64,000 nucleotides of DNA from a virus: IMG/VR virus record IMGVR_UViG_3300031963_011573, positions 1 to 64,000 of that record; one strand, written 5' to 3'. The stretch's first letter is position 1; the number at the start of each line of letters is the position of its first letter. Below are positions 1 through 64,000 of this stretch, one piece after another. Under the pieces are notes generated by a model. The model made no database searches. It had not been told where the DNA came from and saw nothing but the letters and a program-made list of their open reading frames with translations. The position numbers and the translations under genes were made by a program.

Positions 1-10
1 CCTGACTACA
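1..10 (+). ncRNA. 3' end of a tRNA or tRNA-like element truncated by the window start
   Basis: CCTGACTACA is identical to the acceptor 3' strand plus discriminator of the element at 11840-11948. Confidence 0.45.
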
Positions 11-89
11 CCTTAATACCGATTCGAGTTTGACAATTAAGAGGGACCTTGCTCCTTAAGTGGAAAAAATGTCGTTAAATAACCCTCCG

Positions 90-121
90 CACCAGGTGGC
101 ATCGGTGACCTGGTTTTTTTT
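90..121 (+). terminator. intrinsic terminator
   Basis: ACCAGGT...ACCTGGT hairpin followed by a T-run. Confidence 0.7.
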
Positions 122-136
122 GAAATATTTATTTAT

Positions 137-457
137 GACAGTACCTACCACGCTTCTGGACTGGGGTATCCCCGATCGAGCGTACCAGGGTAGGTCTTTT
201 ACACCCCACCGTTATGTAAATAACGGAACCCCATGGTGATACTGTTGCCATGGAATGCCTCCCCCCTATGAATAGAATTCATAGGACAAGTACCATCGGG
301 CATACCGTTAGATCTGCTCACTTAGATGGTCTTTTTCGATATTGGGAAATGGGACCTGCTTTATGGGTGCAAGACGTTGCCTTCATAAACAACCTTATAA
401 CCAACTATCACCCCCTAGATGGTCTGCTTGATCAACAGATCCCACTAGGGGTTTTTG
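137..457 (+). ncRNA. putative highly structured ncRNA of unknown class
   Basis: GC-rich for this genome; stems CCTACC/GGTAGG, CCGTTAT/ATAACGG, CCATGG/CCATGG, CCTATGAAT/ATTCATAGG and long-range CCCGAT/ATCGGG; ATATTTAT motif upstream; CCCCCTAG/CTAGGGGG terminator with T-run downstream. Confidence 0.55.
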
Positions 458-522
458 ATTCTTTACCTTAGGTAAGGAACTTACAAAGGTTTTAAACGTT
501 GAACCCGAATCAACGTTTTTTT

Positions 523-595
523 GCCGATATAGCTCAGCTGGTAGAGCAACTGATTTGTAATCAGTAGGTCGGGGGTTCGAATCCCTCCATCGGCT
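523..595 (+). tRNA. tRNA-Thr(TGT)
   Basis: Cloverleaf; anticodon arm ACTGA-TTTGTAA-TCAGT; GGTTCGAATCC T-loop. Confidence 0.95.
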
Positions 596-599
596 CAAT

Positions 600-673
600 G
601 GTGCGTTAGTTCAGTTGGTTAGAATACTTGCCTGTCACGCAAGGGGTCATGGGTTCGAGTCCCATACGCACCG
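600..673 (+). tRNA. tRNA-Asp(GTC)
   Basis: Cloverleaf; anticodon arm CTTGC-CTGTCAC-GCAAG. Confidence 0.95.
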
Positions 674-680
674 CAAAAAT

Positions 681-764
681 GCTCGGGTGGTGGAACTGGT
701 AGACACGCCGGACTTAAAATCCTGTGGGCTTTTGCCCGTGCGGGTTCGATTCCCGCTCCGAGTA
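681..764 (+). tRNA. tRNA-Leu(TAA)
   Basis: Cloverleaf with long variable arm; anticodon loop CTTAAAA. Confidence 0.93.
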
Positions 765-798
765 CAAAAATTGATATTTAAAGTATCAAAGGGGTAAT

Positions 799-807
799 AT
801 ATTTATA
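799..807 (+). promoter_or_regulatory. putative late promoter ATATTTATA (family representative)
   Basis: Same motif 5-40 nt upstream of starts at 1058, 2019, 28709, 32913, 35714, 38318, 45772, 48535, 53805, 58473 and 59514. Confidence 0.65.
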
Positions 808-812
808 ATAAG

Positions 813-968
813 ATGGAAAAAAAACCACTTAAAATACAAACGGAATTGGCCTCACTTGAAAAAACACTAGTGAAACTACAGGAAAAATACAACATGTATC
901 CCTCAAAAAATTTGAGTGATGCAATAACACATTTACAAGCTACAATTCGTAGTTTGAGTAATGTATAG
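813..968 (+). CDS. small hypothetical protein (51 aa, MEKKPLKIQ...)
   Basis: Read manually; follows the late motif; stop abuts tRNA-Ser. Confidence 0.6.
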   Translation: MEKKPLKIQTELASLEKTLVKLQEKYNMYPSKNLSDAITHLQATIRSLSNV

Positions 969-1054
969 GAAGTGTGCTTGAGCGGTTTAAAAGGCTGGTC
1001 TTGAAAACCAGTGAATTCGAAAGGGTTCCGTAGGTTCGAATCCTACCACTTCCG
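968..1054 (+). tRNA. tRNA-Ser(TGA)
   Basis: Anticodon arm CTGGT-CTTGAAA-ACCAG; long variable arm. Confidence 0.93.
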
Positions 1055-1071
1055 CTAATATTTATAAACAA

Positions 1072-1249
1072 ATGAATAAAATATCTAGCATATTGACCAT
1101 TATGTTTTTAGGTGTAATGGGAGTTTTATGGCCATTTTGGCTAATAGATGGATACCTTGATAGTTGGTACTTAAAAATAGCCACTTTCATTGCTGTGTAT
1201 GGAGGTTTTGTCGCAAATTTAGTGTGGTACCTTCAATACAGGAAAAAAA

Positions 1250-1266
<17 letters not shown>
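1072..1266 (+). CDS. small membrane protein
   Basis: Two hydrophobic segments. Confidence 0.7.
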
Positions 1267-1712
<446 letters not shown>

Positions 1713-1717
1713 CTTCA

Positions 1718-1746
1718 ACCCTATCATTTTGATAGGGTTTCTTTTT
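1718..1746 (+). terminator. intrinsic terminator after the tRNA cluster
   Basis: AACCCTATCA-TTT-TGATAGGGTT followed by a T-run. Confidence 0.75.
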
Positions 1747-1796
1747 CCTTGGTTATTTAAAAAATGGGTTTTATATTTCCATTAAAAATAGAAAAT

Positions 1797-1967
1797 ATGA
1801 TTTATATTGTTGGATTACTAATTGGATTTTGTTTCTTTTTACTTAAAAGAATAGTTGAATTAAAAAATAGATTGGGAGAAATTGAAAAAACACTCAAATC
1901 AATTAACTATGATTTGAATATGGTTGCTTATTCTCAAAAAAATTCCAAACAAATATTAAAAGGATAA
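1797..1967 (+). CDS. small membrane-anchored coiled-coil protein
   Basis: N-terminal TM; start placed after the TTG/TATATT promoter. Confidence 0.6.
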   Translation: MIYIVGLLIGFCFFLLKRIVELKNRLGEIEKTLKSINYDLNMVAYSQKNSKQILKG

Positions 1968-2032
1968 TAATAAATAGTAAATAACCCGTCAAAAACTTCT
2001 ACGTTTTTTCCATTTAGAATATTTATAAATAG

Positions 2033-3316
2033 ATGAAAATAATCACTCTAATATCGTTTATTCTAATTTCATTTTTTACATTTTCACAATGTAACCAATA
2101 CCAAATTTATGAAAGTTTTAATTCTACATTACCTACACAAGGAGGAACTTGGACCGCAACTTCTATAGTATATGGCACATCCCCGGTGAGGACTGGAACA
2201 CACCAATTAACCTTTAATGGTGTTAATGATGTTATAAGAACCCCACAAATTGCAAACCCTGGCGTGTTAACTTTCTGGCACAGACGAAGTTCAAATTCTA
2301 CTGCATGGACCTTAAATATACAAACTTCACCAAACGGAACTACTTGGACAACGAGAGGATCTGTCACAGCTCCGACTACTACTTGGACTCAGTACTCACT
2401 TAATATCGGATCTTTAGGTTTAACCAATGTTTTTATTCGATTGCTAGACGGTAGAGCATCTGGTACACACGAAAGATATGTCGATGATTTGGGAATAACT
2501 TCAACCAATGCTAGTGAAAATACTCTCATTCCATTTATTAATGCATGTTCTCAAAATATCGATTCTTACATATACACAATAACTGATGATGCAGGCCCAA
2601 CCGCAGCTCTATTAGGAGGATATTCTAATAGCGTTAATAGAACTCTAACATTCACACCGTCAGATAACACAAAAAAATTAGAGCTATCATTCACCGAATT
2701 GGATTTAGAAACAAATTTCGATTATCTATACGTTTATGACGGAGCAAATACATCATCACCTCTGTTAGCCACTCTTACGGGAGAAGCTACTCCGTCTTCA
2801 ATTGTAGCAACAAATGCAGCAGGACAACTTACTATTCGATGGACTTCCGATGTTTCAAATTCTGGAGCCTGGAGTGGATGGGTTGGTATCATTCAAACTA
2901 TAACACCCCTACCAGTTGAACTTCTATATTTTGAAGGTACTGCATATCAATCATTCAACATATTACAATGGGCGACAGCTTCTGAACACAATTCATTTTA
3001 TTTTGATTTAGAAAGATCGGTAGATGGTGTAAAATGGACTCATGTTGCAACTAGTTTAGCAGCAGGAAACAGCACAGAGCTTCTAACATACTCATATCTG
3101 GATTATGTAGAACGAACACCGCTTTACTATTATCGATTAATTCAAGTTGATATTGATGGGAAATATAAAACGTACGGGCCCATTGTAGTTTATGGTGTTC
3201 CTGTAAAACAAGTTATAAAATATGTTAATTTATTAGGTCAAGAAGTCCCAGCATCTACTACAGGTGTTTTGTTTGAAATATACGAAGATGGTACCTCAAA
3301 GAAAATTATTAGATAA
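2033..3316 (+). CDS. secreted CUB-domain protein with Bacteroidota T9SS-like C-terminal region
   Basis: Signal peptide; CUB motif (LSFTELDLETNFDYLYVYDG...WTSD); PLPVELLYF...YYRLIQVDIDG Ig-like repeat; YVNLLGQEV...SKKIIR tail. Confidence 0.75.
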   Translation: MKIITLISFILISFFTFSQCNQYQIYESFNSTLPTQGGTWTATSIVYGTSPVRTGTHQLTFNGVNDVIRTPQIANPGVLTFWHRRSSNSTAWTLNIQTSPNGTTWTTRGSVTAPTTTWTQYSLNIGSLGLTNVFIRLLDGRASGTHERYVDDLGITSTNASENTLIPFINACSQNIDSYIYTITDDAGPTAALLGGYSNSVNRTLTFTPSDNTKKLELSFTELDLETNFDYLYVYDGANTSSPLLATLTGEATPSSIVATNAAGQLTIRWTSDVSNSGAWSGWVGIIQTITPLPVELLYFEGTAYQSFNILQWATASEHNSFYFDLERSVDGVKWTHVATSLAAGNSTELLTYSYLDYVERTPLYYYRLIQVDIDGKYKTYGPIVVYGVPVKQVIKYVNLLGQEVPASTTGVLFEIYEDGTSKKIIR

Positions 3317-3352
3317 TTTGGCTTTCTAAATCTTCTTTTGTATATTTAAAGT

Positions 3353-4072
3353 ATGAAATTTAAAATTACATTCATATCAGACACTCACGGAAAACACAAC
3401 CAACTAACAAAAGATCTACCAGGTGGAGACATATTAATTCATGCTGGGGATTTTATGAATGCAGGTTACTATAAAACAGAAGCAATTGAATTTTTCAATT
3501 GGTTTGATGCAATCAACAACTACGATACAAAAGTATTTATTGCAGGAAATCATGACCGTTTAATGGAAGATGATTCAACATGGGCTCAAGGTTATTTAAC
3601 AGGATTTAAAACAATAGATTATTTACAAGACGAAGAAATAGGAATATACCACGATGATTTAAATGGAGACCACTCAGAAGATAATATTCATATTTATGGT
3701 TCACCTTGGCAACCTGAATTTTTTAATTGGGCATTCAATTTACCTCGAAATGGTAATGAATTGAAAGAACGTTGGAACATAATACCCAACAACACAGACA
3801 TTTTAGTTACACATGGCCCTCCATTTGGATTCCTAGATATCCCAGGACATGGTACTCCAATGAATGTTGGTTGTGAGATGTTACGTTATCGAATAGATGA
3901 ATTGCGTCCAAAAATACATGTATTCGGGCATATTCATGGTAGTGCAGGTTACTATTTTAATGGACATACTCATTTTATAAACGCATCTGTTTTAAATGAG
4001 AGATATGTTTATGAAAATAAACCACTAACATTTGAATGGGATAATATAACAAATGAAATTCAGTGGTTATAA
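3353..4072 (+). CDS. calcineurin-like metallophosphoesterase
   Basis: SDTHG, AGD, GNHD, THGPP and GHIH motifs. Confidence 0.9.
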   Translation: MKFKITFISDTHGKHNQLTKDLPGGDILIHAGDFMNAGYYKTEAIEFFNWFDAINNYDTKVFIAGNHDRLMEDDSTWAQGYLTGFKTIDYLQDEEIGIYHDDLNGDHSEDNIHIYGSPWQPEFFNWAFNLPRNGNELKERWNIIPNNTDILVTHGPPFGFLDIPGHGTPMNVGCEMLRYRIDELRPKIHVFGHIHGSAGYYFNGHTHFINASVLNERYVYENKPLTFEWDNITNEIQWL

Positions 4073-4124
4073 GAGGAATAGGCTTTTAAAAAAAATTTTC
4101 GTATATTCAAGTAAAATAAAGGAA

Positions 4125-4349
4125 ATGGCAAAAGTAATTTTAGAATTTGATCCAATTGAAGATAGAGATGATATGGAAAACGCTATCAATGGATGGAAAT
4201 GGAAAACGTTAGTATGGGATTTAGACCAGCATTTACGATCTGAATTAAAATACAATGATGCAATTACTGGGGATGTATATGATGCTTTAGAAAAAATTAG
4301 AGAGCATTTACATGAATTAAAAAATGAAAGTGGATTAACTTTAGAATAA
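4125..4349 (+). CDS. hypothetical protein
   Basis: Start reassigned to the ATG after the promoter cassette. Confidence 0.75.
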   Translation: MAKVILEFDPIEDRDDMENAINGWKWKTLVWDLDQHLRSELKYNDAITGDVYDALEKIREHLHELKNESGLTLE

Positions 4350-4352
4350 AAC

Positions 4353-4649
4353 ATGGCAAAGAGATTAACAAGAGAAGAAAAACGAGAACAAGCAGTAGTT
4401 GATTTAATCAACGAAATGTTTCGTATTGCAGGACATGATGTTACGTTTGATGATATTTTGGACCGAGAAAATTGGTTTAATGAATATGAAATGACTGAAG
4501 AGCAATATGATGAATGGAAAGCTTGGGGTAAAAAACATTTAATGAAAAAATTGGGTCTGCATGCTGCACGAGCAGAAAAAGAGATGGCTTGGGCTGGGTT
4601 ACAATGGGGATTAAAAATAAAACAAAATGAGCAAACTGAATCAAATTAA
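4353..4649 (+). CDS. hypothetical protein
   Basis: ORF track; operon spacing. Confidence 0.75.
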   Translation: MAKRLTREEKREQAVVDLINEMFRIAGHDVTFDDILDRENWFNEYEMTEEQYDEWKAWGKKHLMKKLGLHAARAEKEMAWAGLQWGLKIKQNEQTESN

Positions 4650-4941
4650 GATACCGGTTGAAATAGAGGACTCTAGACCAACCCCAAACTATAAACTAGT
4701 AAGAGAACGTGATGGGCTAGAAAAATATTCACAGGATATTATTTGGGTAGAATGGGATGAAGCAGGATACTTTAAAGACAGACATAAAGAACTTGCTATT
4801 GGCCGATCATTGTTGATGTCTCCGTTCCATCCATTTACCTTTACTTGGCAGACAACACCAGTAACAGAAATTATAGAACAAAGAGAAGACTATATTAAAT
4901 TTAGAACAGAAAATAGCAACTACGAATTATTTAAAATATGA
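4627..4941 (+). CDS. hypothetical protein
   Basis: ORF track; coupled to neighbours. Confidence 0.75.
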   Translation: MSKLNQIKIPVEIEDSRPTPNYKLVRERDGLEKYSQDIIWVEWDEAGYFKDRHKELAIGRSLLMSPFHPFTFTWQTTPVTEIIEQREDYIKFRTENSNYELFKI

Positions 4942-5174
4942 AAATTAACCACGAGGGAAAAGGCAGACCAGCAGAGGAAAAAATACCAACAGTTGTAGTA
5001 TATAAAAAACCAACCGGGAAAAAATACTACATGTTAGTAACAGAATCTGAAGTGGATAATATCTTGAATTCTTCAAAACGTAAACCACTTATTCCTGATG
5101 GATGTGAAATAGTTGATATTGGAATAGGAAAATCATTTATTGCAACATATAAAAAACAATACGACATAAAATGA
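4938..5174 (+). CDS. hypothetical protein
   Basis: ATGA overlap. Confidence 0.7.
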   Translation: MKINHEGKGRPAEEKIPTVVVYKKPTGKKYYMLVTESEVDNILNSSKRKPLIPDGCEIVDIGIGKSFIATYKKQYDIK

Positions 5175-5425
5175 ATTTTTTAGATAATTTACCTTCTATA
5201 AGCAACAATAAAGCTAAACAAATGAGACTTGACTCGTTTGAAAGAGGATTTAGAGTAGGACAAAAAGAAGCTATTGATGCTTTAAGAGATACACAAAAAT
5301 ACAATTGCAAACATTTAAATGATTTTGAAAAAGCAATAGTAATGAAATTTTTGGATGAATATAATTTAGAGTTTGGATACAATGTTGAAGAGGGTGGATT
5401 TTATGTTTTAAAACGAGTAAAATGA
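5171..5425 (+). CDS. hypothetical protein
   Basis: Contiguous with upstream gene. Confidence 0.7.
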   Translation: MNFLDNLPSISNNKAKQMRLDSFERGFRVGQKEAIDALRDTQKYNCKHLNDFEKAIVMKFLDEYNLEFGYNVEEGGFYVLKRVK

Positions 5426-5649
5426 AAACAACAAACCGAATAGACTCGGGACATGAATTATCTATATTCCTCTATGAATTAATGGCAGCTAATATAGAAA
5501 TACCATCTAATATAACATTAGAAATTGATAGTCCCTTATTTGAATCTGAAATAAATGAAATAGCACAAAATTTCTCCCCAGAAGGAGAATCTATATCAAT
5601 GAAACGATTTGAATATATGGGAAACAAAGTAACCTTTAAATCAGAATAG
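5422..5649 (+). CDS. hypothetical protein ending in repeat-encoded TFKSE
   Basis: ATGA overlap; stop supplied by the 23-bp repeat. Confidence 0.7.
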   Translation: MKTTNRIDSGHELSIFLYELMAANIEIPSNITLEIDSPLFESEINEIAQNFSPEGESISMKRFEYMGNKVTFKSE

Positions 5650-5650
5650 A

Positions 5651-5848
5651 ATGAAAATAGAAACAAATGGAACACAAGAAATTTATAATGTTGGGGATGT
5701 TTTTATGATAGATAATCCTAATATAAATGAACCAAAAGTATTTACAACACATAAAGTAGATAATGATTGGGGTGTAGTATATTATTATCAATTAAATGGT
5801 ATTGAAGAAACAATTGGAATTAGTTATATCACAAAAATTAACCTTTAA
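5651..5848 (+). CDS. hypothetical cassette protein
   Basis: Start and stop both lie within repeats. Confidence 0.7.
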   Translation: MKIETNGTQEIYNVGDVFMIDNPNINEPKVFTTHKVDNDWGVVYYYQLNGIEETIGISYITKINL

Positions 5849-5859
5849 ATCAGAATAGA

Positions 5860-5979
5860 ATGAGAAGTGAAGATATTGAATTTTGTATTGTTTATGGAGC
5901 AATTAGTTTTTCAGGATTTTGTATAGCAATTCACTATTGGTATTACCAATTATTTAAAAAAAGAAAAAGAAACCTTTAA
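5860..5979 (+). CDS. 39-aa single-TM cassette peptide (MRSEDIEFC...KRNL)
   Basis: Read manually; start and stop lie within repeats. Confidence 0.6.
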   Translation: MRSEDIEFCIVYGAISFSGFCIAIHYWYYQLFKKRKRNL

Positions 5980-5990
5980 ATCAGAATAGA

Positions 5991-6269
5991 ATGGGTAAAA
6001 CAAGAGAAAAATTATTGAATGCAAATAGGTATTGTCATATCTACGTAGATGATGATGGAATAACTAATTATCATGATACTGAAACAAATGAGACTTATAG
6101 GGTTATACCTGACACAGGAGCATTAGGTTTTTATTTGGAGTATTTTAAAGATGGTGTATTAAAAGCAAGAAATTCATTTGAATTTAAAGAACTTAAAATA
6201 CTTGCAAATCTTACTGGGAGTAATTATTTACTAAACAATTTAATTGGTGGAGAACTTAAATCAGAATAA
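5991..6269 (+). CDS. hypothetical cassette protein ending LKSE
   Basis: Start and stop lie within repeats. Confidence 0.7.
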   Translation: MGKTREKLLNANRYCHIYVDDDGITNYHDTETNETYRVIPDTGALGFYLEYFKDGVLKARNSFEFKELKILANLTGSNYLLNNLIGGELKSE

Positions 6270-6270
6270 A

Positions 6271-6555
6271 ATGGATCAAACAGCAGTAGAATGGTTTGTT
6301 GGGCAAATGTTTTTGCAAGGTTATCTTAATGATAGCCCAATGACCATTGTTAACATTAACCATTTTGTTCGACAAGCCAAAGAAATGGAAGCTAAACAAC
6401 GACAAGAAGATACCAATCACGGCTATTCACAAGGATACGATGATGGGGCTCAAGGTAAGGAACCAATGCAACCTGAAATATCTGATTCAGAGGGACAATC
6501 ATACCAGGATAAAATGAGAGATAAAATAGCCAAAGCTAAATCAAGGTTAAAATGA
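6271..6555 (+). CDS. hypothetical protein (MDQTAVEW...)
   Basis: Start at the repeat-borne ATG. Confidence 0.7.
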   Translation: MDQTAVEWFVGQMFLQGYLNDSPMTIVNINHFVRQAKEMEAKQRQEDTNHGYSQGYDDGAQGKEPMQPEISDSEGQSYQDKMRDKIAKAKSRLK

Positions 6556-6791
6556 AACAATGGTACTACCACGGTGATAAAACGTATATCATCCATAAAA
6601 AAATAGCAATCTCAGCGTTTACAAACGCGGATGGAGTACTAAACATGGAAATGGTTAAAGATGGAAGAGACTCGTTGTTTAATGTGGATCATGTGTTAAA
6701 AACAGACAGACATTTTTTATTTGTAGAAACTATACAAGATGCAGAAATTATTGAAGAAACTCAAGGTGTGGTGGAAGAAACACATAGCTAG
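6552..6791 (+). CDS. hypothetical protein
   Basis: ORF track. Confidence 0.7.
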   Translation: MKQWYYHGDKTYIIHKKIAISAFTNADGVLNMEMVKDGRDSLFNVDHVLKTDRHFLFVETIQDAEIIEETQGVVEETHS

Positions 6792-6828
6792 TGACTGTCC
6801 AAAATATTTAGATGATTTATTTTAAAAT

Positions 6829-7338
6829 ATGAAAGATAAAATTTTAGATTGGTGGCACTCCACCGGAATCAGACAAGTGATCCGAAATACTATAAAGGGA
6901 ATTGAAAATGTAATTTATTGGTTTCCTGTTATTTGGAAGGATAGGGATTGGGATCATTACTATATTTATGAAATTTTAAAAACTAAACTAGAAAAACAAG
7001 CAACAAACATTTATAACAGTGGAAACCATGTTGATTCAAAATATGATGCTGAAAGAATGTTTTTATGTGCTCGTTTAATTCAACTCCAACAAGAAGAATT
7101 ATATGAATATGAGTGGGCTGATCCAATATATGATGAAAATTTAGAGGAATACTTTAAAAAATACCCAAGACAATATAAAAGAGCCATATCAGGTGAATTT
7201 GATAGACCAGGACTTGAACCACTTGATGAAAATAACAAAGATTTAATTGCAATGGAAATTGCTTTGGAAAATCAAAAACGTTCACGTAAATTGCTATTTA
7301 AAATACTAGACCAGAATATTACCAGGTGGTGGGATTGA
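6829..7338 (+). CDS. conserved phage hypothetical protein (IWKDRDWD...RWWD)
   Basis: Recognisable phage family motifs; function unknown. Confidence 0.75.
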   Translation: MKDKILDWWHSTGIRQVIRNTIKGIENVIYWFPVIWKDRDWDHYYIYEILKTKLEKQATNIYNSGNHVDSKYDAERMFLCARLIQLQQEELYEYEWADPIYDENLEEYFKKYPRQYKRAISGEFDRPGLEPLDENNKDLIAMEIALENQKRSRKLLFKILDQNITRWWD

Positions 7339-7410
7339 TGTAAAATATATTTCATTAAAGGAATAGGGAGCGCGAGCTCCCTTTCGTATATTCCCCTCAA
7401 ATTAAAGGAA

Positions 7411-7620
7411 ATGAAAGTTTTATTAAATAAAAAACAAAGAGAACCTAAACCAAAACAATTTATAATATTAAATGAATTTTGTCAGGTGTTTTGTGGTTTA
7501 CAAGGTGGTTACCCTGCTTTCAGTGATAATATAGATGAAGCAAAACCACTTGAAAACGATGCTCAAATTAGAATGATTCAACAAGGGACTTCATTTAAAC
7601 TAGAGAAGGAATATTTATGA
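7411..7620 (+). CDS. hypothetical protein
   Basis: Follows a promoter cassette. Confidence 0.7.
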   Translation: MKVLLNKKQREPKPKQFIILNEFCQVFCGLQGGYPAFSDNIDEAKPLENDAQIRMIQQGTSFKLEKEYL

Positions 7621-7796
7621 TCATGGAAGGTGAAATCTTAGATGACTTGATGCTTGCTCACCATGTCTTGGAAGAAGCAGCTCAATATGATTTAGAATCT
7701 GAAGTGTTTGTATGGTCACTTAAAGCAATGAAGGAAGATCCTTCATTAACAATCGATGAAGCTATTTTAAAAGGAAAAAAAGAGTGGTTGAAGTAA
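7617..7796 (+). CDS. hypothetical protein (59 aa)
   Basis: Read manually; ATGA overlap. Confidence 0.65.
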   Translation: MIMEGEILDDLMLAHHVLEEAAQYDLESEVFVWSLKAMKEDPSLTIDEAILKGKKEWLK

Positions 7797-7849
7797 GGGA
7801 ATAGTTTTTATAAAAAATATTTCGTATATTAAAGTATAAAATAAAGGTT

Positions 7850-8077
7850 ATGTGGAATAAGATAGTTAGTATATTTAGGTTTTTAGAAGGTGTTGTTTTA
7901 TTTTATTTAGCATTTGTTTTTATAAAATGGTATGTAAAAGGACATTTTGGTAAGTATTTTATATTCTTTTGGTTGAATACTATAATTGCTTTTGTAATGT
8001 ATTTTAATCATCAACAACAAATAGAAGAAGAATATGATAATAGAACAGGTGCAGAAATATGGGAAGCAACACATTAA
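7850..8077 (+). CDS. two-TM membrane protein
   Basis: Hydrophobic segments; own cassette. Confidence 0.7.
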   Translation: MWNKIVSIFRFLEGVVLFYLAFVFIKWYVKGHFGKYFIFFWLNTIIAFVMYFNHQQQIEEEYDNRTGAEIWEATH

Positions 8078-8146
8078 TCTAAAAGAGGAATAGTTTAAGT
8101 AAAAAAAAGTTTGTATATTAAAGTATAAATTAAAAAAATAAAAGTT

Positions 8147-8956
8147 ATGAATATTGAAAGAAGAGAAATGAAACAAGAAAGAAGAGGACGCCCTTCAAAA
8201 CAACCAGAACAAGTTATATTAGATCCGTCTAAAATTTCATTAGTTAGAGGTAATGAATTACATTTTAATGAATCATTATTTACACCAATGAAAACTAACA
8301 CTGAGTTAGATGTTATATTTTCAACTGAAGGTGGATTGATGCCTGGAGTGTCAATGATGATAGCTGGAGGCCCCGGTTCAGGTAAATCTACATTAGTTTT
8401 GGATACATTAGCTAGACTTACTCAACAAGGTTATAAATGTTTATTAATACAAGGAGAAATGGACCAAATAGGACATTATAAGTATTGTAAACGGATTCCT
8501 CAGTTTGGGTGTATTCAAACATTGTTTCTAAAAGAATATATTGATAATGTAAAAGAAGTAATTGAGTATGTTTTTAATCTAGGATATGATGTTATAGGAA
8601 TCGACTCAATTGCTGAAGTACTAGATATGTACAGAAATCAAAATGGAGGAACAGCTAAACAAGCTGAAACATGGTTCTTGAAACTTCAAGATGAGACTAA
8701 GAAAGGAAAGAATGAGAAAGGATATTATACATCTTTTATCAACATACAACAATTTACTAAGAGTGATGAGTTTGCTGGGAGTAACAGATTGAAACATATG
8801 ATGGAAGCCTATGCTGAAGTAAATAGAAGTAAAGATGGGTTAGAAAGATCAATTTTCTTTAGTAAGAATAGAGATTGTGATAAGGATTTTAAAATATATT
8901 TTTCAATTTATAATGATGGAGTTTATTTCTCCTATGAATTAGAAAAAGAAGATTAA
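8147..8956 (+). CDS. RadA/Sms-like RecA-family ATPase with N-terminal AT-hook-like RRGRP
   Basis: Walker A GGPGSGKST; Walker B IGIDSI; FAGSNRLKHM and KNR resemble RadA motifs; no Zn finger or Lon domain. Confidence 0.75.
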   Translation: MNIERREMKQERRGRPSKQPEQVILDPSKISLVRGNELHFNESLFTPMKTNTELDVIFSTEGGLMPGVSMMIAGGPGSGKSTLVLDTLARLTQQGYKCLLIQGEMDQIGHYKYCKRIPQFGCIQTLFLKEYIDNVKEVIEYVFNLGYDVIGIDSIAEVLDMYRNQNGGTAKQAETWFLKLQDETKKGKNEKGYYTSFINIQQFTKSDEFAGSNRLKHMMEAYAEVNRSKDGLERSIFFSKNRDCDKDFKIYFSIYNDGVYFSYELEKED

Positions 8957-9011
8957 AAAGGATAGGAGAAGCAATTCTCCTATCATATATTAAATCATAA
9001 TTAAAACAAAT

Positions 9012-9131
9012 ATGAGCTGCTCAAGAGGAAAATCAACTAAAAAAGGACGCTATAATAAAGCAAATAATTTAAAGAAACCTACAGGATATACTGTAGACAA
9101 AAATGGAAATATTAAACCAACGTATAACTAA
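9012..9131 (+). CDS. small basic peptide (39 aa)
   Basis: Read manually; downstream of a cassette. Confidence 0.5.
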   Translation: MSCSRGKSTKKGRYNKANNLKKPTGYTVDKNGNIKPTYN

Positions 9132-9143
9132 AAACAAAAAAGT

Positions 9144-9905
9144 ATGAATTACAAATTTATCCCAGTTAACAATGATTTAAATAAAGCAGTTGCTTTTGCT
9201 AATTCATTAGACCAGAACTATTTAAAAAATGTTCAAAAAACAAAACAAAAAACATTTTATGTACCAACAATGGATATACTTGAGTCTTTACAAAAAGAAG
9301 GATGGTATATCAAAGGTGTAGATGAACATAGAGCATCAAATAGAAAAATTTCATCTAATTATGTTCAATTACATCATCCTGATTTTGAATTAAAGAATAA
9401 AAAAGGTAAAATGGAAGCTGTTTCATCTCTTACTATTTCAAATAGTTGTAATGGAAGCAGTCCGTTAACAATGAATTTAGGAATGTATAGACAAGTATGT
9501 TCTAATGGGTTAATAGCGTTTGATAAACAAGCTGAAAGTACTAAAATACGCCATATAGAGACAGATTATAATAATTTACCAAGAATATTAGCTAGTGTAA
9601 ATAACAAAGTAGATAAAGTATTAGAGCAATTTGGAATTCTACAAAATAAAAATTTAACAATAGAGGAAGCAGCTAAATTCGCCCGTCAAGCAGCCCAACT
9701 TAGATTTTCTAATAATGACATTTCTGAAACAACTGTAAATAATTTATTAGCTGTTAATCGAAATGAAGATGAAGGGATGGATTTGTGGTCTGTATTTAAT
9801 AGAGTACAAGAAAATTTAACAGGAGGAATTCGAAATATGAGTGATGATATTAGAGTTAATCAACAGTTATTTAGCTTAGCAGATCAGTATGCATTAGCAG
9901 TTTAA
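9144..9905 (+). CDS. DUF932/DUF945 family protein
   Basis: NSCNGSS, GMYRQVCSNGL and DLWSVFNRVQENL. Confidence 0.8.
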   Translation: MNYKFIPVNNDLNKAVAFANSLDQNYLKNVQKTKQKTFYVPTMDILESLQKEGWYIKGVDEHRASNRKISSNYVQLHHPDFELKNKKGKMEAVSSLTISNSCNGSSPLTMNLGMYRQVCSNGLIAFDKQAESTKIRHIETDYNNLPRILASVNNKVDKVLEQFGILQNKNLTIEEAAKFARQAAQLRFSNNDISETTVNNLLAVNRNEDEGMDLWSVFNRVQENLTGGIRNMSDDIRVNQQLFSLADQYALAV

Positions 9906-9970
9906 AAAATATACAAAGGAAGAGCTCTTTCGAGAGCTCTTTCGTATATTAAAATATTAAAATAAAGGTT

Positions 9971-10207
9971 ATGAACGAAAGAAGAATTTTAAGTCAAATA
10001 GCAGCAAGTAATTTAGATTTTCACCCAACTATCAGAGATAGTAAATTGTCAATAGATGACAAATTAGAACTACAATTTTTACTTGAACATAAGTTTGGTG
10101 GTGATTTTAGAGCATTAATTGAAGATATATTAGCATATGCTATTGAAGTTGAAGAATATGAATTAGCAGCAATAATCAGAGACGAATTACAAAACAATAT
10201 AAAATAA
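9971..10207 (+). CDS. hypothetical protein with UvrB/C-like C-terminal motif
   Basis: EEYELAAIIRDEL. Confidence 0.65.
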   Translation: MNERRILSQIAASNLDFHPTIRDSKLSIDDKLELQFLLEHKFGGDFRALIEDILAYAIEVEEYELAAIIRDELQNNIK

Positions 10208-10212
10208 GAGTT

Positions 10213-10554
10213 ATGGCAAAGAAAGAAAAACACACAATTGAGATAGATTTTTTAGATCTAAAAACACGTTTCAAAGCAGGTGAATTAACAACAGAAGAAG
10301 TAGATCAAATCACAAGCAAACTCATAGCTGAATTAGCTGTATTAACTGTGAATGGTATTACTGAAATAAATGGTACATCAATTGATTTATACAAAGATAG
10401 AGTATGGTGGATTGTAGAAAAAGCAGGATTGTTACCTGAATATAGAGATCCAGAAGACGACATTAAAGATTTGTTTGATGAAGACGAAGACGATTACTAC
10501 AAAACAGATGATGAATTCGATTTTGAAATAGATGATAGTAAGTTTTACAAATAA
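10213..10554 (+). CDS. hypothetical protein with acidic tail
   Basis: ORF track. Confidence 0.7.
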   Translation: MAKKEKHTIEIDFLDLKTRFKAGELTTEEVDQITSKLIAELAVLTVNGITEINGTSIDLYKDRVWWIVEKAGLLPEYRDPEDDIKDLFDEDEDDYYKTDDEFDFEIDDSKFYK

Positions 10555-10565
10555 AATAAAACAAT

Positions 10566-10955
10566 ATGAAAAAATTAATTTTAACAGTTGCATTGTTTTG
10601 CAGCACAGCATTAAATGCTCAAATGACGAATTTGGATGGATTTGAGAAAAGTAAACTTGGATATACAAAAACATTCTTTACCTTAGAAGAAGCTATTAAA
10701 GTATACAGTTATGTAATGGATAAAAATGGAGTAGATACTTTAAATTCCCGATATAACAGAGACAAAAACCCAGTTATATTTGATTATTTTAAATTAGATC
10801 CAAACTCAAAGAAAGTTAATATTGGAGTCATTATTTATTACAATGGAGTGTATGATGTACTATTCACAACAATCAAAGATCAAGATACTGTTTTATTTTC
10901 AGTTAAAGATGAAAATGGTGAGTTGATTGATTTAATTTACAAAAAAGAAGAATAA
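10566..10955 (+). CDS. secreted/periplasmic hypothetical protein
   Basis: Signal peptide MKKLILTVALFCSTALNAQ. Confidence 0.7.
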   Translation: MKKLILTVALFCSTALNAQMTNLDGFEKSKLGYTKTFFTLEEAIKVYSYVMDKNGVDTLNSRYNRDKNPVIFDYFKLDPNSKKVNIGVIIYYNGVYDVLFTTIKDQDTVLFSVKDENGELIDLIYKKEE

Positions 10956-11020
10956 AATTTGGAGAAGTAAAAAAGTTTTCGTATATTAAAGTATTAAAAA
11001 AAGAAATAAAAAGAAAAGTT

Positions 11021-11830
11021 ATGTTAGATTTAAGCAAAGATGGTTTTTTAAAAACAAGTGAAATTAAAGAAAGAGCAAGATCAATTTTCACTGAAACGGC
11101 AAGTCCAAGTGTATCAAGTAAGTTTACACATATTCCAACATTTAAAGTAATTGAGGATATGGCTCAATTAGGATGGAATGTAGTTGATGCTAAAGAAGTT
11201 AAAGCACGAGCCAAAAATAGCATTGGTTTCCAAAAACACTTAGTTGTATTCCGTAATCCTGATGTAGTAATCAATGGAGCGGATGGTGATACAGTATTTC
11301 CACAAATCCTATTGACAAATTCAAATGATGGAAAAAATGCATTTACATTTACAGCTGGTTTATTCCGTTTAGTGTGTGAAAATGGTTTGGTTATTTCAAC
11401 TGAGCAATTCAACGATGTTAAAATGCGTCACATGGGTTATACATTTGAAGAGTTGCAAACACAAATTAGAGCAATGGTTGAGCAATTGCCTTTGACAGTT
11501 GAATCAATGAACAAAATGAAATCAATTCAATTGAGTGAAGAGCAAGCAAAAGAATTAGCTACAAAAGCATTAACAACTCGTTTCACAGAAGATCAAATTG
11601 ATGCTGTTAAAATTGATTTAGATTTGTTACTTGAGCCAACACGTCCTGAAGATAAAGGTAGTGATTTATGGTCAGTGTTCAATGTAATTCAAGAAAAGAT
11701 ATTAGATGGTAATTTTAATTACATATCAGGTAATAAAGTAAGAAAAGCACGTAAAGTGAAGAATTTTAAACAAGACCTAGAAATCAATCAAAAATTATTT
11801 GCAATGGCAGCTGAATTTATAGCTGCCTAA
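11021..11830 (+). CDS. DUF932/DUF945 family protein (paralogue)
   Basis: LLTNSNDG, GLFRLVCENGL and DLWSVFNVIQEK. Confidence 0.85.
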   Translation: MLDLSKDGFLKTSEIKERARSIFTETASPSVSSKFTHIPTFKVIEDMAQLGWNVVDAKEVKARAKNSIGFQKHLVVFRNPDVVINGADGDTVFPQILLTNSNDGKNAFTFTAGLFRLVCENGLVISTEQFNDVKMRHMGYTFEELQTQIRAMVEQLPLTVESMNKMKSIQLSEEQAKELATKALTTRFTEDQIDAVKIDLDLLLEPTRPEDKGSDLWSVFNVIQEKILDGNFNYISGNKVRKARKVKNFKQDLEINQKLFAMAAEFIAA

Positions 11831-11839
11831 GCAAAAAAT

Positions 11840-11948
11840 AGTCAGGTGGCGGAATTGGTTAGACGCTATCTAGAAGATTATATGAAAGGGTGATATAAGA
11901 ATGAAATGAATAAACCCACTTACAGGTTCGAATCCTGTCCTGACTACA
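11840..11948 (+). ncRNA. tRNA-like element 1 (Leu-type acceptor, D and T arms; no canonical anticodon arm)
   Basis: Acceptor AGTCAGG/CCTGACT; D arm GCG-GAATTGGTTAGA-CGC; T arm ACAGG-TTCGAAT-CCTGT; central ~50 nt non-canonical. Confidence 0.8.
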
Positions 11949-11972
11949 AAACGCTTCATAACCGTTTCTTTT

Positions 11973-12008
11973 CCTGCCGTGTGGATACGAACATACGGCA
12001 GGTTTTTT
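11973..12008 (+). terminator. intrinsic terminator after tRNA-like element 1
   Basis: CCTGCCGT/ACGGCAGG followed by a T-run. Confidence 0.8.
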
Positions 12009-12071
12009 AAAAAAGGACGTTTATGAGCAAAAGAAATTTCGTATATTAACATAAATTAAAAAAAAAAGAAA

Positions 12072-12257
12072 ATGAATACACATTTACAAACAACAGCAAC
12101 ACTTTTAATACTAGCCGCTATAGTAGCAGGGCTTTATTTTTTCACAGTAGAAACACTATTTCTATTTATTCTAACAATTGTTTATGCTATAATTTATGCT
12201 GAGATAAAAGAATCTAAAGAAAATAAAAATGGGAAAAAAATTGAAGAAAATAATTGA
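12072..12257 (+). CDS. small membrane protein
   Basis: Two TM segments. Confidence 0.65.
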   Translation: MNTHLQTTATLLILAAIVAGLYFFTVETLFLFILTIVYAIIYAEIKESKENKNGKKIEENN

Positions 12258-12372
12258 GATTCAACAGGAAATAATTGAAATTTTAAAGAAAGACATTGAA
12301 TCACGTGACAAATATATAGACATATTAGAGCGTCAAATTAAAATAACAGAAAAATATATAAATGAGCGATAA
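12229..12372 (+). CDS. small coiled-coil peptide (47 aa)
   Basis: Read manually; fills the gap between neighbours. Confidence 0.5.
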   Translation: MGKKLKKIIEIQQEIIEILKKDIESRDKYIDILERQIKITEKYINER

Positions 12373-12565
12373 AAAAACAAACACAAACGGAATTGGAATT
12401 GGTATGATACTATTCCTTATATTTATGACTTTAAAATTAACAGGCCATATTACTTGGAGTTGGTGGTGGGTTGCCCTCCCTTTATATGGGCCTATCTTAG
12501 CTGCCGTATTGATTATGGGGATAGCATTTTTAATTGCTTTTATAGTATACAAAAACAAAAAATGA
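12362..12565 (+). CDS. small membrane protein (LKLTGHITWSWWWV family)
   Basis: Common phage TM motif. Confidence 0.75.
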   Translation: MSDKKTNTNGIGIGMILFLIFMTLKLTGHITWSWWWVALPLYGPILAAVLIMGIAFLIAFIVYKNKK

Positions 12566-12798
12566 AGCAAGTAACACCACGTGTTAAAACGCTTAACCAT
12601 ATCAGAGAGGCAGTTGGTAGAGTAACATTTACCAACATCTCTCCAACTATGAAAGCACGTCTAATTTCGTATGACGAGGAAAAGTCATATTTTGAAGTCC
12701 AACCACACCAAGAACATACAAAATATAACGAATGTGCAGGACAAATGTTTTATGTACCAACATATATGGCTATTTGTTTCAACTATATAGAGGAATAG
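12562..12798 (+). CDS. hypothetical protein
   Basis: Start reassigned (ATGA overlap). Confidence 0.7.
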   Translation: MKQVTPRVKTLNHIREAVGRVTFTNISPTMKARLISYDEEKSYFEVQPHQEHTKYNECAGQMFYVPTYMAICFNYIEE

Positions 12799-12841
12799 GT
12801 TTTAAAGTAAAAATTTCGTATATTCAAGCAAATTAAAAGAA

Positions 12842-13231
12842 ATGGAAGAAAGAATTCAAGTAAATGGTATATGGTATGTTAGAGAAACTGATCCAACACC
12901 TGAAATCAAAGAAAAAGACATTACATTCAGTATGGAACGTATTTGGGAATCAAACAACTGGAGTTTTATTGCAACTGTAATTATGTTAGATGGAGCTGAA
13001 ACATTGGACGATCATTACCCGGACCCATACATTAAAATAACAGATAAACGTTCTTTAGAGAGAGAAGATTGGATTGAGGATGAAATAGATAATCCAAATT
13101 TTATGTGGGGTGTATTAGAGGGTAATCCTGATTCAATGATTGATGCAAATGAAATGTTTGATAAACAAGGTTTAGAGGAATTTAAAGCATTTCTTTTATA
13201 TTTGAATAGTATTGGTTGGTTAACAAAATAA
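12842..13231 (+). CDS. hypothetical protein
   Basis: Own cassette. Confidence 0.75.
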   Translation: MEERIQVNGIWYVRETDPTPEIKEKDITFSMERIWESNNWSFIATVIMLDGAETLDDHYPDPYIKITDKRSLEREDWIEDEIDNPNFMWGVLEGNPDSMIDANEMFDKQGLEEFKAFLLYLNSIGWLTK

Positions 13232-13284
13232 AGGAATAACTCTCGTAAGAGAGCTTTCGTATATTAAAGTATAAAAATAAGAAA

Positions 13285-13965
13285 ATGAAAAACATACATT
13301 TATTAAAAACAGAAAAACCAACAGGTATATTTCAATCAAATAGTGGTTTACAATTTTCAATTAGAGACAAAGTAAGAGTGTACCCATTAATAGGATTCCA
13401 CACCTACATCACTTCTGATAAAGAAATTAAAATAGGAAATTGGTGTATTGATAAACACAACGCTGTTTATAAACAAGAAACAGATAAAATTTTTACAGAG
13501 TTTACTAACTCTAAAAAAATAATCCTAACAACAGACGAAGACTTAATTGCTGATGGTGTACAAGCTATTGATGATGGGTTTTTAGAATGGTTTGTGAAGA
13601 ATCCAAGTTGTGAAAGTGTTGAAACTAAAGTAGTAGATTTTGAAGTGGATATGGGATTAGGAGATGAGTGTATTGAACATGGTAGTTATTATAAAATCAT
13701 CATTCCAAAAGAAGAACCTAAACAAGAAACACTTGAAGAAGCTTCTGAAAGATATGCTACAAAACAAGTTGATATTTCTATGAGAGAAGATACATTAGAA
13801 TTCTCTAAATCAGGAAAAGAATTATATCAAGAATCTAAAATTGATTTTATTGAAGGTGCTAAATGGCAAGCTGAAAATATGCCAATACACATAATAGATG
13901 TTGAAAATATCTATGTACACATTGAAAATGGTGTAATAATAGTTGAGAAAAATAAAAAGAAATAA
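13285..13965 (+). CDS. phage hypothetical protein (KIILTTD..LI.DGVQ...QETLEEA...FIEGAKWQ)
   Basis: Recurrent phage motifs; function unknown. Confidence 0.75.
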   Translation: MKNIHLLKTEKPTGIFQSNSGLQFSIRDKVRVYPLIGFHTYITSDKEIKIGNWCIDKHNAVYKQETDKIFTEFTNSKKIILTTDEDLIADGVQAIDDGFLEWFVKNPSCESVETKVVDFEVDMGLGDECIEHGSYYKIIIPKEEPKQETLEEASERYATKQVDISMREDTLEFSKSGKELYQESKIDFIEGAKWQAENMPIHIIDVENIYVHIENGVIIVEKNKKK

Positions 13966-13978
13966 CATATATTAAAAA

Positions 13979-14287
13979 ATGGGAGAAGACGTAATTTCAA
14001 TATTGGTTAAACGATTAAGACGTTGTGGTATCGAAATAGAATTAAGTGGAAATTATCCATGGATCTACTTAGATAAAGTAAATGGTAATCGCATTAAACA
14101 AGAAGATTTTACATCAAATCATGGTTTCAACATTGCTTGGTTTGGAATTAAAAATGATGATAAAATAAAATTTGCTGAGGAACCTAAAGTAATTATTGCT
14201 TTAATTCGAAAATATGTTAGGGAATCAAAATTGATTCAAATGATAAAAGACGATGAAGAAGCAGGATTATATCAAAAACCAGAATAG
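13979..14287 (+). CDS. hypothetical protein (GNYPWIYL motif)
   Basis: ORF track. Confidence 0.75.
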   Translation: MGEDVISILVKRLRRCGIEIELSGNYPWIYLDKVNGNRIKQEDFTSNHGFNIAWFGIKNDDKIKFAEEPKVIIALIRKYVRESKLIQMIKDDEEAGLYQKPE

Positions 14288-14288
14288 A

Positions 14289-14528
14289 ATGACACCAAAA
14301 GAAAAAGCAGAAGAGCTAGTTGAAATGTTTATGAACATAAGAAAACAGAAGTTAGCAGACTATTCTATAATTTATCATCCAACATCTAAACAATGTGCTT
14401 TAATTGCAGTAAATGAAATACTACTAACACTAAACAAAGATATCAGAGATTTAGATGTGGTAGGTAATGTATTGTTGGATTTAATTGACTATTGGAATGA
14501 AGTTAAACAAGAAATAGAACAACTATGA
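14289..14528 (+). CDS. hypothetical protein (MTPKEKAEEL family)
   Basis: Start within a CCAGAATAGAATG junction variant. Confidence 0.75.
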   Translation: MTPKEKAEELVEMFMNIRKQKLADYSIIYHPTSKQCALIAVNEILLTLNKDIRDLDVVGNVLLDLIDYWNEVKQEIEQL

Positions 14529-14911
14529 CAGAACAAGAAATGAACGATTTTCTACAATCCATAGGTGGGTTGGAAAATGGCATGTACTCAAATAGAGAAC
14601 CAATAACGAATGCAGGATTCTTTGAATGCGATTCAGGTTGGTATCAAATAATAAAAGATCTTATTGTTAATTTAATTGAATTGGGTTGGAATAAAGAAAT
14701 ATGCCAAGTAAAGGAAAAATTTGGTGGTCTACGCTTCTATATCAATGAAGCATCAGATGAAATGCATGCGCGTATAAGCAAAGCAGAAGATTTAAGTTAC
14801 CAAACATGCGAGATAACAGGTAAACCAGGACAATTAAGAACAGATATAGGTTGGCATACAACTTTATGTGAAGAAGAATATCAAAAGATATTAGCAAAAA
14901 GGAATAGTTAA
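14525..14911 (+). CDS. conserved phage protein (QVKEKFGGLRFY)
   Basis: Widely recurring phage motif. Confidence 0.8.
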   Translation: MTEQEMNDFLQSIGGLENGMYSNREPITNAGFFECDSGWYQIIKDLIVNLIELGWNKEICQVKEKFGGLRFYINEASDEMHARISKAEDLSYQTCEITGKPGQLRTDIGWHTTLCEEEYQKILAKRNS

Positions 14912-14949
14912 TTTAAAAGAATTTTCGTATATTCCAGCAAATTAAGAAA

Positions 14950-15120
14950 ATGGAACCTTGGTTATTAAATTGGACAGCGTTTTTAGTTAGAAATACTCAT
15001 GCAACTGTTGAAGGACTAACATATGAAGAAGATGGCCCAGCATGGTTTAATGCAATGTGGGAATTGTGGTGTAAAAATTCTGATTTTGGAGAAGAATTAA
15101 TGAAGGATAAAGAAAAGTAA
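14950..15120 (+). CDS. hypothetical protein (56 aa)
   Basis: Read manually; own cassette. Confidence 0.6.
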   Translation: MEPWLLNWTAFLVRNTHATVEGLTYEEDGPAWFNAMWELWCKNSDFGEELMKDKEK

Positions 15121-15155
15121 AATAGAGATCGTATATTTAAACAAAAATAAAGGTT

Positions 15156-16211
15156 ATGAAAATATTATATAAACGCTCAACAACAGGAAAAATAAACGAA
15201 TGGTCAATTGAAGTTGAGGGAAATAAATTTAGGACTATATCTGGGTTCACTGATGGGTTAAAAGTGACATCAGAATGGACTATATGTGGGGCTAAATCAT
15301 ATTGTACAGCTGAAGAACAAGCCATGAAGCAAGCTAAAGCATTACATAAAAAGAAAATTGATTTAGGCGCTTTTGAAGATATCAACGATATCGACAAACC
15401 AGTATTCTTTAAACCAATGTTGGCTCACGACTACAATGACTATAAAGAAAAAATAAAATACCCAGTAGCAACTCAACCTAAATTAGATGGTGTAAGGTGT
15501 ATTGTAGACATTGATGGAATGAGAAGTCGTAATGGAAAAGAACTCATATCCGCCCCTCATATCCATGAAGCATTAAAACCATTATTTGAGAAATATCCTG
15601 ATTTGGTATTTGATGGTGAGTTATATGCTCATAAGAGTGATGGAGTTGATTTCAATAAAATTATTTCTTGTGTTAGAAAAACAAAACCAACCCCAAACGA
15701 TATAATTGAAAGTAAACAACATATCCAATACTGGATTTATGATTTACCATCACATACAGGCACATTCACAGAACGAAGTTTTGCTATAAGTGATTTAGAT
15801 TTACCTGAATGTTGTATTGTGGTTGATACAACTATTATACATAACAAAGAAGACTTAATGGGTATGTATCGTGTTTATATGGCTGATGGGTATGAAGGTC
15901 AAATGATTAGAGTGTTGGATAGCGAATATGAAAATAAACGTTCTAAACATTTACTTAAACATAAGTCATTTATGGATGCTGAATTTGAAATTAAAGGTGT
16001 AGTTGAAGGTAAAGGAAAACTAACAGGAAAAATAGGTAAACTAGTATTTGACGGGTTCGATTCGGCTATAAATGGAGATCATGAGTATTTAGAAATGTTA
16101 TTTAGAAGAGGAGACTTAATAGGTAAAAAAGCAACTGTTAAGTATTTTGAGTTAACTACAGATGGTGTACCTAGATTCCCGAAGGTAGTCGCTATTCGGG
16201 ATTTTGAATAA
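15156..16211 (+). CDS. lig: ATP-dependent DNA ligase
   Basis: Motif I KLDGVR; DGELY; EGQMIR; LLKHK; PRFP. Confidence 0.92.
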   Translation: MKILYKRSTTGKINEWSIEVEGNKFRTISGFTDGLKVTSEWTICGAKSYCTAEEQAMKQAKALHKKKIDLGAFEDINDIDKPVFFKPMLAHDYNDYKEKIKYPVATQPKLDGVRCIVDIDGMRSRNGKELISAPHIHEALKPLFEKYPDLVFDGELYAHKSDGVDFNKIISCVRKTKPTPNDIIESKQHIQYWIYDLPSHTGTFTERSFAISDLDLPECCIVVDTTIIHNKEDLMGMYRVYMADGYEGQMIRVLDSEYENKRSKHLLKHKSFMDAEFEIKGVVEGKGKLTGKIGKLVFDGFDSAINGDHEYLEMLFRRGDLIGKKATVKYFELTTDGVPRFPKVVAIRDFE

Positions 16212-16245
16212 TAAAATAGGTTTTGTATATTTAAGAAAAAAAGTT

Positions 16246-16542
16246 ATGAGAATAAAAAATGAAATGATTGAGTTTGTAAATGAGAATTTTGAAGTGATTA
16301 AAAATAATTTCTATAATAGTGAATTGAATATATTAGAAGAAATTCTTGAAGATGAACTCCATAGGGGTGAAGGTGATATTGATGACCATAATATGTTAGT
16401 TGAATTTTTAAATCACCAGATGAATGTTTCAACCGCTGAAGAATTAGTTGAGGCAATTAATGAACGTTCTTTAGGGGTTGATTTTGAGGATAATGAAGAT
16501 ACAAATGAGTTATTTAAAATGATTAAAGCAATAAAGGAGTAA
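16246..16542 (+). CDS. acidic hypothetical protein
   Basis: Start reassigned to GTTATG. Confidence 0.7.
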   Translation: MRIKNEMIEFVNENFEVIKNNFYNSELNILEEILEDELHRGEGDIDDHNMLVEFLNHQMNVSTAEELVEAINERSLGVDFEDNEDTNELFKMIKAIKE

Positions 16543-16582
16543 ATTTGCTAAAATAAGTTTCGTATATTTAAGAAAAAAAGTT

Positions 16583-16846
16583 ATGACAGTAAGAGAGTTT
16601 AGAATGATGGTAGGAGAAACAAAAATATTCTCTGTTGATTTCATTAAAAAAGATGGTTCATTAAGAACAATGATTGCCCGTTTAGGAGTAAGAAAACATT
16701 TACAAGGAGGAACATTAAAATACAATGCTGAAGAGAGATCATTGTTACCTGTATTTGATATGGAAAAACAAGCCTATAGAATGGTAAATGTGAGCACTAT
16801 CAGGGAAATTAGACATGAAGGAGAAACAATTAAATTAGAGGAATAA
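16583..16846 (+). CDS. WYL_2/Sm-like SH3-fold protein
   Basis: F.KKDGSLRTM...VFDMEKQAYR pattern. Confidence 0.65.
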   Translation: MTVREFRMMVGETKIFSVDFIKKDGSLRTMIARLGVRKHLQGGTLKYNAEERSLLPVFDMEKQAYRMVNVSTIREIRHEGETIKLEE

Positions 16847-16854
16847 AACAATAT

Positions 16855-16965
16855 GGTCAGGTGGCGGAATTGGTTAGACGCTATTGAATGAGAAAAACGG
16901 TTAAGATTAACATGGATGTAAATGAGGAAGTTAATCATGCAGGTTCGAATCCTGCCCTGACAACA
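16855..16965 (+). ncRNA. tRNA-like element 2 (paralogue of 11840)
   Basis: Identical GTCAGGTGGCGGAATTGGTTAGACGCTAT 5' part; T arm GCAGG-TTCGAAT-CCTGC; no anticodon arm. Confidence 0.8.
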
Positions 16966-17018
16966 ATTAAGATACCGCTTCATAACCGGTTTTATCTTTT
17001 TTAATTATACGCCTTATA

Positions 17019-17042
17019 GAGCCCGGTTGATCCGGGCTTTTT
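17019..17042 (+). terminator. intrinsic terminator after tRNA-like element 2
   Basis: GCCCGG-TTGAT-CCGGGC followed by a T-run. Confidence 0.8.
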
Positions 17043-17112
17043 GGGGTCCAAAGGAATAGGAATTTAAAAAATCATTTTGTATATTTAAAGTATAAATTTA
17101 AAAAATAAAGTT

Positions 17113-17421
17113 ATGACACTAGCAGAAAGAAAATTAAATGTAGTAGAGTATTTAAAATATGAAAGAGATGAACGTATCCCTGAACTAATAGAAATGTATG
17201 GTGGGGACGAGCAGTATGTAATAGATGAAGTATGGGGCCCATTAGAAACATGTTTAGATGGAAAAACAGATGAAGATTTAATAAATATAGTTGATAAGAT
17301 AATGGATGATCCTTCATTTGAAAAATCCTTTAAAGAGTTTAAAGAATATATGGGAGAAAAATGGAGTGTTGAAGAGTTAGATTACGAGCTTATTTGGGAA
17401 TTTATTACAAATCATAATTAG
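17113..17421 (+). CDS. acidic hypothetical protein
   Basis: Own cassette. Confidence 0.75.
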   Translation: MTLAERKLNVVEYLKYERDERIPELIEMYGGDEQYVIDEVWGPLETCLDGKTDEDLINIVDKIMDDPSFEKSFKEFKEYMGEKWSVEELDYELIWEFITNHN

Positions 17422-17466
17422 GATTAAGTAAACCAATTTTTAATTAATATATTTAAAATAAAAAAT

Positions 17467-17664
17467 ATGAAAAATTTAAAAAAATTAAAATTAATTAAAT
17501 CGAAAATTGAAGATTTAAGAATTGAAATGATTGATGTTGCTGTTGACATGAATATAAAAGAAAAAAATTATGATGATATTTTTGAATTTGTTTCAACAGA
17601 AGCTGAAAATGCATTTTGTATTTTATTGAATGAATTTGAGATGTTTATTGAAGAGATTAAGTAA
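17467..17664 (+). CDS. hypothetical protein
   Basis: Own cassette. Confidence 0.65.
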   Translation: MKNLKKLKLIKSKIEDLRIEMIDVAVDMNIKEKNYDDIFEFVSTEAENAFCILLNEFEMFIEEIK

Positions 17665-17722
17665 AATTAAACAATTATTTAAAATTACTTTCATATACCT
17701 TAATATAATTAAAAATAAAAAG

Positions 17723-17866
17723 ATGGAAATACAACATTTAACCAGATCCACTTATGCAGTGGTAGACTTAAACACCGGAGAAACTCTTTTTATGGGAGGA
17801 TTAGAGGAATGTGAAGATTATCTTTGGAGTTATGAAAAAAAGTTAGAAAGGGATTACATGTATTAA
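17723..17866 (+). CDS. hypothetical protein
   Basis: Start reassigned after the cassette. Confidence 0.6.
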   Translation: MEIQHLTRSTYAVVDLNTGETLFMGGLEECEDYLWSYEKKLERDYMY

Positions 17867-17910
17867 AGTTTAATTAGTATATTTAAATATAATTAAAAAA
17901 AATAAAAGTT

Positions 17911-18702
17911 ATGGAAAGTTTAAACGAACAAGAGTACATTAAAGATCCAAATCAATTAGATCTATTTGAAGGTATATTACATACACCTGAACAAGAACAA
18001 AAAATAGCAGAGTTTATTAAAAGTAGAGAAAACACTGCTAATGTAGGTGAAAGTGTAAATAAACAACATGAACAATTACTTATCAATAATGGTTTTGTTA
18101 AAGATGTTGATTTTGTTAATACTTTTAAAGTAGAAACTGTTACTAAAGAAATACAATTAGGTTATAGTTGGCAAAAAAATCAATTTAAAGCTGAAGTGAC
18201 ATTTAAAGATGTAACAGGTTATATTTCATTAAAAGGGAAACAATTCAATTCATATAATAAACCAAATGAATTGAGTGATGTTACATTTAATGTTGATTTT
18301 GACCGAGGAGATAAAATTAATTGTTCTTCAATCCAAGGTAATTATCGCTACATTAAACCTACAACATTATTTGATAAATTGATGGAATTCAATAAACACC
18401 AGGAATATCTATTTGAAGAACATCTAAAGAAAACTGATTTAAAACAAAACATAATTGACAAATATGCAAAACTATATCCAAATGCTACAATAACTGTTAA
18501 AAACGAATGGTCAAAATATAGTGGTACATTTGATATAATTGAAGTTAAATTTGAATCAGGTAGTTTTGTTCAATTTAGATTGGATACTCATAAAAATATA
18601 GAATACCTACATAAGAAACACGATGCTGAATTTGAAGCATTAAAGATAGAGGAATTGTTAGAAAGATTTTCAAAACAAGTAAAAAAGGAAGGCTCTAATT
18701 AA
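17911..18702 (+). CDS. hypothetical protein
   Basis: 263-aa ORF with own cassette. Confidence 0.8.
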   Translation: MESLNEQEYIKDPNQLDLFEGILHTPEQEQKIAEFIKSRENTANVGESVNKQHEQLLINNGFVKDVDFVNTFKVETVTKEIQLGYSWQKNQFKAEVTFKDVTGYISLKGKQFNSYNKPNELSDVTFNVDFDRGDKINCSSIQGNYRYIKPTTLFDKLMEFNKHQEYLFEEHLKKTDLKQNIIDKYAKLYPNATITVKNEWSKYSGTFDIIEVKFESGSFVQFRLDTHKNIEYLHKKHDAEFEALKIEELLERFSKQVKKEGSN

Positions 18703-18741
18703 AGAGCCTTTCGTATATTACAATAAAAAAGAAATTAGAAG

Positions 18742-19314
18742 ATGAAATTTAAAAAAGGAGACATAGTAGAATTTCAAGGAGCATATAGTTATTCTGCTAA
18801 AAAAGGAGCAACAGCTATAGTTGAAGAGTACTATACTGGATGGGATGGTGAAGAATATGTTAAAGTAAAATGGATTAGAAATGGACTATCAGGTGAACAA
18901 TCAGATGGTGGTTATTCTGAAAATTATTTTATCAAAGTAGAGGAAGTTTCTCAGCAAAAAGAAGATCGTATATTTGAAGAAAATAAGAAAGATATGAAAT
19001 TTAATTTTAATGAAGGTAAGCAACGAGTTATAGATATGTTAGAAGGACATATTGAAGATTTTGAATTTGATATGCTACAAGATGTTAAAATGTCAATACA
19101 AGATATTAACAAAAATACAGTAGACCAAATTGAAGATACTATCAGAACAATTAAAACTAACACTAACCATTGTATGAAAGCTATTGGAAAGGTACAAAAT
19201 TCATCAACTGTAGCTAAGATATTAGCATCAATGGAAAATACAATTTATGAAGGAATGGAAGAAACAGTATTGGCTGAATTGTTTGGTTTAAGTAGTATTG
19301 CAAGAGAAGATTAA
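18742..19314 (+). CDS. hypothetical protein, apparently a fusion of two cassettes (internal start at 18994)
   Basis: Internal promoter cassette at 18940-18996. Confidence 0.7.
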   Translation: MKFKKGDIVEFQGAYSYSAKKGATAIVEEYYTGWDGEEYVKVKWIRNGLSGEQSDGGYSENYFIKVEEVSQQKEDRIFEENKKDMKFNFNEGKQRVIDMLEGHIEDFEFDMLQDVKMSIQDINKNTVDQIEDTIRTIKTNTNHCMKAIGKVQNSSTVAKILASMENTIYEGMEETVLAELFGLSSIARED

Positions 19315-19378
19315 TAGAGGAATAAAAGATATTAAAAAAATTTCGTATATTACAGTATAAATAAAAAAAGAAAAAAAT

Positions 19379-19762
19379 ATGAGCACGAGAAGTAGAATAG
19401 CAATTGAAAACCAAGACGGAACAGTAGATTCAATTTATTGTCATTTTGATGGATATGTAGATGGAGTAGGTAAAACATTATTCAACCACTACGATCAAGA
19501 AAAATTAGAGAAATTACTAGAACTAGGTGATATCAGTTCTCTAGGAGAATCAACTATAGATACAGTAGCGTATTGTAGAGATAGAGGAGAGGATTTACAT
19601 TTCAAAACATTTAAAGATATAGAGGATTTGTTTACAAATGGTTTTAATGGTTTTGAGGAATATATTTATTGTTTAAATAAAGATGGTATTTGGATAATGG
19701 GTAAACATAGTTCCCCGATGATTGATTATTTAAAAGAAGTATTAGAGGAAGAGGGTATTTAA
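19379..19762 (+). CDS. conserved phage protein (MSTRSRI...YCHFDGY)
   Basis: Widely recurring phage motif. Confidence 0.8.
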   Translation: MSTRSRIAIENQDGTVDSIYCHFDGYVDGVGKTLFNHYDQEKLEKLLELGDISSLGESTIDTVAYCRDRGEDLHFKTFKDIEDLFTNGFNGFEEYIYCLNKDGIWIMGKHSSPMIDYLKEVLEEEGI

Positions 19763-19783
19763 AAACATTTAAAAAACAAAATT

Positions 19784-20038
19784 ATGACAATAGGATTTAT
19801 ACTTATAGCACTTTTTTTCATATTGATTTCATTTCTTTATATACATGATGAAGATAGAGACCAAATAGGTTTATTTCTTTTCATATTAACAATAATAACC
19901 ATAATAGGAATGGTAATTGGTAGTGATATACAACTTGGGATAGGAACTCAATCTAAAAAACAAATCAAACCAATTATCAAAGTAGAGTGCACTAATGGAA
20001 AATGTGATACAACTTACATTTATAAAACAAAGGAATAG
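19784..20038 (+). CDS. membrane protein
   Basis: Two TM segments. Confidence 0.7.
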   Translation: MTIGFILIALFFILISFLYIHDEDRDQIGLFLFILTIITIIGMVIGSDIQLGIGTQSKKQIKPIIKVECTNGKCDTTYIYKTKE

Positions 20039-20087
20039 AAATTATCAGATATTTTTCGTATATTCCAATAAATTAAAAAGAAAAAAT

Positions 20088-20471
20088 ATGAGTGGAGGAA
20101 CATTTGATTACAACCAATATCGCATTAGAGATATAGCTGATCGTGTTGAACAAGAAATATCTAAAAGTGGCACACCAAAAACAGAACGTGAATTAAAAGA
20201 TGAAGGTTGGTTTAGAGATAAAGAATAGTACGAAAAATACCCAGAGGACCTAAACCACTACAAATACCCTGATGAAGTTATAGAAGAATTTAAGAAAGGT
20301 TATGAAATGCTCCGCAAAGCAGAAATATATGCTCAACGTATGGATTGGTTGCTTGCAGGTGATGATGGTAATGAATCGTTTTTGCAGCGTTTAAAGGGTG
20401 AATTGTTACATTTAGAACTTGAATTAAAATCTAAAACATTTGAAATAGAGGACGAAGAAGATGAAGATTAA
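20088..20471 (+). pseudogene. conserved phage protein (MSGGTFDY...DWLLAGDDG) interrupted by an in-frame TAG at 20226
   Basis: Reading frame stays open for 80 codons after the TAG and remains protein-like. Confidence 0.7.
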
Positions 20472-20504
20472 TTTCGTATATTTAAGTAAATAAAAAAGAA
20501 AGTT

Positions 20505-20744
20505 ATGATAAAAAAAGAAATGATTAAAACAATTCAACAAAAAGAAGCAGAACTATTTTTACAAGTAAAAGTAGATGAAAAGATATTTGGGGAAAAAGAT
20601 GAAATTACAACTCGTTCTAGAGCAAAATGGTGTGGTGTAAATGAAATAATGGAAACATTAGGAATCAAACCAGACAATACATTACCTGAAAATCAAGAGG
20701 CAATTAAATTGATTATGGAAAAAAATAAAAATATAGCAGCGTAA
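20505..20744 (+). CDS. hypothetical protein (resembles 26368)
   Basis: Own cassette. Confidence 0.7.
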   Translation: MIKKEMIKTIQQKEAELFLQVKVDEKIFGEKDEITTRSRAKWCGVNEIMETLGIKPDNTLPENQEAIKLIMEKNKNIAA

Positions 20745-20896
20745 TATGAGTGATGAAGAAGCACTAGCAATACTAGAACAAATGGAAGCAGATGATTTTG
20801 GTAGAAGAGATATAGGTTATCCTTACTAAAGGAATAAAAGATATTAAAAAGCTTTCGTATATTAAAGTATAAATTAAAAAAATAAAAAGAAAAGTT

Positions 20897-21253
20897 ATGA
20901 AAAAAGAAAATGTAATTGAACAACTAAACGCAGCAAAAACGTTATCATCACAAGTTGATATTGATAAAGTAATTGCATTGATTGAACAAATCACACCAGA
21001 AGTAAAAATAGGAATTACTCAGGAATTAGCAGAGGAAATTGCAGAACGGATTGAACGAACTTTAGATTACAATAGTAATGATTTAGTTGATAAGGATAAC
21101 ATTACATTTGAAATTGCCTATGGAAACACAATTGAAATAGATGATGCTAGTATTAATATTCGTGATGTAATGGATCATATCACAGCATGTTTAGATGAAT
21201 TTGTTGTTGAAAAAGATGATGAAGAAGAATCAACAGAGGAAGCAGCTAATTAA
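20897..21253 (+). CDS. acidic protein, paralogue of 24208
   Basis: Shared GIT.EL..EI...IER.LD.N...LVD and MDHI. Confidence 0.8.
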   Translation: MKKENVIEQLNAAKTLSSQVDIDKVIALIEQITPEVKIGITQELAEEIAERIERTLDYNSNDLVDKDNITFEIAYGNTIEIDDASINIRDVMDHITACLDEFVVEKDDEEESTEEAAN

Positions 21254-21293
21254 AAGGGCTTTCGTATATTTCATTCAAATAAAAATAAAGGTT

Positions 21294-21680
21294 ATGACAA
21301 AAATTAAAACATATTGGGACGAAATCAAAAATCACCCATCACGTTTCTCAGGAGGTAAACAAGGTTGGGAAGTGATACGTGAAAGATGCCCATATTCAAA
21401 TAAAATGATATTTATTTTCCCATTTAGCTCAGGTGATGGAGTTTCAAGAGAAGAAAAGGCATTGTGTAGAAAAGATGTTAAAAAACAATTTGAATTAATA
21501 AAAACATTAGCCCAAGCAAGTCGTAACAGAGAAGAATATAGAGACTTATACAATCGTGTTTCAGATGAGAATTGGAATGAAATAATAGCAACAGGTTTAA
21601 AAGGTTTTGATTTAGGAAAGTATATTAGTGAAAGATATTTAACACAAGACCAAGCTTACACATTGTTTTATAGAATGTAA
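21294..21680 (+). CDS. hypothetical protein
   Basis: Start reassigned to GTTATG. Confidence 0.75.
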   Translation: MTKIKTYWDEIKNHPSRFSGGKQGWEVIRERCPYSNKMIFIFPFSSGDGVSREEKALCRKDVKKQFELIKTLAQASRNREEYRDLYNRVSDENWNEIIATGLKGFDLGKYISERYLTQDQAYTLFYRM

Positions 21681-21747
21681 AGGAATAGAAGTTATTAAAA
21701 AAATTTCGTATATTAAAGTATAAATAAAGAAAAGAAAAAGAAAAGTT

Positions 21748-22083
21748 ATGAAAATTACAAGCAAAACATTAATGGTTACATTTGAAACAGAAGCAAAATT
21801 AGGTAACAACGATGCAATTGAGTTAACATTGCAACATCAAGCATTTATTAGTGAAGGAAAAGATGGGAGGACTAATGTTGATATTGATTTTGGAACTGAT
21901 TATTTGAATATAAAATTCTTAGGGGTTGCAATTGAAATAGGTTATGATGCATTTAGGGAATTTAAAAATACATTATCAAAGTTAGGAATTGATTTAGATA
22001 AATTAGTTGATGAAAAAATATCAGAATTAATGAATAGCGGATTAGAAGATAAATTAAAATTGATGTTTAAAGATCAAATTTAA
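21748..22083 (+). CDS. hypothetical protein
   Basis: Own cassette. Confidence 0.75.
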   Translation: MKITSKTLMVTFETEAKLGNNDAIELTLQHQAFISEGKDGRTNVDIDFGTDYLNIKFLGVAIEIGYDAFREFKNTLSKLGIDLDKLVDEKISELMNSGLEDKLKLMFKDQI

Positions 22084-22144
22084 AAGGAAGTCCTCAATTA
22101 AGAGGGCTTTCGTATATTTCAGTATAATTAAAAAAAGAAAAAAA

Positions 22145-22453
22145 ATGATAGTAACAATTAGCAAGTATAAAGAATTAAGAATAAACCCACCTAAATTAAC
22201 TATTAAAGAAGGGGCAAGAGAAGTCATATTCAAAACAGTATCATGTATGTGTGATAATGTTCATTATTTAAGATTTAAGAAAAATAGTGATGGTGATTTT
22301 AAAATGGATGGAATGGGATTTTCAATAAGTAATTGGCAAATGAAACATCCAAAACACGAAATAGAATGGGAAGCAGATGAAAATATGTGGGGTGGAGTAA
22401 TAGCAATGATCAATTCAGGAACAGAAGCAATCGAATCAGTAACAAGTAGATAA
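22145..22453 (+). CDS. hypothetical protein
   Basis: Own cassette. Confidence 0.75.
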   Translation: MIVTISKYKELRINPPKLTIKEGAREVIFKTVSCMCDNVHYLRFKKNSDGDFKMDGMGFSISNWQMKHPKHEIEWEADENMWGGVIAMINSGTEAIESVTSR

Positions 22454-22456
22454 ATT

Positions 22457-22693
22457 ATGGTAACATTAGAACAAATCAAAGCAATGATCATTAAAGAAGA
22501 AAAAGAATGGTTAATAGAAGTACATGGTGAGGATGAAGCACAACACTACATTTATGGAATGGTAAGTGAAATAAATGAATGTGAATCAATAGAAGATATT
22601 ATTGACTTTTACTTAAATAAAGGAATGGATTTATATGAAGCGACAGGTACAATAATATCACTTTTAAGAAGTAATTGTGTAGTAAAGGAATAG
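22457..22693 (+). CDS. acidic hypothetical protein
   Basis: ORF track. Confidence 0.7.
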   Translation: MVTLEQIKAMIIKEEKEWLIEVHGEDEAQHYIYGMVSEINECESIEDIIDFYLNKGMDLYEATGTIISLLRSNCVVKE

Positions 22694-22899
22694 AAGATAT
22701 AAAATAGAGATCGTATATTCAGTGTATAATAAAAAAATAAAGGTTATGGAAGAGGAAATGAACATTAAAGGATTATTACCGTGGGATAAAATTGATAATA
22801 TAGTAAATGATGAAGAAGATTAAAGATATATTGTATTTGTTATTAGTGAGTATTGTTTATAGAGGGTTACTTTAACGTGTATAAACAATTATTATAAGT

Positions 22900-23109
22900 A
22901 AATTACCAAAATATTCATTACAATGAAGATTACCGTTATAACACAAGATATTCATTTAAATTAAACTAATGTTTAGATTAGTTCATTAAAGGAAAATTAC
23001 CGTATGTGACCCGAAAATGAAAGTGTGGACTGAAAATGAAAAATGAAAATTACCGGGAAAATAAAAATTATCAAAGAAAATAAAAATTACCGTAAGGATA
23101 AAAATTACC
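22900..23109 (+). repeat. iteron-like AAATTACC repeats
   Basis: Copies at 22900, 22928 (variant), 22994, 23047, 23065 (variant), 23084 and 23102 in a non-coding gap. Confidence 0.7.
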
Positions 23110-23351
23110 AATGATGTATAAAAAATAATAAAAATCACTATGGAAATGAAAATTAATGGGGAGGTAGTGGTTATTGTAGGAGTAAAAATTGTTAATGAAT
23201 AGTATATGGAAAGTGAATAAATAATAGGTAGTATGAGGATTACAAGGGTCTAACCCCCATATGTATCACCCCGCCCCCTTTAACCCCTTTCCAAAAGTAT
23301 ATACAAGTGTTTGGCAAAGAGGGAGAAAGATCATATATTTATTGTAAAAGA

Positions 23352-23786
23352 ATGCATTACGTTTATGGATTATATTCAACTCGTCATTTAAAGAAAAATT
23401 ATCCTGAGAAGATTAAATACATTGGGAGAACAAATAACCCAACAGCTCGCCTTTTATCTCACATCAATAAAGCTAATACAGGAGAATTAAATCCATTATA
23501 TGAATGGATGAGAAATGAAATAAGTAAAGGAGGTGAAATTAAAATGACACTTCTTCACCAATGTGACTCAACTGAGATAATCGAGCAAGAAAAATTATTT
23601 ATTGAGAAAAATAAATCTAGAAATCTCTTAAATCTAGTAAATAACCCGACTATGTCACCAACACAGTCTTATAAGAAAATTAAAGCTTTAACTAAAGATA
23701 ATTTAAACTTATACACCCATATTAAATTCTTAGAACAATATATCATAAACTCAGGTTTAAAACTGCCATACGAAAAGGAAAATTAG
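23352..23786 (+). CDS. GIY-YIG nuclease (homing-endonuclease-like)
   Basis: YVYGL...KYIGRT...R...H...E...N pattern. Confidence 0.75.
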   Translation: MHYVYGLYSTRHLKKNYPEKIKYIGRTNNPTARLLSHINKANTGELNPLYEWMRNEISKGGEIKMTLLHQCDSTEIIEQEKLFIEKNKSRNLLNLVNNPTMSPTQSYKKIKALTKDNLNLYTHIKFLEQYIINSGLKLPYEKEN

Positions 23787-23828
23787 CCACCACTCTGTTT
23801 TCGTATATTTAAAATAAAAAGAAATAAA

Positions 23829-23942
23829 ATGAAAACAATACAAGTAACTCAGGCTGAAATAAATCAAGCAACCCGCCCTAACATTTATAGGAATAAAAAG
23901 AAATACACTCGTAAAATAAAACATAAAAATTCAGGGGAGTAA
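23829..23942 (+). CDS. 37-aa basic peptide, possibly ArfA-like
   Basis: Read manually; NKKKYTRKIKHK. Confidence 0.5.
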   Translation: MKTIQVTQAEINQATRPNIYRNKKKYTRKIKHKNSGE

Positions 23943-23986
23943 ATTAATTAAAGTTGGTTTCGTATATTTAAGAAAAAATAAAAGTT

Positions 23987-24163
23987 ATGACAAATTTAGA
24001 TCGTTTAGAAGGATTAATTAATCAAAAACACTTAAAACAATTCATAGAGGCTATTGAATTAATAGGTGATGATTTAGTTGAAAAGGAAGGATTTGACCCT
24101 GAAGATGTAAGAGACTATTTAAACAGTTACTTAAAAGATATTTTAGGGGATGAGAATTATTAA
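23987..24163 (+). CDS. hypothetical protein (58 aa)
   Basis: Read manually; own cassette. Confidence 0.65.
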   Translation: MTNLDRLEGLINQKHLKQFIEAIELIGDDLVEKEGFDPEDVRDYLNSYLKDILGDENY

Positions 24164-24207
24164 ATTTAGTTTCGTATATTTAAGTATAATTTAAAAAGAT
24201 AAGTGTT

Positions 24208-24564
24208 ATGAAAAAGGAAGAATTAATTAAAAAATTAGAGGAAGTAAAATCTTTAACAACAGTAGTATCGGTTGATACAATGATTGAGTTAGTAAAAGAG
24301 TTAAAAACAGGAGGAATTACACCTGAATTACATGATGAGATTTATAATAAGATTGAACGGGTATTAGATAATAATCATAATGAGTTAGTTGATTTGGAAA
24401 GTGCTGAGTTTGAATTAAATTATGATAATAGAATTGAGTTAAATAGAGTGGATGTTAATATCTCAGAAATAATGGATCATATCTCAGGAGTATTTGAAGA
24501 TTTTATGGTTGAGGAAGATGAAGAAGAAACTGAAGAAGAAACTGAAGAGGAGGGCTCTAATTAA
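24208..24564 (+). CDS. acidic protein, paralogue of 20897
   Basis: Alignment by eye. Confidence 0.8.
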   Translation: MKKEELIKKLEEVKSLTTVVSVDTMIELVKELKTGGITPELHDEIYNKIERVLDNNHNELVDLESAEFELNYDNRIELNRVDVNISEIMDHISGVFEDFMVEEDEEETEEETEEEGSN

Positions 24565-24599
24565 AGAGCTCTTCTTATATTTAAAGAAAAATAAAAGTT

Positions 24600-24803
24600 A
24601 TGAGAGCAAGTACAATCAGGAAAAAAGAGACACTCCAACAATTAAAGAATTTAGAATATCGTTTTAAGAAAAAAGGTGGATACTCTAATTGGGACTCAAA
24701 AGTGAAAATAACATTTCAGGCTTCAGGTTCATATTCGTTTGAGGATTTGGTTTATAAAGACATTAACTCAGCAGAATGTTTGATTAATATATTCAAGGAT
24801 TAA
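24600..24803 (+). CDS. hypothetical protein
   Basis: Own cassette. Confidence 0.7.
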   Translation: MRASTIRKKETLQQLKNLEYRFKKKGGYSNWDSKVKITFQASGSYSFEDLVYKDINSAECLINIFKD

Positions 24804-24855
24804 TTTAATTTAGATTCGATTCGTATATTTAATCATAATTAAAAAATAATAAATT

Positions 24856-25011
24856 ATGTATAGTTTAAATTGTGATTATTTTGTAGAGGAGTTTAGTACA
24901 ATAGAAAAATTAATGTACTATGTAGAACAAGTAGGGATGGATCCGAATTATGAAATTACCCGTAACGGGAAACCAACTGGAGAATATTTAAGTGAATTAA
25001 TTGGGTTTTAA
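24856..25011 (+). CDS. hypothetical protein (51 aa, GMDPNYEITRNG)
   Basis: Read manually; own cassette. Confidence 0.65.
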   Translation: MYSLNCDYFVEEFSTIEKLMYYVEQVGMDPNYEITRNGKPTGEYLSELIGF

Positions 25012-25069
25012 TTAGGAATAAATATAATTAAATTTGATTAGTATATTTAAATAAATTAAAAAGATAAAT

Positions 25070-25279
25070 ATGAGACCAGAATTTACAGTTGAGGAAGGAT
25101 TAAAAATCCAAGCCGAGCATTTAACCCAATGGAAAACAATTCTAATACCTGAGGTATATGAAGCGTTAGAAGAGTATACTAAACGGAACAATGACAAAGC
25201 CCAAACAGGATATGATGTTCGTAGAGGGTGTGATTTAGATTTTTATATTAACAACTATATGTTGGGACACAGATTGTAA
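25070..25279 (+). CDS. hypothetical protein
   Basis: Own cassette. Confidence 0.7.
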   Translation: MRPEFTVEEGLKIQAEHLTQWKTILIPEVYEALEEYTKRNNDKAQTGYDVRRGCDLDFYINNYMLGHRL

Positions 25280-25324
25280 ATAGTTAATTCGTATATTTAA
25301 GTATAATTAAAAAAATAATAAATT

Positions 25325-25531
25325 ATGAAAAGGTATTTAAAAGTTGATTTTGAATTAAGTTTTACAAGTATTTGTGATACTAAAGAAGAGGTAATTGAGG
25401 GGTGTGGTTATGATATTGATGAAATTACATTTGAGGAGTTGTTAGAGGAGGTAAAGGGTGTTTATGAAATTATTGAAATTGAAGGTGATGTTAGATGGTT
25501 GAATGATGTTGATGATGAAGATGAGGAATAA
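25325..25531 (+). CDS. very acidic small protein (possible DNA mimic)
   Basis: D/E-rich; own cassette. Confidence 0.7.
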   Translation: MKRYLKVDFELSFTSICDTKEEVIEGCGYDIDEITFEELLEEVKGVYEIIEIEGDVRWLNDVDDEDEE

Positions 25532-25581
25532 GTAGATTAAAAATAAATTAGTATATTTTAGTATAATTAAAAAGATAAGTT

Positions 25582-25782
25582 ATGAAGTTTGAAAGTATTA
25601 AAGAATTAAATTTGTTTATTAATGAATATGATGAGGTAGATTTTGTAAGTGAGAAAGATGAGGTAGAGTTTTTAGAATTAGTAAATAAAGAGTTAGTAAA
25701 TTATAAAAGAAAGAATCCTTTTAATGTAAATAATTGTTTGATTAAATTAGAAAATAAAGGGTTGTTAGATAAGTTTTGTTAA
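25582..25782 (+). CDS. hypothetical protein (near C-free gene)
   Basis: Own cassette. Confidence 0.7.
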   Translation: MKFESIKELNLFINEYDEVDFVSEKDEVEFLELVNKELVNYKRKNPFNVNNCLIKLENKGLLDKFC

Positions 25783-25844
25783 GGATTAAATAAATTAAAT
25801 CAAAATTAGTATATTTAAGTATAATTAAAATAAAAATAAAGGTT

Positions 25845-26183
25845 ATGGAAAGAAATGAATTAGTTAAAAAAGCTTTAGAAGCAGGGATTACAAAAGCAAA
25901 TACTATGAAGAGTGTAGTATTGGAAGAAATGTTAAAAGAATTAGAAGTTAAGAAAACAGGTAAGAGAGGAAGACCAATTAATGAAGACAGTGTTAGACAA
26001 AAAAGAATTAAAGAATTAGAGAATAAAAGAATAAATGGAGAATTGAAAAAAGGACGACCAGTAAATGAAAATAGTGTTAGACAGATGAGGTTAAAAGAGA
26101 TGGAGTTAAAGAGAATGAATGGAGAGTTGAGAAGAGGAAGACCAAAAATGAATAAAACGGATAATAATGAGGTAGCCGCTTAG
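25845..26183 (+). CDS. AT-hook-repeat DNA-binding protein
   Basis: KRGRP, KKGRP and RRGRP with a duplicated NE.SVRQ.R.KE.E.KR.NGEL unit. Confidence 0.7.
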   Translation: MERNELVKKALEAGITKANTMKSVVLEEMLKELEVKKTGKRGRPINEDSVRQKRIKELENKRINGELKKGRPVNENSVRQMRLKEMELKRMNGELRRGRPKMNKTDNNEVAA

Positions 26184-26195
26184 GCTACCTTTTTT
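26170..26195 (+). terminator. intrinsic terminator
   Basis: AGGTAGCC-GCTTA-GGCTACCT followed by a T-run. Confidence 0.75.
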
Positions 26196-26240
26196 AATTT
26201 ATTAATTAGTATATTTAAGTATAATTAAAAAATAAAAGTT

Positions 26241-26366
26241 ATGAGCAGAGAAGAATATTTAGAATTAAAATTAATGGCGTTTCTAGTGACACAAGAATTA
26301 GCTTGTGAGATTTTATTTTTACCAGGTACATTTAAATTTGAAGACGCAATTATAAGACCAAATTAA
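26241..26366 (+). CDS. small hypothetical protein (41 aa)
   Basis: Read manually; own cassette. Confidence 0.55.
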   Translation: MSREEYLELKLMAFLVTQELACEILFLPGTFKFEDAIIRPN

Positions 26367-26367
26367 T

Positions 26368-26607
26368 ATGAGAAGAGTAGACATGATAAAGAAGCTTCAA
26401 TTAGCGGAAGCTAAAGCATGGGTGACAATGATGGAGTGGGGTAAGTTATTCGGCCATAATGAACAATATGAAATAAAAGCGAGTGCGTGGAATAGTTTAT
26501 ATTCAGCGTTATTAACACTCAACTTAGAACCAGATCGCGAATTACGAGCACAGTTAATTGAAGCGGATATAAAATGTAATGGCTTAACAGGGACTAATTT
26601 TAACTAA
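26368..26607 (+). CDS. hypothetical protein (resembles 20505)
   Basis: MIK..Q..EA...W pattern. Confidence 0.7.
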   Translation: MRRVDMIKKLQLAEAKAWVTMMEWGKLFGHNEQYEIKASAWNSLYSALLTLNLEPDRELRAQLIEADIKCNGLTGTNFN

Positions 26608-26648
26608 ATTGGCTTCGTATATTTAGTCATAATTAAAAATAAAATAAT

Positions 26649-26855
26649 ATGAAGAGCTTAGAAAATTTTATTGACGACAATTTTAACGAATTTAGTAATT
26701 TAGATTGCAGTGAAGTGATTGAGTGTAGTTTAGATGAGTTTGATAGTGTTGAGATCGAATACTTAAAAGAGCATTATAGATTCGATTATAAAGACATTTG
26801 TGTTTATTATGTTGAGGAGAATGATGAGATATGGATTGAAAATATGGCGAGTTAG
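26649..26855 (+). CDS. acidic small protein
   Basis: Own cassette. Confidence 0.7.
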   Translation: MKSLENFIDDNFNEFSNLDCSEVIECSLDEFDSVEIEYLKEHYRFDYKDICVYYVEENDEIWIENMAS

Positions 26856-27045
26856 GGAATAATTTTAATAAAATTAGTTTAGTATATTTAATTATATTTA
26901 AAAATAAAAAATAATATATTTAATTTAATAAAAAATAAAATTATATTTAAATAAATAATATAATATAAAGGATTAAATTTAAATAAAATTATTTAATATA
27001 TTTAAATAAATAAAATAATTAATTAATAATTTAAAATTTAAAATT

Positions 27046-27276
27046 ATGGAGGATTTAAAATTAAAATTAGAAGAATTAGGATTAGAAGTTAATTATGTTG
27101 GGGAGGATAATAGTGGATATGAAGATGATGGTTATTTAAATATAAATGGAGAAATAGATATATTTGAAGGGGCATACCAGAAATGGGATATTTATATAGA
27201 AGAGGGAGATATAGAGAAAAGTTTTATGAGTGATGATGAGTTAATTATGTTTTTAAAAGATTATATTAAGGAATAA
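27046..27276 (+). CDS. acidic small protein (near C-free gene)
   Basis: Own cassette. Confidence 0.7.
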   Translation: MEDLKLKLEELGLEVNYVGEDNSGYEDDGYLNINGEIDIFEGAYQKWDIYIEEGDIEKSFMSDDELIMFLKDYIKE

Positions 27277-27346
27277 TTTTAATTAAATTAATTTAATATA
27301 TTTAAATAAATAAAAAATAAATAATTAATAATTTAAAATTAAAGTT

Positions 27347-27604
27347 ATGAAGGAAAAAAGAGAAATGTTATTAAAAAGATTAAATGTTTTAGTTAAAGGA
27401 AGAGAAAGAGAGTTTTTATTGTTTATGGAGGAGGTAGATGGGAGTTTAAGTGAGGAAAGAATAAATGAGGATTTAGATATATTATTAAATAGTTTTATAT
27501 ATTTTGAAGAGGATAATAATGAGGAGGAATTTACAGAGGAAGTAATGGAGGAAGTATTAAACATTTACATCCCAGGATTTGAGAAAGGGGAACATATTTT
27601 TTAA
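27347..27604 (+). CDS. acidic small protein (near C-free gene)
   Basis: Own cassette. Confidence 0.7.
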   Translation: MKEKREMLLKRLNVLVKGREREFLLFMEEVDGSLSEERINEDLDILLNSFIYFEEDNNEEEFTEEVMEEVLNIYIPGFEKGEHIF

Positions 27605-27629
27605 TAATTAAATAATAATAGAGGAAGGA

Positions 27630-27666
27630 GGAAGGGCCACCTAGGAATAGGTGACTTTCCTTTTTT
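27630..27666 (+). terminator. terminator closing the early region
   Basis: GGAAGG..CACCTA/TAGGTG..CTTTCC followed by a T-run. Confidence 0.65.
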
Positions 27667-27970
27667 AAAATTTAATCCTGAGGAATAGGCTCCTGTAATA
27701 TAGTATATATATGGTATATATTACGTTAGAGGATATATAGGGGTACCACGTACGTTGATATCAATATACGGCGGAGGTATTGGGGAAGGGCATTTAGACC
27801 ACTTTACAGATCGTAAATGATCTTTACACATCGACATTGTATATAACTATATACCCACAACTAAAACTAAATTTCCAAAATGCAAAAAAAGGACAAAACT
27901 CCACAAAACCAAAATCTTCTTTCTTTAAAAGATCTTTGGCATCGATATAGGATATACGTATATTTAAAAT

Positions 27971-28192
27971 ATGAAACAAACAGTAATACAAGAAATGATA
28001 AGTGAGTTCAATAAAGAACTTGATGTGGCCATTAATATTGCAAATGATGATAAAATTAAAACAATAAAGCATCTAATTAATATTGCAAGTAAGTATTTAC
28101 AAATGGAAAAAGAAGAAAACCAATCCCAATATCATAGAGGATATAAAGATGGAGTATTCACAAAATTTTTACAAAAAAATGAACGAAAATAA
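27971..28192 (+). CDS. hypothetical protein
   Basis: TTG-N20-TATATT promoter upstream. Confidence 0.7.
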   Translation: MKQTVIQEMISEFNKELDVAINIANDDKIKTIKHLINIASKYLQMEKEENQSQYHRGYKDGVFTKFLQKNERK

Positions 28193-28193
28193 T

Positions 28194-28430
28194 ATGGAAA
28201 ACGGAAAAAAACCAGCATTTGCCGCTGCCAGTGAAATTTGGCATCAATTAGGCTTAACAAAAAGAGAATACTTTGCTATACATATAGCAACAGGATTATC
28301 AGTTCAAGCAATTGCAGGTAGACATAATATGGCAAGTGAAATGGCTCGAGATGTCCCAGCTACTGCTGTTATGATTGCAGATGCTTTAATGGCAGAATTA
28401 GATAAAACAGAGTTAAATGAAAAAATTTAG
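28194..28430 (+). CDS. phage protein (PAF...GLTKREYFA...ADALMAEL family)
   Basis: Common phage motif; start reassigned. Confidence 0.75.
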   Translation: MENGKKPAFAAASEIWHQLGLTKREYFAIHIATGLSVQAIAGRHNMASEMARDVPATAVMIADALMAELDKTELNEKI

Positions 28431-28632
28431 ACTACCAAGAAAAATAAAAAAGAAAATATATAAGCACGGTCATTTTTACCCTATGAATCCAGTAGAAAAA
28501 ACATATCAAATGGCATTTCCAAGGGAAAATCAAGAGGACTACGATGCTTATAAACAAGGAATATTAACCAATTTGCTAGACGATATAAAAAGACTAGCAA
28601 AAGAATATAAAAACAATGAAAAAATATTTTAA
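28417..28632 (+). CDS. hypothetical protein
   Basis: ORF track. Confidence 0.7.
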   Translation: MKKFRLPRKIKKKIYKHGHFYPMNPVEKTYQMAFPRENQEDYDAYKQGILTNLLDDIKRLAKEYKNNEKIF

Positions 28633-28835
28633 TAGTAATGAGCTTTGGAATGCATTTTTATATGGTTCCTTTTTAGGAATATTTGCGGGTATAACCGTTG
28701 GTTACCTAATATTTATATAAGATGAACAAACTAAAAAATCTTATAAAAATGCCTTTTACAATGCTTGTAGGGGCAATTGGTGTTATTGCTTGTGCACATT
28801 ATGAATTTTCCAAATATTTATGGAAAACCAAATAA

Positions 28836-29183
28836 ATGCCAATAGTAAACTACCCTTACAGTGACCTATATGAAGGTACTTCCTCAATTAATTTAACAAA
28901 AGGAACCGCTTACACTTTTACCATAACAAATAATTCAGGCTCAAGTTACTTTGTAATGGAAACCCCATTTAACTATTTGTTTGATGGTTCTACCCCTAAA
29001 AATGTTTCAGGGTCATTTTCCTCATTAACCAATATTTCAGAACCTGTTGCCTCAAATTATATTGCCGGGTTTGTTTTACCAACAGGAACAAATTCATTTA
29101 TTTTTACTCCCGCTACTAATGTAACAGGAACTACTTTAAAATTTAAAGGAACTGGAGGTATAAGACTTGTTTTATCTTATTAA
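28836..29183 (+). CDS. beta-rich hypothetical protein (possibly virion)
   Basis: S/T/G-rich; late-like motif upstream. Confidence 0.7.
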   Translation: MPIVNYPYSDLYEGTSSINLTKGTAYTFTITNNSGSSYFVMETPFNYLFDGSTPKNVSGSFSSLTNISEPVASNYIAGFVLPTGTNSFIFTPATNVTGTTLKFKGTGGIRLVLSY

Positions 29184-29391
29184 GAAAAACTTGGCTATTA
29201 AATTTCATGATAGTATATTTAGAGTATAAATTTAAAAAATAAAGGTCATGAAAACATCAATCGTATTTATTTTAATTATTGCACTTCTAGGTATTGCATT
29301 TTTAATTCACTCACACCTATTAGCTCTTGTAGCTGGGTTTGCTTTAGGTACTAAGTTAGGGGAAACTATTTTTAATATTAAAATTTAAATT

Positions 29392-29634
29392 ATGGAAAAT
29401 CAAAAATATCAACCCTCAAGAAAAATCACAACAGCAGACGGAACTCAAATGTTTATGTTTGATGGTAAATTACATAATTGGGAAGGTCCCGCGGTAATAC
29501 CTCAAGGTAATATGCGTTTACGCGAGTACTATTTAAATGGAATCAAATATACGGAGGAGCAGTGGAAGGAGCGTTTACGCACAAGAGAAGGATTACCTTG
29601 GTATAAAGGTTCGAGTGCAAAAGCTCGTTTCTAA
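29392..29634 (+). CDS. hypothetical protein (LHNWEGPA motif)
   Basis: ORF track. Confidence 0.75.
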   Translation: MENQKYQPSRKITTADGTQMFMFDGKLHNWEGPAVIPQGNMRLREYYLNGIKYTEEQWKERLRTREGLPWYKGSSAKARF

Positions 29635-29658
29635 AAGTAAATTTATTAAATAAAGGTT

Positions 29659-30111
29659 ATGGAAAAAATTTCAAATGAGGAATCCCAAAAATATGTTCCG
29701 TATTTTAGAACACCACTTTCACCTAATCCTGCTTTTTATACAATAAAAGTTGATTCCGATGGTTGGGAAACTGTAGAGTATTTTACAAGACGTTTAAGAC
29801 AAAGTTCTCAAGGAGGAAAGGGTGATCAATTTGTTTATGTTTTACAAAATGATTCTATGCCCGGAATGCTTAAAATTGGTTATACTAAAAATGAGGTTGA
29901 TATTCGAGCTGAGCAATTGAGTAAACCAACTGGTATTCCTACCCCGTTTAATGTTGTATATACTTATAGTTGTTTTAATGGGGAGAGGATTGAAAAAGAA
30001 GTTCATAAGGAACTTGTAAAAAAACGAGTAAGGGGTGAAAGAGAATTCTTTTATGTTACCCTTGAAGAAGCTGAAAAAATAATTAAACAAATAGGAGAAA
30101 AACATGATTAA
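29659..30111 (+). CDS. T5orf172/GIY-YIG-like domain protein
   Basis: VYVLQN.SMPG.LKIGYT...E..VH..L...REFF. Confidence 0.85.
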   Translation: MEKISNEESQKYVPYFRTPLSPNPAFYTIKVDSDGWETVEYFTRRLRQSSQGGKGDQFVYVLQNDSMPGMLKIGYTKNEVDIRAEQLSKPTGIPTPFNVVYTYSCFNGERIEKEVHKELVKKRVRGEREFFYVTLEEAEKIIKQIGEKHD

Positions 30112-30352
30112 TATTTATCAACAAATAGTAGATATGGAATTACATGACCTAGAAGATAAACTAATTGATCTTCAAAATGTTTTGGTTGGTAATTATAGTG
30201 TGTTAGAGGAACTTTGGGCTTATCATCCATCAAACCCTAATTTTATAAATCCTATCAAGGCGTATGATGAATTGAAGATTCAAATTTCTGAATTAGAAAA
30301 TGAACTTACTGATATAGAAAATAAAATTAAACATTTAAAATCTGTGAATTAA
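30104..30352 (+). CDS. coiled-coil hypothetical protein
   Basis: ORF track. Confidence 0.7.
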   Translation: MINIYQQIVDMELHDLEDKLIDLQNVLVGNYSVLEELWAYHPSNPNFINPIKAYDELKIQISELENELTDIENKIKHLKSVN

Positions 30353-30385
30353 CGCGTAAATTTTAAATTAAAAGAATATATACAC

Positions 30386-30826
30386 ATGAATTTAAATAAA
30401 ATATTCTTAATGTTTGGATACGGTGGAGATGATAAAGGAGATTCTAAAAAAATGAAAGAGGAATTTAATTTATATAAAAATACACCTTACTTTAAAATTG
30501 GGATGTTTCATAAATTGATTACAAATGGAAATAATTTTTCCCAACAAGTTTTAAAATTTTTCTTACAAGCCGATCCTACATTAGATGCTACTGGAATTGA
30601 TGAAGCAGGAGAATATATGATGTATACCAGAGCATGGTATTGGATCAGTCAATGTAAATTAAGGAAAAAAGAATGGAAAGAAGCCCTTATAAGTTATACT
30701 TCAGATGAATTTATAGTGTCTATTAAATTGAGTATTCATTATTTTGAAAGTATAGAAGAATATGAAAAATGCGCGTTTTTGAAAAAAATACAAGATTTCT
30801 TACAAAAGAATTTAAAGGAAGCTTGA
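30386..30826 (+). CDS. hypothetical protein (EEYEKCA tail)
   Basis: ORF track. Confidence 0.75.
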   Translation: MNLNKIFLMFGYGGDDKGDSKKMKEEFNLYKNTPYFKIGMFHKLITNGNNFSQQVLKFFLQADPTLDATGIDEAGEYMMYTRAWYWISQCKLRKKEWKEALISYTSDEFIVSIKLSIHYFESIEEYEKCAFLKKIQDFLQKNLKEA

Positions 30827-30932
30827 TTCCTCAAAAAATTTTTATTATCTTCATCAATTGAATTTAAATTTTATAAATTATTAAATAAAATATTTAGGTA
30901 AAAATAATTAAGTAATTAAAATAAATAAAAAT

Positions 30933-31101
30933 AATGAAATATAAAGAATTAATATTGAGAAGGATGGAATCTATGGAGAATCGCTTTAAGCGATTAAGAC
31001 ATGCTTTAAATGAAAGAAATATTGAAGCTGCAAGAGAAATCTTAAAAGAAATTGAAGAATTAAGAGACGACACTCAATCAATAATTGAAAGAGAAAATTA
31101 A
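30933..31101 (+). CDS. small coiled-coil protein (MKYKELILRR...)
   Basis: Read manually; coordinates approximate. Confidence 0.55.
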
Positions 31102-31118
31102 TCTGAAATAAATAAGTT

Positions 31119-31913
31119 ATGAATTTGACAGCCGAACAAATCCAAGATAATTGGAATGAATTAATGAGGTATATTAATGAATATATTTCTGAACCACGTA
31201 AAGAAAAATTATTAGCTTTTTATGAGCAATATGCTGAACGTTTAATGTTAATGCCTGCCGCGCATAAAAAAGAATATCATAATGCTTTCCCTGGAGGGTA
31301 TGTAGAACATGTTTTACGTGTTATTAGGTGTGCTATACATCAAGCGGCATTATGGGAATTAGAAGGAGCCGATATGACTACTTTCACAACTGAAGAATTA
31401 ATATTCTCAGCTTTAAATCATGATTTAGGTAAAATGGGATCCGAAGATGAAGATTCATATATCCCCCAGACTGATCAATGGAGAAAAGATAAATTAGGAG
31501 AAGACTACATGTTTAATACCAAAGTACCATTTGCTTCAGTTCCAGATAGAGGATTATTTATGCTCCAATCTCATGGTATCCAGTATACATTTAATGAAAT
31601 GGTTGCCATTCAAACACATGATGGTTTATATGATGAAGGTAATAAAAAATATCTTATGTCATTTATGCCAGAACAAAAACCAAGAACATCTTTACCTTTT
31701 ATTTTACACCAGGCCGATTTAATGGCAGCACGAATTGAATTTGAACGTGAATGGTTACCTAAATTAAAAGAAGGTAAAAAATCCGTGGATATTAAAAAGG
31801 AAAATTTTACATTGGGGAATAAACCCAATACATCAAAAAAACAATCAACCAAAACAAAAGCTTTGGGTACATTTAAAAGTGAAGGTTTAAAAAATATATT
31901 TGATAATTTATGA
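31119..31913 (+). CDS. HD-domain phosphohydrolase (YhaM-like)
   Basis: PAA..YHNAFPGGYVEH, NHDLGK, THDG, HQAD. Confidence 0.85.
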   Translation: MNLTAEQIQDNWNELMRYINEYISEPRKEKLLAFYEQYAERLMLMPAAHKKEYHNAFPGGYVEHVLRVIRCAIHQAALWELEGADMTTFTTEELIFSALNHDLGKMGSEDEDSYIPQTDQWRKDKLGEDYMFNTKVPFASVPDRGLFMLQSHGIQYTFNEMVAIQTHDGLYDEGNKKYLMSFMPEQKPRTSLPFILHQADLMAARIEFEREWLPKLKEGKKSVDIKKENFTLGNKPNTSKKQSTKTKALGTFKSEGLKNIFDNL

Positions 31914-32197
31914 TAGCTTTAACAATTGTTTGCTGTGCATTAGCAGTTTTAGTCGTGATTCTAGGATTCACGACTTTCAATCTTCTTAAGAAAAATGAAA
32001 AAGCAGAAGATATAGTAGTTGGATATGTAGAATATCTTGATAGATTATCTCGTGTTATTGAAATTTCTGATAAAAAACTTAAACAATTAGATAGTGCAGG
32101 TGCTTTTAAAGCAGATGATGAAGTGGGTTCTATTTTTAAAGGTATACAACAAATACAAGAAATATTAAATGAATTCAATGTTAGAAAATACAATTAA
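31910..32197 (+). CDS. membrane-anchored hypothetical protein
   Basis: N-terminal TM. Confidence 0.75.
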   Translation: MIALTIVCCALAVLVVILGFTTFNLLKKNEKAEDIVVGYVEYLDRLSRVIEISDKKLKQLDSAGAFKADDEVGSIFKGIQQIQEILNEFNVRKYN

Positions 32198-32906
32198 AAA
32201 AACCCGCAAACCTAAAAATAAAAATTATTTCACCCAAGAAACTGAGGATGCTATTATATTATATAACAATACTTCCAACCCAGTCTTAAGGAGTAAAATA
32301 TATGAGGAAAAAATCCATTTCCCATTTTTTAAACTTACCCAAAATATAATTCATACTTTTAAATTTTATCATACCGAAGTAGAAAATTTAGAACACCTTC
32401 AACATGAAATTATAGTTTTTCTTTTATCTAAAATTCATTTATTCAACCCAGAGAATGGAGCTAAAGCATATTCATATTTTGGTACCATAGTTAAACGTTG
32501 GTGTATTTTATATAATGAAAAAACTTATAAATCAAAAGTTAAAAAAACCTCAATTGATGAACTATCCAAAGATGATAGTTACTCTTACACTTTAGAATTA
32601 TCATCCCCAGATGATAAATTATCATATTTTATAGATCAATATGTTGATTATGTAACAGAAAATATTTATTTAATTTTTCCAAAAGAAGCAGATGCTAAAA
32701 TAGCAGATGCAGTATTAGAATTATTTAGAAAAAGAGACCAAATAGATATTTTCAATAAAAAAGCACTTTATATCTATATCCATGAAATGATCCCTAATGC
32801 TAAAACCCCTAAAATAACCAAAATAGCAAATTCATTATACGATATATTTAAAAAGAACTATGTGTTCTATTTAGATCAAGGATATATAGATTTTCAATCC
32901 TTGTAA
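32169..32906 (+). CDS. phage sigma factor, T4 gp55-like late sigma
   Basis: NYF...; region-2-like FNPENGAKAYSYFGTIVKR; lies just before the structural module. Confidence 0.7.
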   Translation: MNSMLENTIKKTRKPKNKNYFTQETEDAIILYNNTSNPVLRSKIYEEKIHFPFFKLTQNIIHTFKFYHTEVENLEHLQHEIIVFLLSKIHLFNPENGAKAYSYFGTIVKRWCILYNEKTYKSKVKKTSIDELSKDDSYSYTLELSSPDDKLSYFIDQYVDYVTENIYLIFPKEADAKIADAVLELFRKRDQIDIFNKKALYIYIHEMIPNAKTPKITKIANSLYDIFKKNYVFYLDQGYIDFQSL

Positions 32907-32935
32907 TTTTTCATATTTATTCCCAAAAAACTAAT

Positions 32936-33274
32936 ATGAGTAATTTAGAAGAAAATATTTGGGGTAAGAAAAAATTCTCCGATTTGTTAAAGGAGATATA
33001 TGAAAACTCTAAGAAAAAAGAAGCCCAAATCAATGCTTTAATAGGTGAATTAAAACCTTTAATCAATGACATAGGTGATGCTACTTTAATAGTTCCTTTA
33101 ATTAAGGAATACATGGAATTAGGTATCAAAAATGATGAACAACTTATTAAAATGGCTACTATCGCTCAACGAGCAATTGCTACTGGAAAATCAAGTGAAG
33201 AAGGATTTGGTATGACTGAAGAAGAAAAAGCTCAATTGTTAAATGAAGTTAAAAAATTTAATTCAAAAGACTAA
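32936..33274 (+). CDS. hypothetical late protein
   Basis: Late motif upstream. Confidence 0.75.
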   Translation: MSNLEENIWGKKKFSDLLKEIYENSKKKEAQINALIGELKPLINDIGDATLIVPLIKEYMELGIKNDEQLIKMATIAQRAIATGKSSEEGFGMTEEEKAQLLNEVKKFNSKD

Positions 33275-34536
33275 TGTCGCATAAATTTGGATTTCCTGCA
33301 ATGACTAATAGGGCTTTAGGGAATAAACCTAATACCCCCTCATCTCCTTCTAAAGGTGGGAAAATATTAGTTAGAATTATAGATATAATTTTAGATGAAA
33401 ATCATCCCAATTTTAATTCTAATGCAGGTCTTAACCAAATAGGACAAATCACAGCAGAAACAGTCTCAATTAATTCCTCAGTTAGACCTAGAATTTACAC
33501 AGCAACTCCTGCGTTTCCTGATAAAAAGAATTTACCATTAATAAACGAATATGTTTATGTATACCAAATTGTAAGCCCTAATTCTATAGGTGGTTCATGG
33601 GTATATGATCCACAACCTATATCATTGTATGGAATATTATCACCAAACGCAAACCCATATCCTTCATCCATATCTGATCTTAATCCATCATCACAAAAAT
33701 TAGATTATACTCAAGTTGAATTAGGAGCATCTAATATAACAGATAATCAATTAGTTGAACTTGATTTAAATTCTAAAACCAACCCAAGTCAAAATACATT
33801 TGTAGAAAAAGGAAATATTCATCCCTTAATGCCTTTTGCAGGGGATATAATTTATGAAGGAAGATGGGGGAATAGTATCCGATTAGGTTCTACAGCAAAA
33901 TCAAAAAGTAAGTATGTTAATAATTGGTCAATTGCTGGAGAAAATGGGGATCCTATTACTATTTTAAGAAATGGGCAAAATCCAAATTCTGGGGATTTTG
34001 GTGCTGAACCTATTACTGAAAATATAAGTAAAGATTTATCCTCAATATATTTAACTTCTACTCAAAAAATTCCATTTAGTTTAGCAAATGAGAATTTCAT
34101 TTCTTATACAAAACCACCTATAACCCCAGCTTCATTTACATCTCCACAAATAATTTTAAATTCAGATAGAGTAATTCTAAATGCTAAAACTGATAATGTT
34201 TTAATTAGTGGACAAAAATCAATTGGTTTATCTTCAAATGAAAGTATAAATTTAGAATCTGATAAAGTTTATATAGGGTCTAATGATATTAGATTAGGAG
34301 ATAAAAATGCTACCCAACCTGTTTTAAAAGGAGATGACACTGTAACTCTACTTAAACAAGTAATTACTGAACTTTTAAACATTTCAACAGCACTTAAAAC
34401 TATTCAAATATTCCCTGGAGGAGCACCTTCCCCAGACCCTATTATAGGCCCAACAGCTAACATAGCAGCCACTAATTTGAATACTATTCTACAACAAATA
34501 GATAAAATTAAATCTAATTTTGTAAAAACTAGTTAA
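33274..34536 (+). CDS. baseplate hub/spike (gp5-like) protein
   Basis: PLINE.V OB-like N-terminus; GD.IYEGRWGNSIRLG; C-terminal beta repeats; context. Confidence 0.6.
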   Translation: MSHKFGFPAMTNRALGNKPNTPSSPSKGGKILVRIIDIILDENHPNFNSNAGLNQIGQITAETVSINSSVRPRIYTATPAFPDKKNLPLINEYVYVYQIVSPNSIGGSWVYDPQPISLYGILSPNANPYPSSISDLNPSSQKLDYTQVELGASNITDNQLVELDLNSKTNPSQNTFVEKGNIHPLMPFAGDIIYEGRWGNSIRLGSTAKSKSKYVNNWSIAGENGDPITILRNGQNPNSGDFGAEPITENISKDLSSIYLTSTQKIPFSLANENFISYTKPPITPASFTSPQIILNSDRVILNAKTDNVLISGQKSIGLSSNESINLESDKVYIGSNDIRLGDKNATQPVLKGDDTVTLLKQVITELLNISTALKTIQIFPGGAPSPDPIIGPTANIAATNLNTILQQIDKIKSNFVKTS

Positions 34537-34539
34537 AAA

Positions 34540-35709
34540 ATGATATCCCATTCTACAGGAACTATAGTTAACATTTATTTAAACTCACCATTAGTTGGGG
34601 CTGTGGTAAGAGTTAATACATTTACTACTACTACTGATAAAAATGGAAATTTTAAAATCCCAATCTCTGAAATCCCAGAATATTCTCCTTCAATTTCTCC
34701 AAACCAAATTTCAATTTCAATACCAAACTACCAGGCTTTAAATATAACCCCCTATAAAGGAGACGGAAGTGTAAAAGAAGATATAGGGGTAATAGGATTA
34801 ACCCCTTTATTAGATAGTTTAGATGATGAAAAAATATCTTCATCCCAATTAAAAATTGAACAAATTGAAGAAATATCTTTATCAAAAAAAGACTTTAAAT
34901 ATTTTGCTCAAAAGAAATTAATTGATTTAGTTAATAATGTAAAATCAACTTTAATACCTTTAATATTAACTTTAATATCTAGGTTTGGGATATCTCAAGT
35001 AGAAAAACTTATCCAACAGAAAAAGAATAATATTAATGATATCAAAGATCAAATAATATGTCCTACCCCACAAGAATTATCTAAAATAATATCTAGAAAA
35101 AATAAAACAGTAAAACAATTAAACAATGCTATTAAAACAATAGATAAAACAACTAAAGCTTTAGGCATTACTGGAGGAGTTATAACTTCATTAGAAATAG
35201 CATTTAATATTTTAAAAAATCTTCCTATACCTTCTGCTGTTCCTCCCGGAGTAGGTCTTCCCCTTAATGTTATTTTAGGAGTCCAAGATGGAAAAGATAA
35301 AATTGGAAAAATTATAACCTCACTTAAAACAGTTAATGCTGGGTTATTAGTTATATTAGTACTTTTAAGGCAAGTTTTAACTCAAGCAGTCCAATATTTA
35401 AATTTACTTGATACCCTTATTCAACATTGTGCACCTGACTCTTATCAAGAACAAATCTCAACAGAATTAATAGCTTTAACCACTCAACAATCAAACCAAG
35501 AATCCCCAGTAGTTACAAATGTAAATGGATTTGAAATGGGAGTTGAAACAGAAACTACAACAAATCCTTTAAAACGTAGAAGAGCAATAGCTAGAAATAA
35601 AAGTGGTGTAGTTATGTTAAAAGGAGAATGGTCTTTTAGCTCAATTGATCAGATATTAATAGATGAACTTGTATTTTATATACAACAAAACAATTTAAAA
35701 GCAGATTAA
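34540..35709 (+). CDS. virion-associated protein
   Basis: N-terminal TTTTDKNGNF (CarboxypepD_reg-like); helical C-terminus; context. Confidence 0.6.
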   Translation: MISHSTGTIVNIYLNSPLVGAVVRVNTFTTTTDKNGNFKIPISEIPEYSPSISPNQISISIPNYQALNITPYKGDGSVKEDIGVIGLTPLLDSLDDEKISSSQLKIEQIEEISLSKKDFKYFAQKKLIDLVNNVKSTLIPLILTLISRFGISQVEKLIQQKKNNINDIKDQIICPTPQELSKIISRKNKTVKQLNNAIKTIDKTTKALGITGGVITSLEIAFNILKNLPIPSAVPPGVGLPLNVILGVQDGKDKIGKIITSLKTVNAGLLVILVLLRQVLTQAVQYLNLLDTLIQHCAPDSYQEQISTELIALTTQQSNQESPVVTNVNGFEMGVETETTTNPLKRRRAIARNKSGVVMLKGEWSFSSIDQILIDELVFYIQQNNLKAD

Positions 35710-35727
35710 CCCTATATTTATAACCAT

Positions 35728-36063
35728 ATGAAAACCGACGGATTAAAAAAAATAATTAAAGAAGCTGTACGAGAAGCAATTCAAGAAGAATTAAAAGATA
35801 TTTTACTTGAAGCTGTTCGTTCACCAAAACAAATAGTTAGAGAATCTATTCAACCTGTAGGAACCCCAAAATCATCATTTACTCAACCAACTGTGGATTT
35901 AAGACAAAAATATAAAGATGTACTAGGAGAAACAGCTTTAAGTTTCACCTCAAACGATATTCAACCAGCTTTTAGACCTCAATCAAGTGACCCAGTAAAT
36001 GGTAATTTAGGTACCGGTGAGCTAGGAATGGATCAGATTATGGGACTTTTAAATAGTAAATAA
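35728..36063 (+). CDS. hypothetical late protein with LKKIIKEAVRE leader
   Basis: Late motif upstream. Confidence 0.75.
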   Translation: MKTDGLKKIIKEAVREAIQEELKDILLEAVRSPKQIVRESIQPVGTPKSSFTQPTVDLRQKYKDVLGETALSFTSNDIQPAFRPQSSDPVNGNLGTGELGMDQIMGLLNSK

Positions 36064-36467
36064 TGGCGTTTAACCCACAACAAATATATCCTATTGATTT
36101 AGATAATAGCGCTGCTGTTGGGGTAAACTTACCTTTAAATGGTCCTGCTGTTTTTATATCAAATTTTCAAACAAAGGATGCTATAAAAAATAATTTAATA
36201 AATTTTTTCTTAACTAACCCTGGAGAAAGACCATTAAATCCAACATTCGGGGGTGGATTAAGAACATTTATTTTTGAACAAATTACTACAGACAATTTAA
36301 ATTTTCTTAGAGAAGACATAAATAGTAAACTTGCCATATATTTTCCCAATATAAATATAGAAGATCTTATAGTAGCAGGACAAGAAGATTTAAATCAAAT
36401 TACTGTAACTTTAAAATATTCAGTAATTAATACTAACATAACAGATACTTTAGAAATCCAACTTTAA
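36063..36467 (+). CDS. baseplate wedge protein gp25/GPW
   Basis: IKNNLINFFLTNPGERPLNPTFGGGL. Confidence 0.9.
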   Translation: MAFNPQQIYPIDLDNSAAVGVNLPLNGPAVFISNFQTKDAIKNNLINFFLTNPGERPLNPTFGGGLRTFIFEQITTDNLNFLREDINSKLAIYFPNINIEDLIVAGQEDLNQITVTLKYSVINTNITDTLEIQL

Positions 36468-36468
36468 A

Positions 36469-38313
36469 ATGGCTAATACAAATAGAGATATAAAATATAT
36501 TAATCGTGATTTTTCTGATTTTAGACAACGATTAATAGAATATTCTAAAACATATTTTCCTAACACATATAACGATTTTTCCCCTGCATCACCTGGTATG
36601 ATGTTTATAGAACAATCAGCATATGTTGGAGATGTTTTAAGCTTCTATTTAGATAACCAATTACAAGAAACCTTTACTCAATATGCTCAACAAACAAATA
36701 ATATTTATGAATTAGCTTACATGTTTGGGTATAAACCAAAAGTTTCCACAGCAGCCCAAGTCACTTTAGATTTTTACCAACAATTACCAGCTAAAACAAT
36801 AAGTGGAGAAGTAGTACCTGATTTTGATTATGCTTTAACAATTGGGGAAAATACAACTATAACTTCCCAAACAGGTGCTTCTTTTATCATACAAGATAAA
36901 ATTGATTTTTCAGTTTCTAGTTCCCAAGACCCTACAGAAATTTCAGTCTACCAAATTTCAGGAAATACACCTCAATATTTTCTTTTAAAGAAAAGTAGAA
37001 ATACAATCTCTTCTACTATTAACACAACTTCATTTAATTTCACTGATCCTATTCCTTTCCAAACAATAAACATTACAGCGAATAATTTTATCAAAATTTT
37101 AGATATTATAGATTCTGATGGAAATATATGGTATGAAGTAGATAATTTAGGACAAGAAATGGTTTTAGATAGTATAAAAAATACTAATATAAATGATCCT
37201 AATGCAGGTACAGATGCTCCATATTTATTAAGACTTAAAAAAGCCCAACGTAGATTTGCTTCTCGTATATTATCAAATTCAACCATCCAACTCCAATTTG
37301 GAGCCGGCTCTCCAAATAATATTGATGAGGAAATAGTACCAAATGCTAATAATGTTGGAATTGGGTTACCTTTCATACAAGACAAACTAACAACAGCATA
37401 CTCCCCAGTAAATTTTTTATTTACTGGAACTTATGGTATATCCCCATCAAATACAACATTAAATGTTAGATATTTAACAGGTGGGGGAGTTTCATCTAAT
37501 GTAAATTCAAATACTTTAACAACAGTATCTCCAACTAATGTCAAATTTAATAATACTAATTTAAACCCAACAATTGCTAATTATATATTTAATTCATTAT
37601 CCTCAAATAACCCATTAGCTGCCTCAGGAGGTAAAGGAGGAGATACTTTAGAGGAAATCCGTCAAAATTCTTTAGCCCTTATAGCATCCCAAAAACGTTC
37701 AGTTACAGCAGATGATTATTTAATTAGAGCATTAAGTATGCCTTCACAATATGGGGCTGTATCTAAAGCATATATTGAACAACCAAAATTAACAGATAAT
37801 CAAGTTTCTACTATTGAAACTTTAAATTTATATATTTTAACCCAAAATTCTAGTGGTCAACTAGATTATGCTGGTGATGCTTTAAAAAATAATTTAAGAA
37901 CATATCTTTCCCAATATAGAATGATAGGGGATAATATTGAAATTAGGGATGCATTTATTATTAATATAGGTGTAAATTTTGAAATCACAGTATTACCAAA
38001 TTACAATAACAGTGAAGTTTTATTAGCTTGTATTTCTACTTTACAAAACTATTTTGATACAAATAAATGGCAATTAAACCAACCTATATTATTAAAAGAC
38101 TTATATATTTTACTAGACAAAACCCCAGGAATTCAAACAGTAAAAAATGTTTCTATAACAAATAAAGCAGGAACCTCCTCAGGATACTCCCAATATACCT
38201 ATGATATAGCAGGTGCAACTCAAAATCAAGTAATTTATCCTTCACTAGACCCTAGTATTTTTGAAGTAAGATACCCAAATTCTGATATAAAAGGTAAAGT
38301 AGTTCCTTTATAA
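36469..38313 (+). CDS. baseplate wedge protein gp6/J-like
   Basis: DFSDFRQ.L, YNDF..ASPG, GYKP, GG...DTLEEIR, RSVTADDY. Confidence 0.88.
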   Translation: MANTNRDIKYINRDFSDFRQRLIEYSKTYFPNTYNDFSPASPGMMFIEQSAYVGDVLSFYLDNQLQETFTQYAQQTNNIYELAYMFGYKPKVSTAAQVTLDFYQQLPAKTISGEVVPDFDYALTIGENTTITSQTGASFIIQDKIDFSVSSSQDPTEISVYQISGNTPQYFLLKKSRNTISSTINTTSFNFTDPIPFQTINITANNFIKILDIIDSDGNIWYEVDNLGQEMVLDSIKNTNINDPNAGTDAPYLLRLKKAQRRFASRILSNSTIQLQFGAGSPNNIDEEIVPNANNVGIGLPFIQDKLTTAYSPVNFLFTGTYGISPSNTTLNVRYLTGGGVSSNVNSNTLTTVSPTNVKFNNTNLNPTIANYIFNSLSSNNPLAASGGKGGDTLEEIRQNSLALIASQKRSVTADDYLIRALSMPSQYGAVSKAYIEQPKLTDNQVSTIETLNLYILTQNSSGQLDYAGDALKNNLRTYLSQYRMIGDNIEIRDAFIINIGVNFEITVLPNYNNSEVLLACISTLQNYFDTNKWQLNQPILLKDLYILLDKTPGIQTVKNVSITNKAGTSSGYSQYTYDIAGATQNQVIYPSLDPSIFEVRYPNSDIKGKVVPL

Positions 38314-38340
38314 TTGCATATTTATAATAAAACATTATAA

Positions 38341-39459
38341 ATGGCTGTTTATAAAATTTTCCCCTTACAGGATACTACTTTATATTCTAATCATCCTGTA
38401 ATGAACACAGGACTAGATGCAATATGTGAAATATTTAATATTTTAGGTATTGATGGTAATCCTGGAGTAGCAAGATATTTAACCCAATTTGACCAGGAAG
38501 AAATCAATGATGTTATAGATAATAAAATTAATGGGGCTGAATATAGCGTATATTTAAGAAATTTTATTGCTACCGCTCAAGGAATAAATTCAACAACTGC
38601 TTTTGAAGTATACCCTATAGCTCAACAATGGAATAATGGAACAGGTCATTATTTAGATTCTCCCCAAATAACAGATGGAGCTTCTTGGAAATTTTCAAAC
38701 TATTCAGGATCAGGTTTTTGGAGTTTAAGTGGTTCATATAATGGATATTCTTATACAGGTTCATATGACCCTTTTAATTCTGAACCTGGTGGAGGAAATT
38801 GGTTTAATGACCCATCTTTTCAAATTACCCAATCATATTCATTACGTGAAGTAAAAGACTTTGATTTAAACACCAGTAATATTGTTGATGCTTGGTACTC
38901 TTCTTCTATTCCTAACTATGGGTTTATAATTAAATTATCAAGCTCATTTGAATTTTCTCCTAGTCAATATGTACAGCCTATCTTAAAATATTATAGTGTT
39001 GATACAAACACAATTTACCCTCCAACACTTGAATTTAGATGGAATGATTATACCTCATCAATAACTCCTTCTTCCCCAATTATAGATACAATTGATGTTA
39101 AAATGTCTTTAGATGGAAATACTGGTGTTTTTTATCCTGACAGTGTAAACAGATTTTATATTAATGTAAGTCCTTTATACCCTACTAGAGTATATCAAAC
39201 ATCGTCATTGTATACTAATTTAAATTATTTACCAACTTCTTCATATTACGCTATAAAGGATTTGGATACTAATGAATTTGTTATTAACTTTGACGAAACA
39301 TATACTAAAATAAGTTCTGATAGTAAAGGAAATTATTTTGATATTTACATGAGTGGCTTAGAACCTGAAAGATACTATAAAATTTTAATTAAAACTGTAA
39401 TTAATGGTTCTACTTTAGTATTTGATGACAATTACTATTTTAAAGTTATTAATGAATGA
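38341..39459 (+). CDS. virion structural protein
   Basis: DTTLYS...W..GTG...NYGFIIK...PTLEFRW; context. Confidence 0.65.
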   Translation: MAVYKIFPLQDTTLYSNHPVMNTGLDAICEIFNILGIDGNPGVARYLTQFDQEEINDVIDNKINGAEYSVYLRNFIATAQGINSTTAFEVYPIAQQWNNGTGHYLDSPQITDGASWKFSNYSGSGFWSLSGSYNGYSYTGSYDPFNSEPGGGNWFNDPSFQITQSYSLREVKDFDLNTSNIVDAWYSSSIPNYGFIIKLSSSFEFSPSQYVQPILKYYSVDTNTIYPPTLEFRWNDYTSSITPSSPIIDTIDVKMSLDGNTGVFYPDSVNRFYINVSPLYPTRVYQTSSLYTNLNYLPTSSYYAIKDLDTNEFVINFDETYTKISSDSKGNYFDIYMSGLEPERYYKILIKTVINGSTLVFDDNYYFKVINE

Positions 39460-39818
39460 ATGAAAATATAAAATTTCAAAAGCAGGTATTTAATAAGGGG
39501 GATTATTCTAAAATAATAGATACTTCTTTTAAACAACTTGGTGTTCAAACAATTCAACAACAAATTGAAGAACAACCAACTGTTGAAGATTTTTTTAATA
39601 TGTACAATGATTTATTTTACGATATACCTGAAACAGGAGAAATAAATTCACATGAATTTCTAATCAAAAAAAGTAGTGAATATATTAATTTTGACCCAAA
39701 CCAGGAAGAAATAGAAGCATTACAAGCTGAAATAGCTCAATTAAGAACAGATTTACTTGATTCACAAAAACAAGTAATAGAATTACAAACAGGAACAACA
39801 TTAGCTAACCCACAATAA
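39456..39818 (+). CDS. structural-module hypothetical protein
   Basis: Translationally coupled. Confidence 0.75.
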   Translation: MNENIKFQKQVFNKGDYSKIIDTSFKQLGVQTIQQQIEEQPTVEDFFNMYNDLFYDIPETGEINSHEFLIKKSSEYINFDPNQEEIEALQAEIAQLRTDLLDSQKQVIELQTGTTLANPQ

Positions 39819-42800
39819 TGGCAGCAGAAATTATTCAAATTGATACCCAAACCTTTACTTCACAAACATATGAAGGACAAGATACAAACTTGATCCCTAC
39901 ATTTGAAGTTCCTACTAATCTTTCAGAAAATAGTTATATTGAATATTTTACATATGACAATAATCAAAATATACTAACTTCTGACTACAATTTTACCCAA
40001 TATACAATTCAAAATGATGGTCAATCCGCTGGTAATGAAGGAAATATATCTCAAATAATAGTAGATCCTGAACAAGTTTTAGTAAATAATGGATTTGATC
40101 AAGGAGAATATATTACATATTTTAATTTTTTCAACAAACAAGTAGGTTCTAATCTAGAACAACTTTATATCTCAGAAATATCTTCTGATAGAACAGAAAT
40201 TCGTTTAGATAGTACTGTTCTTTCCAATCCTGATATTGTAGAGCAAACTACAAAATTCATTAGTGAACGAGAAAACAGTGAGTATTTTTTAGATTTTTAT
40301 TTAAACTTTGGTGACAACCAACTTATCATATCAAATAATGTTGTTTTAGATAATCAAGACCCAACTAATCCAACAGTATTAATTAAACTATATGAACCAT
40401 TACCTGAAGAATTTGATATAAATTCTACATTATGGGTAGTATCTCTTGTTGAAGAACCGAGAGCATATCAAGTTACTTTTGAGGAAGAACCTATTATTTT
40501 TGTAGATACCGTTAATATTAGTGGACCTAATTTTAATTTAGATATAAAAGATCAAGTAAATAATTCAACTTTAGAATTATCATATATTGATTTAATTACT
40601 ACATCTTTAACAAGTTCTCAAAACCAATTAAATAGTTTATTAGAGGAAAAAGAAATAGATATAAACGTAGACTATACAGATTTTTCTAATTTTGTACATT
40701 TTAGTTCAGCACAAACACGTTTAGAGAATTTTTACTATAAAACCCAATTAATAGAACAATACTCTTCATCTATTGCTGTATTAAATAATACTGTTAATTC
40801 CCCATTAAATGTTAGTAGTAGTGCTGCTGTATATGAAAGTAAAATAAGTGAAATCATAACCAATTTTGATGGTTATGAATATTTCTTATACTATGAAAAT
40901 AACCCATATACTTGGCCTAAAACTAATAATCAAAAACCATATACTTTAGAAAAATCAGATAGTACAATTGTTTTATCTTGGATTGGAAGCACAAATGAAT
41001 ATAGTCCATATTATGGAGGTTTAATTTTATCTGCCTCGTTATACGATAATAACAATAAAGATAACCTTTTATTTACAATCCCTGAATATCTAAGAGACGA
41101 TCCTGAAAACAACCAATATGAATTATTTGTTCAAATGGTTGCTCAACATTATGATAATATTTGGATATATTATAAAGAGGTAACCCAAAAATATAATGCT
41201 GATAACCGTTTAGAATACGGTATTTCAAAAGATATAGTAGCGGATGCTATTCGTGATTTTGGAGTTAAATTATACCAAAACAATTTTTCAAATGATGATT
41301 TATACACCGCATTCTTAGGTATCACACCAGAAGGTGGTTTATTCCCTTTCCCAAATATAACAGGATCTTTACCTACCCCTCCAGGATTTGAATACATAAA
41401 CACTTTAATTTCAGCATCAAACGATTATATGCCGTTAGATGATGTAAATAAATCGTTATATAAACGCATTTACCATAATTTACCATACCTGCTTAAATCA
41501 AAAGGTACTTTACCTGGTTTACGTGCTTTAATTACTTCATACGGTATTCCTGATACTATTTTAAGAATTAATGAATTTGGAGGGAAAGATAAAATAAACG
41601 TAAACGATTGGGATTCATGGCAAAATGAATTTAACTATGCATTTAATACTTCAGGAAGTAATTTTATATCTTCATCATGGGAGTTAAATCCTACTTGGAA
41701 TGCTCCAAATAATGTTCCTTCAACATTGATGTTTAGATTTAAAACAGATGGTCTTCCTTCAAACAATATTCTATACTCTCAAAGTTTATGGTATGGTGAT
41801 GGAGGAAGTGCTTTAGTATTAAAATACACAGGGTCAGCATATGTAAGTGAATCATATTCTGGTTCAATAATTGACCCGTATTACCAATATGCTAATGTAA
41901 TATTTTACCCTGATGTAAATAATTCTACCCAAACAGCAAGTGTTTATTTACCATTTTATAATGGTGGATGGTGGTCTGTAATGGTTACTAAAAATTCAAA
42001 TACTTATACATTACATTCACAAAATAAAATATATGAGGGAGGGGATAATGGAACTCTTTTAGGTTTTAAAGCATCTAGTTCTATAACATATGCTTCTAGT
42101 GCTTGGACTAATACTTCTACAAGTTATTTCCCTGTTAGTTTCTCTATTTCAGGTACCATAGGATATGATATATCAGCATATGATGTTGGAGTATATGATG
42201 AGGTAGGAAATTTAGCAGGATCATTTATACCATTTGTTGGAGCTTACCAAGAAATTAGATATTATACAGTCCCAATAAGTGAAAGTGTATTCATAGACTA
42301 TACAATGAACCCACATTCAGTTGAGGGAAATTCATTAAATAGCTCTCCAGATGAATTAGCTTTTAGAGCCTCAATTGGAGGAGAACAATACACAGCTTCA
42401 ATTTCTATACATCCTAAAGTAACTGGATCTTGGCAAACAACTCATTCATTTGCCTCTGATAGTAATTTTTACTATGATACTTCACCTAATTTTATACCAA
42501 ATGTTGAATATACTTTTGCTGATCAACCTATAGCAGGTATTAAAAATATTGTAAATGATAAAATTAGAGTAGAAAATAATGTATTACCTGAGGGAGATAC
42601 TTTATCTCAATATAGATCACTTTCTCAACAAGCTAATATATCCCAAAGTTATACCCCAAGTATTAACTATTTAGAGGTAGCATTTTCACCACAAAATGAA
42701 ATTAATGAAGATATAGTTGATCAACTTGGATATTTTAACATAGGAGAATTTATTGGAGACCCTAGATTAAGATCATCATCAGCTGAGTCATACCCTGCGT

Positions 42801-45769
42801 TAGATCAATTAAGGAATGAGTATTTCACCAAATACGTCAAAAATTATAACTTAAAAGATTTTATACGTTTAATTAAGTTTTTTGACAACTCATTATTTAA
42901 AATGATTAGAGATTTTGTACCCGCACGTACAAGTCTTGCCTCTGGTATTGTTATCAAACAACATTTACTTGAAAGAAACAAATACCCACAACCTCAAATG
43001 TCTTGGGAAAACTTAGATATTTCTGGAACTTTAAAACCAACATGGAATGGGTATGAACCTGGAACAGTAGAAAATTTTGAAGGTGGAACAGGAGGTTCTT
43101 TTGAACCATTTAATCTAGCAACTAATGTATCTCAAAGTTGGTATGAAACTATTCAAACCCTTTCAGGCTCAGTAAATATATTACACAATTCACAAGATGA
43201 GTTTTATAATGGAGAATTTAGTGGCTCAACTATTTTAATTTCTGATGGGATTGTAAATGAAGCTTATCCTATAGAAAATAAAGCATTTGATTACAAACAA
43301 ATATACTATTATGGGACTTCATCTAAAGAAAGTTCTGTATTTGAAGATAATTTTTTAAACCCTAATACCTCCCCAGAGGATGGAGAAATATTGTTTTTTA
43401 GTCAAGTTAAAAGAGTAAAAGTTTCTTTAATTTTCATTAATGTTTATACTTTTAAATATTTAAAAATTGCTAAAACTGATTGTAATGGAAATAATAATGA
43501 TGTTCCGTTAAGTCAAACAAAGAAAATTTTAGTTAATACTCCACTTTCAACAGGAACTTTTGTTATAGAATATGATGTTACACTTATAGGTGAAAGTGGT
43601 AATTATTACTTATATGAAATAAGTTCTGCTAAAAAACAAGGAATCTTTACACCTTATAGTCCTTTTGGTTTCCCAAACCAAGTATTAGATTATTACGTAT
43701 CTGCTTCAAAAACCACCACAGACCCATTTTCCTCACAACCCATTAGAGTAACTAGTTGGCAATCTGAATCAGGAGATGTTCTTGGATATTTCAACCCAAT
43801 TTCAGGAATATATAATTTACAAAATACCCCCAACACACCTCTTATAATTTCAGCATCATTTAATGTATCCCAATCAGGTGCAGGAAGTGCTGGTACATGT
43901 TCTATTTCATTTTTTGATAGTATTGCTAATAAAGTATCAACCAATTTAGCTTCAGTAACTTTCCCATCAACTTTTACTGGAACAAAAACAGTATCAACTA
44001 CCTACTATGGAGTAGAAGGAGAAAATATTTGTCTTTCAATTAAAGGAGGAACCAATGTTAAATTAACTGGTTCAAATTTACTTATCACCCAAAGTAGAGC
44101 AGTAAGTTCCTCAAATTGTGAAAGTTTAATTCTTGAACCTTACATTTCTCTTCCGAATTTTTATAATAGCGATGAAAATGCTTTAATTAATAGTGTTGAT
44201 GGATTAAGAGATAGCTCTTATTATATGGATGTTGATTACACATCAGGTATAACAACCCCAGTTAATTTTAATCAATTAATAGATGGAAGTGCTACTAGAG
44301 CAAAAGTACAAGATTCGAATTATACAACTAAACGCCATATCCTTCCTAGATATGAAGGTTCAAGATCAACTTCCCAATTTTTAAACAAATGGTCCTTTAA
44401 TGATGTTGGTACTTTTGGTAAATTACCAACAATTGAAAATGTAAGTTCATTTGTTGCTTATGCTCCTAGTATTGGAGGATGGCCTCCTGAACGTATGAAT
44501 GCATCTGCTATATTTATAAAATATTTAATTGACCAAAACGGAGATGTTTTAATCCCCAATACATCTGAAAATTCACTATCAATTACTCAACAAAATTTTA
44601 GATCAGGAGATAAAGTAAGAATCACAGTTCCATCTCAAGGAAGTGGAGAAGTATCTAATTTAAGAACAATAATTAGAGGGGGTACTCGTATTGAACCTAT
44701 TTTATATACTCAATTTGGAAGTACTCCAAATGCACAATGGAATACAACAATAAATTTTGAAGATATTATTCCTTCTGATGCTGGAGTTGTAGGAAACTAC
44801 ACAGCCTTATTTAAAAAAACCAATATCCAATTCCCCATCCCTCAGAATGGTACAACTTTAATTATTTTTCAACAATCAATTTATGGAAATTCCTATTATA
44901 ATACTAATGGGTATCAAATACCTTCTTCAGCTATTATTGATGGAGTTAATTTAATATTTGAAGCCCAAGTTAAAATAGATGGTGATTTTATTGGTTTTGG
45001 TACTTACGTTGTTCAAATATTTAATTCTACTACAGGAAAGGTATTAGGTGAAGTTTCCAATAAAAATAATCCTGCTTATTCATCTCCAAATTTTAACGGA
45101 ATTTTTTATGTATCTGCAACTTTAAATAACTCCCAACTTCAAACTAATGATATTATAAAAGTTCAACTTAAAACTAGTACTGTTAATCCTTTAACTTTAA
45201 TCCAAAGTAATTCCACCTCCTTTAAAATCACTCAATACCCAGCCTATACAACCCCAATAACATCTTCAGGGGTTAATTCAATTTGGGGATATGCAGATAC
45301 AACAAATTATCCATATGTTATAACATCTTCTAATTCAACTTTAGTTGAGTTATATGACTCAAATGTTAAACAATCCAATATATCAGGATCAGGATTTAAT
45401 CCTATATCTTTACCTTGGTCTATAAAATATGGGGATGAATTTAGATTTGAGGGAAGAGAAGACTTTACATTTATTGTAGGACAAGTATTCAACCCTGCTG
45501 AAAGTGGCTCAGGACGTTTATTTGAAACAGGATCTATTGAAGTCCATTTTAGTACTAATCTCCCAGTAAGTGCTAGTTCCTCGATATTTAATTTAGACCA
45601 TTTTTTAATTAGAAGATATGTTGATGATGCTTCACAAATTTTAATTGAAGGATTCAAACCAGTAAACACAAATGGACCATACATTATAACCCCAGAATAT
45701 GTAACTGATTCATTAAACAAAAACGCTGATACATTTATTACGGATCTTACCGAAAGAGGTTTGCTCTAG
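39818..45769 (+). CDS. large baseplate/tail structural protein (1983 aa)
   Basis: IPEYL, LLKSKGT..GLRALI..YGIP and FVPAR motifs typical of baseplate wedge proteins; context. Confidence 0.7.
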   Translation: MAAEIIQIDTQTFTSQTYEGQDTNLIPTFEVPTNLSENSYIEYFTYDNNQNILTSDYNFTQYTIQNDGQSAGNEGNISQIIVDPEQVLVNNGFDQGEYITYFNFFNKQVGSNLEQLYISEISSDRTEIRLDSTVLSNPDIVEQTTKFISERENSEYFLDFYLNFGDNQLIISNNVVLDNQDPTNPTVLIKLYEPLPEEFDINSTLWVVSLVEEPRAYQVTFEEEPIIFVDTVNISGPNFNLDIKDQVNNSTLELSYIDLITTSLTSSQNQLNSLLEEKEIDINVDYTDFSNFVHFSSAQTRLENFYYKTQLIEQYSSSIAVLNNTVNSPLNVSSSAAVYESKISEIITNFDGYEYFLYYENNPYTWPKTNNQKPYTLEKSDSTIVLSWIGSTNEYSPYYGGLILSASLYDNNNKDNLLFTIPEYLRDDPENNQYELFVQMVAQHYDNIWIYYKEVTQKYNADNRLEYGISKDIVADAIRDFGVKLYQNNFSNDDLYTAFLGITPEGGLFPFPNITGSLPTPPGFEYINTLISASNDYMPLDDVNKSLYKRIYHNLPYLLKSKGTLPGLRALITSYGIPDTILRINEFGGKDKINVNDWDSWQNEFNYAFNTSGSNFISSSWELNPTWNAPNNVPSTLMFRFKTDGLPSNNILYSQSLWYGDGGSALVLKYTGSAYVSESYSGSIIDPYYQYANVIFYPDVNNSTQTASVYLPFYNGGWWSVMVTKNSNTYTLHSQNKIYEGGDNGTLLGFKASSSITYASSAWTNTSTSYFPVSFSISGTIGYDISAYDVGVYDEVGNLAGSFIPFVGAYQEIRYYTVPISESVFIDYTMNPHSVEGNSLNSSPDELAFRASIGGEQYTASISIHPKVTGSWQTTHSFASDSNFYYDTSPNFIPNVEYTFADQPIAGIKNIVNDKIRVENNVLPEGDTLSQYRSLSQQANISQSYTPSINYLEVAFSPQNEINEDIVDQLGYFNIGEFIGDPRLRSSSAESYPALDQLRNEYFTKYVKNYNLKDFIRLIKFFDNSLFKMIRDFVPARTSLASGIVIKQHLLERNKYPQPQMSWENLDISGTLKPTWNGYEPGTVENFEGGTGGSFEPFNLATNVSQSWYETIQTLSGSVNILHNSQDEFYNGEFSGSTILISDGIVNEAYPIENKAFDYKQIYYYGTSSKESSVFEDNFLNPNTSPEDGEILFFSQVKRVKVSLIFINVYTFKYLKIAKTDCNGNNNDVPLSQTKKILVNTPLSTGTFVIEYDVTLIGESGNYYLYEISSAKKQGIFTPYSPFGFPNQVLDYYVSASKTTTDPFSSQPIRVTSWQSESGDVLGYFNPISGIYNLQNTPNTPLIISASFNVSQSGAGSAGTCSISFFDSIANKVSTNLASVTFPSTFTGTKTVSTTYYGVEGENICLSIKGGTNVKLTGSNLLITQSRAVSSSNCESLILEPYISLPNFYNSDENALINSVDGLRDSSYYMDVDYTSGITTPVNFNQLIDGSATRAKVQDSNYTTKRHILPRYEGSRSTSQFLNKWSFNDVGTFGKLPTIENVSSFVAYAPSIGGWPPERMNASAIFIKYLIDQNGDVLIPNTSENSLSITQQNFRSGDKVRITVPSQGSGEVSNLRTIIRGGTRIEPILYTQFGSTPNAQWNTTINFEDIIPSDAGVVGNYTALFKKTNIQFPIPQNGTTLIIFQQSIYGNSYYNTNGYQIPSSAIIDGVNLIFEAQVKIDGDFIGFGTYVVQIFNSTTGKVLGEVSNKNNPAYSSPNFNGIFYVSATLNNSQLQTNDIIKVQLKTSTVNPLTLIQSNSTSFKITQYPAYTTPITSSGVNSIWGYADTTNYPYVITSSNSTLVELYDSNVKQSNISGSGFNPISLPWSIKYGDEFRFEGREDFTFIVGQVFNPAESGSGRLFETGSIEVHFSTNLPVSASSSIFNLDHFLIRRYVDDASQILIEGFKPVNTNGPYIITPEYVTDSLNKNADTFITDLTERGLL

Positions 45770-45809
45770 CAATATTTATTAGTATAATACATTTATATAA
45801 TATAAAACA

Positions 45810-46469
45810 ATGGGATATTTAAACAATACAGTCGTTACAATTGACGCTATACTAACAACAAAAGGTAGAGAACTTTTAGCTAAAAATGATGGTTCTTTTA
45901 GAATTACACAATTTTCATTAGCAGATGACGAGATAGATTATACCTTATATAATCCAAACCACCCATCAGGTTCTTCATTTTATGGAGAAGCAATTGAGAA
46001 CATGCCTTTACTTGAGGCATTTCCTCTTGAAACTCAAATCATGAAATACAAGTTAGCTACTTTACCTCGTGGAACCGCTAAACTACCTGTACTTGATTTA
46101 GGTTATTCTGCTATTACTTTAGTTCAAGGAGCTTCACTTGCAATTACTCCACAAACATTGAATTATTTAGGAAATAACCAAACATATGAAACAAGTGGAT
46201 ATTCAGCTACAATTTCAGATGTTAGATTAATGAGCACATTTACTGGAATAGGAATCAACACACCATCAGCTCAATCAGCTAATACTCAAACAACTACATT
46301 AGGTACTAATGTTTCTACAACAGTAATAGGTTCTCAAATCAACTTAAGAGCAACCACAGTAAATACATTATTTGGAACAAACACTCAACTTTCAGCTACA
46401 TTAACTGTTGTAGGTTTAGACAGTGGAGCTAGATTAACTATTCCTATTACAATCAACAAAACCCAATAA
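45810..46469 (+). CDS. virion structural protein
   Basis: DAILTTKGRELLA...ITQFSLADDEIDY; late motif upstream. Confidence 0.7.
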   Translation: MGYLNNTVVTIDAILTTKGRELLAKNDGSFRITQFSLADDEIDYTLYNPNHPSGSSFYGEAIENMPLLEAFPLETQIMKYKLATLPRGTAKLPVLDLGYSAITLVQGASLAITPQTLNYLGNNQTYETSGYSATISDVRLMSTFTGIGINTPSAQSANTQTTTLGTNVSTTVIGSQINLRATTVNTLFGTNTQLSATLTVVGLDSGARLTIPITINKTQ

Positions 46470-46480
46470 AATAATAAACA

Positions 46481-47491
46481 ATGTCATTTAAAAGATTTGA
46501 TCCCGAAGACTTTTTAGTAAGCAGTGATTCAATTACCTCTACATTATGGTCAAACGGAGTCCCAACATTATCAACATTTTTTACTAGTTCCCTTCAACAA
46601 GCTAGTTCTGCTGGAAATTATTATGCAAGTGTTTATAATACTTCCTCAAACGAACAAGAAATTCAATTTGATATAGTATATTGTGATTCTCAAGGGAGTG
46701 GTAGTACATGGTTTAATCAAATTGTAGATTTTGCTTCCCCAACAAAAACAATGTATGGTCAATATCGTGCATTGATTTTAGAAGATGAGAATGCAAATTT
46801 CATATTTGGGAAAGGAAATAACGTTATAACAGGCTCGTATTTTTGGGTATTATCTATAGAACGTGCACGATATAAACAATCATTGTTTCCTGGGTCTTTA
46901 AATTTAACTCTTTTGGGCCCAAACAGTGAGATCATTAATTTAACAGATGACTCCCAAGACAACCCAGTAAATACATTTATTGGATCCTCTCGTGTTTACC
47001 AATTAATTTCAGGATCAAATGGAACAGCAGGATCTTTACTAAACAGTGGATATGTACCCGGATCAGGATCATATGGTTTAGTATTCCCTGATTTAGGAAC
47101 TATTATATTAAACCCATTTGCATTATCTCAATCACTTGAACTTTTTCCAAGCCGCTCAAACAATTCAGATGGAGGAAATAATGGAAGATTATTTACAGCT
47201 ATTAGTGGAGGAGCTTCATTTGCTTTAAACTCAGAAGAAACAATCACCTCAGATTATGTATTTGTTAGAGCAAGAAACAGTGAATTTAACTACTCAGAAA
47301 ATCCTTCATTTATTTCTGGTTCTACTGGTGAGGTAATTTACGATAATTTTATAAATGCCCCTCAAACATACATCACAACTGTGGGAATGTATAATGATTC
47401 AAATGAACTCTTAGCAGTAGCTAAATTATCTAGACCATTATTGAAAGATTTTACAAAAGAAGCATTGATTAGAGTAAAACTTGATTTTTAA
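46481..47491 (+). CDS. virion structural protein
   Basis: C-terminal ITTVGMYND.NELLAVAKLSRP. Confidence 0.7.
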   Translation: MSFKRFDPEDFLVSSDSITSTLWSNGVPTLSTFFTSSLQQASSAGNYYASVYNTSSNEQEIQFDIVYCDSQGSGSTWFNQIVDFASPTKTMYGQYRALILEDENANFIFGKGNNVITGSYFWVLSIERARYKQSLFPGSLNLTLLGPNSEIINLTDDSQDNPVNTFIGSSRVYQLISGSNGTAGSLLNSGYVPGSGSYGLVFPDLGTIILNPFALSQSLELFPSRSNNSDGGNNGRLFTAISGGASFALNSEETITSDYVFVRARNSEFNYSENPSFISGSTGEVIYDNFINAPQTYITTVGMYNDSNELLAVAKLSRPLLKDFTKEALIRVKLDF

Positions 47492-47497
47492 GAATGA

Positions 47498-48535
47498 ATG
47501 AGCGTCTACAAACCATTCATAACTTCTGACGTTATTGTCTCACCTTTTAAGGTAAATAAATCATTTACTTTTAAGGGAAATGAACTTACTGGCTCAAACG
47601 TAGAAATTGATAGATATATTGGAAGAAATATTACCTCATCTTTATGGGTTTCTGGTTCATACCCTACAGGACATATTACTACTCAAGATGAAATTCTAGT
47701 ATACCGTTCCATAAAAGAACTATACTATTCCAACTACTTAACAAACCCATCAGGTTCCCCAGCAGGCACTGCCTCATTTAATACAGATGGAACAATTACA
47801 GGACCAGCTTATACTACAAATTACTACAATTATCTTTCAACTACATTACCAACTTATAGATATATTCCTACAGAATCAAACGCTGCTATAGGTGTAATAT
47901 CTATCCCCTCAAATTTATTTGGAGAATACCTTAACCCAGGTACAGTTAGTATTTCAAACGGAAATATCACCATTACAGATGATGGTTTAGGAAATATGAT
48001 TTCCGGTTCCTTAAAATTTGGAGATGTAATTTATGAGCATGGGATTATTACTATAACTAGCACTGGAGTTACTGGTGTTGATGATGGGTATGGTTATATA
48101 ACTTATGGTTCGGGTTTATATGGTGGTGCTACTTTTAATTTTATAAACGGTTTTATAAATGGGAATAACGTAACATGTTCTTTCCAAAGCACAACCACAA
48201 TATATGAAACCCAATACAAATGCACTATCAGACAAAATGAATTTAATTTTTCACAAAACCCAACAATTTTAGGTTTACTTGATCAAGGATACGACATAGA
48301 TTACTATAATGAAGTATTAACCTATGAAGATGATGCTATATATGATGGGTATGATTCACCAACATCAACAACCGATATTTATCCTTGGGCAACAGGTTCA
48401 TATTTTACACCTTATATCACAACAGTAGGATTGTACAATAACAACAAAGAACTTTTAGCAGTAGCTAAACTTGCTCAACCTTTACCAATCTCATCAGTTA
48501 CCGATACTAACATAATAATCAATTTAGATTTATAA
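47498..48535 (+). CDS. virion structural protein, paralogue of 46481
   Basis: Shared EFN.S.NP and ITTVGLYN..KELLAVAKL. Confidence 0.7.
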   Translation: MSVYKPFITSDVIVSPFKVNKSFTFKGNELTGSNVEIDRYIGRNITSSLWVSGSYPTGHITTQDEILVYRSIKELYYSNYLTNPSGSPAGTASFNTDGTITGPAYTTNYYNYLSTTLPTYRYIPTESNAAIGVISIPSNLFGEYLNPGTVSISNGNITITDDGLGNMISGSLKFGDVIYEHGIITITSTGVTGVDDGYGYITYGSGLYGGATFNFINGFINGNNVTCSFQSTTTIYETQYKCTIRQNEFNFSQNPTILGLLDQGYDIDYYNEVLTYEDDAIYDGYDSPTSTTDIYPWATGSYFTPYITTVGLYNNNKELLAVAKLAQPLPISSVTDTNIIINLDL

Positions 48536-48547
48536 TATTTATAACAT

Positions 48548-50023
48548 ATGGCAAATACACTTACTCAAGTAGGAATTGAAACAGGAAATGCAGTTGAGGC
48601 ATATCATGTTACTCAATCAATTGATGCTTTTACTGGAGCAATAGCATATGATATTACTCTTTCAGGCTCATTTAATATGACGGGCCCCATTAATGGACAA
48701 TCAGGATTAATTAACCCATTAACCGCCTCTTATGCCATATCATCATCGCGTGCTATATCGGCTTCATTTGTAACCAGTGCTTCATATGCTTTAAGTTCTT
48801 CACGTGCTATATCGGCTTCATTTGTAACTAGTGCTTCATATGCTTTAAGTTCATCTTACGCGGTAACAGCTTCTCATGTACCGAACACATTTGTACAGAA
48901 TGGAAATAGTTTTGGTACAACCGCAACACTTGGAACCAATGATACTCAACCTTTAATATTTGAAACAAATAATACTCAAAGAATTTACATATCTAGCTCA
49001 GGTAACATTGGAATCAACACTATTTTACCTACAGCTCGTCTCTTTATTTCAGAATCTACTAGCCAAATTGCATTGAGAATTTCCCAAGCAGGTACAGGTA
49101 ATGCATTGCAAATAGAAGACGCTGCATCAGATACTTCTCCATTTATAGTAGACCAAAATGGTAATGCTGCTATAGGAAAAACTTCAGTTGATTCTTATGG
49201 TACAAATCCTTACAAACTACAAGTTAGTGGAAGTACAAATCTTTCCTCACCCCAATCTTTTACAACTAGTCAACCTCCAGTATTATCTATTACTAATCTT
49301 TTTGATGGTTTTAATAGAATGATTGAATATGCTACTAGAATCTCTGGTTCTGCAACATATGTTAAAAGAATAATATCTAATGGTGGGTATCATGCAAATA
49401 ATCCTGTATTTCATAACTATGCTTGTGATATAATTGGTGAATCTAATAATCCTACTAGCGGATTAAACAATAATATAGATTATACTCTAGGTTGGAGATG
49501 GGGAACATTCAACTCGAGTAATTATCAGATATACATGCAGCTAAATTCTAGTGGATCTAAAGCTGGAAATTTAGGTTTAGGCTTAGGATCTTTTGGTGAT
49601 CCTAATTATTTAATTCATTTAGGAGCAGATTCTGCAGGTAAACCAGGTGGAGGAAGCTGGACAGATAGTTCAGATGAACGACTTAAAGAAAACATTGAAT
49701 TAGCAGATTTAGATATATGCTATAATGTTGTTAAAAATTTACCACTTAAAAGATATCGTTGGAAAAATAATTCATACACAGATGAACAGATAGTAGATAG
49801 AAATGTTGTTGGGTGGATAGCACAAGATGTTGCAGATGTCTTTCCAAAAGCTGTTAATTTAAAACCATTTACTCAAGTAGATGGAACAGTTTTAGAGGAT
49901 TGTCTATCTCTTAACGAAACAATGATCAACAGAACGTTATATGGTGCTGTACAAAAACTTATACAAGAAAATGAAACGTTAAAATCTGAAATAGAGGCAA
50001 TTAAAACACACTTAGGTTTATAA
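48548..50023 (+). CDS. tail fibre with C-terminal intramolecular chaperone (peptidase S74)
   Basis: ASYA repeats; GNIGIN repeats; SDERLKENI...GWIAQDV; coiled-coil end. Confidence 0.88.
   Translation: MANTLTQVGIETGNAVEAYHVTQSIDAFTGAIAYDITLSGSFNMTGPINGQSGLINPLTASYAISSSRAISASFVTSASYALSSSRAISASFVTSASYALSSSYAVTASHVPNTFVQNGNSFGTTATLGTNDTQPLIFETNNTQRIYISSSGNIGINTILPTARLFISESTSQIALRISQAGTGNALQIEDAASDTSPFIVDQNGNAAIGKTSVDSYGTNPYKLQVSGSTNLSSPQSFTTSQPPVLSITNLFDGFNRMIEYATRISGSATYVKRIISNGGYHANNPVFHNYACDIIGESNNPTSGLNNNIDYTLGWRWGTFNSSNYQIYMQLNSSGSKAGNLGLGLGSFGDPNYLIHLGADSAGKPGGGSWTDSSDERLKENIELADLDICYNVVKNLPLKRYRWKNNSYTDEQIVDRNVVGWIAQDVADVFPKAVNLKPFTQVDGTVLEDCLSLNETMINRTLYGAVQKLIQENETLKSEIEAIKTHLGL
48749..48852 (+). 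repeat. 54-bp tandem duplication (SRAISASFVTSASYALSS x2)
   Basis: Near-identical DNA units starting at 48749 and 48803. Confidence 0.85.
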
Positions 50024-50033
50024 TTTACATTTT

Positions 50034-50483
50034 ATGTCAAATTGGTTATACAAAAATAAAGAGATATCCTCAATAGAGGATATACCTCAAAACACATTCG
50101 GTTTCATATATATTACAACTCATACTCCAACCGGTAAAAAATACTTAGGTAAAAAATCTATTTACCATAACGTAAAGAAAAAACTTACCAAAAAGGAACT
50201 TGCCGAACAACCTGTAACTAGAGGTAGAAAATCTACTACCACTACAATCCAAAAAGAATCAGATTGGAAAACATATTATGGTTCAGAGGAATTTATCAAA
50301 CAAAAAATAAAAGATAAAAAACAAGAAGAATTCACTCGAGAAATACTGTTTTTTGTTCCAAATAAAAAACTTTTAACCTACTACGAGTGTAAATACCAAT
50401 TTGTTTATGGTGTATTAGAGTCTGATGAATGGCTTAATACTAATATCTTAGGTAAATTCTATTCAAAAGACTTTGTTGCTTAA
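50034..50483 (+). CDS. GIY-YIG family nuclease (T4 EndoII/Seg-like)
   Basis: GFIY...KKYLGKK...W.TYYGS...E...N. Confidence 0.7.
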   Translation: MSNWLYKNKEISSIEDIPQNTFGFIYITTHTPTGKKYLGKKSIYHNVKKKLTKKELAEQPVTRGRKSTTTTIQKESDWKTYYGSEEFIKQKIKDKKQEEFTREILFFVPNKKLLTYYECKYQFVYGVLESDEWLNTNILGKFYSKDFVA

Positions 50484-50507
50484 GGTTTTTTTCTTATATT
50501 ACCATAT

Positions 50508-51437
50508 ATGGTAAACGAACTGCTAGTTAATTTAGTAAATTCTGTTTTAGGGGTAGGAAAACGAACAGCAAGAGGAAATCAAGCATATACATGTCCTTTT
50601 TGCCATCATCATAAGCCAAAACTTGAAGTTAATTTTACTGAAAACAAAGAAGGAAATAATCCTTGGGCGTGTTGGACTTGTGGTAAAAAAGGCAAAACAG
50701 TTAAAAGTTTATTTAAACAAATTCAAGTTGATGCAAGTTATTTTCAAGAATTGAGTAAACTTGTAAAAAATGTTTCTATAGAAGACATAGGAGAAATAAA
50801 ACAATCTTTACTTGAATTACCAAAAGAATTCAAAACCTTTATCAACAACAAAGATATTATAGCAAAACATGCTTTAGCATACCTTAAAAAACGAAACCTT
50901 ACCAAACAAGATATTTTAAAATATAACATTGGTTATTGTGATTCAGGTCAATATAATAATATGGTAGTTATACCTTCATATGATAACAACGGTAAATTAA
51001 ATTATTTTACCGCGAGATCATTTGAGAAAGATCCTTATGTCAAATACCGCAACCCCGAAACGTCTCGCGATATAATACCGTTTGAATTGTTTGTTAATTG
51101 GGATTTACCTATTATATTATGTGAGGGCCCATTTGATGCAATAGCAATTAAACGTAATGTTATACCGTTATTTGGTAAAAATATACAACCAACTTTAATG
51201 AAAAAGTTAGTAGAATCAAAAGTTCAAAAAATATACATTGCATTAGATACTGATGCTTTAAAACAAGCCCTTGGTTTTTGTGAACAGCTTTTAGACATTG
51301 GAAAAGAAGTTTATCTTGTAGAAATGCAAGGAAAAGATCCAAGTGAAATGGGTTTTGAAAACTTTACTAAACTTATACAAACAGTTTCTCCTTTAACACA
51401 ATATAATTTAATGGAGAAAAAATTATATACCATATGA
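50508..51437 (+). CDS. DNA primase (CHC2 Zn finger plus Toprim)
   Basis: CPFC.H...CWTC; CEGPFDA; LDTDA; KDP. Confidence 0.9.
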   Translation: MVNELLVNLVNSVLGVGKRTARGNQAYTCPFCHHHKPKLEVNFTENKEGNNPWACWTCGKKGKTVKSLFKQIQVDASYFQELSKLVKNVSIEDIGEIKQSLLELPKEFKTFINNKDIIAKHALAYLKKRNLTKQDILKYNIGYCDSGQYNNMVVIPSYDNNGKLNYFTARSFEKDPYVKYRNPETSRDIIPFELFVNWDLPIILCEGPFDAIAIKRNVIPLFGKNIQPTLMKKLVESKVQKIYIALDTDALKQALGFCEQLLDIGKEVYLVEMQGKDPSEMGFENFTKLIQTVSPLTQYNLMEKKLYTI

Positions 51438-52198
51438 TCATTAAAAAACAATACCAACGTATACTCCAAATTTCTGAAGATTCTAAACAAATCACACTCC
51501 CTGATTCACGTTATTATTTACGAAATGGAGAATATTACCCCTCAATTACTTATATTTTACAGTACTACCCTAAAGGGAAACATTTTGAAGATTGGTTAAA
51601 ACAAGTAGGTAATAATGCTGATTATATTGTTAGAAAAGCAGCTGATGAAGGAACCCAAGTACATAATTTATGTGAATTATACTTAAAAAATGAAGAATTA
51701 AACTTCCTCTCCCCGTCAGGTGACCCTAAATATGATGTTAATATTTGGCAAATGTTTTTACGTTTTGTTGAATTTTGGGAGACTTTTAATCCTATACTTA
51801 TAGAAACAGAAGTACTTTTATTTTCTGATGAATGGAAAGTAGCAGGTACTTGTGATTTAGTAGTTGAAATTGGAGGGAAGATATGGGTATTAGATATTAA
51901 AACATCTAATCATTTACATACTATATATGATTTTCAAACAGCAGTATATGGAAAATGTTATGAAGAATGTTTTAATAAAAAAATAGATCACCGTGGTATT
52001 TTATGGCTTAAATCAGCTAAAAGAGGAGCTAAAAAAGATAAAATGCAAGGAAAAGGATGGGAAATAGTTGAATCTGCTCGTACATACGAGGAAGATTTAA
52101 ATTTATTTAAAACAGTAAAAACTATATTTGATTTAGAAAATCCTAACCATTCCCCGTCATTTACTGAATTTAGAACCACGGTTAAAAAAGAATCATAA
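51434..52198 (+). CDS. PD-(D/E)XK exonuclease
   Basis: PSIT, GTQVH, AGTCD, DIKTS, Q...Y. Confidence 0.85.
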   Translation: MIIKKQYQRILQISEDSKQITLPDSRYYLRNGEYYPSITYILQYYPKGKHFEDWLKQVGNNADYIVRKAADEGTQVHNLCELYLKNEELNFLSPSGDPKYDVNIWQMFLRFVEFWETFNPILIETEVLLFSDEWKVAGTCDLVVEIGGKIWVLDIKTSNHLHTIYDFQTAVYGKCYEECFNKKIDHRGILWLKSAKRGAKKDKMQGKGWEIVESARTYEEDLNLFKTVKTIFDLENPNHSPSFTEFRTTVKKES

Positions 52199-52209
52199 TA
52201 TGTATAATC

Positions 52210-52635
52210 ATGGTAAAATTATCTCAACTACTAAAAGAAATATATGCTGAACCTAATAAATTTAATTATCCCCCATTAATTAAATCTCTTACAGAATATA
52301 TGTTGGGAAAAGGAATGAATATTCGTCCTTTACCTAAAGTAAAATTTGTTGATGATGATATTGAAAATTCCCAAAATTTCTTTGGAAAAACAGCATATTA
52401 TAACCCGAATGAAAAATCAATAGTTTTATACACTTATGGGCGTCACCCAAAAGATATAATGCGTTCGTTTGCTCATGAAATGATTCACCATGAACAAAAT
52501 TGTGAAGGGCGTTTAGGTAATACTCCTACTACTAATATCAATGAAGATGATTATCTATATGAATTAGAAAAAGAAGCTAATACATTAGGAACCATGATAT
52601 TTAGAGAATGGACAGACAAAATAACAAATAATTAA
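52210..52635 (+). CDS. zincin-like HEXXH metallopeptidase with head-leader N-terminus
   Basis: AHEMIHHEQ...EKEAN. Confidence 0.7.
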   Translation: MVKLSQLLKEIYAEPNKFNYPPLIKSLTEYMLGKGMNIRPLPKVKFVDDDIENSQNFFGKTAYYNPNEKSIVLYTYGRHPKDIMRSFAHEMIHHEQNCEGRLGNTPTTNINEDDYLYELEKEANTLGTMIFREWTDKITNN

Positions 52636-52636
52636 T

Positions 52637-53209
52637 ATGTCAGATAACGTTTTAAAAAAACAATTCCAAAAAAACGACGTAGAACGCCTACGTAACCTTA
52701 TTAAAGGTAAACACGGTGACCGAACCACAGTAGGAATTGGTTATAACGGAGAAATAATAGAAGACCATAAAGAAGGTGATATTTGGGAACAAGGAGGTAA
52801 AACTTGGACTATTCGAGATGGAATTAAAGAAAATATCACTAAACTAGATAAATTTAAAAAAGTAGCAGTTCCTTTATTTTGCCCTGATTGCAAACAAATT
52901 ATGGATAAACAATTAGATCCACATTATTTTAAATCATATGGTCATTGTCTAGATTGTAGAACAAAATTTGAAACTCAACTTAAACTAGAAGGCAAATGGG
53001 AGGAATACACTAATTCTACATTCAATGCCGAAATAGATAAACAAATAGAAGAATATAAAGGTTATTTTGAATCACTCCTTTCAGAAGGAAACCAAGACTA
53101 TGTTTCCGAAAATGGTGAAATTCAAAAATGGGTTGGTGGAATAGATAAAGAGCGTGCTCAAAACGCTTTAGATGAGATGGTTAAACACTTAAATTCTTTA
53201 AAAAAATAA
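52637..53209 (+). CDS. Zn-ribbon hypothetical protein
   Basis: CPDC...CLDC. Confidence 0.7.
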   Translation: MSDNVLKKQFQKNDVERLRNLIKGKHGDRTTVGIGYNGEIIEDHKEGDIWEQGGKTWTIRDGIKENITKLDKFKKVAVPLFCPDCKQIMDKQLDPHYFKSYGHCLDCRTKFETQLKLEGKWEEYTNSTFNAEIDKQIEEYKGYFESLLSEGNQDYVSENGEIQKWVGGIDKERAQNALDEMVKHLNSLKK

Positions 53210-53832
53210 TGGAAACTTTTACAATGATAACAACTGTCTTAGTAGCACTAATTACAGCTGTTGTAGGACCTATAATTGTTAATTGGTTTAAAATTAAAAT
53301 GGAAAAAAAAGATACCTCTACTCCAATGAGAGATGCTCTTGAAACCTCTACTTTAATTGACACCCAATTAGAACAAATAATGGATGAATTAGAAAGTGAT
53401 CGTATTTGGATAGCCCAATTCCATAATGGAGGCTATTTTTACCCTACAGGCAGATCAATCCAAAAATTCTCCATATTTTATGAAAAATGTACCCCAGAAA
53501 CACCTACCATCCAGAATACATTCCAAAACATTCCTGTATCTTTATTTCCTAGAGTATTATCCAAAATATACAAAGATAATGAATTATCAATTGAGGATGT
53601 AGATATAGAAGAAGATACATATGGTTTAGAATATATAACAACACAATTTGGTACTAAATCAATTTGTATGGTTGGTTTACATAGTTTAGATAATCATTTA
53701 ATAGGTGTATTAGCTATTTCCTTTCAAAACCCACACCATATTACAAAAGATGAATGGATTTATATAAGACAAAAAGTAGGAGTTGTAGGAACACTACTTT
53801 CCGAATATTTATACACGACAACAAAAAAATAA
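53209..53832 (+). CDS. single-TM GAF-domain protein, T4 holin T-like
   Basis: N-terminal TM; DRIWIAQFHNG...GTKS...LIGVL GAF pattern. Confidence 0.55.
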   Translation: METFTMITTVLVALITAVVGPIIVNWFKIKMEKKDTSTPMRDALETSTLIDTQLEQIMDELESDRIWIAQFHNGGYFYPTGRSIQKFSIFYEKCTPETPTIQNTFQNIPVSLFPRVLSKIYKDNELSIEDVDIEEDTYGLEYITTQFGTKSICMVGLHSLDNHLIGVLAISFQNPHHITKDEWIYIRQKVGVVGTLLSEYLYTTTKK

Positions 53833-53834
53833 AA

Positions 53835-54374
53835 ATGGACAATTTTGACTTAAAAAAATTCTTAAAAGAAAGTAAAGCTCTAGAGAATTTAAACCCTATA
53901 CTAAAAAAAGAAAACCTTAGTGAAGGTAACATGCGTGGTAAAATCCGCGAAATGATTTTAGCTGAATTGGGAAACCCAGATGACTATGATTATGATCCAA
54001 ATGATGATTACGGGGATGATGAATCTAGTTATTTTCCTCATATGCAAGGTTTAGAAGATGAACCTGAAAGTGAATTAGAGGAAGCTAAAAAGAAAAAAGA
54101 CGAAGAAGTAGAAGATGTTGAAACAACTGATACTGAAACAACTGATACAACTGAAGAAATGCCTGCTGAGGAAGCGCCTGCTGAAGATGCACCTGCTGAT
54201 GGAGGTGGTTTAGAAGATGTAGCTGCAAACATGGAAGGTACTGAAGGTGAATTAATGGACCATTTAATGAGTGCATTTAAAATTGCTAAAGGTATGAACA
54301 ATGAAAAACTTGAAACACAAGTTGGAAACACACTTAAATTTTTCGTTAGCGAATATATTGGTGGAGGAGAATAG
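53835..54374 (+). CDS. acidic head-associated protein (MDNFDLKKFL leader)
   Basis: Start reassigned after the late motif. Confidence 0.7.
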   Translation: MDNFDLKKFLKESKALENLNPILKKENLSEGNMRGKIREMILAELGNPDDYDYDPNDDYGDDESSYFPHMQGLEDEPESELEEAKKKKDEEVEDVETTDTETTDTTEEMPAEEAPAEDAPADGGGLEDVAANMEGTEGELMDHLMSAFKIAKGMNNEKLETQVGNTLKFFVSEYIGGGE

Positions 54375-54405
54375 TAATTAATTAAATCTATATAAAATAA
54401 AATCT

Positions 54406-54579
54406 ATGAACACAACAGAAATTTTAGAAGCAATCAAAGTTGCTGTAGCTGATTTAGAGGCAAACCATGCTAAATCTTCAAAAGCAGCTCGTGGTAGAGC
54501 ACGTAGTGCAGCTAACACAATTAAAAAACTAGCAGCTGAATTTAAAAAGACTTCAACTGCAGAAGACAAAGAAGCATAA
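54406..54579 (+). CDS. histone H1-like (Hc1-family) small basic protein
   Basis: Read manually: KAARGRARSAANTIKKLAAEFKKTS resembles Bacteroidota Hc1 KAAG.RARK...KEFRK.S. Confidence 0.65.
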   Translation: MNTTEILEAIKVAVADLEANHAKSSKAARGRARSAANTIKKLAAEFKKTSTAEDKEA

Positions 54580-54580
54580 A

Positions 54581-55462
54581 ATGCAAAAAAAAAGAACCGA
54601 AAATTCAATTGAAAAATCCAACGGAACTTCCGTTGGATCTTTTGGTTCTTTAACTGAAGGATTTATCCCAACACCTGAACAATCAAAGGAAATAGTAGAT
54701 AAATTCAAATCCATTATCAACACTCGTTTAGATAAACTATATGATACTAGAGGAGCAGATGGAGAATTATACGCTTATGGCATTGCTGTTAATCAAGTAA
54801 AGAAAAAAGCAGAATCGGGTGCTGAAACACCTGAAGAAACACCAACAGAAGAACCAATGGATAAAGAAACTAAATTAAAAGAAATGATTCAAGCGGCTTT
54901 ATCTAAGCCTTTAAATGAAAAGAAAAAATCTTTCCCTGATTTGACAGGTGATGGTAAAGTAACTCAAGCTGATATTTTAAAAGCACGAGGGGTTGAATTA
55001 GAGGAAGACCTTGATTTAGGTCACCAAGATGATGAACCACACATGCTTAAATCTGATTTATATGATATTGGGAAATATGCTATAGAACTTTATAAAATAG
55101 TTGATCAATTTGAAGGTGAACAAGAAGTTGATTTCCCACACTGGTGGCAAGCAAAAATTGTTAAAGCCAAAGAACTTATATCTTCAGCAAAACATTATCT
55201 TGAATTTGAGATAAAAGAACCTCAAATCGATGCTATGGTAGATGTAGTTTCTGAAGAAGATGTAATTGATGAAAAATTAAAACCTTCTATGGGTGCAGGA
55301 GCATATGTTAAAGATTTTGAAAAATCTGAAGCACCTCAATTTAAAGGTAAATCTGAAAAGAAAAAACAAAAAATGGCGGTAGCTGCTTATCTGTCTGCTA
55401 AAGATAAAACTAAGAAAAAAATAAAAGAAGCTATTTTAGCTAAATTTAAAAATAAACAATGA
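54581..55462 (+). CDS. hypothetical protein with EF-hand/dockerin-like motif
   Basis: DLTGDGKVTQADI. Confidence 0.7.
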   Translation: MQKKRTENSIEKSNGTSVGSFGSLTEGFIPTPEQSKEIVDKFKSIINTRLDKLYDTRGADGELYAYGIAVNQVKKKAESGAETPEETPTEEPMDKETKLKEMIQAALSKPLNEKKKSFPDLTGDGKVTQADILKARGVELEEDLDLGHQDDEPHMLKSDLYDIGKYAIELYKIVDQFEGEQEVDFPHWWQAKIVKAKELISSAKHYLEFEIKEPQIDAMVDVVSEEDVIDEKLKPSMGAGAYVKDFEKSEAPQFKGKSEKKKQKMAVAAYLSAKDKTKKKIKEAILAKFKNKQ

Positions 55463-55923
55463 CCCGCAACCAACTAAAAGATAGAATTAGAAACCTAGTA
55501 AAACAATCATATTCCCAACAAACTATTACCCCAGAGGAAGCTGTTCAATATGATGAGTTAACTAAATTTCCTGAACTGAAAAAAGTTATAGTTGATTTAT
55601 TGACAAACGAATATGATAATTTTTTGGAATCTATTGATTGGGTTGCTCCACGTCCTACTACATTTAGAATTAACTTAAAAAACGGACAAGAATTTTATCT
55701 AATTTATGGTAAACGCAGTTGGATTGCCCAAATAGAAGGCAAAAAATATTATCTAAAAAACCTCCCAGAAGAACAACGTGCGGCAGAATCTATAGCTCAA
55801 ATTTTGAGATATGGAACCCCTGAGAAAAAATCTGAAGAAGAATTTGAACCAGAAGCTGGAGCAGAAACTCCACCTGCTGAAGAAACACCACCAGCTGAAG
55901 AAACACCACCAACAGAAGCATAA
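55459..55923 (+). CDS. hypothetical protein with ETPPAE repeats
   Basis: ORF track. Confidence 0.75.
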   Translation: MTRNQLKDRIRNLVKQSYSQQTITPEEAVQYDELTKFPELKKVIVDLLTNEYDNFLESIDWVAPRPTTFRINLKNGQEFYLIYGKRSWIAQIEGKKYYLKNLPEEQRAAESIAQILRYGTPEKKSEEEFEPEAGAETPPAEETPPAEETPPTEA

Positions 55924-56810
55924 TGGATATTTTAGAAAAATTTTTAAATAGTATAGCTTACAAGTTTCCTAAAGGATATCCTGATATGAAGGATCCTAAC
56001 GATGTTGAATTGCTTCATAAGTTATTAAATGAAGTAATTGATTTAGAAGAATTAAAAACCAAACCTCATTGGGATGAACGAATTAAGGAAAGAGGTACTA
56101 TATTAGATATAATTAGTTTTCCTAAAGATTATCCTTTATCTAAACAAGAAGTTATTAAACAAATTGAAGATGAACTTAATAGGAGAGCTATCAATTTAGA
56201 AAAACTTAAAGAAGTTCCATTATCTCTTCCATATAAAATAGGATACAAATTATTCAAACCACTACTTAATTATAACGGGAAAAATATATCTCTTGATTTA
56301 AAAGTTGAATATACTGTTAAAGGTATTAAAAAAATAGGAATAGGGAACTCATTTGTGGCTGTAATAAATAATGATACATTAATTACTTTACTATTATTAC
56401 CAAGTGATGATAATCCTACTATAGAATTATCTTTAGAAAAGCACGAAGAAAGAGAATATGGAAAACCTAAACCAATAAAAATAATTTCTTCAAGTAATTA
56501 TGAATTTATCATTACTCCTAAACCAGAAAGCTCTCAATTAATTAAAATTACAGATCTACCATATAAAGTAAAAACTTCATATCGTCCTGGAACAACTTTT
56601 ACTCATGACAAATATGGAACTGGAACTATTATAGCAGCAGCCTCCGCTGGGACTAGATCAGGTGAGCCTGATAGTAGAGGAATAGTCGATTGGGTTGAAG
56701 TAGATTTTGGTAAACCATATGTTTTAGGCGGGCAATTTAAAAAAACAAGAACTATAAAAGACGTATATACTTCAATTTCTCCTGACTTAGACTCCCCAGC
56801 AGCTGAATAA
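55923..56810 (+). CDS. hypothetical protein
   Basis: ORF track. Confidence 0.75.
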   Translation: MDILEKFLNSIAYKFPKGYPDMKDPNDVELLHKLLNEVIDLEELKTKPHWDERIKERGTILDIISFPKDYPLSKQEVIKQIEDELNRRAINLEKLKEVPLSLPYKIGYKLFKPLLNYNGKNISLDLKVEYTVKGIKKIGIGNSFVAVINNDTLITLLLLPSDDNPTIELSLEKHEEREYGKPKPIKIISSSNYEFIITPKPESSQLIKITDLPYKVKTSYRPGTTFTHDKYGTGTIIAAASAGTRSGEPDSRGIVDWVEVDFGKPYVLGGQFKKTRTIKDVYTSISPDLDSPAAE

Positions 56811-56866
56811 GTATTTGGTTTTATAAAAAACTTTTCTTATATTTAAATCAAACTTCAAAATAAATT

Positions 56867-57964
56867 ATGGAAGAAAACTCAAAAGTTATATCATCAGAAA
56901 TTACTAATCGTGTAATTACAGTAGAAGATCTTTTAAATATATATAATGTATCTTTAGATAAATGGGAAATTGAAAAACAAATCCTCAACACATGGGAAGT
57001 TGGTGCGAAAGGACCAGATAATAAAATTGTTACTACTCCTTTATTTCAAGTAAAAGTTTGGTTAAAAAATAAACAAACTGAAATATTAAAAAATATTCGA
57101 GAAGAATTTATTGAAGATATTAAAAAATTATCTCCTAAAGTTGAAAAAATAAACTATAAACAAAAAGTAGATAAATACCCATTATTATTAGAAATTAATA
57201 TATTTGATTTACATTTAGGTAAAATAGCATGGTCTGAAGAAACTAACCATGATTATAATTTAGAAATAGCAAGTACTATATTTAACCAATGTATAAATGA
57301 ATTTATTGAAGAAACATCTAATAAAAATATAGACCGTATAGTTTTCCCTGTAGGAAATGATTTTTTTAACTCAGACAGATCTCATCCTTTTAATAGTACA
57401 ACTAAAGGCACACCACAAGAAGAAGACGCTAGATGGCAAAAAACATTTAGGTTAGGACGTCAATTATTAGTAGAAGCTATAAATAAACTTCAATATATTG
57501 CCCCTGTAGATGTGATTATGATTCCTGGTAATCATGATTTTGAAAGGAATTTTTATTTAGGTGATTCATTAGAAAGTTGGTTTTACAACAATGAAAATGT
57601 AACTGTAGATAATTCTGCAAATCCTAGAAAATATTATAAATACGGTGAAGTATTAATTGGTTATACGCATGGTAATGAAGAGAAAATAACTGATTTACCT
57701 TTAATTATGGCTAATGAAAAACCAACAGATTGGGCATTATCAACTTATAGAGAATTCCATTTAGGTCACTTACACCATAAAAAAGAAATTAAATTCAAAT
57801 CCACAGAAGAATACCAAGGAGTAATCATTAGATATTTCAATTCATTATCAGGTTCCGACTCATGGCATCATAAAAAAGGATACGTTGGAGCTAAACGTTC
57901 TGCTGAAGCATTACTCTGGGATAAAACTAAAGGTTTAAAAAATAATATCTATTTTACTTTATGA
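56867..57964 (+). CDS. calcineurin-like metallophosphoesterase
   Basis: DLHLG, GND, GNHD, THG, GHLH; host-type TTG promoter. Confidence 0.85.
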   Translation: MEENSKVISSEITNRVITVEDLLNIYNVSLDKWEIEKQILNTWEVGAKGPDNKIVTTPLFQVKVWLKNKQTEILKNIREEFIEDIKKLSPKVEKINYKQKVDKYPLLLEINIFDLHLGKIAWSEETNHDYNLEIASTIFNQCINEFIEETSNKNIDRIVFPVGNDFFNSDRSHPFNSTTKGTPQEEDARWQKTFRLGRQLLVEAINKLQYIAPVDVIMIPGNHDFERNFYLGDSLESWFYNNENVTVDNSANPRKYYKYGEVLIGYTHGNEEKITDLPLIMANEKPTDWALSTYREFHLGHLHHKKEIKFKSTEEYQGVIIRYFNSLSGSDSWHHKKGYVGAKRSAEALLWDKTKGLKNNIYFTL

Positions 57965-58473
57965 AACCAGCAGATTTAGTTACACCTGAATTAATTCAAT
58001 ATTGTATTCAATTTAACACAATAGTGGTTTTAGGTTACACTAAAACAGGTAAACTTCCAATAGCTAAAAAAATTGCCCAAGAATTAGATCGTCCTTTATT
58101 TATTTCTGATGAGTATTTAGAATTAAAAGATCCATTAGATGCTTTTATGAGTGATGTTACTTGGCATCAAAGAAGAGGAAATCAAATAGTAATTGAAGGT
58201 ACTTTATGTTTTAGATTATTAAGAAAAGGTTTAGAATTATCTAATTTTAATACTGATTTAATTATCAAAACTAAATGTAATGATGAAACAATAAAACATT
58301 TTTATAGAATAGATGGTGAGGAATCTAAAATTAAACGAGCTCTCTCATTTAATCAAGGTTTAAATAAAATATGGGATGAATATAGAGGAATATTACAAAC
58401 TAAAACATATAATGAAATCCCTAAATTTATAGAATTAGAAACCACACTCCCTGAATATTCGTATTTCTCATAA
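57961..58473 (+). CDS. P-loop kinase-like protein
   Basis: LGYTKTGK; SD; VIEG. Confidence 0.5.
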   Translation: MKPADLVTPELIQYCIQFNTIVVLGYTKTGKLPIAKKIAQELDRPLFISDEYLELKDPLDAFMSDVTWHQRRGNQIVIEGTLCFRLLRKGLELSNFNTDLIIKTKCNDETIKHFYRIDGEESKIKRALSFNQGLNKIWDEYRGILQTKTYNEIPKFIELETTLPEYSYFS

Positions 58474-58489
58474 TATTTATTAACATATT

Positions 58490-58948
58490 ATGATTAAATT
58501 AATTAATTTACTCAAAGAAATTACTGGGTTCTCAAATTGGAAAATACCTTCCTCGTCTCAACTTAAACAAGAGTTTAAGATAGAACAAGAAATGAAGGGT
58601 AATGAATTTTGGGAAGATGAAGAAGCTTTTTTAAATGCTGTTAAAAACGGTAAAATTGTAACTGTTACTCCTTCTGAAGATCAAGATATAGATTATAGAA
58701 GCGGAACCGAATCATATGAAGAACTTTTAGGTCTTATTAAATCATATCGATCATATCCTGAATTTAGAAATGAAAAAACATTGCAATCTATTTATGATGG
58801 ATTTAAAAATAATTCTCCTATGGATTTACCGATAATTATAGAAGACGATAACGGGTATAGAAGAATTTTTTCTGGGAATACAAGAATGGATATAGCTTTT
58901 CAATTAGGTATAAACCCGAAAGTATTACTCATTAAAGGAGATTTATGA
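58490..58948 (+). CDS. ParB/Srx-like domain protein with head leader
   Basis: LPIIIE...IFSGNTRM. Confidence 0.6.
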   Translation: MIKLINLLKEITGFSNWKIPSSSQLKQEFKIEQEMKGNEFWEDEEAFLNAVKNGKIVTVTPSEDQDIDYRSGTESYEELLGLIKSYRSYPEFRNEKTLQSIYDGFKNNSPMDLPIIIEDDNGYRRIFSGNTRMDIAFQLGINPKVLLIKGDL

Positions 58949-59514
58949 TTAGATTAGTAGATTTATTAAAAGAAATAAACGAGGCCAAACAAGTAGGAGA
59001 CATCTATCATTTTACTGATACTGATACTATAACCTCTATGATCAAAGATTATGGAGGCATAACCTTAGACCCTTCATTCTCTAGCTTTGCAGCAGATAAG
59101 TACTATTCCTTTACCAGAAACCCCAACTTAGGCACTCTTTCAGAAGAAAAACACCACGTTAGAATAAAACTTAATGGAGATAAAATGTCCAATAAATATA
59201 AATTTGAGCCATATGCTGATTTAGAAAGTGGTGAAGATTTATACTCTAAAAACGCTCCTAATTATGAATCTGAAGAACGAATTAATTCTAAAAAATATGG
59301 AGAAATAAATTTAACTCCATATATTGAAGAAATAACTATCATTAGTCCTGATAGTTTTAAAGAATATCTTGAAAGTTATCATTCTGGTACTAAATATTAT
59401 GATGAAATATTAAATGATTATAATTTTGTTTTAGATTGGATTAAATCTAAAAATATACCTCTTAAATTCTCCCAAGCTAGATCCACATCCTCCATTAGGA
59501 GAGCAGCTGAATAA
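58945..59514 (+). CDS. hypothetical protein with head leader (possibly ART-like)
   Basis: IYHFT...SFTR...ESEER. Confidence 0.6.
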   Translation: MIRLVDLLKEINEAKQVGDIYHFTDTDTITSMIKDYGGITLDPSFSSFAADKYYSFTRNPNLGTLSEEKHHVRIKLNGDKMSNKYKFEPYADLESGEDLYSKNAPNYESEERINSKKYGEINLTPYIEEITIISPDSFKEYLESYHSGTKYYDEILNDYNFVLDWIKSKNIPLKFSQARSTSSIRRAAE

Positions 59515-59525
59515 TATTTATTAAT

Positions 59526-60635
59526 ATGGAACGTTTACGACAACTTATAAAAGAAGTACTTTCAACTCCACCTAAAAAAGATAGCTGTAATTGTGGTTGT
59601 CATGATTGTGATAATGTAGGTAATACTGGTGTAGTATTAAATGAAAGTTTAGTTAAAAAAGATATATTGTCGGAAAATCTGCGTTATCACGTGGATAATA
59701 AACTACCACTAACTGAAAACACATTCCGTTATGGTTCTCAAGCATTCCTTGATTTATGGTCGGAAGCTCGTTATTTATATTTACGTGAAATAATTCATGT
59801 AAATGATGATGATAAAGAAATTTTACTTGAAACTAATTTAGGTGAATATGGAATGTATGAAGGTAACAAAGTACCTTTAGATTTACCTATGTTAGAGGAA
59901 AACCAATACCAACCTATCTTAGAAGATATTAAGATGTATGGTAAAATATACGAGGCTGTAAATATAGAAAATTCCTACAAACTAGATGATATTAAATCAA
60001 ACGAAGTAGGAAATGAATTTATTTTTACAGATAAACATGGTATTAAACGTAAATTGATGTTTTTAAGAGGAAATAGCGTTAAATTGTTATGGTTTAACCC
60101 CACCACTCAAGAATGGACAACAGACGATATTCCTAGTAAATATGAAGATGAAAAAGTAATGAATACTTTTGGTATGTTATTAGTTAAAGTAATATTACCA
60201 AAATATGGTTCATTTAATTTTCAAGCTTTAAATGCCGCTCGTTACCGTTTATTTAGAGCATTAATCTATAATAATTTAGACACTTCAAAATATGAAATGG
60301 ATTATGACGATGAAAACAAATCAATTGAAGTTCATCAAATAGATACATTAACAGAAGAAGATAAAAAGAAAACTCCACCAATTGGAAAACCAAAACGTGG
60401 TGGATCTAAAAAATTCTACGTTTATGTTAGAAATAAAGGTAAAGTTAAAAAAGTATCTTTTGGACAAGTAGGAATGTCTGCTAAAATAAATGACCCTAAA
60501 GCACGCAGAGCATTTGCTGCACGTCACGATTGTAAAAATAAAACAGATAGAACTAAACCTTCATATTGGAGTTGTAGGCTTCCAAGGTACGCATCTTTAT
60601 TAGGTCTAAAAAGTTCTTTTAGCGGTTTCTGGTAA
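59526..60635 (+). CDS. hypothetical protein with basic C-terminal domain (KKFYVYV...F.ARH.C...YWSC)
   Basis: Motif recurrent in large phages. Confidence 0.75.
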   Translation: MERLRQLIKEVLSTPPKKDSCNCGCHDCDNVGNTGVVLNESLVKKDILSENLRYHVDNKLPLTENTFRYGSQAFLDLWSEARYLYLREIIHVNDDDKEILLETNLGEYGMYEGNKVPLDLPMLEENQYQPILEDIKMYGKIYEAVNIENSYKLDDIKSNEVGNEFIFTDKHGIKRKLMFLRGNSVKLLWFNPTTQEWTTDDIPSKYEDEKVMNTFGMLLVKVILPKYGSFNFQALNAARYRLFRALIYNNLDTSKYEMDYDDENKSIEVHQIDTLTEEDKKKTPPIGKPKRGGSKKFYVYVRNKGKVKKVSFGQVGMSAKINDPKARRAFAARHDCKNKTDRTKPSYWSCRLPRYASLLGLKSSFSGFW

Positions 60636-60650
60636 TAAAAAATTAAATTT

Positions 60651-60809
60651 ATGAAAAAATCTGAATTAAAACAACTTATCAAAGAAGAAATTATCCAACA
60701 AAAACTTTTAGAGGAAAAAAATAAAAAAGCCTCTAAAATTAACCAGAATCTTTCAAATTTGATAGAAAAAATGAAAAAAGACTTCAATATAGAAGATGAG
60801 CGATTTTGA
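60651..60809 (+). CDS. small protein with MKKSELKQLIKEEI leader (52 aa)
   Basis: Read manually. Confidence 0.6.
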   Translation: MKKSELKQLIKEEIIQQKLLEEKNKKASKINQNLSNLIEKMKKDFNIEDERF

Positions 60810-61410
60810 TAAAATAAAACCTTTACAAAATAAAATAGATACTCTTTTACTAGATATAAAAGATGTAAAACCTAATCTATATGAAGACTATTCAAACATA
60901 GTTGATTATTCTATAAATGGTTTTATTGATTTGGGAGCTGAATATATTAAAAACAACCCACAAGAATTTGAAATTTTTCTAAAAAAATTAAATGACATTA
61001 TTAAAATATTAATATTTATTAAAACTAAAGAAAACATTCAAGAGGAAAAAGAAAAACGCGATAGGTGTTTACGTATTGCAGATCGCAAATACGATAAACC
61101 ATCCGCTTACAAATCTGGTGCTGTTGTTAAGTGTCGTAAAGGTATGATTTGGAAAGGTTTAAAAGAAGAAGTAATTCTTGAAAAAGTAAAAGAAACCCTC
61201 CGCACTTGGTTTTCCCGTAAAGGAACACCTGGTAAAAAAGGTGGATGGGTTGATTGTAATGCACCTATTAAAAAAGATGGCAAAATAACAGGATATAAAT
61301 CATGCGGTAGAGAAGAAGGAGAAAAACGCTCAAAATACCCTTCATGTCGTCCTACACCTTCACAATGTAAAACACCTGGTAAAGGTACTAAATGGGGTAA
61401 AACAAAATAG
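60796..61410 (+). CDS. hypothetical protein with basic Cys-containing C-terminus
   Basis: PSAYKSGAVVKCR; GGWVDC; YPSCRP. Confidence 0.75.
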   Translation: MSDFDKIKPLQNKIDTLLLDIKDVKPNLYEDYSNIVDYSINGFIDLGAEYIKNNPQEFEIFLKKLNDIIKILIFIKTKENIQEEKEKRDRCLRIADRKYDKPSAYKSGAVVKCRKGMIWKGLKEEVILEKVKETLRTWFSRKGTPGKKGGWVDCNAPIKKDGKITGYKSCGREEGEKRSKYPSCRPTPSQCKTPGKGTKWGKTK

Positions 61411-61412
61411 AT

Positions 61413-61853
61413 ATGGATAACTTTGATTTAAGAAAATATTTAGCTGAAGGTAAATTATATGAAGCAGCTATGGCTTGTCCTTTACCTACCCAAGATTTAG
61501 AACTTAACACCAAAAATAGAGACTCAGCTATTAAAGCAGATTATATTAAATATGGTCCTTTAAATGTTGATGAACCTGGAGATTATTGGGACGAATTAGC
61601 AGAACATTGGGATACAACAGTTGAAGCTGCTAAACAATCTTTATGTGCAAATTGTGCAGCATTTGATATTTCCCCAAGAATGGAAGATTGTATGCCTGGA
61701 CCATTACAAGATGAAGATGGAAAATTAGGATATTGTTGGATGCATAGTTTTAAGTGCCATTCAGCTCGTACTTGTAGGACATGGGCTAAAGGTGGTCCTA
61801 TTACACAAGATAGTATATCTTATGATTGGCAAGAGCGTAAAGAAAGTGAGTAA
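61413..61853 (+). CDS. Cys-rich hypothetical protein (MDNFDLRKYL leader)
   Basis: CANCAAF; GYCW...FKC...RTC..W. Confidence 0.75.
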   Translation: MDNFDLRKYLAEGKLYEAAMACPLPTQDLELNTKNRDSAIKADYIKYGPLNVDEPGDYWDELAEHWDTTVEAAKQSLCANCAAFDISPRMEDCMPGPLQDEDGKLGYCWMHSFKCHSARTCRTWAKGGPITQDSISYDWQERKESE

Positions 61854-62109
61854 ACCATACATTGACATAGAAGTTACAGACAAATATATTATTCGTGAGT
61901 TTAACGAAAATATAGATCCAATTGAATTAAAATGGCATAGGGATTTAGAGAGTCGTACTGTTGAAATTTTAGAAGATACAGATTGGAAACTTCAATTAGA
62001 TAATAGCTTGCCTACCTCACTAAAAGAACATATATTTATACCTGCATTAGAATGGCATCGTGTAATAAAAGGAACAGGAACATTAAAGTTAAAAATACAT
62101 AAATTATGA
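61846..62109 (+). CDS. cupin-like small protein
   Basis: WHRD...IP..EWHRVIKG; GTG start. Confidence 0.65.
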   Translation: MSKPYIDIEVTDKYIIREFNENIDPIELKWHRDLESRTVEILEDTDWKLQLDNSLPTSLKEHIFIPALEWHRVIKGTGTLKLKIHKL

Positions 62110-62387
62110 AAAAAACTGATTTAAAAAATACAATCAAAGAGGAAATTAAAAAAGTATTAATGGAGGAAACGAGTAGAACATCTATACCTCTTATCCGTGG
62201 AGCTCTTAATCAAATAGAAGAGAATGGTAAAATAGAAACTATGAATGCTATGCTTAGAAATCTTACAGATGAAGAAGCTAGACAATTCAATTTACTTGTT
62301 CAAAAAGGAATAGGAAAAGAAATTAAAAGGATCCCAACTAATTCCCCAGCAGCTGATCCTCGTTTAACCCCAGGAACAACAGATTAA
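62106..62387 (+). CDS. hypothetical protein with LKNTIKEEI leader
   Basis: ORF track. Confidence 0.7.
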   Translation: MKKTDLKNTIKEEIKKVLMEETSRTSIPLIRGALNQIEENGKIETMNAMLRNLTDEEARQFNLLVQKGIGKEIKRIPTNSPAADPRLTPGTTD

Positions 62388-62439
62388 CATTTAGAGCAGA
62401 TCTATAGCCTGTTCGTTTAAAAAATATTTTTGGAGTTGT

Positions 62440-62468
62440 AGCCCGATCTTTGGATTCGGGCTTTTTTT
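62440..62468 (+). terminator. terminator overlapping the next promoter
   Basis: AGCCCGA/TCGGGCT followed by a T-run. Confidence 0.7.
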
Positions 62469-62496
62469 ATTATATATTTAAAACAAAATAAGAGTT

Positions 62497-62970
62497 ATGA
62501 ATATATTTTATATCAATGAAAATCCGATTATTGCTGCTCGTGAATTAACGGATGATCATATTAGAAAAATGCAAATTGAAAGTGCACAAATGTGTAGTAC
62601 TGCTCATTGGGTAAGTGGTTCAACTGCCCCTTACAAACAATCACATACTAACCACCCATCAGCAAAATGGACAAGAGAATCTATACAACATTATAGATGG
62701 TTAGTTCAACATGGTTTAGAAATATGTGATGAATTTGAAAAACGATATGGTAAAAGACATAAAACAAAAGATGTACTTGAATGGTTACAAAATAACGAAC
62801 CTAATATCCCTGATACCGGATTTGTTAACCCTCCTCAGTGTATGCCCGATCAATATAAATTAGAAGATACTGTGGAAGCGTATAAGAATTTTTATGTTAA
62901 TGACAAGGTAAAAGTAAAAAAATTAGATTGGAAAAAATTAAACAATAAACCAAGATGGATAAACGAATAG
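62497..62970 (+). CDS. pyrimidine-dimer DNA glycosylase (DenV-like)
   Basis: MNIF...DDHIRKMQIESAQM...HPSAKW...PQCMP..YK. Confidence 0.8.
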   Translation: MNIFYINENPIIAARELTDDHIRKMQIESAQMCSTAHWVSGSTAPYKQSHTNHPSAKWTRESIQHYRWLVQHGLEICDEFEKRYGKRHKTKDVLEWLQNNEPNIPDTGFVNPPQCMPDQYKLEDTVEAYKNFYVNDKVKVKKLDWKKLNNKPRWINE

Positions 62971-64000
62971 TAATAGTAGGAGCCGGTGTGGCAGGTGTAA
63001 ATGCTGCAACTAAGTTAGTAGATAATGGATATCCTGGAGAATTAATTACATTAATTGATATGGGTAAAGATCCATATAACCGTAAACCTGAAGAAGTAAT
63101 GACAGGTTTTTTAGGTGCTGGAGGTTGGTCTGATGGTAAATTAACTTACCATACAGCAATTGGAGGACAATTATCAAAATACTGTGGTGAGGATAAAGCA
63201 ATGGAATTAATGGATCAAGTGATTACTAATTTCAAACGTTTTCACCCTAAACCAGAGGAAGTACAATGCTCAAATCCTGAAGCAGAACCTGAATTTATTA
63301 AACCATATTTTGGTTTACGTTTATTTCCTGTATGGCACGTAGGAACAGATTATCTATCTGAAATTGCTAAAAATTGGTATGATTATTTAGTGTCTAAAGG
63401 TGTTAATTTTATTTGGGAAAATAAAGTTCATGATATTAATGCTGAACTTAATTTAGTTCTTTACTATGATCCAATTACAGCCGTTGGTAAAGGAATTTCA
63501 TATGATGAACTTATCTTTGCAGTAGGCAAATCAGGCATTGACTTTGCCCAACAATTAGCTAATAAATATAAACTCCCAGATGAACCAAAATCAGTTCAAA
63601 TTGGTGTTCGATTTGAGGCACCACAAGAACACTTCCAAAAACTAATCGATATATCATATGACTTTAAGTTATATAGAAAATTTGATGATGAAGGTGTTTC
63701 GTTACGTTCATTTTGTACAAACAATAATGCAGCTTATGTTGCTGTAGAGGAAACATATGGAGATCATAGCTACAATGGACATGCAAAGAAAGATGAAGCA
63801 TATAGAAATAATATGACTAACTTTGGTATCTTAATGGAAATTAATGGTATTGAAGATCCATTTAAGTGGTCACGTGATGTAGTAAACAAATTACAATTTA
63901 ACGGAACAGGTTTATATTATAGTCCATCTCGTACACCTTCAACCACATCAGAAGGTAATAACGTAACATCTTTCCAAATTGAATTTTTAGATGGTGTAAG
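62955..64000 (+). CDS. FAD/NAD(P)-dependent oxidoreductase (3' truncated)
   Basis: Read manually: MDKRIVIVGAGVAG; GAGGWSDGKL; GVRFE; RSFC; NGHA; open to the window end. Confidence 0.85.
   Translation, partial: MDKRIVIVGAGVAGVNAATKLVDNGYPGELITLIDMGKDPYNRKPEEVMTGFLGAGGWSDGKLTYHTAIGGQLSKYCGEDKAMELMDQVITNFKRFHPKPEEVQCSNPEAEPEFIKPYFGLRLFPVWHVGTDYLSEIAKNWYDYLVSKGVNFIWENKVHDINAELNLVLYYDPITAVGKGISYDELIFAVGKSGIDFAQQLANKYKLPDEPKSVQIGVRFEAPQEHFQKLIDISYDFKLYRKFDDEGVSLRSFCTNNNAAYVAVEETYGDHSYNGHAKKDEAYRNNMTNFGILMEINGIEDPFKWSRDVVNKLQFNGTGLYYSPSRTPSTTSEGNNVTSFQIEFLDGV

Follow-up and report, generated by a model that had tools for sequence, protein, structure and literature searches.

A conserved stop-start linker between single-gene cassettes in freshwater Flavobacterium phages, with probable roles in coupled expression and gene exchange

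The window is the whole stretch of DNA that was analysed, 64,000 nucleotides comprising positions 1 to 64,000 of a 106-kb virus record (IMGVR_UViG_3300031963_011573). Its + strand carries a 23-base sequence, AACCTTTAAATCAGAATAGAATG, here called the linker, which is present in three exact copies (5631-5653, 5840-5862 and 5971-5993). These are the copies that an earlier note on this DNA had claimed; no occurrence of a 23-mer is expected by chance, and 0/100 shuffles produced a match at ≤3 mismatches. The linkers lie between small genes, and the features of the region are as follows.

4098..4107, + strand: core of a promoter-like repeat, TTCGTATATT, last copy before the array
5422..5649, + strand: upstream gene, 75 aa, ending ..VTFKSE, stops at the linker TAG
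5631..5653, + strand: linker copy 1, full 23-mer; its TAG ends ORF 5422-5649 and its ATG opens ORF 5651-5848
5651..5848, + strand: cassette 1, 65 aa, ends ..NL at the TAA of AAC-CTT-TAA
5840..5862, + strand: linker copy 2, full 23-mer; its TAA (AAC-CTT-TAA) ends ORF 5651-5848 and its ATG opens ORF 5860-5979
5860..5979, + strand: cassette 2, 39 aa, ends ..NL at the TAA of AAC-CTT-TAA
5971..5993, + strand: linker copy 3, full 23-mer; its TAA ends ORF 5860-5979 and its ATG opens ORF 5991-6269
5991..6269, + strand: cassette 3, 92 aa, ends ..ELKSE at the TAA of copy 4
6256..6273, + strand: linker copy 4, left-truncated; ends ORF 5991-6269 (..GGELKSE) and opens ORF 6271-6555
6271..6555, + strand: gene after the array, 94 aa (MDQTAVEWF..QAKEME..), a divergent member of family 0
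8147..8956, + strand: stand-alone RecA-fold ATPase, 269 aa, nearest to RadA/Sms and RecA cores
14280..14291, + strand: 3' half of the linker (CAGAATAGAATG, its last 12 bases), in front of ORF 14289-14528

Variants of the repeat had also been listed at 6253 and about 14277. The first is the truncated copy at 6256, TTAAATCAGAATAAAATG, which corresponds to the last 18 bases of the 23-mer with TAA replacing TAG, the first five bases being AGAAC as opposed to AACCT. The second, at 14280, shares the last 12 bases only and by itself is close to chance (7 matches at ≤3 mismatches vs 1.4 expected); the ORF that follows it belongs to family 1 (MTPKEKA..), which elsewhere stands behind a full linker. A search of the whole genome, as the earlier note had advised, found no additional linker copy in the 106-kb record. 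The spacers between the copies in the window are 108, 186 and 262 bases long and each holds one ORF, unlike a CRISPR array. The proteins of 65, 39 and 92 aa agree with the claim of one unrelated ORF of 39-92 aa per interval.

Beyond this record, the 18-base core of the linker is found exactly in at least 119 other viral contigs, usually with 2-4 copies per contig at distances of 130-400 bases. Carriers include complete genomes of 32-33 kb and genomes of 113-224 kb; whole genomes have 1-9 copies, arranged as local arrays on one strand. The linker loci, 988 kb in all, contain the 23-mer 115 times exactly and a further 90 times with 1-3 mismatches, while the reversed motif, used as a control on the same 988 kb, gave zero matches at ≤5 mismatches. 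As the contigs were chosen by an exact match to the 18-base core, conservation within the core is partly built in. Just outside the searched core, 133 copies carry AACCT as their five bases. For copies whose upstream gene lies outside family 0, information content rises sharply at -20/-21 from the ATG, and the conserved block spans -20 to +3 relative to the ATG. A second linker allele, TAAACAACAAGAA[AC]AATG, is present in 112 copies, and the palindrome TTTAAA, which lies in the most conserved part, is common to both alleles.

Among cultured phages none has the linker, the only matches being to the start of family 0 in Flavobacterium 'elemo' phages. Cultured Flavobacterium genomes contain one exact copy each, with the remaining matches at control level; because of this single copy, a general host signal was rejected. 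In three Flavobacterium species, the chromosomal copy sits at the stop/start junction of an operon, across a frame change. The linker belongs to the early regions of freshwater Flavobacterium phages.

The linker was proposed in the earlier note to terminate the upstream gene and to provide the next ATG, and this is borne out, with stops in any frame and a start supplied. Both of the frames named there, AAC-CTT-TAA and TTT-AAA-TCA-GAA-TAG, are in use. The third frame was thought to read through into the ATG, which applies to copy 3, where it is open (GAAACC), and not to copies 1 and 2, where it is closed because a T just before the repeat creates a TAA (TAACC). Across the loci, 160 copies have an identifiable upstream gene; the stop is the TAG/TAA of frame B in 112, the TAA of frame A in 25, the TAA of TAACC in frame C in 11, and further upstream in 12. 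In one locus (L092), a one-base poly-A insertion moves the 39-aa gene to another frame and the stop still lies in the linker. The heptamer TTTAAAT was considered as a frameshift or fusion site and dropped, a long open third frame in one configuration being found in L114 and L043 only.

This frame usage bears on an explanation at the protein level, in which the repeat would be the conserved C-terminus (..TFKSE) of a protein family or the ORFs would be diverged tandem duplicates. In keeping with this, the ..FKSE-stop reading accounts for 70% of the copies (112/160), 92 upstream genes fall into one family ending EQYYNETFKSE, and a relative of the 75-aa gene has ..TFK.. close to its terminus (57% identity, in L287, beside an ERF gene, ending ..ITFKNTENENR). 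However, the other 48/160 copies are in another frame or untranslated, which largely refutes the explanation. Moreover, the upstream genes that bear the linker come from dozens of unrelated families, and TTT, AAA and TCA are hardly ever swapped for synonymous codons among 65 non-selected variants. The cassettes of the window are also mutually dissimilar: no pair of window ORFs reached an E below 0.2 (blastp), hence there is no tandem gene duplication. Protein-level conservation is extremely unlikely as the explanation.

The family that ends in EQYYNETFKSE, family 0, is the commonest one flanking the linker and comprises small three-helix proteins. Structure prediction gives a three-helix bundle with high confidence (pLDDT 90.5), which matches no fold in the PDB; Pfam searches with 43 members returned isolated chance-level matches only, and the protein atlas places the family in unnamed viral clusters only. 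The linker probably arose from the 3' end of family 0 genes (the ..EQYYNETFKSE stop) plus the start of the next gene, and would then have spread. Downstream genes come from dozens of families, and every copy lies on the coding strand, joined directly to the ATG. A 223-234 aa gene that is common behind the linker was considered as a YqaJ-type exonuclease, to which Pfam lent no support, and ARAGORN did not bear out a tRNA suspected behind the linker in L065.

The five small ORFs of the array, the 75-aa gene included, gave no match in Pfam or PHROGs. Cassette 2 probably encodes a membrane mini-protein, because it has a hydrophobic core and a basic tail. All three cassettes recur elsewhere as DNA that is 93-99% identical from linker to linker and has different neighbours, so that the cassette shuffling suggested in the earlier note stands; the cassette content varies, and the spacers are not copies of one another that have diverged. 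Five metagenome contigs carry cassette 1 at 94-96% identity over 5630-5866 (5624-5866 in L288), and its neighbours there differ from those in the window: a tRNA-like element or a family-0 gene upstream and four different genes downstream. Cassette 2 is 93-96% identical in L021, L092 and L124, and its protein is encoded at 87% aa identity in L042 and L065. It has a linker on both sides and five distinct neighbour combinations, the window's own included; one of its carriers (L092) belongs to a complete 33-kb phage genome. Cassette 3 is 94-99% identical in L181-L184, where similarity stops at the linkers except in L183; its protein, 95% identical, is found in L184's context in L185-L189, giving five distinct contexts in total.

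More distant relatives of the 92-aa gene have no linker, and their C-termini read GGEKTV, GGEQNEK or GGEQTKN, which means that this gene had the linker tail grafted onto it. Relatives of cassette 1 at 60-69% aa identity are likewise without the linker. The existence of such relatives for the 92-aa and 65-aa genes supports, by sequence comparison, the capture of new genes by the linker. A close strain of the window's phage was not found: a search with the backbone gene 6829-7338 yielded 44 loci with 28-61% aa identity, and the linker is absent from 43 of these and present in one.

Exchange at the linker was quantified using pairs of copies from different contigs with ≥85% identity in one 60-base flank. 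Here, 34 pairs shared the upstream flank only, 62 the downstream flank only and 8 both, with divergence starting at +3 to +9 or at -17 to -25, which are the edges of the repeat. Of 69 linker pairs, 5 show homology that continues across the junction, vs 541/979 for other tight junctions of these loci (Fisher p = 4e-16). As 45% of the pairs at ordinary tight junctions likewise break at the gene boundary, boundary mosaicism is general in these phages. Judged from these comparisons, the linker is a recombination hot spot and one site among others. For the second allele, homology spans the junction in 3/28 pairs. Family 0 is also mosaic, at a conserved block within it: one half of the gene is common and the other unrelated in 17 pairs, and both halves are common in 0, which fits general homologous recombination at any short common sequence. 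In total the loci hold 172 linker-flanked cassettes in 141 families; 19 families are present in at least two loci, and in 9/19 the neighbours differ on both sides.

The alternative contexts could in principle be chimeras made by metagenome assembly at a repeated sequence. The comparison sequences are all metagenome contigs, common cassettes of 110-280 bases could tangle assembly graphs, and assemblers can join different phages via a common cassette, which would inflate the count of contexts. But the 23-base repeat is shorter than reads and the usual final k-mers, and graph branching at the ends of a cassette itself requires reads that join the cassette to different neighbours. In addition, the same contexts recur in independent samples (L184-L189, L042/L124 and L290/L291), and arrays are present in complete genomes with terminal repeats. 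The chance that assembly accounts for the contexts is very small.

Another explanation is that the linker is kept for expression alone, be it as an optimal start region without a Shine-Dalgarno sequence, for termination-reinitiation or as the site bound by a RegA-like translational regulator of phage or host, and that shuffling is passive and of no selective value. The conserved block from -20 to +3 approximates the 5' half of a ribosome footprint, the linker is retained even where it is untranslated, and the chromosomal operon copy described above also marks a stop/start across a frame change. In Flavobacterium, A at -3, -6, -12 and -13 are positive determinants of initiation, which does not use Shine-Dalgarno pairing (PMC6847099), and both alleles have A at these four positions. 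The array also lies in one putative transcription unit, because the promoter-like repeat (TTYGTATATT) is absent between the copy at 4098 and the next one after the array, at 7383-7392. All ORFs of the array are on the + strand and the cassettes have no promoter-like signal of their own, the promoter role being inferred from the repeat.

Several observations speak against expression alone. Twenty invariant bases are not required for a good start: A occupies all four positions at 15% of ordinary ORF starts in the linker loci too, in unrelated sequences, so that agreement with the start context of Flavobacterium is weak support for an expression role. Most genes of the same operon (4053-7338) are joined by ATGA overlaps or other junctions. 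Complementarity to a Flavobacterium 16S rRNA is not above chance, the longest Watson-Crick match being 8 bases and internal, a length that 16% of shuffled motifs reach. Finally, the linker is exactly identical across 32-kb and >100-kb phages and the cassettes are 93-99% identical, which argues for recent common descent by exchange and not for convergent selection. Expression as the sole reason for the linker is, on balance, rather unlikely.

The earlier note saw no recombinase nearby, and neither a tyrosine nor a serine recombinase (PF00589 Phage_integrase, PF00239 Resolvase) was detected in the 106-kb record, which is ~63% complete, or in five linker-bearing genomes that are 99-100% complete. 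The RadA-like ATPase at 8147, put forward as a candidate, does have a RecA fold close to RadA/Sms and RecA, with scores far below the family cut-offs; it has no specific tie to the repeat and is possibly a general recombination protein. The gene for an ERF annealing protein is present in 3/3 complete genomes of 32-33 kb, and in two of these it lies ~1 kb or less from the array. ERF or RecT was also found at other linker loci.

These results weigh on the proposal of an integron-like or other site-specific system, in which a dedicated recombinase or nuclease would recognise the 23-mer and excise and insert cassettes. The cassettes are apparently promoterless, in one orientation and bounded by a constant site, breakpoints are tightly limited to that site, and TTTAAA is a palindrome common to both alleles. 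The term 'integron-like' nevertheless does not hold: apart from the lack of recombinases of the tyrosine or serine type, TTTAAA is the only inverted repeat in the 23-mer, an attC-type hairpin is absent, and exchange takes place at the unrelated block inside family 0 and at the second allele too. In addition, the truncated and half linkers (6256 and 14280) resemble homology-guided or illegitimate joins and not precise cuts. A site-specific system is very unlikely. Recognition of the linker by dedicated machinery in a wider sense, that is, a nuclease or recombinase cutting at or near TTTAAA or an RNA-binding regulator, with the ever-present family 0, for which no relatives are known, as one candidate, is also quite unlikely. 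If true, these phages would have a genuine gene-cassette system that lacks an integrase and carries single genes between architecturally unrelated phages.

Taken together, the linker is probably a conserved stop-start boundary sequence, 20 bases plus ATG, that serves both coupled expression and exchange of promoterless single-gene cassettes. In the first role, an upstream gene in whatever frame would meet a TAA or TAG within or just ahead of the linker, and the next ATG would follow 1 to 18 bases on, in an unstructured, A-rich context without a Shine-Dalgarno sequence. With frame-independent stops and an adjacent A-rich ATG, a gene inserted between two linkers would be terminated and the next gene would be translated. 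Consistent with this context, no RNA pairing is predicted in or around the linker and there is no terminator or attenuator stem-loop (mean unpaired probability, 0.60 vs 0.56 in the flanks). The linker lacks GGAG and a Shine-Dalgarno core, and no Rfam family, CRISPR repeats included, matched positions 4000-8200.

In the second role, homologous recombination within the linker would swap, insert or delete whole cassettes and leave the neighbours unharmed. Such exchange is possible since many different genes, in many co-occurring phages, have these 23 bases at their borders. For this role the comparative pattern is seen in the sequences and the enzymology is inferred; the enzymes could be the phage ERF or RecT annealing proteins, RecA-like proteins or host RecA. 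The three-cassette array of the window would have been built by such exchange, from a pool that is common to phages of quite different size. As hundreds of junctions are identical and single genes are swapped between unrelated phages, the linker may be regarded as a portable joint for gene exchange.

The promoter-early stem-loops (PeSLs) of T4-type phages (Arbiol et al. 2010, PMC2839356; Comeau et al. 2014, PMC4122927) are like the linker in that they are short repeats next to small unknown genes in plastic early regions, they include an upstream stop and a downstream start in the unit, and they sit at insertion, deletion or replacement joints between phages, in variable regions. PeSLs, however, have a sigma-70-type promoter, a terminator hairpin and a Shine-Dalgarno sequence, and the linker has none of the three, its 20 bases plus ATG leaving no room for the two hexamers of a sigma-70-like -35/-10. 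Therefore the linker acts, if at all, at the level of translation. Also unlike PeSLs, the linker keeps exactly the same letters in phages whose genomes differ greatly in size; the separate promoter-like repeat family of the window resembles PeSLs more than the linker does. For PeSLs, mini-circles have been demonstrated (PMC2839356, PMC4122927). The best reading is that the linker is a translational counterpart of the T4 PeSLs rather than an integron.

The boundary sequences of the modular theory of lambdoid phages (PMC3029335) represent the same concept, namely homologous recombination at short gene-boundary sequences that results in mosaics. In lambdoid phages and mycobacteriophages, such sequences could not be found at most mosaic joints (PMC3029335), whereas here one 23-mer marks hundreds of joints with a measurable excess of breakpoints. 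Start-associated sequences (SAS) of Cluster K mycobacteriophages (Pope et al. 2011, PMC3203893) share several features with the linker: they are asymmetric, conserved and a few bases before the starts of non-structural genes of many families, in one orientation and sometimes with the upstream stop included. Both are rare or absent in the host genome and both are suspected of a role in translation initiation. SAS are 13 bases long, have a Shine-Dalgarno core (AGGAG), are limited to one phage cluster and have not been described as recombination joints (PMC3203893). By comparison, the linker has no Shine-Dalgarno sequence (which its hosts ignore), runs directly into the ATG, shuts every reading frame and marks points of exchange. 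Integron arrays (attC, IntI) likewise have single-gene cassettes in one orientation, a recurring site and a large common pool; their cassettes are promoterless and read from an upstream promoter, as those of the linker array putatively are. The linker array differs from these in having no integrase, attI or attC hairpin and in its 23-base, partly coding site, and its exchange appears best explained by general recombination and not by an integron mechanism.

Since the modular theory, it has been debated whether mosaicism is guided by linkers or results from random joins that are later sieved by selection. In these lake phages, which form an abundant group, hundreds of joints bear one and the same 23-base sequence, the breakpoint excess can be counted, and single genes move, almost unchanged, between 33-kb and >100-kb phages. 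This provides a concrete and testable system for linker-guided gene flow, in a host genus that is culturable, genetically tractable and initiates translation without Shine-Dalgarno pairing. The linker also suggests a natural 'plug-and-play' junction for the expression of stacked genes in Bacteroidota. The 141 cassette families constitute a catalogue of mobile early genes, some of which may act in host takeover or counter-defence.

The linker is a 23-base repeat of 20 bases plus ATG (AACCTTTAAATCAGAATAGAATG), which occurs exactly three times in the window. No match to it arose in 100 dinucleotide-preserving shuffles, even with three mismatches allowed, and the repeat claimed in the earlier note is real. 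Its copies are interspersed with small ORFs, among which no mutual similarity was found:

5422-5649: ORF of 75 aa preceding the array
5631, + strand: linker copy 1, exact
5651-5848, + strand: ORF of 65 aa
5840, + strand: linker copy 2, exact
5860-5979, + strand: ORF of 39 aa
5971, + strand: linker copy 3, exact
5991-6269, + strand: ORF of 92 aa
6256-6273: linker copy 4, only the last 18 bases, TAG changed to TAA
6271-6555: ORF of 94 aa following the array
14280-14291: fifth linker site, only the last 12 bases

Both variants previously placed at 6253 and about 14277 are therefore present, in these shortened forms, and no further copy was found in the remainder of the 106-kb record. Upstream ORFs end within the repeat in two frames, as had been proposed; the third frame, said to read through into the ATG, is closed in copies 1 and 2, where the preceding T gives TAA.

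The linker is, as read from the breakpoints around it, where phage genomes are joined. When copies from different contigs were paired by at least 85% identity in one 60-base flank, 34 pairs shared the upstream side only, 62 the downstream side only and 8 both flanks. The sequences diverged from the linker's two edges onward, at +3 to +9 on one side or -17 to -25 on the other. As the control, every tight gene junction in the same 213 loci was used. Where no linker was present, homology crossed the junction in 541 of 979 pairs; this linker had it in 5 of 69 (Fisher p = 4e-16), and a second linker allele, TAAACAACAAGAA[AC]AATG, in 3 of 28. This allele (112 copies, 42 loci) is interleaved with the first in 7 loci; it is seen in related comparison loci (L193-L286, e.g. 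L234:3904-4956), where it also precedes unrelated genes and is read ..TFKQQEQ with an ATGA overlap. The 172 cassettes lying between two linkers in the comparison loci represent 141 families. Of these, 19 were found in two or more loci, and 9 of the 19 differ in both their left and their right neighbours.

The cassettes of the window are likewise found in foreign contexts, and with the breakpoints at linker edges and the scarcity of homology across them, this bears out the idea of a shuffling array. All comparisons used metagenome assemblies, in a contig set chosen by core sequence; no close strain of the window phage was found. L021, L092 and L124 carry the 39-aa gene at 93-96% DNA identity, and its protein recurs at 87% amino acid identity in L042 and L065; every copy is flanked by a linker on each side, in five neighbour combinations including that of the window. 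The 92-aa gene is 94-99% identical in DNA in L181-L184, with five contexts including the window's, and its protein is 95% identical in L185-L189, in the context of L184; similarity to the window stops at the linkers except in L183, where the next gene is shared too. The 65-aa gene is 94-96% identical in DNA over 5630-5866 in five metagenome contigs (5624-5866 in L288); in these it lies behind either a family-0 gene or a tRNA-like element and in front of four different genes. Remoter relatives, with 74% aa identity to the 92-aa gene and 60-69% to the 65-aa gene, lack the linker and end differently; it follows that the linker system captured both genes, and one such graft left its scar in the truncated copy at 6256. 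Relatives of the backbone gene at 6829-7338 had no linker within 6 kb in 43 of 44 loci.

Other elements of the window were also observed. The 107 bases at 11840-11946, with a large insert, match the Rfam tRNA model over its full length (35.5 bits, above cut-off), and ARAGORN gives no tRNA call. Homologues flank 65-aa-gene relatives in L289-L296, and in L289-L292 the linker starts directly after the 3' end of the element. Five tRNA genes (Thr, Asp, Leu, Ser, Ala) cluster where the window begins, at 523-1713. More than 20 linker loci have relatives of the 98-aa gene at 4053-4349 (28-78% aa identity), directly behind the linker in several (L016, L026, L051, L057, L106). Two tandem 84-base units at 25962-26129 (74% identity, repeat family D20) are apparently coding.

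The commonest neighbour of the linker is family 0, small proteins of 58-90 aa with the pattern MKTAVEWL..QAKEMEKEQ..EQYYNETFKSE. It is a large viral family of predicted three-helix proteins (pLDDT 90.5), with genes in L006-L124 and at 6271-6555 of the window, and no relatives were found in Pfam, PHROG or PDB. Two variable halves lie between three conserved blocks and are reassorted among phages: at the internal QAKEMEKEQ block, 17 pairs share one half with the other unrelated, and no pair shares both. Exchange occurs at this block and also at the second linker allele, as is characteristic of general homologous recombination acting wherever two phages have a short sequence in common.

An integron-like mechanism, as the earlier note had it, was not supported. 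The array has the logic of integron arrays in common but lacks their integrase and attC sites: neither the 106-kb record nor any of five carrier genomes that are 99-100% complete contains a tyrosine or serine recombinase, and the linker has neither an attC-type hairpin nor an Rfam match. Each of the three complete 32-33 kb genomes has a gene for an ERF-family annealing protein, which in two of them lies about 1 kb or less from the array, and ERF or RecT is present in other linker loci as well. The window phage, a large myovirus whose genes include those for a baseplate wedge protein and a DNA ligase, encodes a stand-alone RecA-fold ATPase at 8147-8956. This protein, formerly called RadA-like, is indeed closest to RadA/Sms and RecA, but its scores are far below family cut-offs. 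Any of these proteins would be a candidate for the enzyme that acts in the exchange.

The linker is conserved as nucleic acid. An upstream gene could be recognised for 160 copies; that gene reads ..FKSE and then a TAG or TAA stop in 112, ends at the TAA of AAC-CTT-TAA in 25 and at the TAA of TAACC in 11; in 12, its stop lies before the linker, which is then untranslated. The five bases beyond the searched core are AACCT in 133 copies. Behind family-0 genes conservation extends to about -38; behind other genes information content begins abruptly at -20/-21, so that the linker behaves as a leader of the downstream ATG. Its most likely origin is the end of a family-0 gene joined to the next start. 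In L092, part of a complete 33-kb genome, one extra A in a poly-A run shifts the frame of the 39-aa gene, which then ends ..ETFKSE at the other stop of its same linker.

Flavobacterium ribosomes ignore Shine-Dalgarno sequences, and initiation is favoured by low structure and A at -3, -6, -12 and -13 (PMC6847099). Both linker alleles have A at these four positions and contain no other AUG, and the linker is predicted to be unstructured. As 15% of ordinary starts in the same loci also have all four, this fit is compatible rather than diagnostic. Pairing of the linker with 16S rRNA was not above chance. The distance from linker stop to ATG is 1, 11 or 18 bases, by frame, and would suit termination-reinitiation, in which the downstream ATG would be translated once the upstream gene has terminated in the linker. 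Promoter-like repeats, TTYGTATATT, number 28 on the + strand from about 3.3 to 26.6 kb (3337-26623), and 32 on both strands versus 1.5 expected. Examples are:

4098, 7383, 7821, 8110 and 9941, + strand: TTYGTATATT

None lies between 4098 and 7383, which places the array within one putative transcription unit. The copies lie in 60-80-base repeats, before AAAGGTTATG, often preceded by a G+C hairpin (e.g. GAGCTCTTTCGAGAGCTC near 9921), and look like phage promoter-plus-terminator units.

The linker is not confined to this phage. At least 119 other IMG/VR contigs contain its 18-base core without a mismatch, often 2-4 times per contig at 130-400-base spacing among the matches listed. Across the 988 kb of loci from these matches the 23-mer occurs 115 times in exact form and 90 times with 1-3 mismatches; the motif in reversed form had no match there, even with five mismatches allowed. 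Most variation falls on the last base of the stop codon and the base behind it, and every copy retains a stop, TAA or TAG. Whole records carry 1-9 copies, in small arrays on one strand, and include complete genomes of 32-33 kb (two with terminal repeats) and larger ones of 113-160 kb and 224 kb. Genome collections have the 23-mer in exact form on MAG contigs of Flavobacterium, Flavobacteriales, Chitinophagaceae and other Bacteroidota, with a few matches in bins named for other phyla, and once per chromosome in three cultured Flavobacterium species. This, together with the weak DNA similarity of the window phage to Flavobacterium phage 'immuto', points to Flavobacterium or its relatives as hosts. 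In these three species, F. limi, F. pectinovorum and F. calami (L172, L177, L178), the single exact copy separates a pair of paralogous genes, each predicted to encode two membrane-spanning segments. It is intact across species although the terminal frame of the upstream gene differs; what looks in translation like a LytTR-type response regulator lies downstream.

Literature searches found no paper with the linker motif or family-0 signatures. Of known systems, the linker works most like the PeSLs of T4-type phages, which are also repeated units between small genes and act as points of exchange where the genome is plastic (PMC2839356, PMC4122927). However, it has neither the promoter nor the stem-loop that define PeSLs, to which the TTYGTATATT units are the closer analogue. 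Start-associated sequences of Cluster K mycobacteriophages resemble it in position and orientation, but contain a Shine-Dalgarno core that it lacks (PMC3203893). Short conserved boundary sequences have long been proposed for phage mosaicism and are absent at most mosaic joints (PMC3029335); the linker is a clear case of them. Its likely role in expression is inferred. Overall, it reads as a stop-start linker for translation and at the same time a joint for recombination, common to phages of very different size.

Follow-up and report, generated by a model that had tools for sequence, protein, structure and literature searches.

Some genes are known to survive an attack because its target has been purged from their sequence, as in ACA-less mRNAs that resist MazF or in first-entering DNA that avoids restriction sites (T5 FST); such genes drop a motif of 3-6 nt. 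A different organisation has been described by Arbiol et al. (2010, PMC2839356) in the T4-type phages RB49 and phi1, where blocks of small non-essential orphan genes form promoter-early stem-loop (PeSL) cassettes: a repeated strong early promoter of the sigma-70 -35/-10 type and a stem-loop terminator flank each gene, and the content is shuffled between close relatives. No compositional rule was described for these cassettes. Composition is the subject of the work of Dierksheide et al. (2026, PMC13323073), who have shown that avoidance of Rho drives purine bias as well as codon and amino-acid usage in bacterial genes, in a genome-wide and graded manner, and that Rho targets are marked by an excess of C over G plus T-richness. 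Rho was also proposed as a barrier to phage and other foreign genes, which it hinders where bacterial transcription outruns translation (PMC13323073). Finally, the DpdA3 phages, Flavobacterium phage immuto included, replace 100% of their G by 7-deazaguanines; the replacement was measured for immuto, in which every G is fdPreQ1, for Campylobacter phage CP220 and for Cellulophaga phage phiST only (bioRxiv 10.1101/2023.04.13.536721). That work concerns DNA chemistry and restriction, and describes no link to the composition of early genes.

In this study we focus on a locus of a T4-type phage in which whole cassettes lack one base, cytosine (C), on the sense strand. Like PeSL cassettes, it combines T4-type virion genes, a repeated predicted promoter and stem-loop next to small orphan genes, and cassette shuffling, but its promoters are of the Bacteroidota type. 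The sense strand of its units shows the G>C and purine excess of Rho-avoiding genes, reaching into codon and amino-acid usage, whereas the absence of C is all-or-none and concerns some phage units, with Rho as a candidate agent. The phage belongs to the same lineage as the DpdA3 phages, and its complete relatives carry DpdA and the preQ0 pathway. In contrast to site-free genes, a whole nucleotide is missing rather than a motif such as ACA, the residual C being found in Thr and Pro codons, and the purge follows the edges of transcripts and not sites in DNA. A literature search on cytosine-free phage genes gave nothing relevant and no published description, and the C-free spelling of whole early cassettes appears to be new relative to the PeSL, Rho-bias and DpdA3 literature.

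Results

The phage and its early block

The window, that is the whole stretch of 64,000 nt analysed here, is a fragment of a 106,060-bp contig from a T4-type (gp23 capsid) myophage: the contig matches the Gp23 major capsid family (PF07068, E = 3.9e-74, contig 76536-77954), and baseplate wedge and tail fibre families were also matched. The phage is related to immuto, and its putative hosts are Flavobacterium-like bacteria (Flavobacteriia). Phage tRNAs for Thr, Asp, Leu, Ser and Ala are encoded. The dpdA and preQ0 synthesis genes are present in the relatives G001, G002 and G003 and absent from the contig, which does not include the 74 kb where they are found in G001, a complete and collinear relative; five relatives have no QueF.

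The C-free tracts sit at the far end of a block of early type (Table 1). Its C content is about 0.10, against 0.15 elsewhere, and its GC skew ranges from +0.2 to +0.5, reaching +0.47 to +0.53 at 24-28 kb; it is purine-rich with G>C throughout and reverts abruptly at its end. The copies of the motif TTTCGTATATT(N)AAGTATAA are found on the + strand only, each 25-40 nt upstream of an ATG. This motif probably acts as an early promoter for the host RNA polymerase, and both the early expression and the transcription start sites of the tract units are predicted from it.

Table 1 Features of the early block and of its C-free tracts, in window coordinates
Feature	Coordinates	Strand	Remarks
Early-type block, small genes and many promoters	4098..27965	+	~24 kb; ~38 motif copies
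Promoter, 5' edge of first low-C unit	25288..25310	+	core C retained (TTCGTATATT)
Gene, 68-aa acidic protein	25325..25531	+	3 C, all within Thr codons
C-free run, 288 nt	25429..25716	+	end of one gene, internal promoter (25548) and most of next gene
Internal promoter	25548	+	TTAGTATATT, inside 288-nt run
Gene, 66-aa protein	25582..25782	+	2 C, one Pro codon; dN/dS 0.14-0.19 against relatives
C-containing gene, Lys/Arg-rich protein	25845..26183	+	20 C; three K/R-GRP repeats, AT-hook-like
Intrinsic terminator closing first unit	26169..26191	+	GC hairpin and T run
Three C-containing genes (26241-26366, 26368-26607, 26649-26855)	26206..26855	+	13, 31 and 11 C; promoters 26206, 26614
C-free run, 324 nt	26849..27172	+	includes ~190-nt spacer, nearly A/T only (26856-27045), with stacked promoter cores 26879, 26993
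Gene, 76-aa acidic protein	27046..27276	+	3 C clustered in GCA-TAC-CAG (Ala-Tyr-Gln)
C-free run, 355 nt	27179..27533	+	includes internal promoter at 27293
Internal promoter	27293	+	TTAATATATT, core without C and G, inside 355-nt run
Gene, 85-aa acidic protein	27347..27604	+	7 C, all in last 71 nt
Intrinsic terminator closing early block	27624..27668	+	hairpin and T run

C-free runs are unique to one region

A preliminary description of this DNA had reported three runs of the + strand without any C, and their positions and lengths were confirmed exactly (Table 1). They are the longest C-free runs of the entire 106,060-bp contig. Similar tracts throughout the genome, set beforehand as the observation that would speak against that description, were not found: the fourth longest run measures 115 nt. 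No run free of G, A or T exceeds 87 nt in the same contig. The claim that the span 25325-27604 is written almost without cytosine holds for the tracts, which contain 0.4-0.5 C against 16-21 G per 100 nt, but not for the 2.3-kb span overall, which is a mosaic, the genes within 25845-26855 holding 20, 13, 31 and 11 C.

In 2000 shuffles, the longest C-free run reached 262 nt when 25325-27604 alone was shuffled, 173 nt for 24-28 kb and 151 nt for 4-28 kb. Chance was ruled out by these shuffles and by the recurrence of the tracts in independent assemblies and in an isolate. An assembly or chemical artefact was likewise rejected: the ORFs stay open, the differences between homologues are not C/T only, and the state recurs across many samples.

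Run edges coincide with promoters and terminators

The edges were compared over 34 distinct runs of at least 150 nt, taken from the window and its relatives. Fifteen of the 34 start at a C within a promoter, and at least five of the longest stop at the first C of a GC hairpin with a T run abutting the next promoter. The core C is retained in 6 of 7 promoters at the 5' edge of a tract vs 0 of 8 inside tracts, and the drift of the promoter core noted earlier, from TTCGTATATT to TTAGTATATT to TTAATATATT, is real. Both + strand terminators of the window are situated in C-containing DNA, the C content is back to 0.14 just past the one that closes the early block, and C increases mildly from 5' to 3' along the units. 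Judged from these predicted signals, the transcription unit is the unit of the constraint.

Genes and proteins of the tracts

The four ORFs lying mostly within tracts (25325-25531, 25582-25782, 27046-27276 and 27347-27604) contain 3, 2, 3 and 7 C, respectively. They had been taken for real genes, which is borne out by homologues across many metagenomes, by dN/dS values of 0.14-0.73 for the genes of the window, and by a predicted fold with a pLDDT of 88 for the family of the gene at 25325. Their description as small, very acidic accessory genes of early type, each with its own promoter, is also supported, and their mRNAs have almost no requirement for CTP. Ala, Pro, Gln, His and Thr, said to be nearly absent, together account for 3.1% of the residues, vs 16.8% in other early genes and 22.7% in late genes. 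CTN Leu, CGN Arg and TCN Ser codons are completely missing, and C is the third base in just 4 of about 99 Y-ending codons. A tRNA-based explanation was rejected, as NNC/NNT synonyms read by one tRNA are purged too, despite the tRNAs that the phage encodes.

The 25325 family comprises 114 clusters in metagenomes, across which Ala, His, Pro and Gln each stay at or below 0.8%; it has two invariant Cys and a predicted beta-beta-alpha-alpha-beta fold, and its genes contain 0-3 C when inside tracts and 10 C when outside. A pattern scan of viral contigs gave 8 loci. In the 76-aa protein, the Ala and Gln of the Ala-Tyr-Gln cluster are kept in relatives, and the late C of the 85-aa protein gene include the synonymous codons AAC, TAC and ATC. 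The gene of the Lys/Arg-rich protein is found in most relatives, frequently as two paralogues, and the three C-containing genes downstream of it interrupt the C-free DNA and carry GC palindromes. Searches of Pfam and PHROGs gave no family for the tract proteins, Foldseek no match with E <= 0.001 for the 25325 family, and the ESM Atlas nothing beyond sub-threshold hits.

Conservation and substitution pattern among relatives

C-free runs occur in the same relative position in about 15 relatives, where they reach 977 nt, and more weakly in immuto, where those at the homologous place are no longer than 158 nt. In a complete relative of 166 kb they are confined to the same region and unique in the genome. 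The flanking genes are 77-92% identical between relatives, and the genes at 25.3-27.6 kb are patchily present or absent. Two complete relatives, G002 and G006, share the promoter arrays but not the tracts, with a C content of 0.10-0.16. No C-free tract was found in the whole genome of phiST (79 kb) or in the first 50 kb of CP220.

The comparison of homologues, suggested as a check in the preliminary description, revealed a nucleotide-level constraint whose effect extends to the composition of the proteins. In 12 gene families with a mean C below 0.025, 5.9% of 592 aligned nucleotide differences involve C, vs 27% and 39% in control (neighbouring) gene families. We therefore read the C-poverty of the tract genes as the probable result of selection, and not of chance or C-to-T decay. 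Among the differences that involve C, 22 of 35 are C/T changes. At the first codon position, G takes the place of the lost C (+9 points), with hardly any gain of T (+1), and the low-C state persists through 16% nucleotide divergence.

Discussion

The C-free runs are bounded by promoters and terminators, conserved in place and accompanied by a substitution pattern of their own. As a tentative explanation, we propose that the first transcripts of the phage are hardened against premature termination, with Rho as the most likely agent. In this scheme, the accessory cassettes of a T4-type phage of Flavobacteriia can be swapped, and each C-free tract would be one of their early transcription units, spanning from about +1 of its promoter to the intrinsic terminator; purifying selection would strip sense-strand C from the whole unit, that is from leader, coding sequence, spacers and read-through promoters. 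With sense-strand C removed, RNA polymerase would insert no C and read no template G before the terminator hairpin, and the 15-letter amino-acid alphabet of the proteins would be a side effect. Rho, which acts as a barrier to foreign genes, requires a nascent RNA that is C-containing, unstructured and T/U-rich, and C-less RNA is incapable of forming GC hairpins. The involvement of Rho is consistent with the skew and purine-richness of the early block and their abrupt reversion, with the frequency of YC dinucleotides (0.2-0.4 per 100 nt in tracts, 4.3 in the early block and 7.1 in late genes), and with the tolerance of C in the final 71 nt before a terminator and the mild rise of C along the units, although the evidence for this 3' relaxation comes from a single gene family and a weak gradient. 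By the published model, excess C falls to zero as soon as a stretch has G>C; Rho avoidance thus accounts better for the skew than for a complete lack of C over 355-977 nt. Moreover, since G002 and G006 lack tracts behind the same promoters, the pressure is patchy, which is not obviously predicted by a housekeeping factor.

Two further explanations also place the pressure on transcription. It is rather unlikely, yet conceivable, that the template strand avoids bulky 7-deazaguanine G, which would let the unaided host RNA polymerase read incoming virion DNA unhindered. Complete close relatives encode FolE, QueD, QueE, QueC and a DpdA whose nearest group is DpdA3, C-free runs exist at the homologous place in immuto itself, and of the base modifications examined in vitro it was the 7-substituted 7-deazaguanines that inhibited bacterial RNA polymerases most strongly (PMC4838386). 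Such avoidance would account for the strand specificity, the per-site purge, the unit edges, the contrast between early and late genes and the internal promoters free of G and C. However, the effect in vitro was on initiation, with no shorter transcripts (PMC4838386), most early genes contain about 10% C under the same promoter, the tract-edge promoters keep a CG core, and G002 and G006 show no C depletion despite having DpdA and/or QueC. The lack of tracts in the first 50 kb of CP220 and in phiST also speaks against it, but the modification of phiST (100% dDG) is the smallest adduct and this phage has its own RNA polymerase. As the contig of the window is without the dpd region, its state of G modification is one that we infer. 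Modified-guanine avoidance is a near-equal alternative to immunity against a C-directed defence, to which we give slightly less credence: here, C-free counter-defence or takeover genes would be immune to an attack on RNA synthesis, either by viperin-type ddhCTP or by CTP starvation. Bacterial viperins do produce ddhCTP, an RNA chain terminator (PMC10732462). Since every C would be a possible stop, such an attack predicts selection at each site over the full transcript, with C permitted only in the terminator; it also predicts a patchy occurrence in closely related phages, like that of accessory genes countering the defences of particular hosts, and the genes are indeed small, fast-evolving orphans in a hypervariable block. 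On the other hand, no viperin or CTP-depleting system was tied to the putative hosts, the other genes of the phage, with about 15% C, would depend on CTP all the same, and the 27347 gene, with seven C in its final 71 nt, would not yield a full-length message.

The remaining explanations are less compatible with the edges and the residual C. Weakly structured mRNA could favour fast translation in Bacteroidota of cold waters, which work without Shine-Dalgarno pairing, the loss of C abolishing G-C pairs; the tracts do fold at about -7 kcal/mol per 100 nt, vs -12 to -14 elsewhere. This is nevertheless improbable, as many C-containing A-rich windows of the same block fold equally or more weakly, so that a C count of zero is not needed for weak structure. 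Furthermore, a single C cannot build a hairpin and no per-site purge is therefore predicted, and the translationally favoured NNC codons are avoided. Mutational decay, in which C would have been exhausted by a strand bias in C-to-U deamination, either on the displaced non-template strand or close to an origin, has in its favour a strand-specific bias in heavily promoted genes and the share of C/T changes. We consider it very improbable: the edges are sharp and follow promoters and terminators without regional gradient, the C content is normal in neighbours that share the strand and the promoter type, C at codon position 1 gives G and not T, and the state is maintained between diverged homologues. 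The least credible in our view is the reading first proposed for this DNA, namely a genome end that is injected first and from which restriction sites containing G/C are kept out. A C-free strand cannot contain a G-bearing palindrome, the tracts adjoin about 350 nt of palindrome-bearing non-coding DNA (27.6-27.95 kb) and, to our knowledge, T5 first-step-transfer DNA has no EcoRI sites. Yet the span 25325-27604 carries 16 GC-containing 4-mer palindromes, two copies of AAGCTT and one of TCGCGA, every one of them in the C-containing genes that lie between the tracts, besides 206 AT-only 4-mer palindromes, and the palindrome count indicated a mild genome-wide avoidance (most ratios 0.75-1.0, CATG 0.56), with the early block no more depleted. 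Close relatives also carry DpdA and the preQ0 pathway, guanines are probably modified in this lineage already, and a 7-substituted 7-deazaguanine is enough to stop type II enzymes (PMC4838386). As to the genome end, none is detectable in the data: the capsid is of the T4 gp23 type and T4 packaging is headful with no fixed end, the complete 166-kb relative assembles as a circle with the tract region internal, and the contig break points near this region are scattered, not sharp. The run edges, moreover, track promoters and terminators.

Natural genes that drop one of four bases, and thus five of 20 amino acids, provide a measure of nucleic-acid pressure on protein sequence, and the tract proteins would be natural examples of folded proteins with a 15-letter alphabet. 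Because the rule is sharp and strand-specific, with edges at promoters and terminators, it points to something acting on early transcription during infection by Bacteroidota phages, the candidate causes being Rho, a defence directed at nucleotides, or a price that the phage pays for modifying its own DNA. The C-free rule may also serve as a simple signature for finding immediate-early or counter-defence cassettes in uncultured phages. If a C-directed defence proved to be the cause, the tracts would represent a sequence-level immunity of the genes that must be expressed first, obtained by spelling alone.

Results

Direct base counts confirmed the three long cytosine-free runs that the preliminary description had placed on the + strand (table below). 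The window makes up the first 64 kb of a 106,060-bp virus contig, over the whole of which the fourth-longest such run measures 115 nt and runs lacking G, A or T reach 87 nt at most; 2000 shuffles of each of three regions gave C-free maxima of 262 nt (25325-27604), 173 nt (24-28 kb) and 151 nt (4-28 kb). The four genes lying mostly within these tracts contain 3, 2, 3 and 7 C. Of the residues they encode, 3.1% are Ala, Pro, Thr, His or Gln (other early genes, 16.8%; late genes, 22.7%), in agreement with the near-absence of these amino acids first described; Leu is encoded by TTR only, Arg by AGR only and Ser by AGT only, and Asp plus Glu reach 28.8%. Genes with less than 3% C (window and related loci L002-L081) retain 80 C; not one of these stands before a G, against an expectation of about 8-10, and half stand before a T; ACT is favoured over ACA in low-C genes, and the opposite holds in normal genes. 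Three of the five clustered window tRNAs (Thr-TGT, Asp-GTC, Leu-TAA, Ser-TGA and Ala-TGC) decode amino acids shunned by C-free genes.

Coordinates and lengths of features in the window and in relatives (P, promoter at the given window position; L-numbers, loci of related IMG/VR contigs)
Feature	Position	Strand	Length	Remarks
tRNA gene cluster	523-1713		five genes
C-free run	25429-25716	+	288 nt	direct base count
C-free run	26849-27172	+	324 nt	direct base count
C-free run	27179-27533	+	355 nt	direct base count
Unit A				P25288, gene, P25548, gene, P25806, C-containing gene, terminator 26169-26191
Unit B				three C-containing genes, near-A/T-only spacer with stacked promoter cores, two low-C genes, terminator 27624-27668
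Strong terminator	27624-27668			C content recovers just 3' of it
25325 family gene	25325-25531		68 aa
GRP-repeat gene	25845-26183
Spacers almost only A/T	26856-27045, 27277-27346
Stacked promoter-like cores	26879, 26993, 27293
Non-coding stretch	27605-27960		~350 nt	3' of the block's final terminator
Reference gene	31119-31913			used to retrieve relatives
Tail-module ORF	39818-45769		1983 aa
GRP paralogues 1 and 2	3973-4293, 6229-6651 of L080
C-free runs, L005			977 nt
C-free runs, L011			527 + 409 nt
C-free runs, L023			576 + 353 nt
C-free runs, L063/L064			335 nt
C-free runs, further relatives			284, 251, 241, 223 nt

The early block spans 24 kb and holds about 60 small genes, with a composition of about 0.10 C and 0.18 G; C dips to 0.046 at 25-26 kb and is back to 0.14 at 28 kb. 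The predicted promoter motif TTTCGTATATT(N)AAGTATAA occurs in about 38 copies from 4.1 to 27.96 kb, all of them on the + strand and 25-40 nt from the downstream ATG, and its TATATT(T) core resembles the Bacteroidota -7 box, TAnnTTTG. This organization is that of the hyperplastic regions in T4-type phages, which are shuffled via promoter-plus-stem-loop cassettes (PMC2839356). The block's last two genes share nearly the same leader of about 60 nt. The non-coding stretch that follows carries TATATA runs and the abutting palindromes GGTACC, ACGTACGT and TTGATATCAA, and composition switches there from G>C to C≥G; it is a candidate origin, pac site or regulatory region.

Among 34 distinct C-free runs of at least 150 nt, many edges follow the transcription units. 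Six begin directly after the promoter core C (TTC|GTATATT), six after the C preceding the probable start site (TATATT[AT]C|AGTATAA) and three at a variant promoter core. At least five of the longest stop where a GC hairpin with its T run, adjoining the next promoter, contributes its first C. The rule applies per transcription unit, and the window is arranged as a mosaic of low-C and C-containing genes. Since a GC terminator hairpin cannot arise in RNA that has no C, internal promoters are read through and are themselves transcribed, which accounts for the drift of the promoter core toward 27.3 kb noted earlier: the core C is kept in 6 of 7 promoters at tract 5' edges, the same rate as in ordinary promoters (87%), and in 0 of 8 inside tracts.

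When ORFs of the window and its relatives were clustered, 12 families had a mean C below 0.025, and the distribution of family means dips at 0.03-0.04. Strand-biased deamination had been put forward as an alternative cause. Within the 12 families 592 of 3660 aligned nucleotides differ and C is involved in 35 of these differences (5.9%); the share is 27% for families holding 4-9% C and 39% for normal ones. At the first codon position it is G (+9 points) and not T (+1) that takes the place of the lost C, which argues against C-to-T decay. Judged from these alignments, low C is the product of selection rather than decay. The dN/dS values (0.06-1.7 overall, 0.14-0.73 for window genes) are overestimated because T-to-C synonymous changes are barred.

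The 25325 family, homologues of the acidic protein of that gene, forms 114 clusters in metagenomes, with a mean charge of -12.7, a confident predicted fold (pLDDT 88) and residues comprising 0.1% Ala, 0.1% His, 0.3% Pro, 0.8% Gln and 4.3% Thr, the last at conserved sites. Its genes hold 0-3 C inside tracts versus 10 in two tract-less genomes, where synonymous ATC, AAC and GAC are included. In alignment A1 of this family (net charge of the protein near -13), Cys C17 and C27 are invariant and an EEVIEGCGYD motif is conserved; the two cysteines could form a metal site or a disulphide. The early GRP-repeat protein is rich in Lys and Arg and carries three AT-hook-like K/R-GRP repeats, each some 34 aa long. 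Most relatives encode it, frequently in two paralogous copies. The two of L080 lie 2 kb apart with the same promoter type: one has C 0.062 and AGA for 11 of 14 Arg, the other C 0.175 and CGN for 12 of 14, and this C-rich copy (48% G+C) looks like a recent import.

The reference gene retrieved 80 IMG/VR loci (77-92% identical), and those extending far enough upstream carry C-free runs 3-8 kb upstream of its homologue. Some relatives encode proteins of 137 and 138 aa by genes with 0-2 C. In the complete 166-kb relative G001, every C-free run of at least 97 nt (maximum 223 nt) falls between 98.9 and 107.7 kb, around the point that corresponds to the end of the early block. In the complete genomes G002 (174 kb) and G006 (161 kb) the promoter arrays are the same, with C 0.10-0.16 and no C-free run above 70 nt; both encode QueC, and G002 also DpdA. 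Ordered by flanking-gene identity, genomes with and without tracts are intermixed. Many contigs among L002-L102 break in a hypervariable, promoter-repeat-rich zone 3-7 kb upstream of the reference gene, and five of eight contigs found via the 25325 family begin no more than about 200 nt from the gene of that family, at positions that differ between contigs. Assembly probably broke off at repeats in these cases.

All large genes of the contig lie on the + strand, with family matches to baseplate wedge, tail fibre, DNA ligase, exonuclease and a capsid protein of T4 Gp23 type; the tail-module ORF had no PHROG match. The closest isolates are Flavobacterium phages vB_FspM_immuto (baseplate wedge 45% identical), which share the promoter motif and have, at the corresponding location, stretches without C that reach 158 nt. 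G001 is collinear with the contig over 92 kb, and its remaining 74 kb, missing from the contig, holds replication genes plus FolE, QueD, QueE, QueC and DpdA. This DpdA is nearest to DpdA3, the group to which immuto and Campylobacter phage CP220 belong and in which all G is replaced, immuto DNA having fdPreQ1 at every G (bioRxiv 10.1101/2023.04.13.536721).

Discussion

Our analysis shows a per-site purge of C across whole transcription units; a full-text literature search returned no description of cytosine-free phage genes. The preliminary description had proposed restriction-proof, first-injected DNA. Its reasoning that a C-free strand lacks GC-containing palindromes is correct, yet 25325-27604 is not restriction-proof: among its 4-mer palindromes 16 contain G and C (206 are AT-only), and it has two copies of AAGCTT and one of TCGCGA, every one of these GC-containing sites being in interleaved genes. 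Palindrome avoidance is mild genome-wide and no stronger in the early block, and a G modification like that of immuto, if present, would already shield sites that contain G. No terminus signal was seen in contigs and relatives to indicate a first-injected end; T4-type packaging is not known to leave a fixed end.

In a unit without C, CTP is not needed, as had been suggested for the tract mRNA, template G is not read, a GC hairpin is impossible and the YC dinucleotides used by Rho are lacking (0.2-0.4 per 100 nt in tracts versus 7.1 in late genes). Weak RNA structure by itself would not require zero C. Avoidance of modified G in the template strand suits the lineage, but is weakened by G002 and G006, by Cellulophaga phage phiST, whose genome has no C-free tract, and by in-vitro data that indicate initiation, not elongation (PMC4838386), and we consider it unlikely. 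Evasion of ddhCTP or of CTP shortage would best fit the per-site purge and the patchiness, but seems more doubtful still. Our favoured reading, somewhat less improbable and proposed tentatively, is that early transcripts are termination-proof and that it is chiefly Rho which they evade. In the published work (PMC13323073) the score falls to zero as soon as G exceeds C, so absolute zero C is left unexplained, and the tracts are patchy among relatives. Escape from Rho is nevertheless suggested by the excess of G over C and of purines across the whole block, stopping at its edge, by the C allowed just 5' of the terminator, by the mild climb of C along units, and by the report that Rho avoidance shapes sense-strand composition and impedes foreign genes (PMC13323073). 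Early units without C would then escape premature termination, chiefly by Rho.
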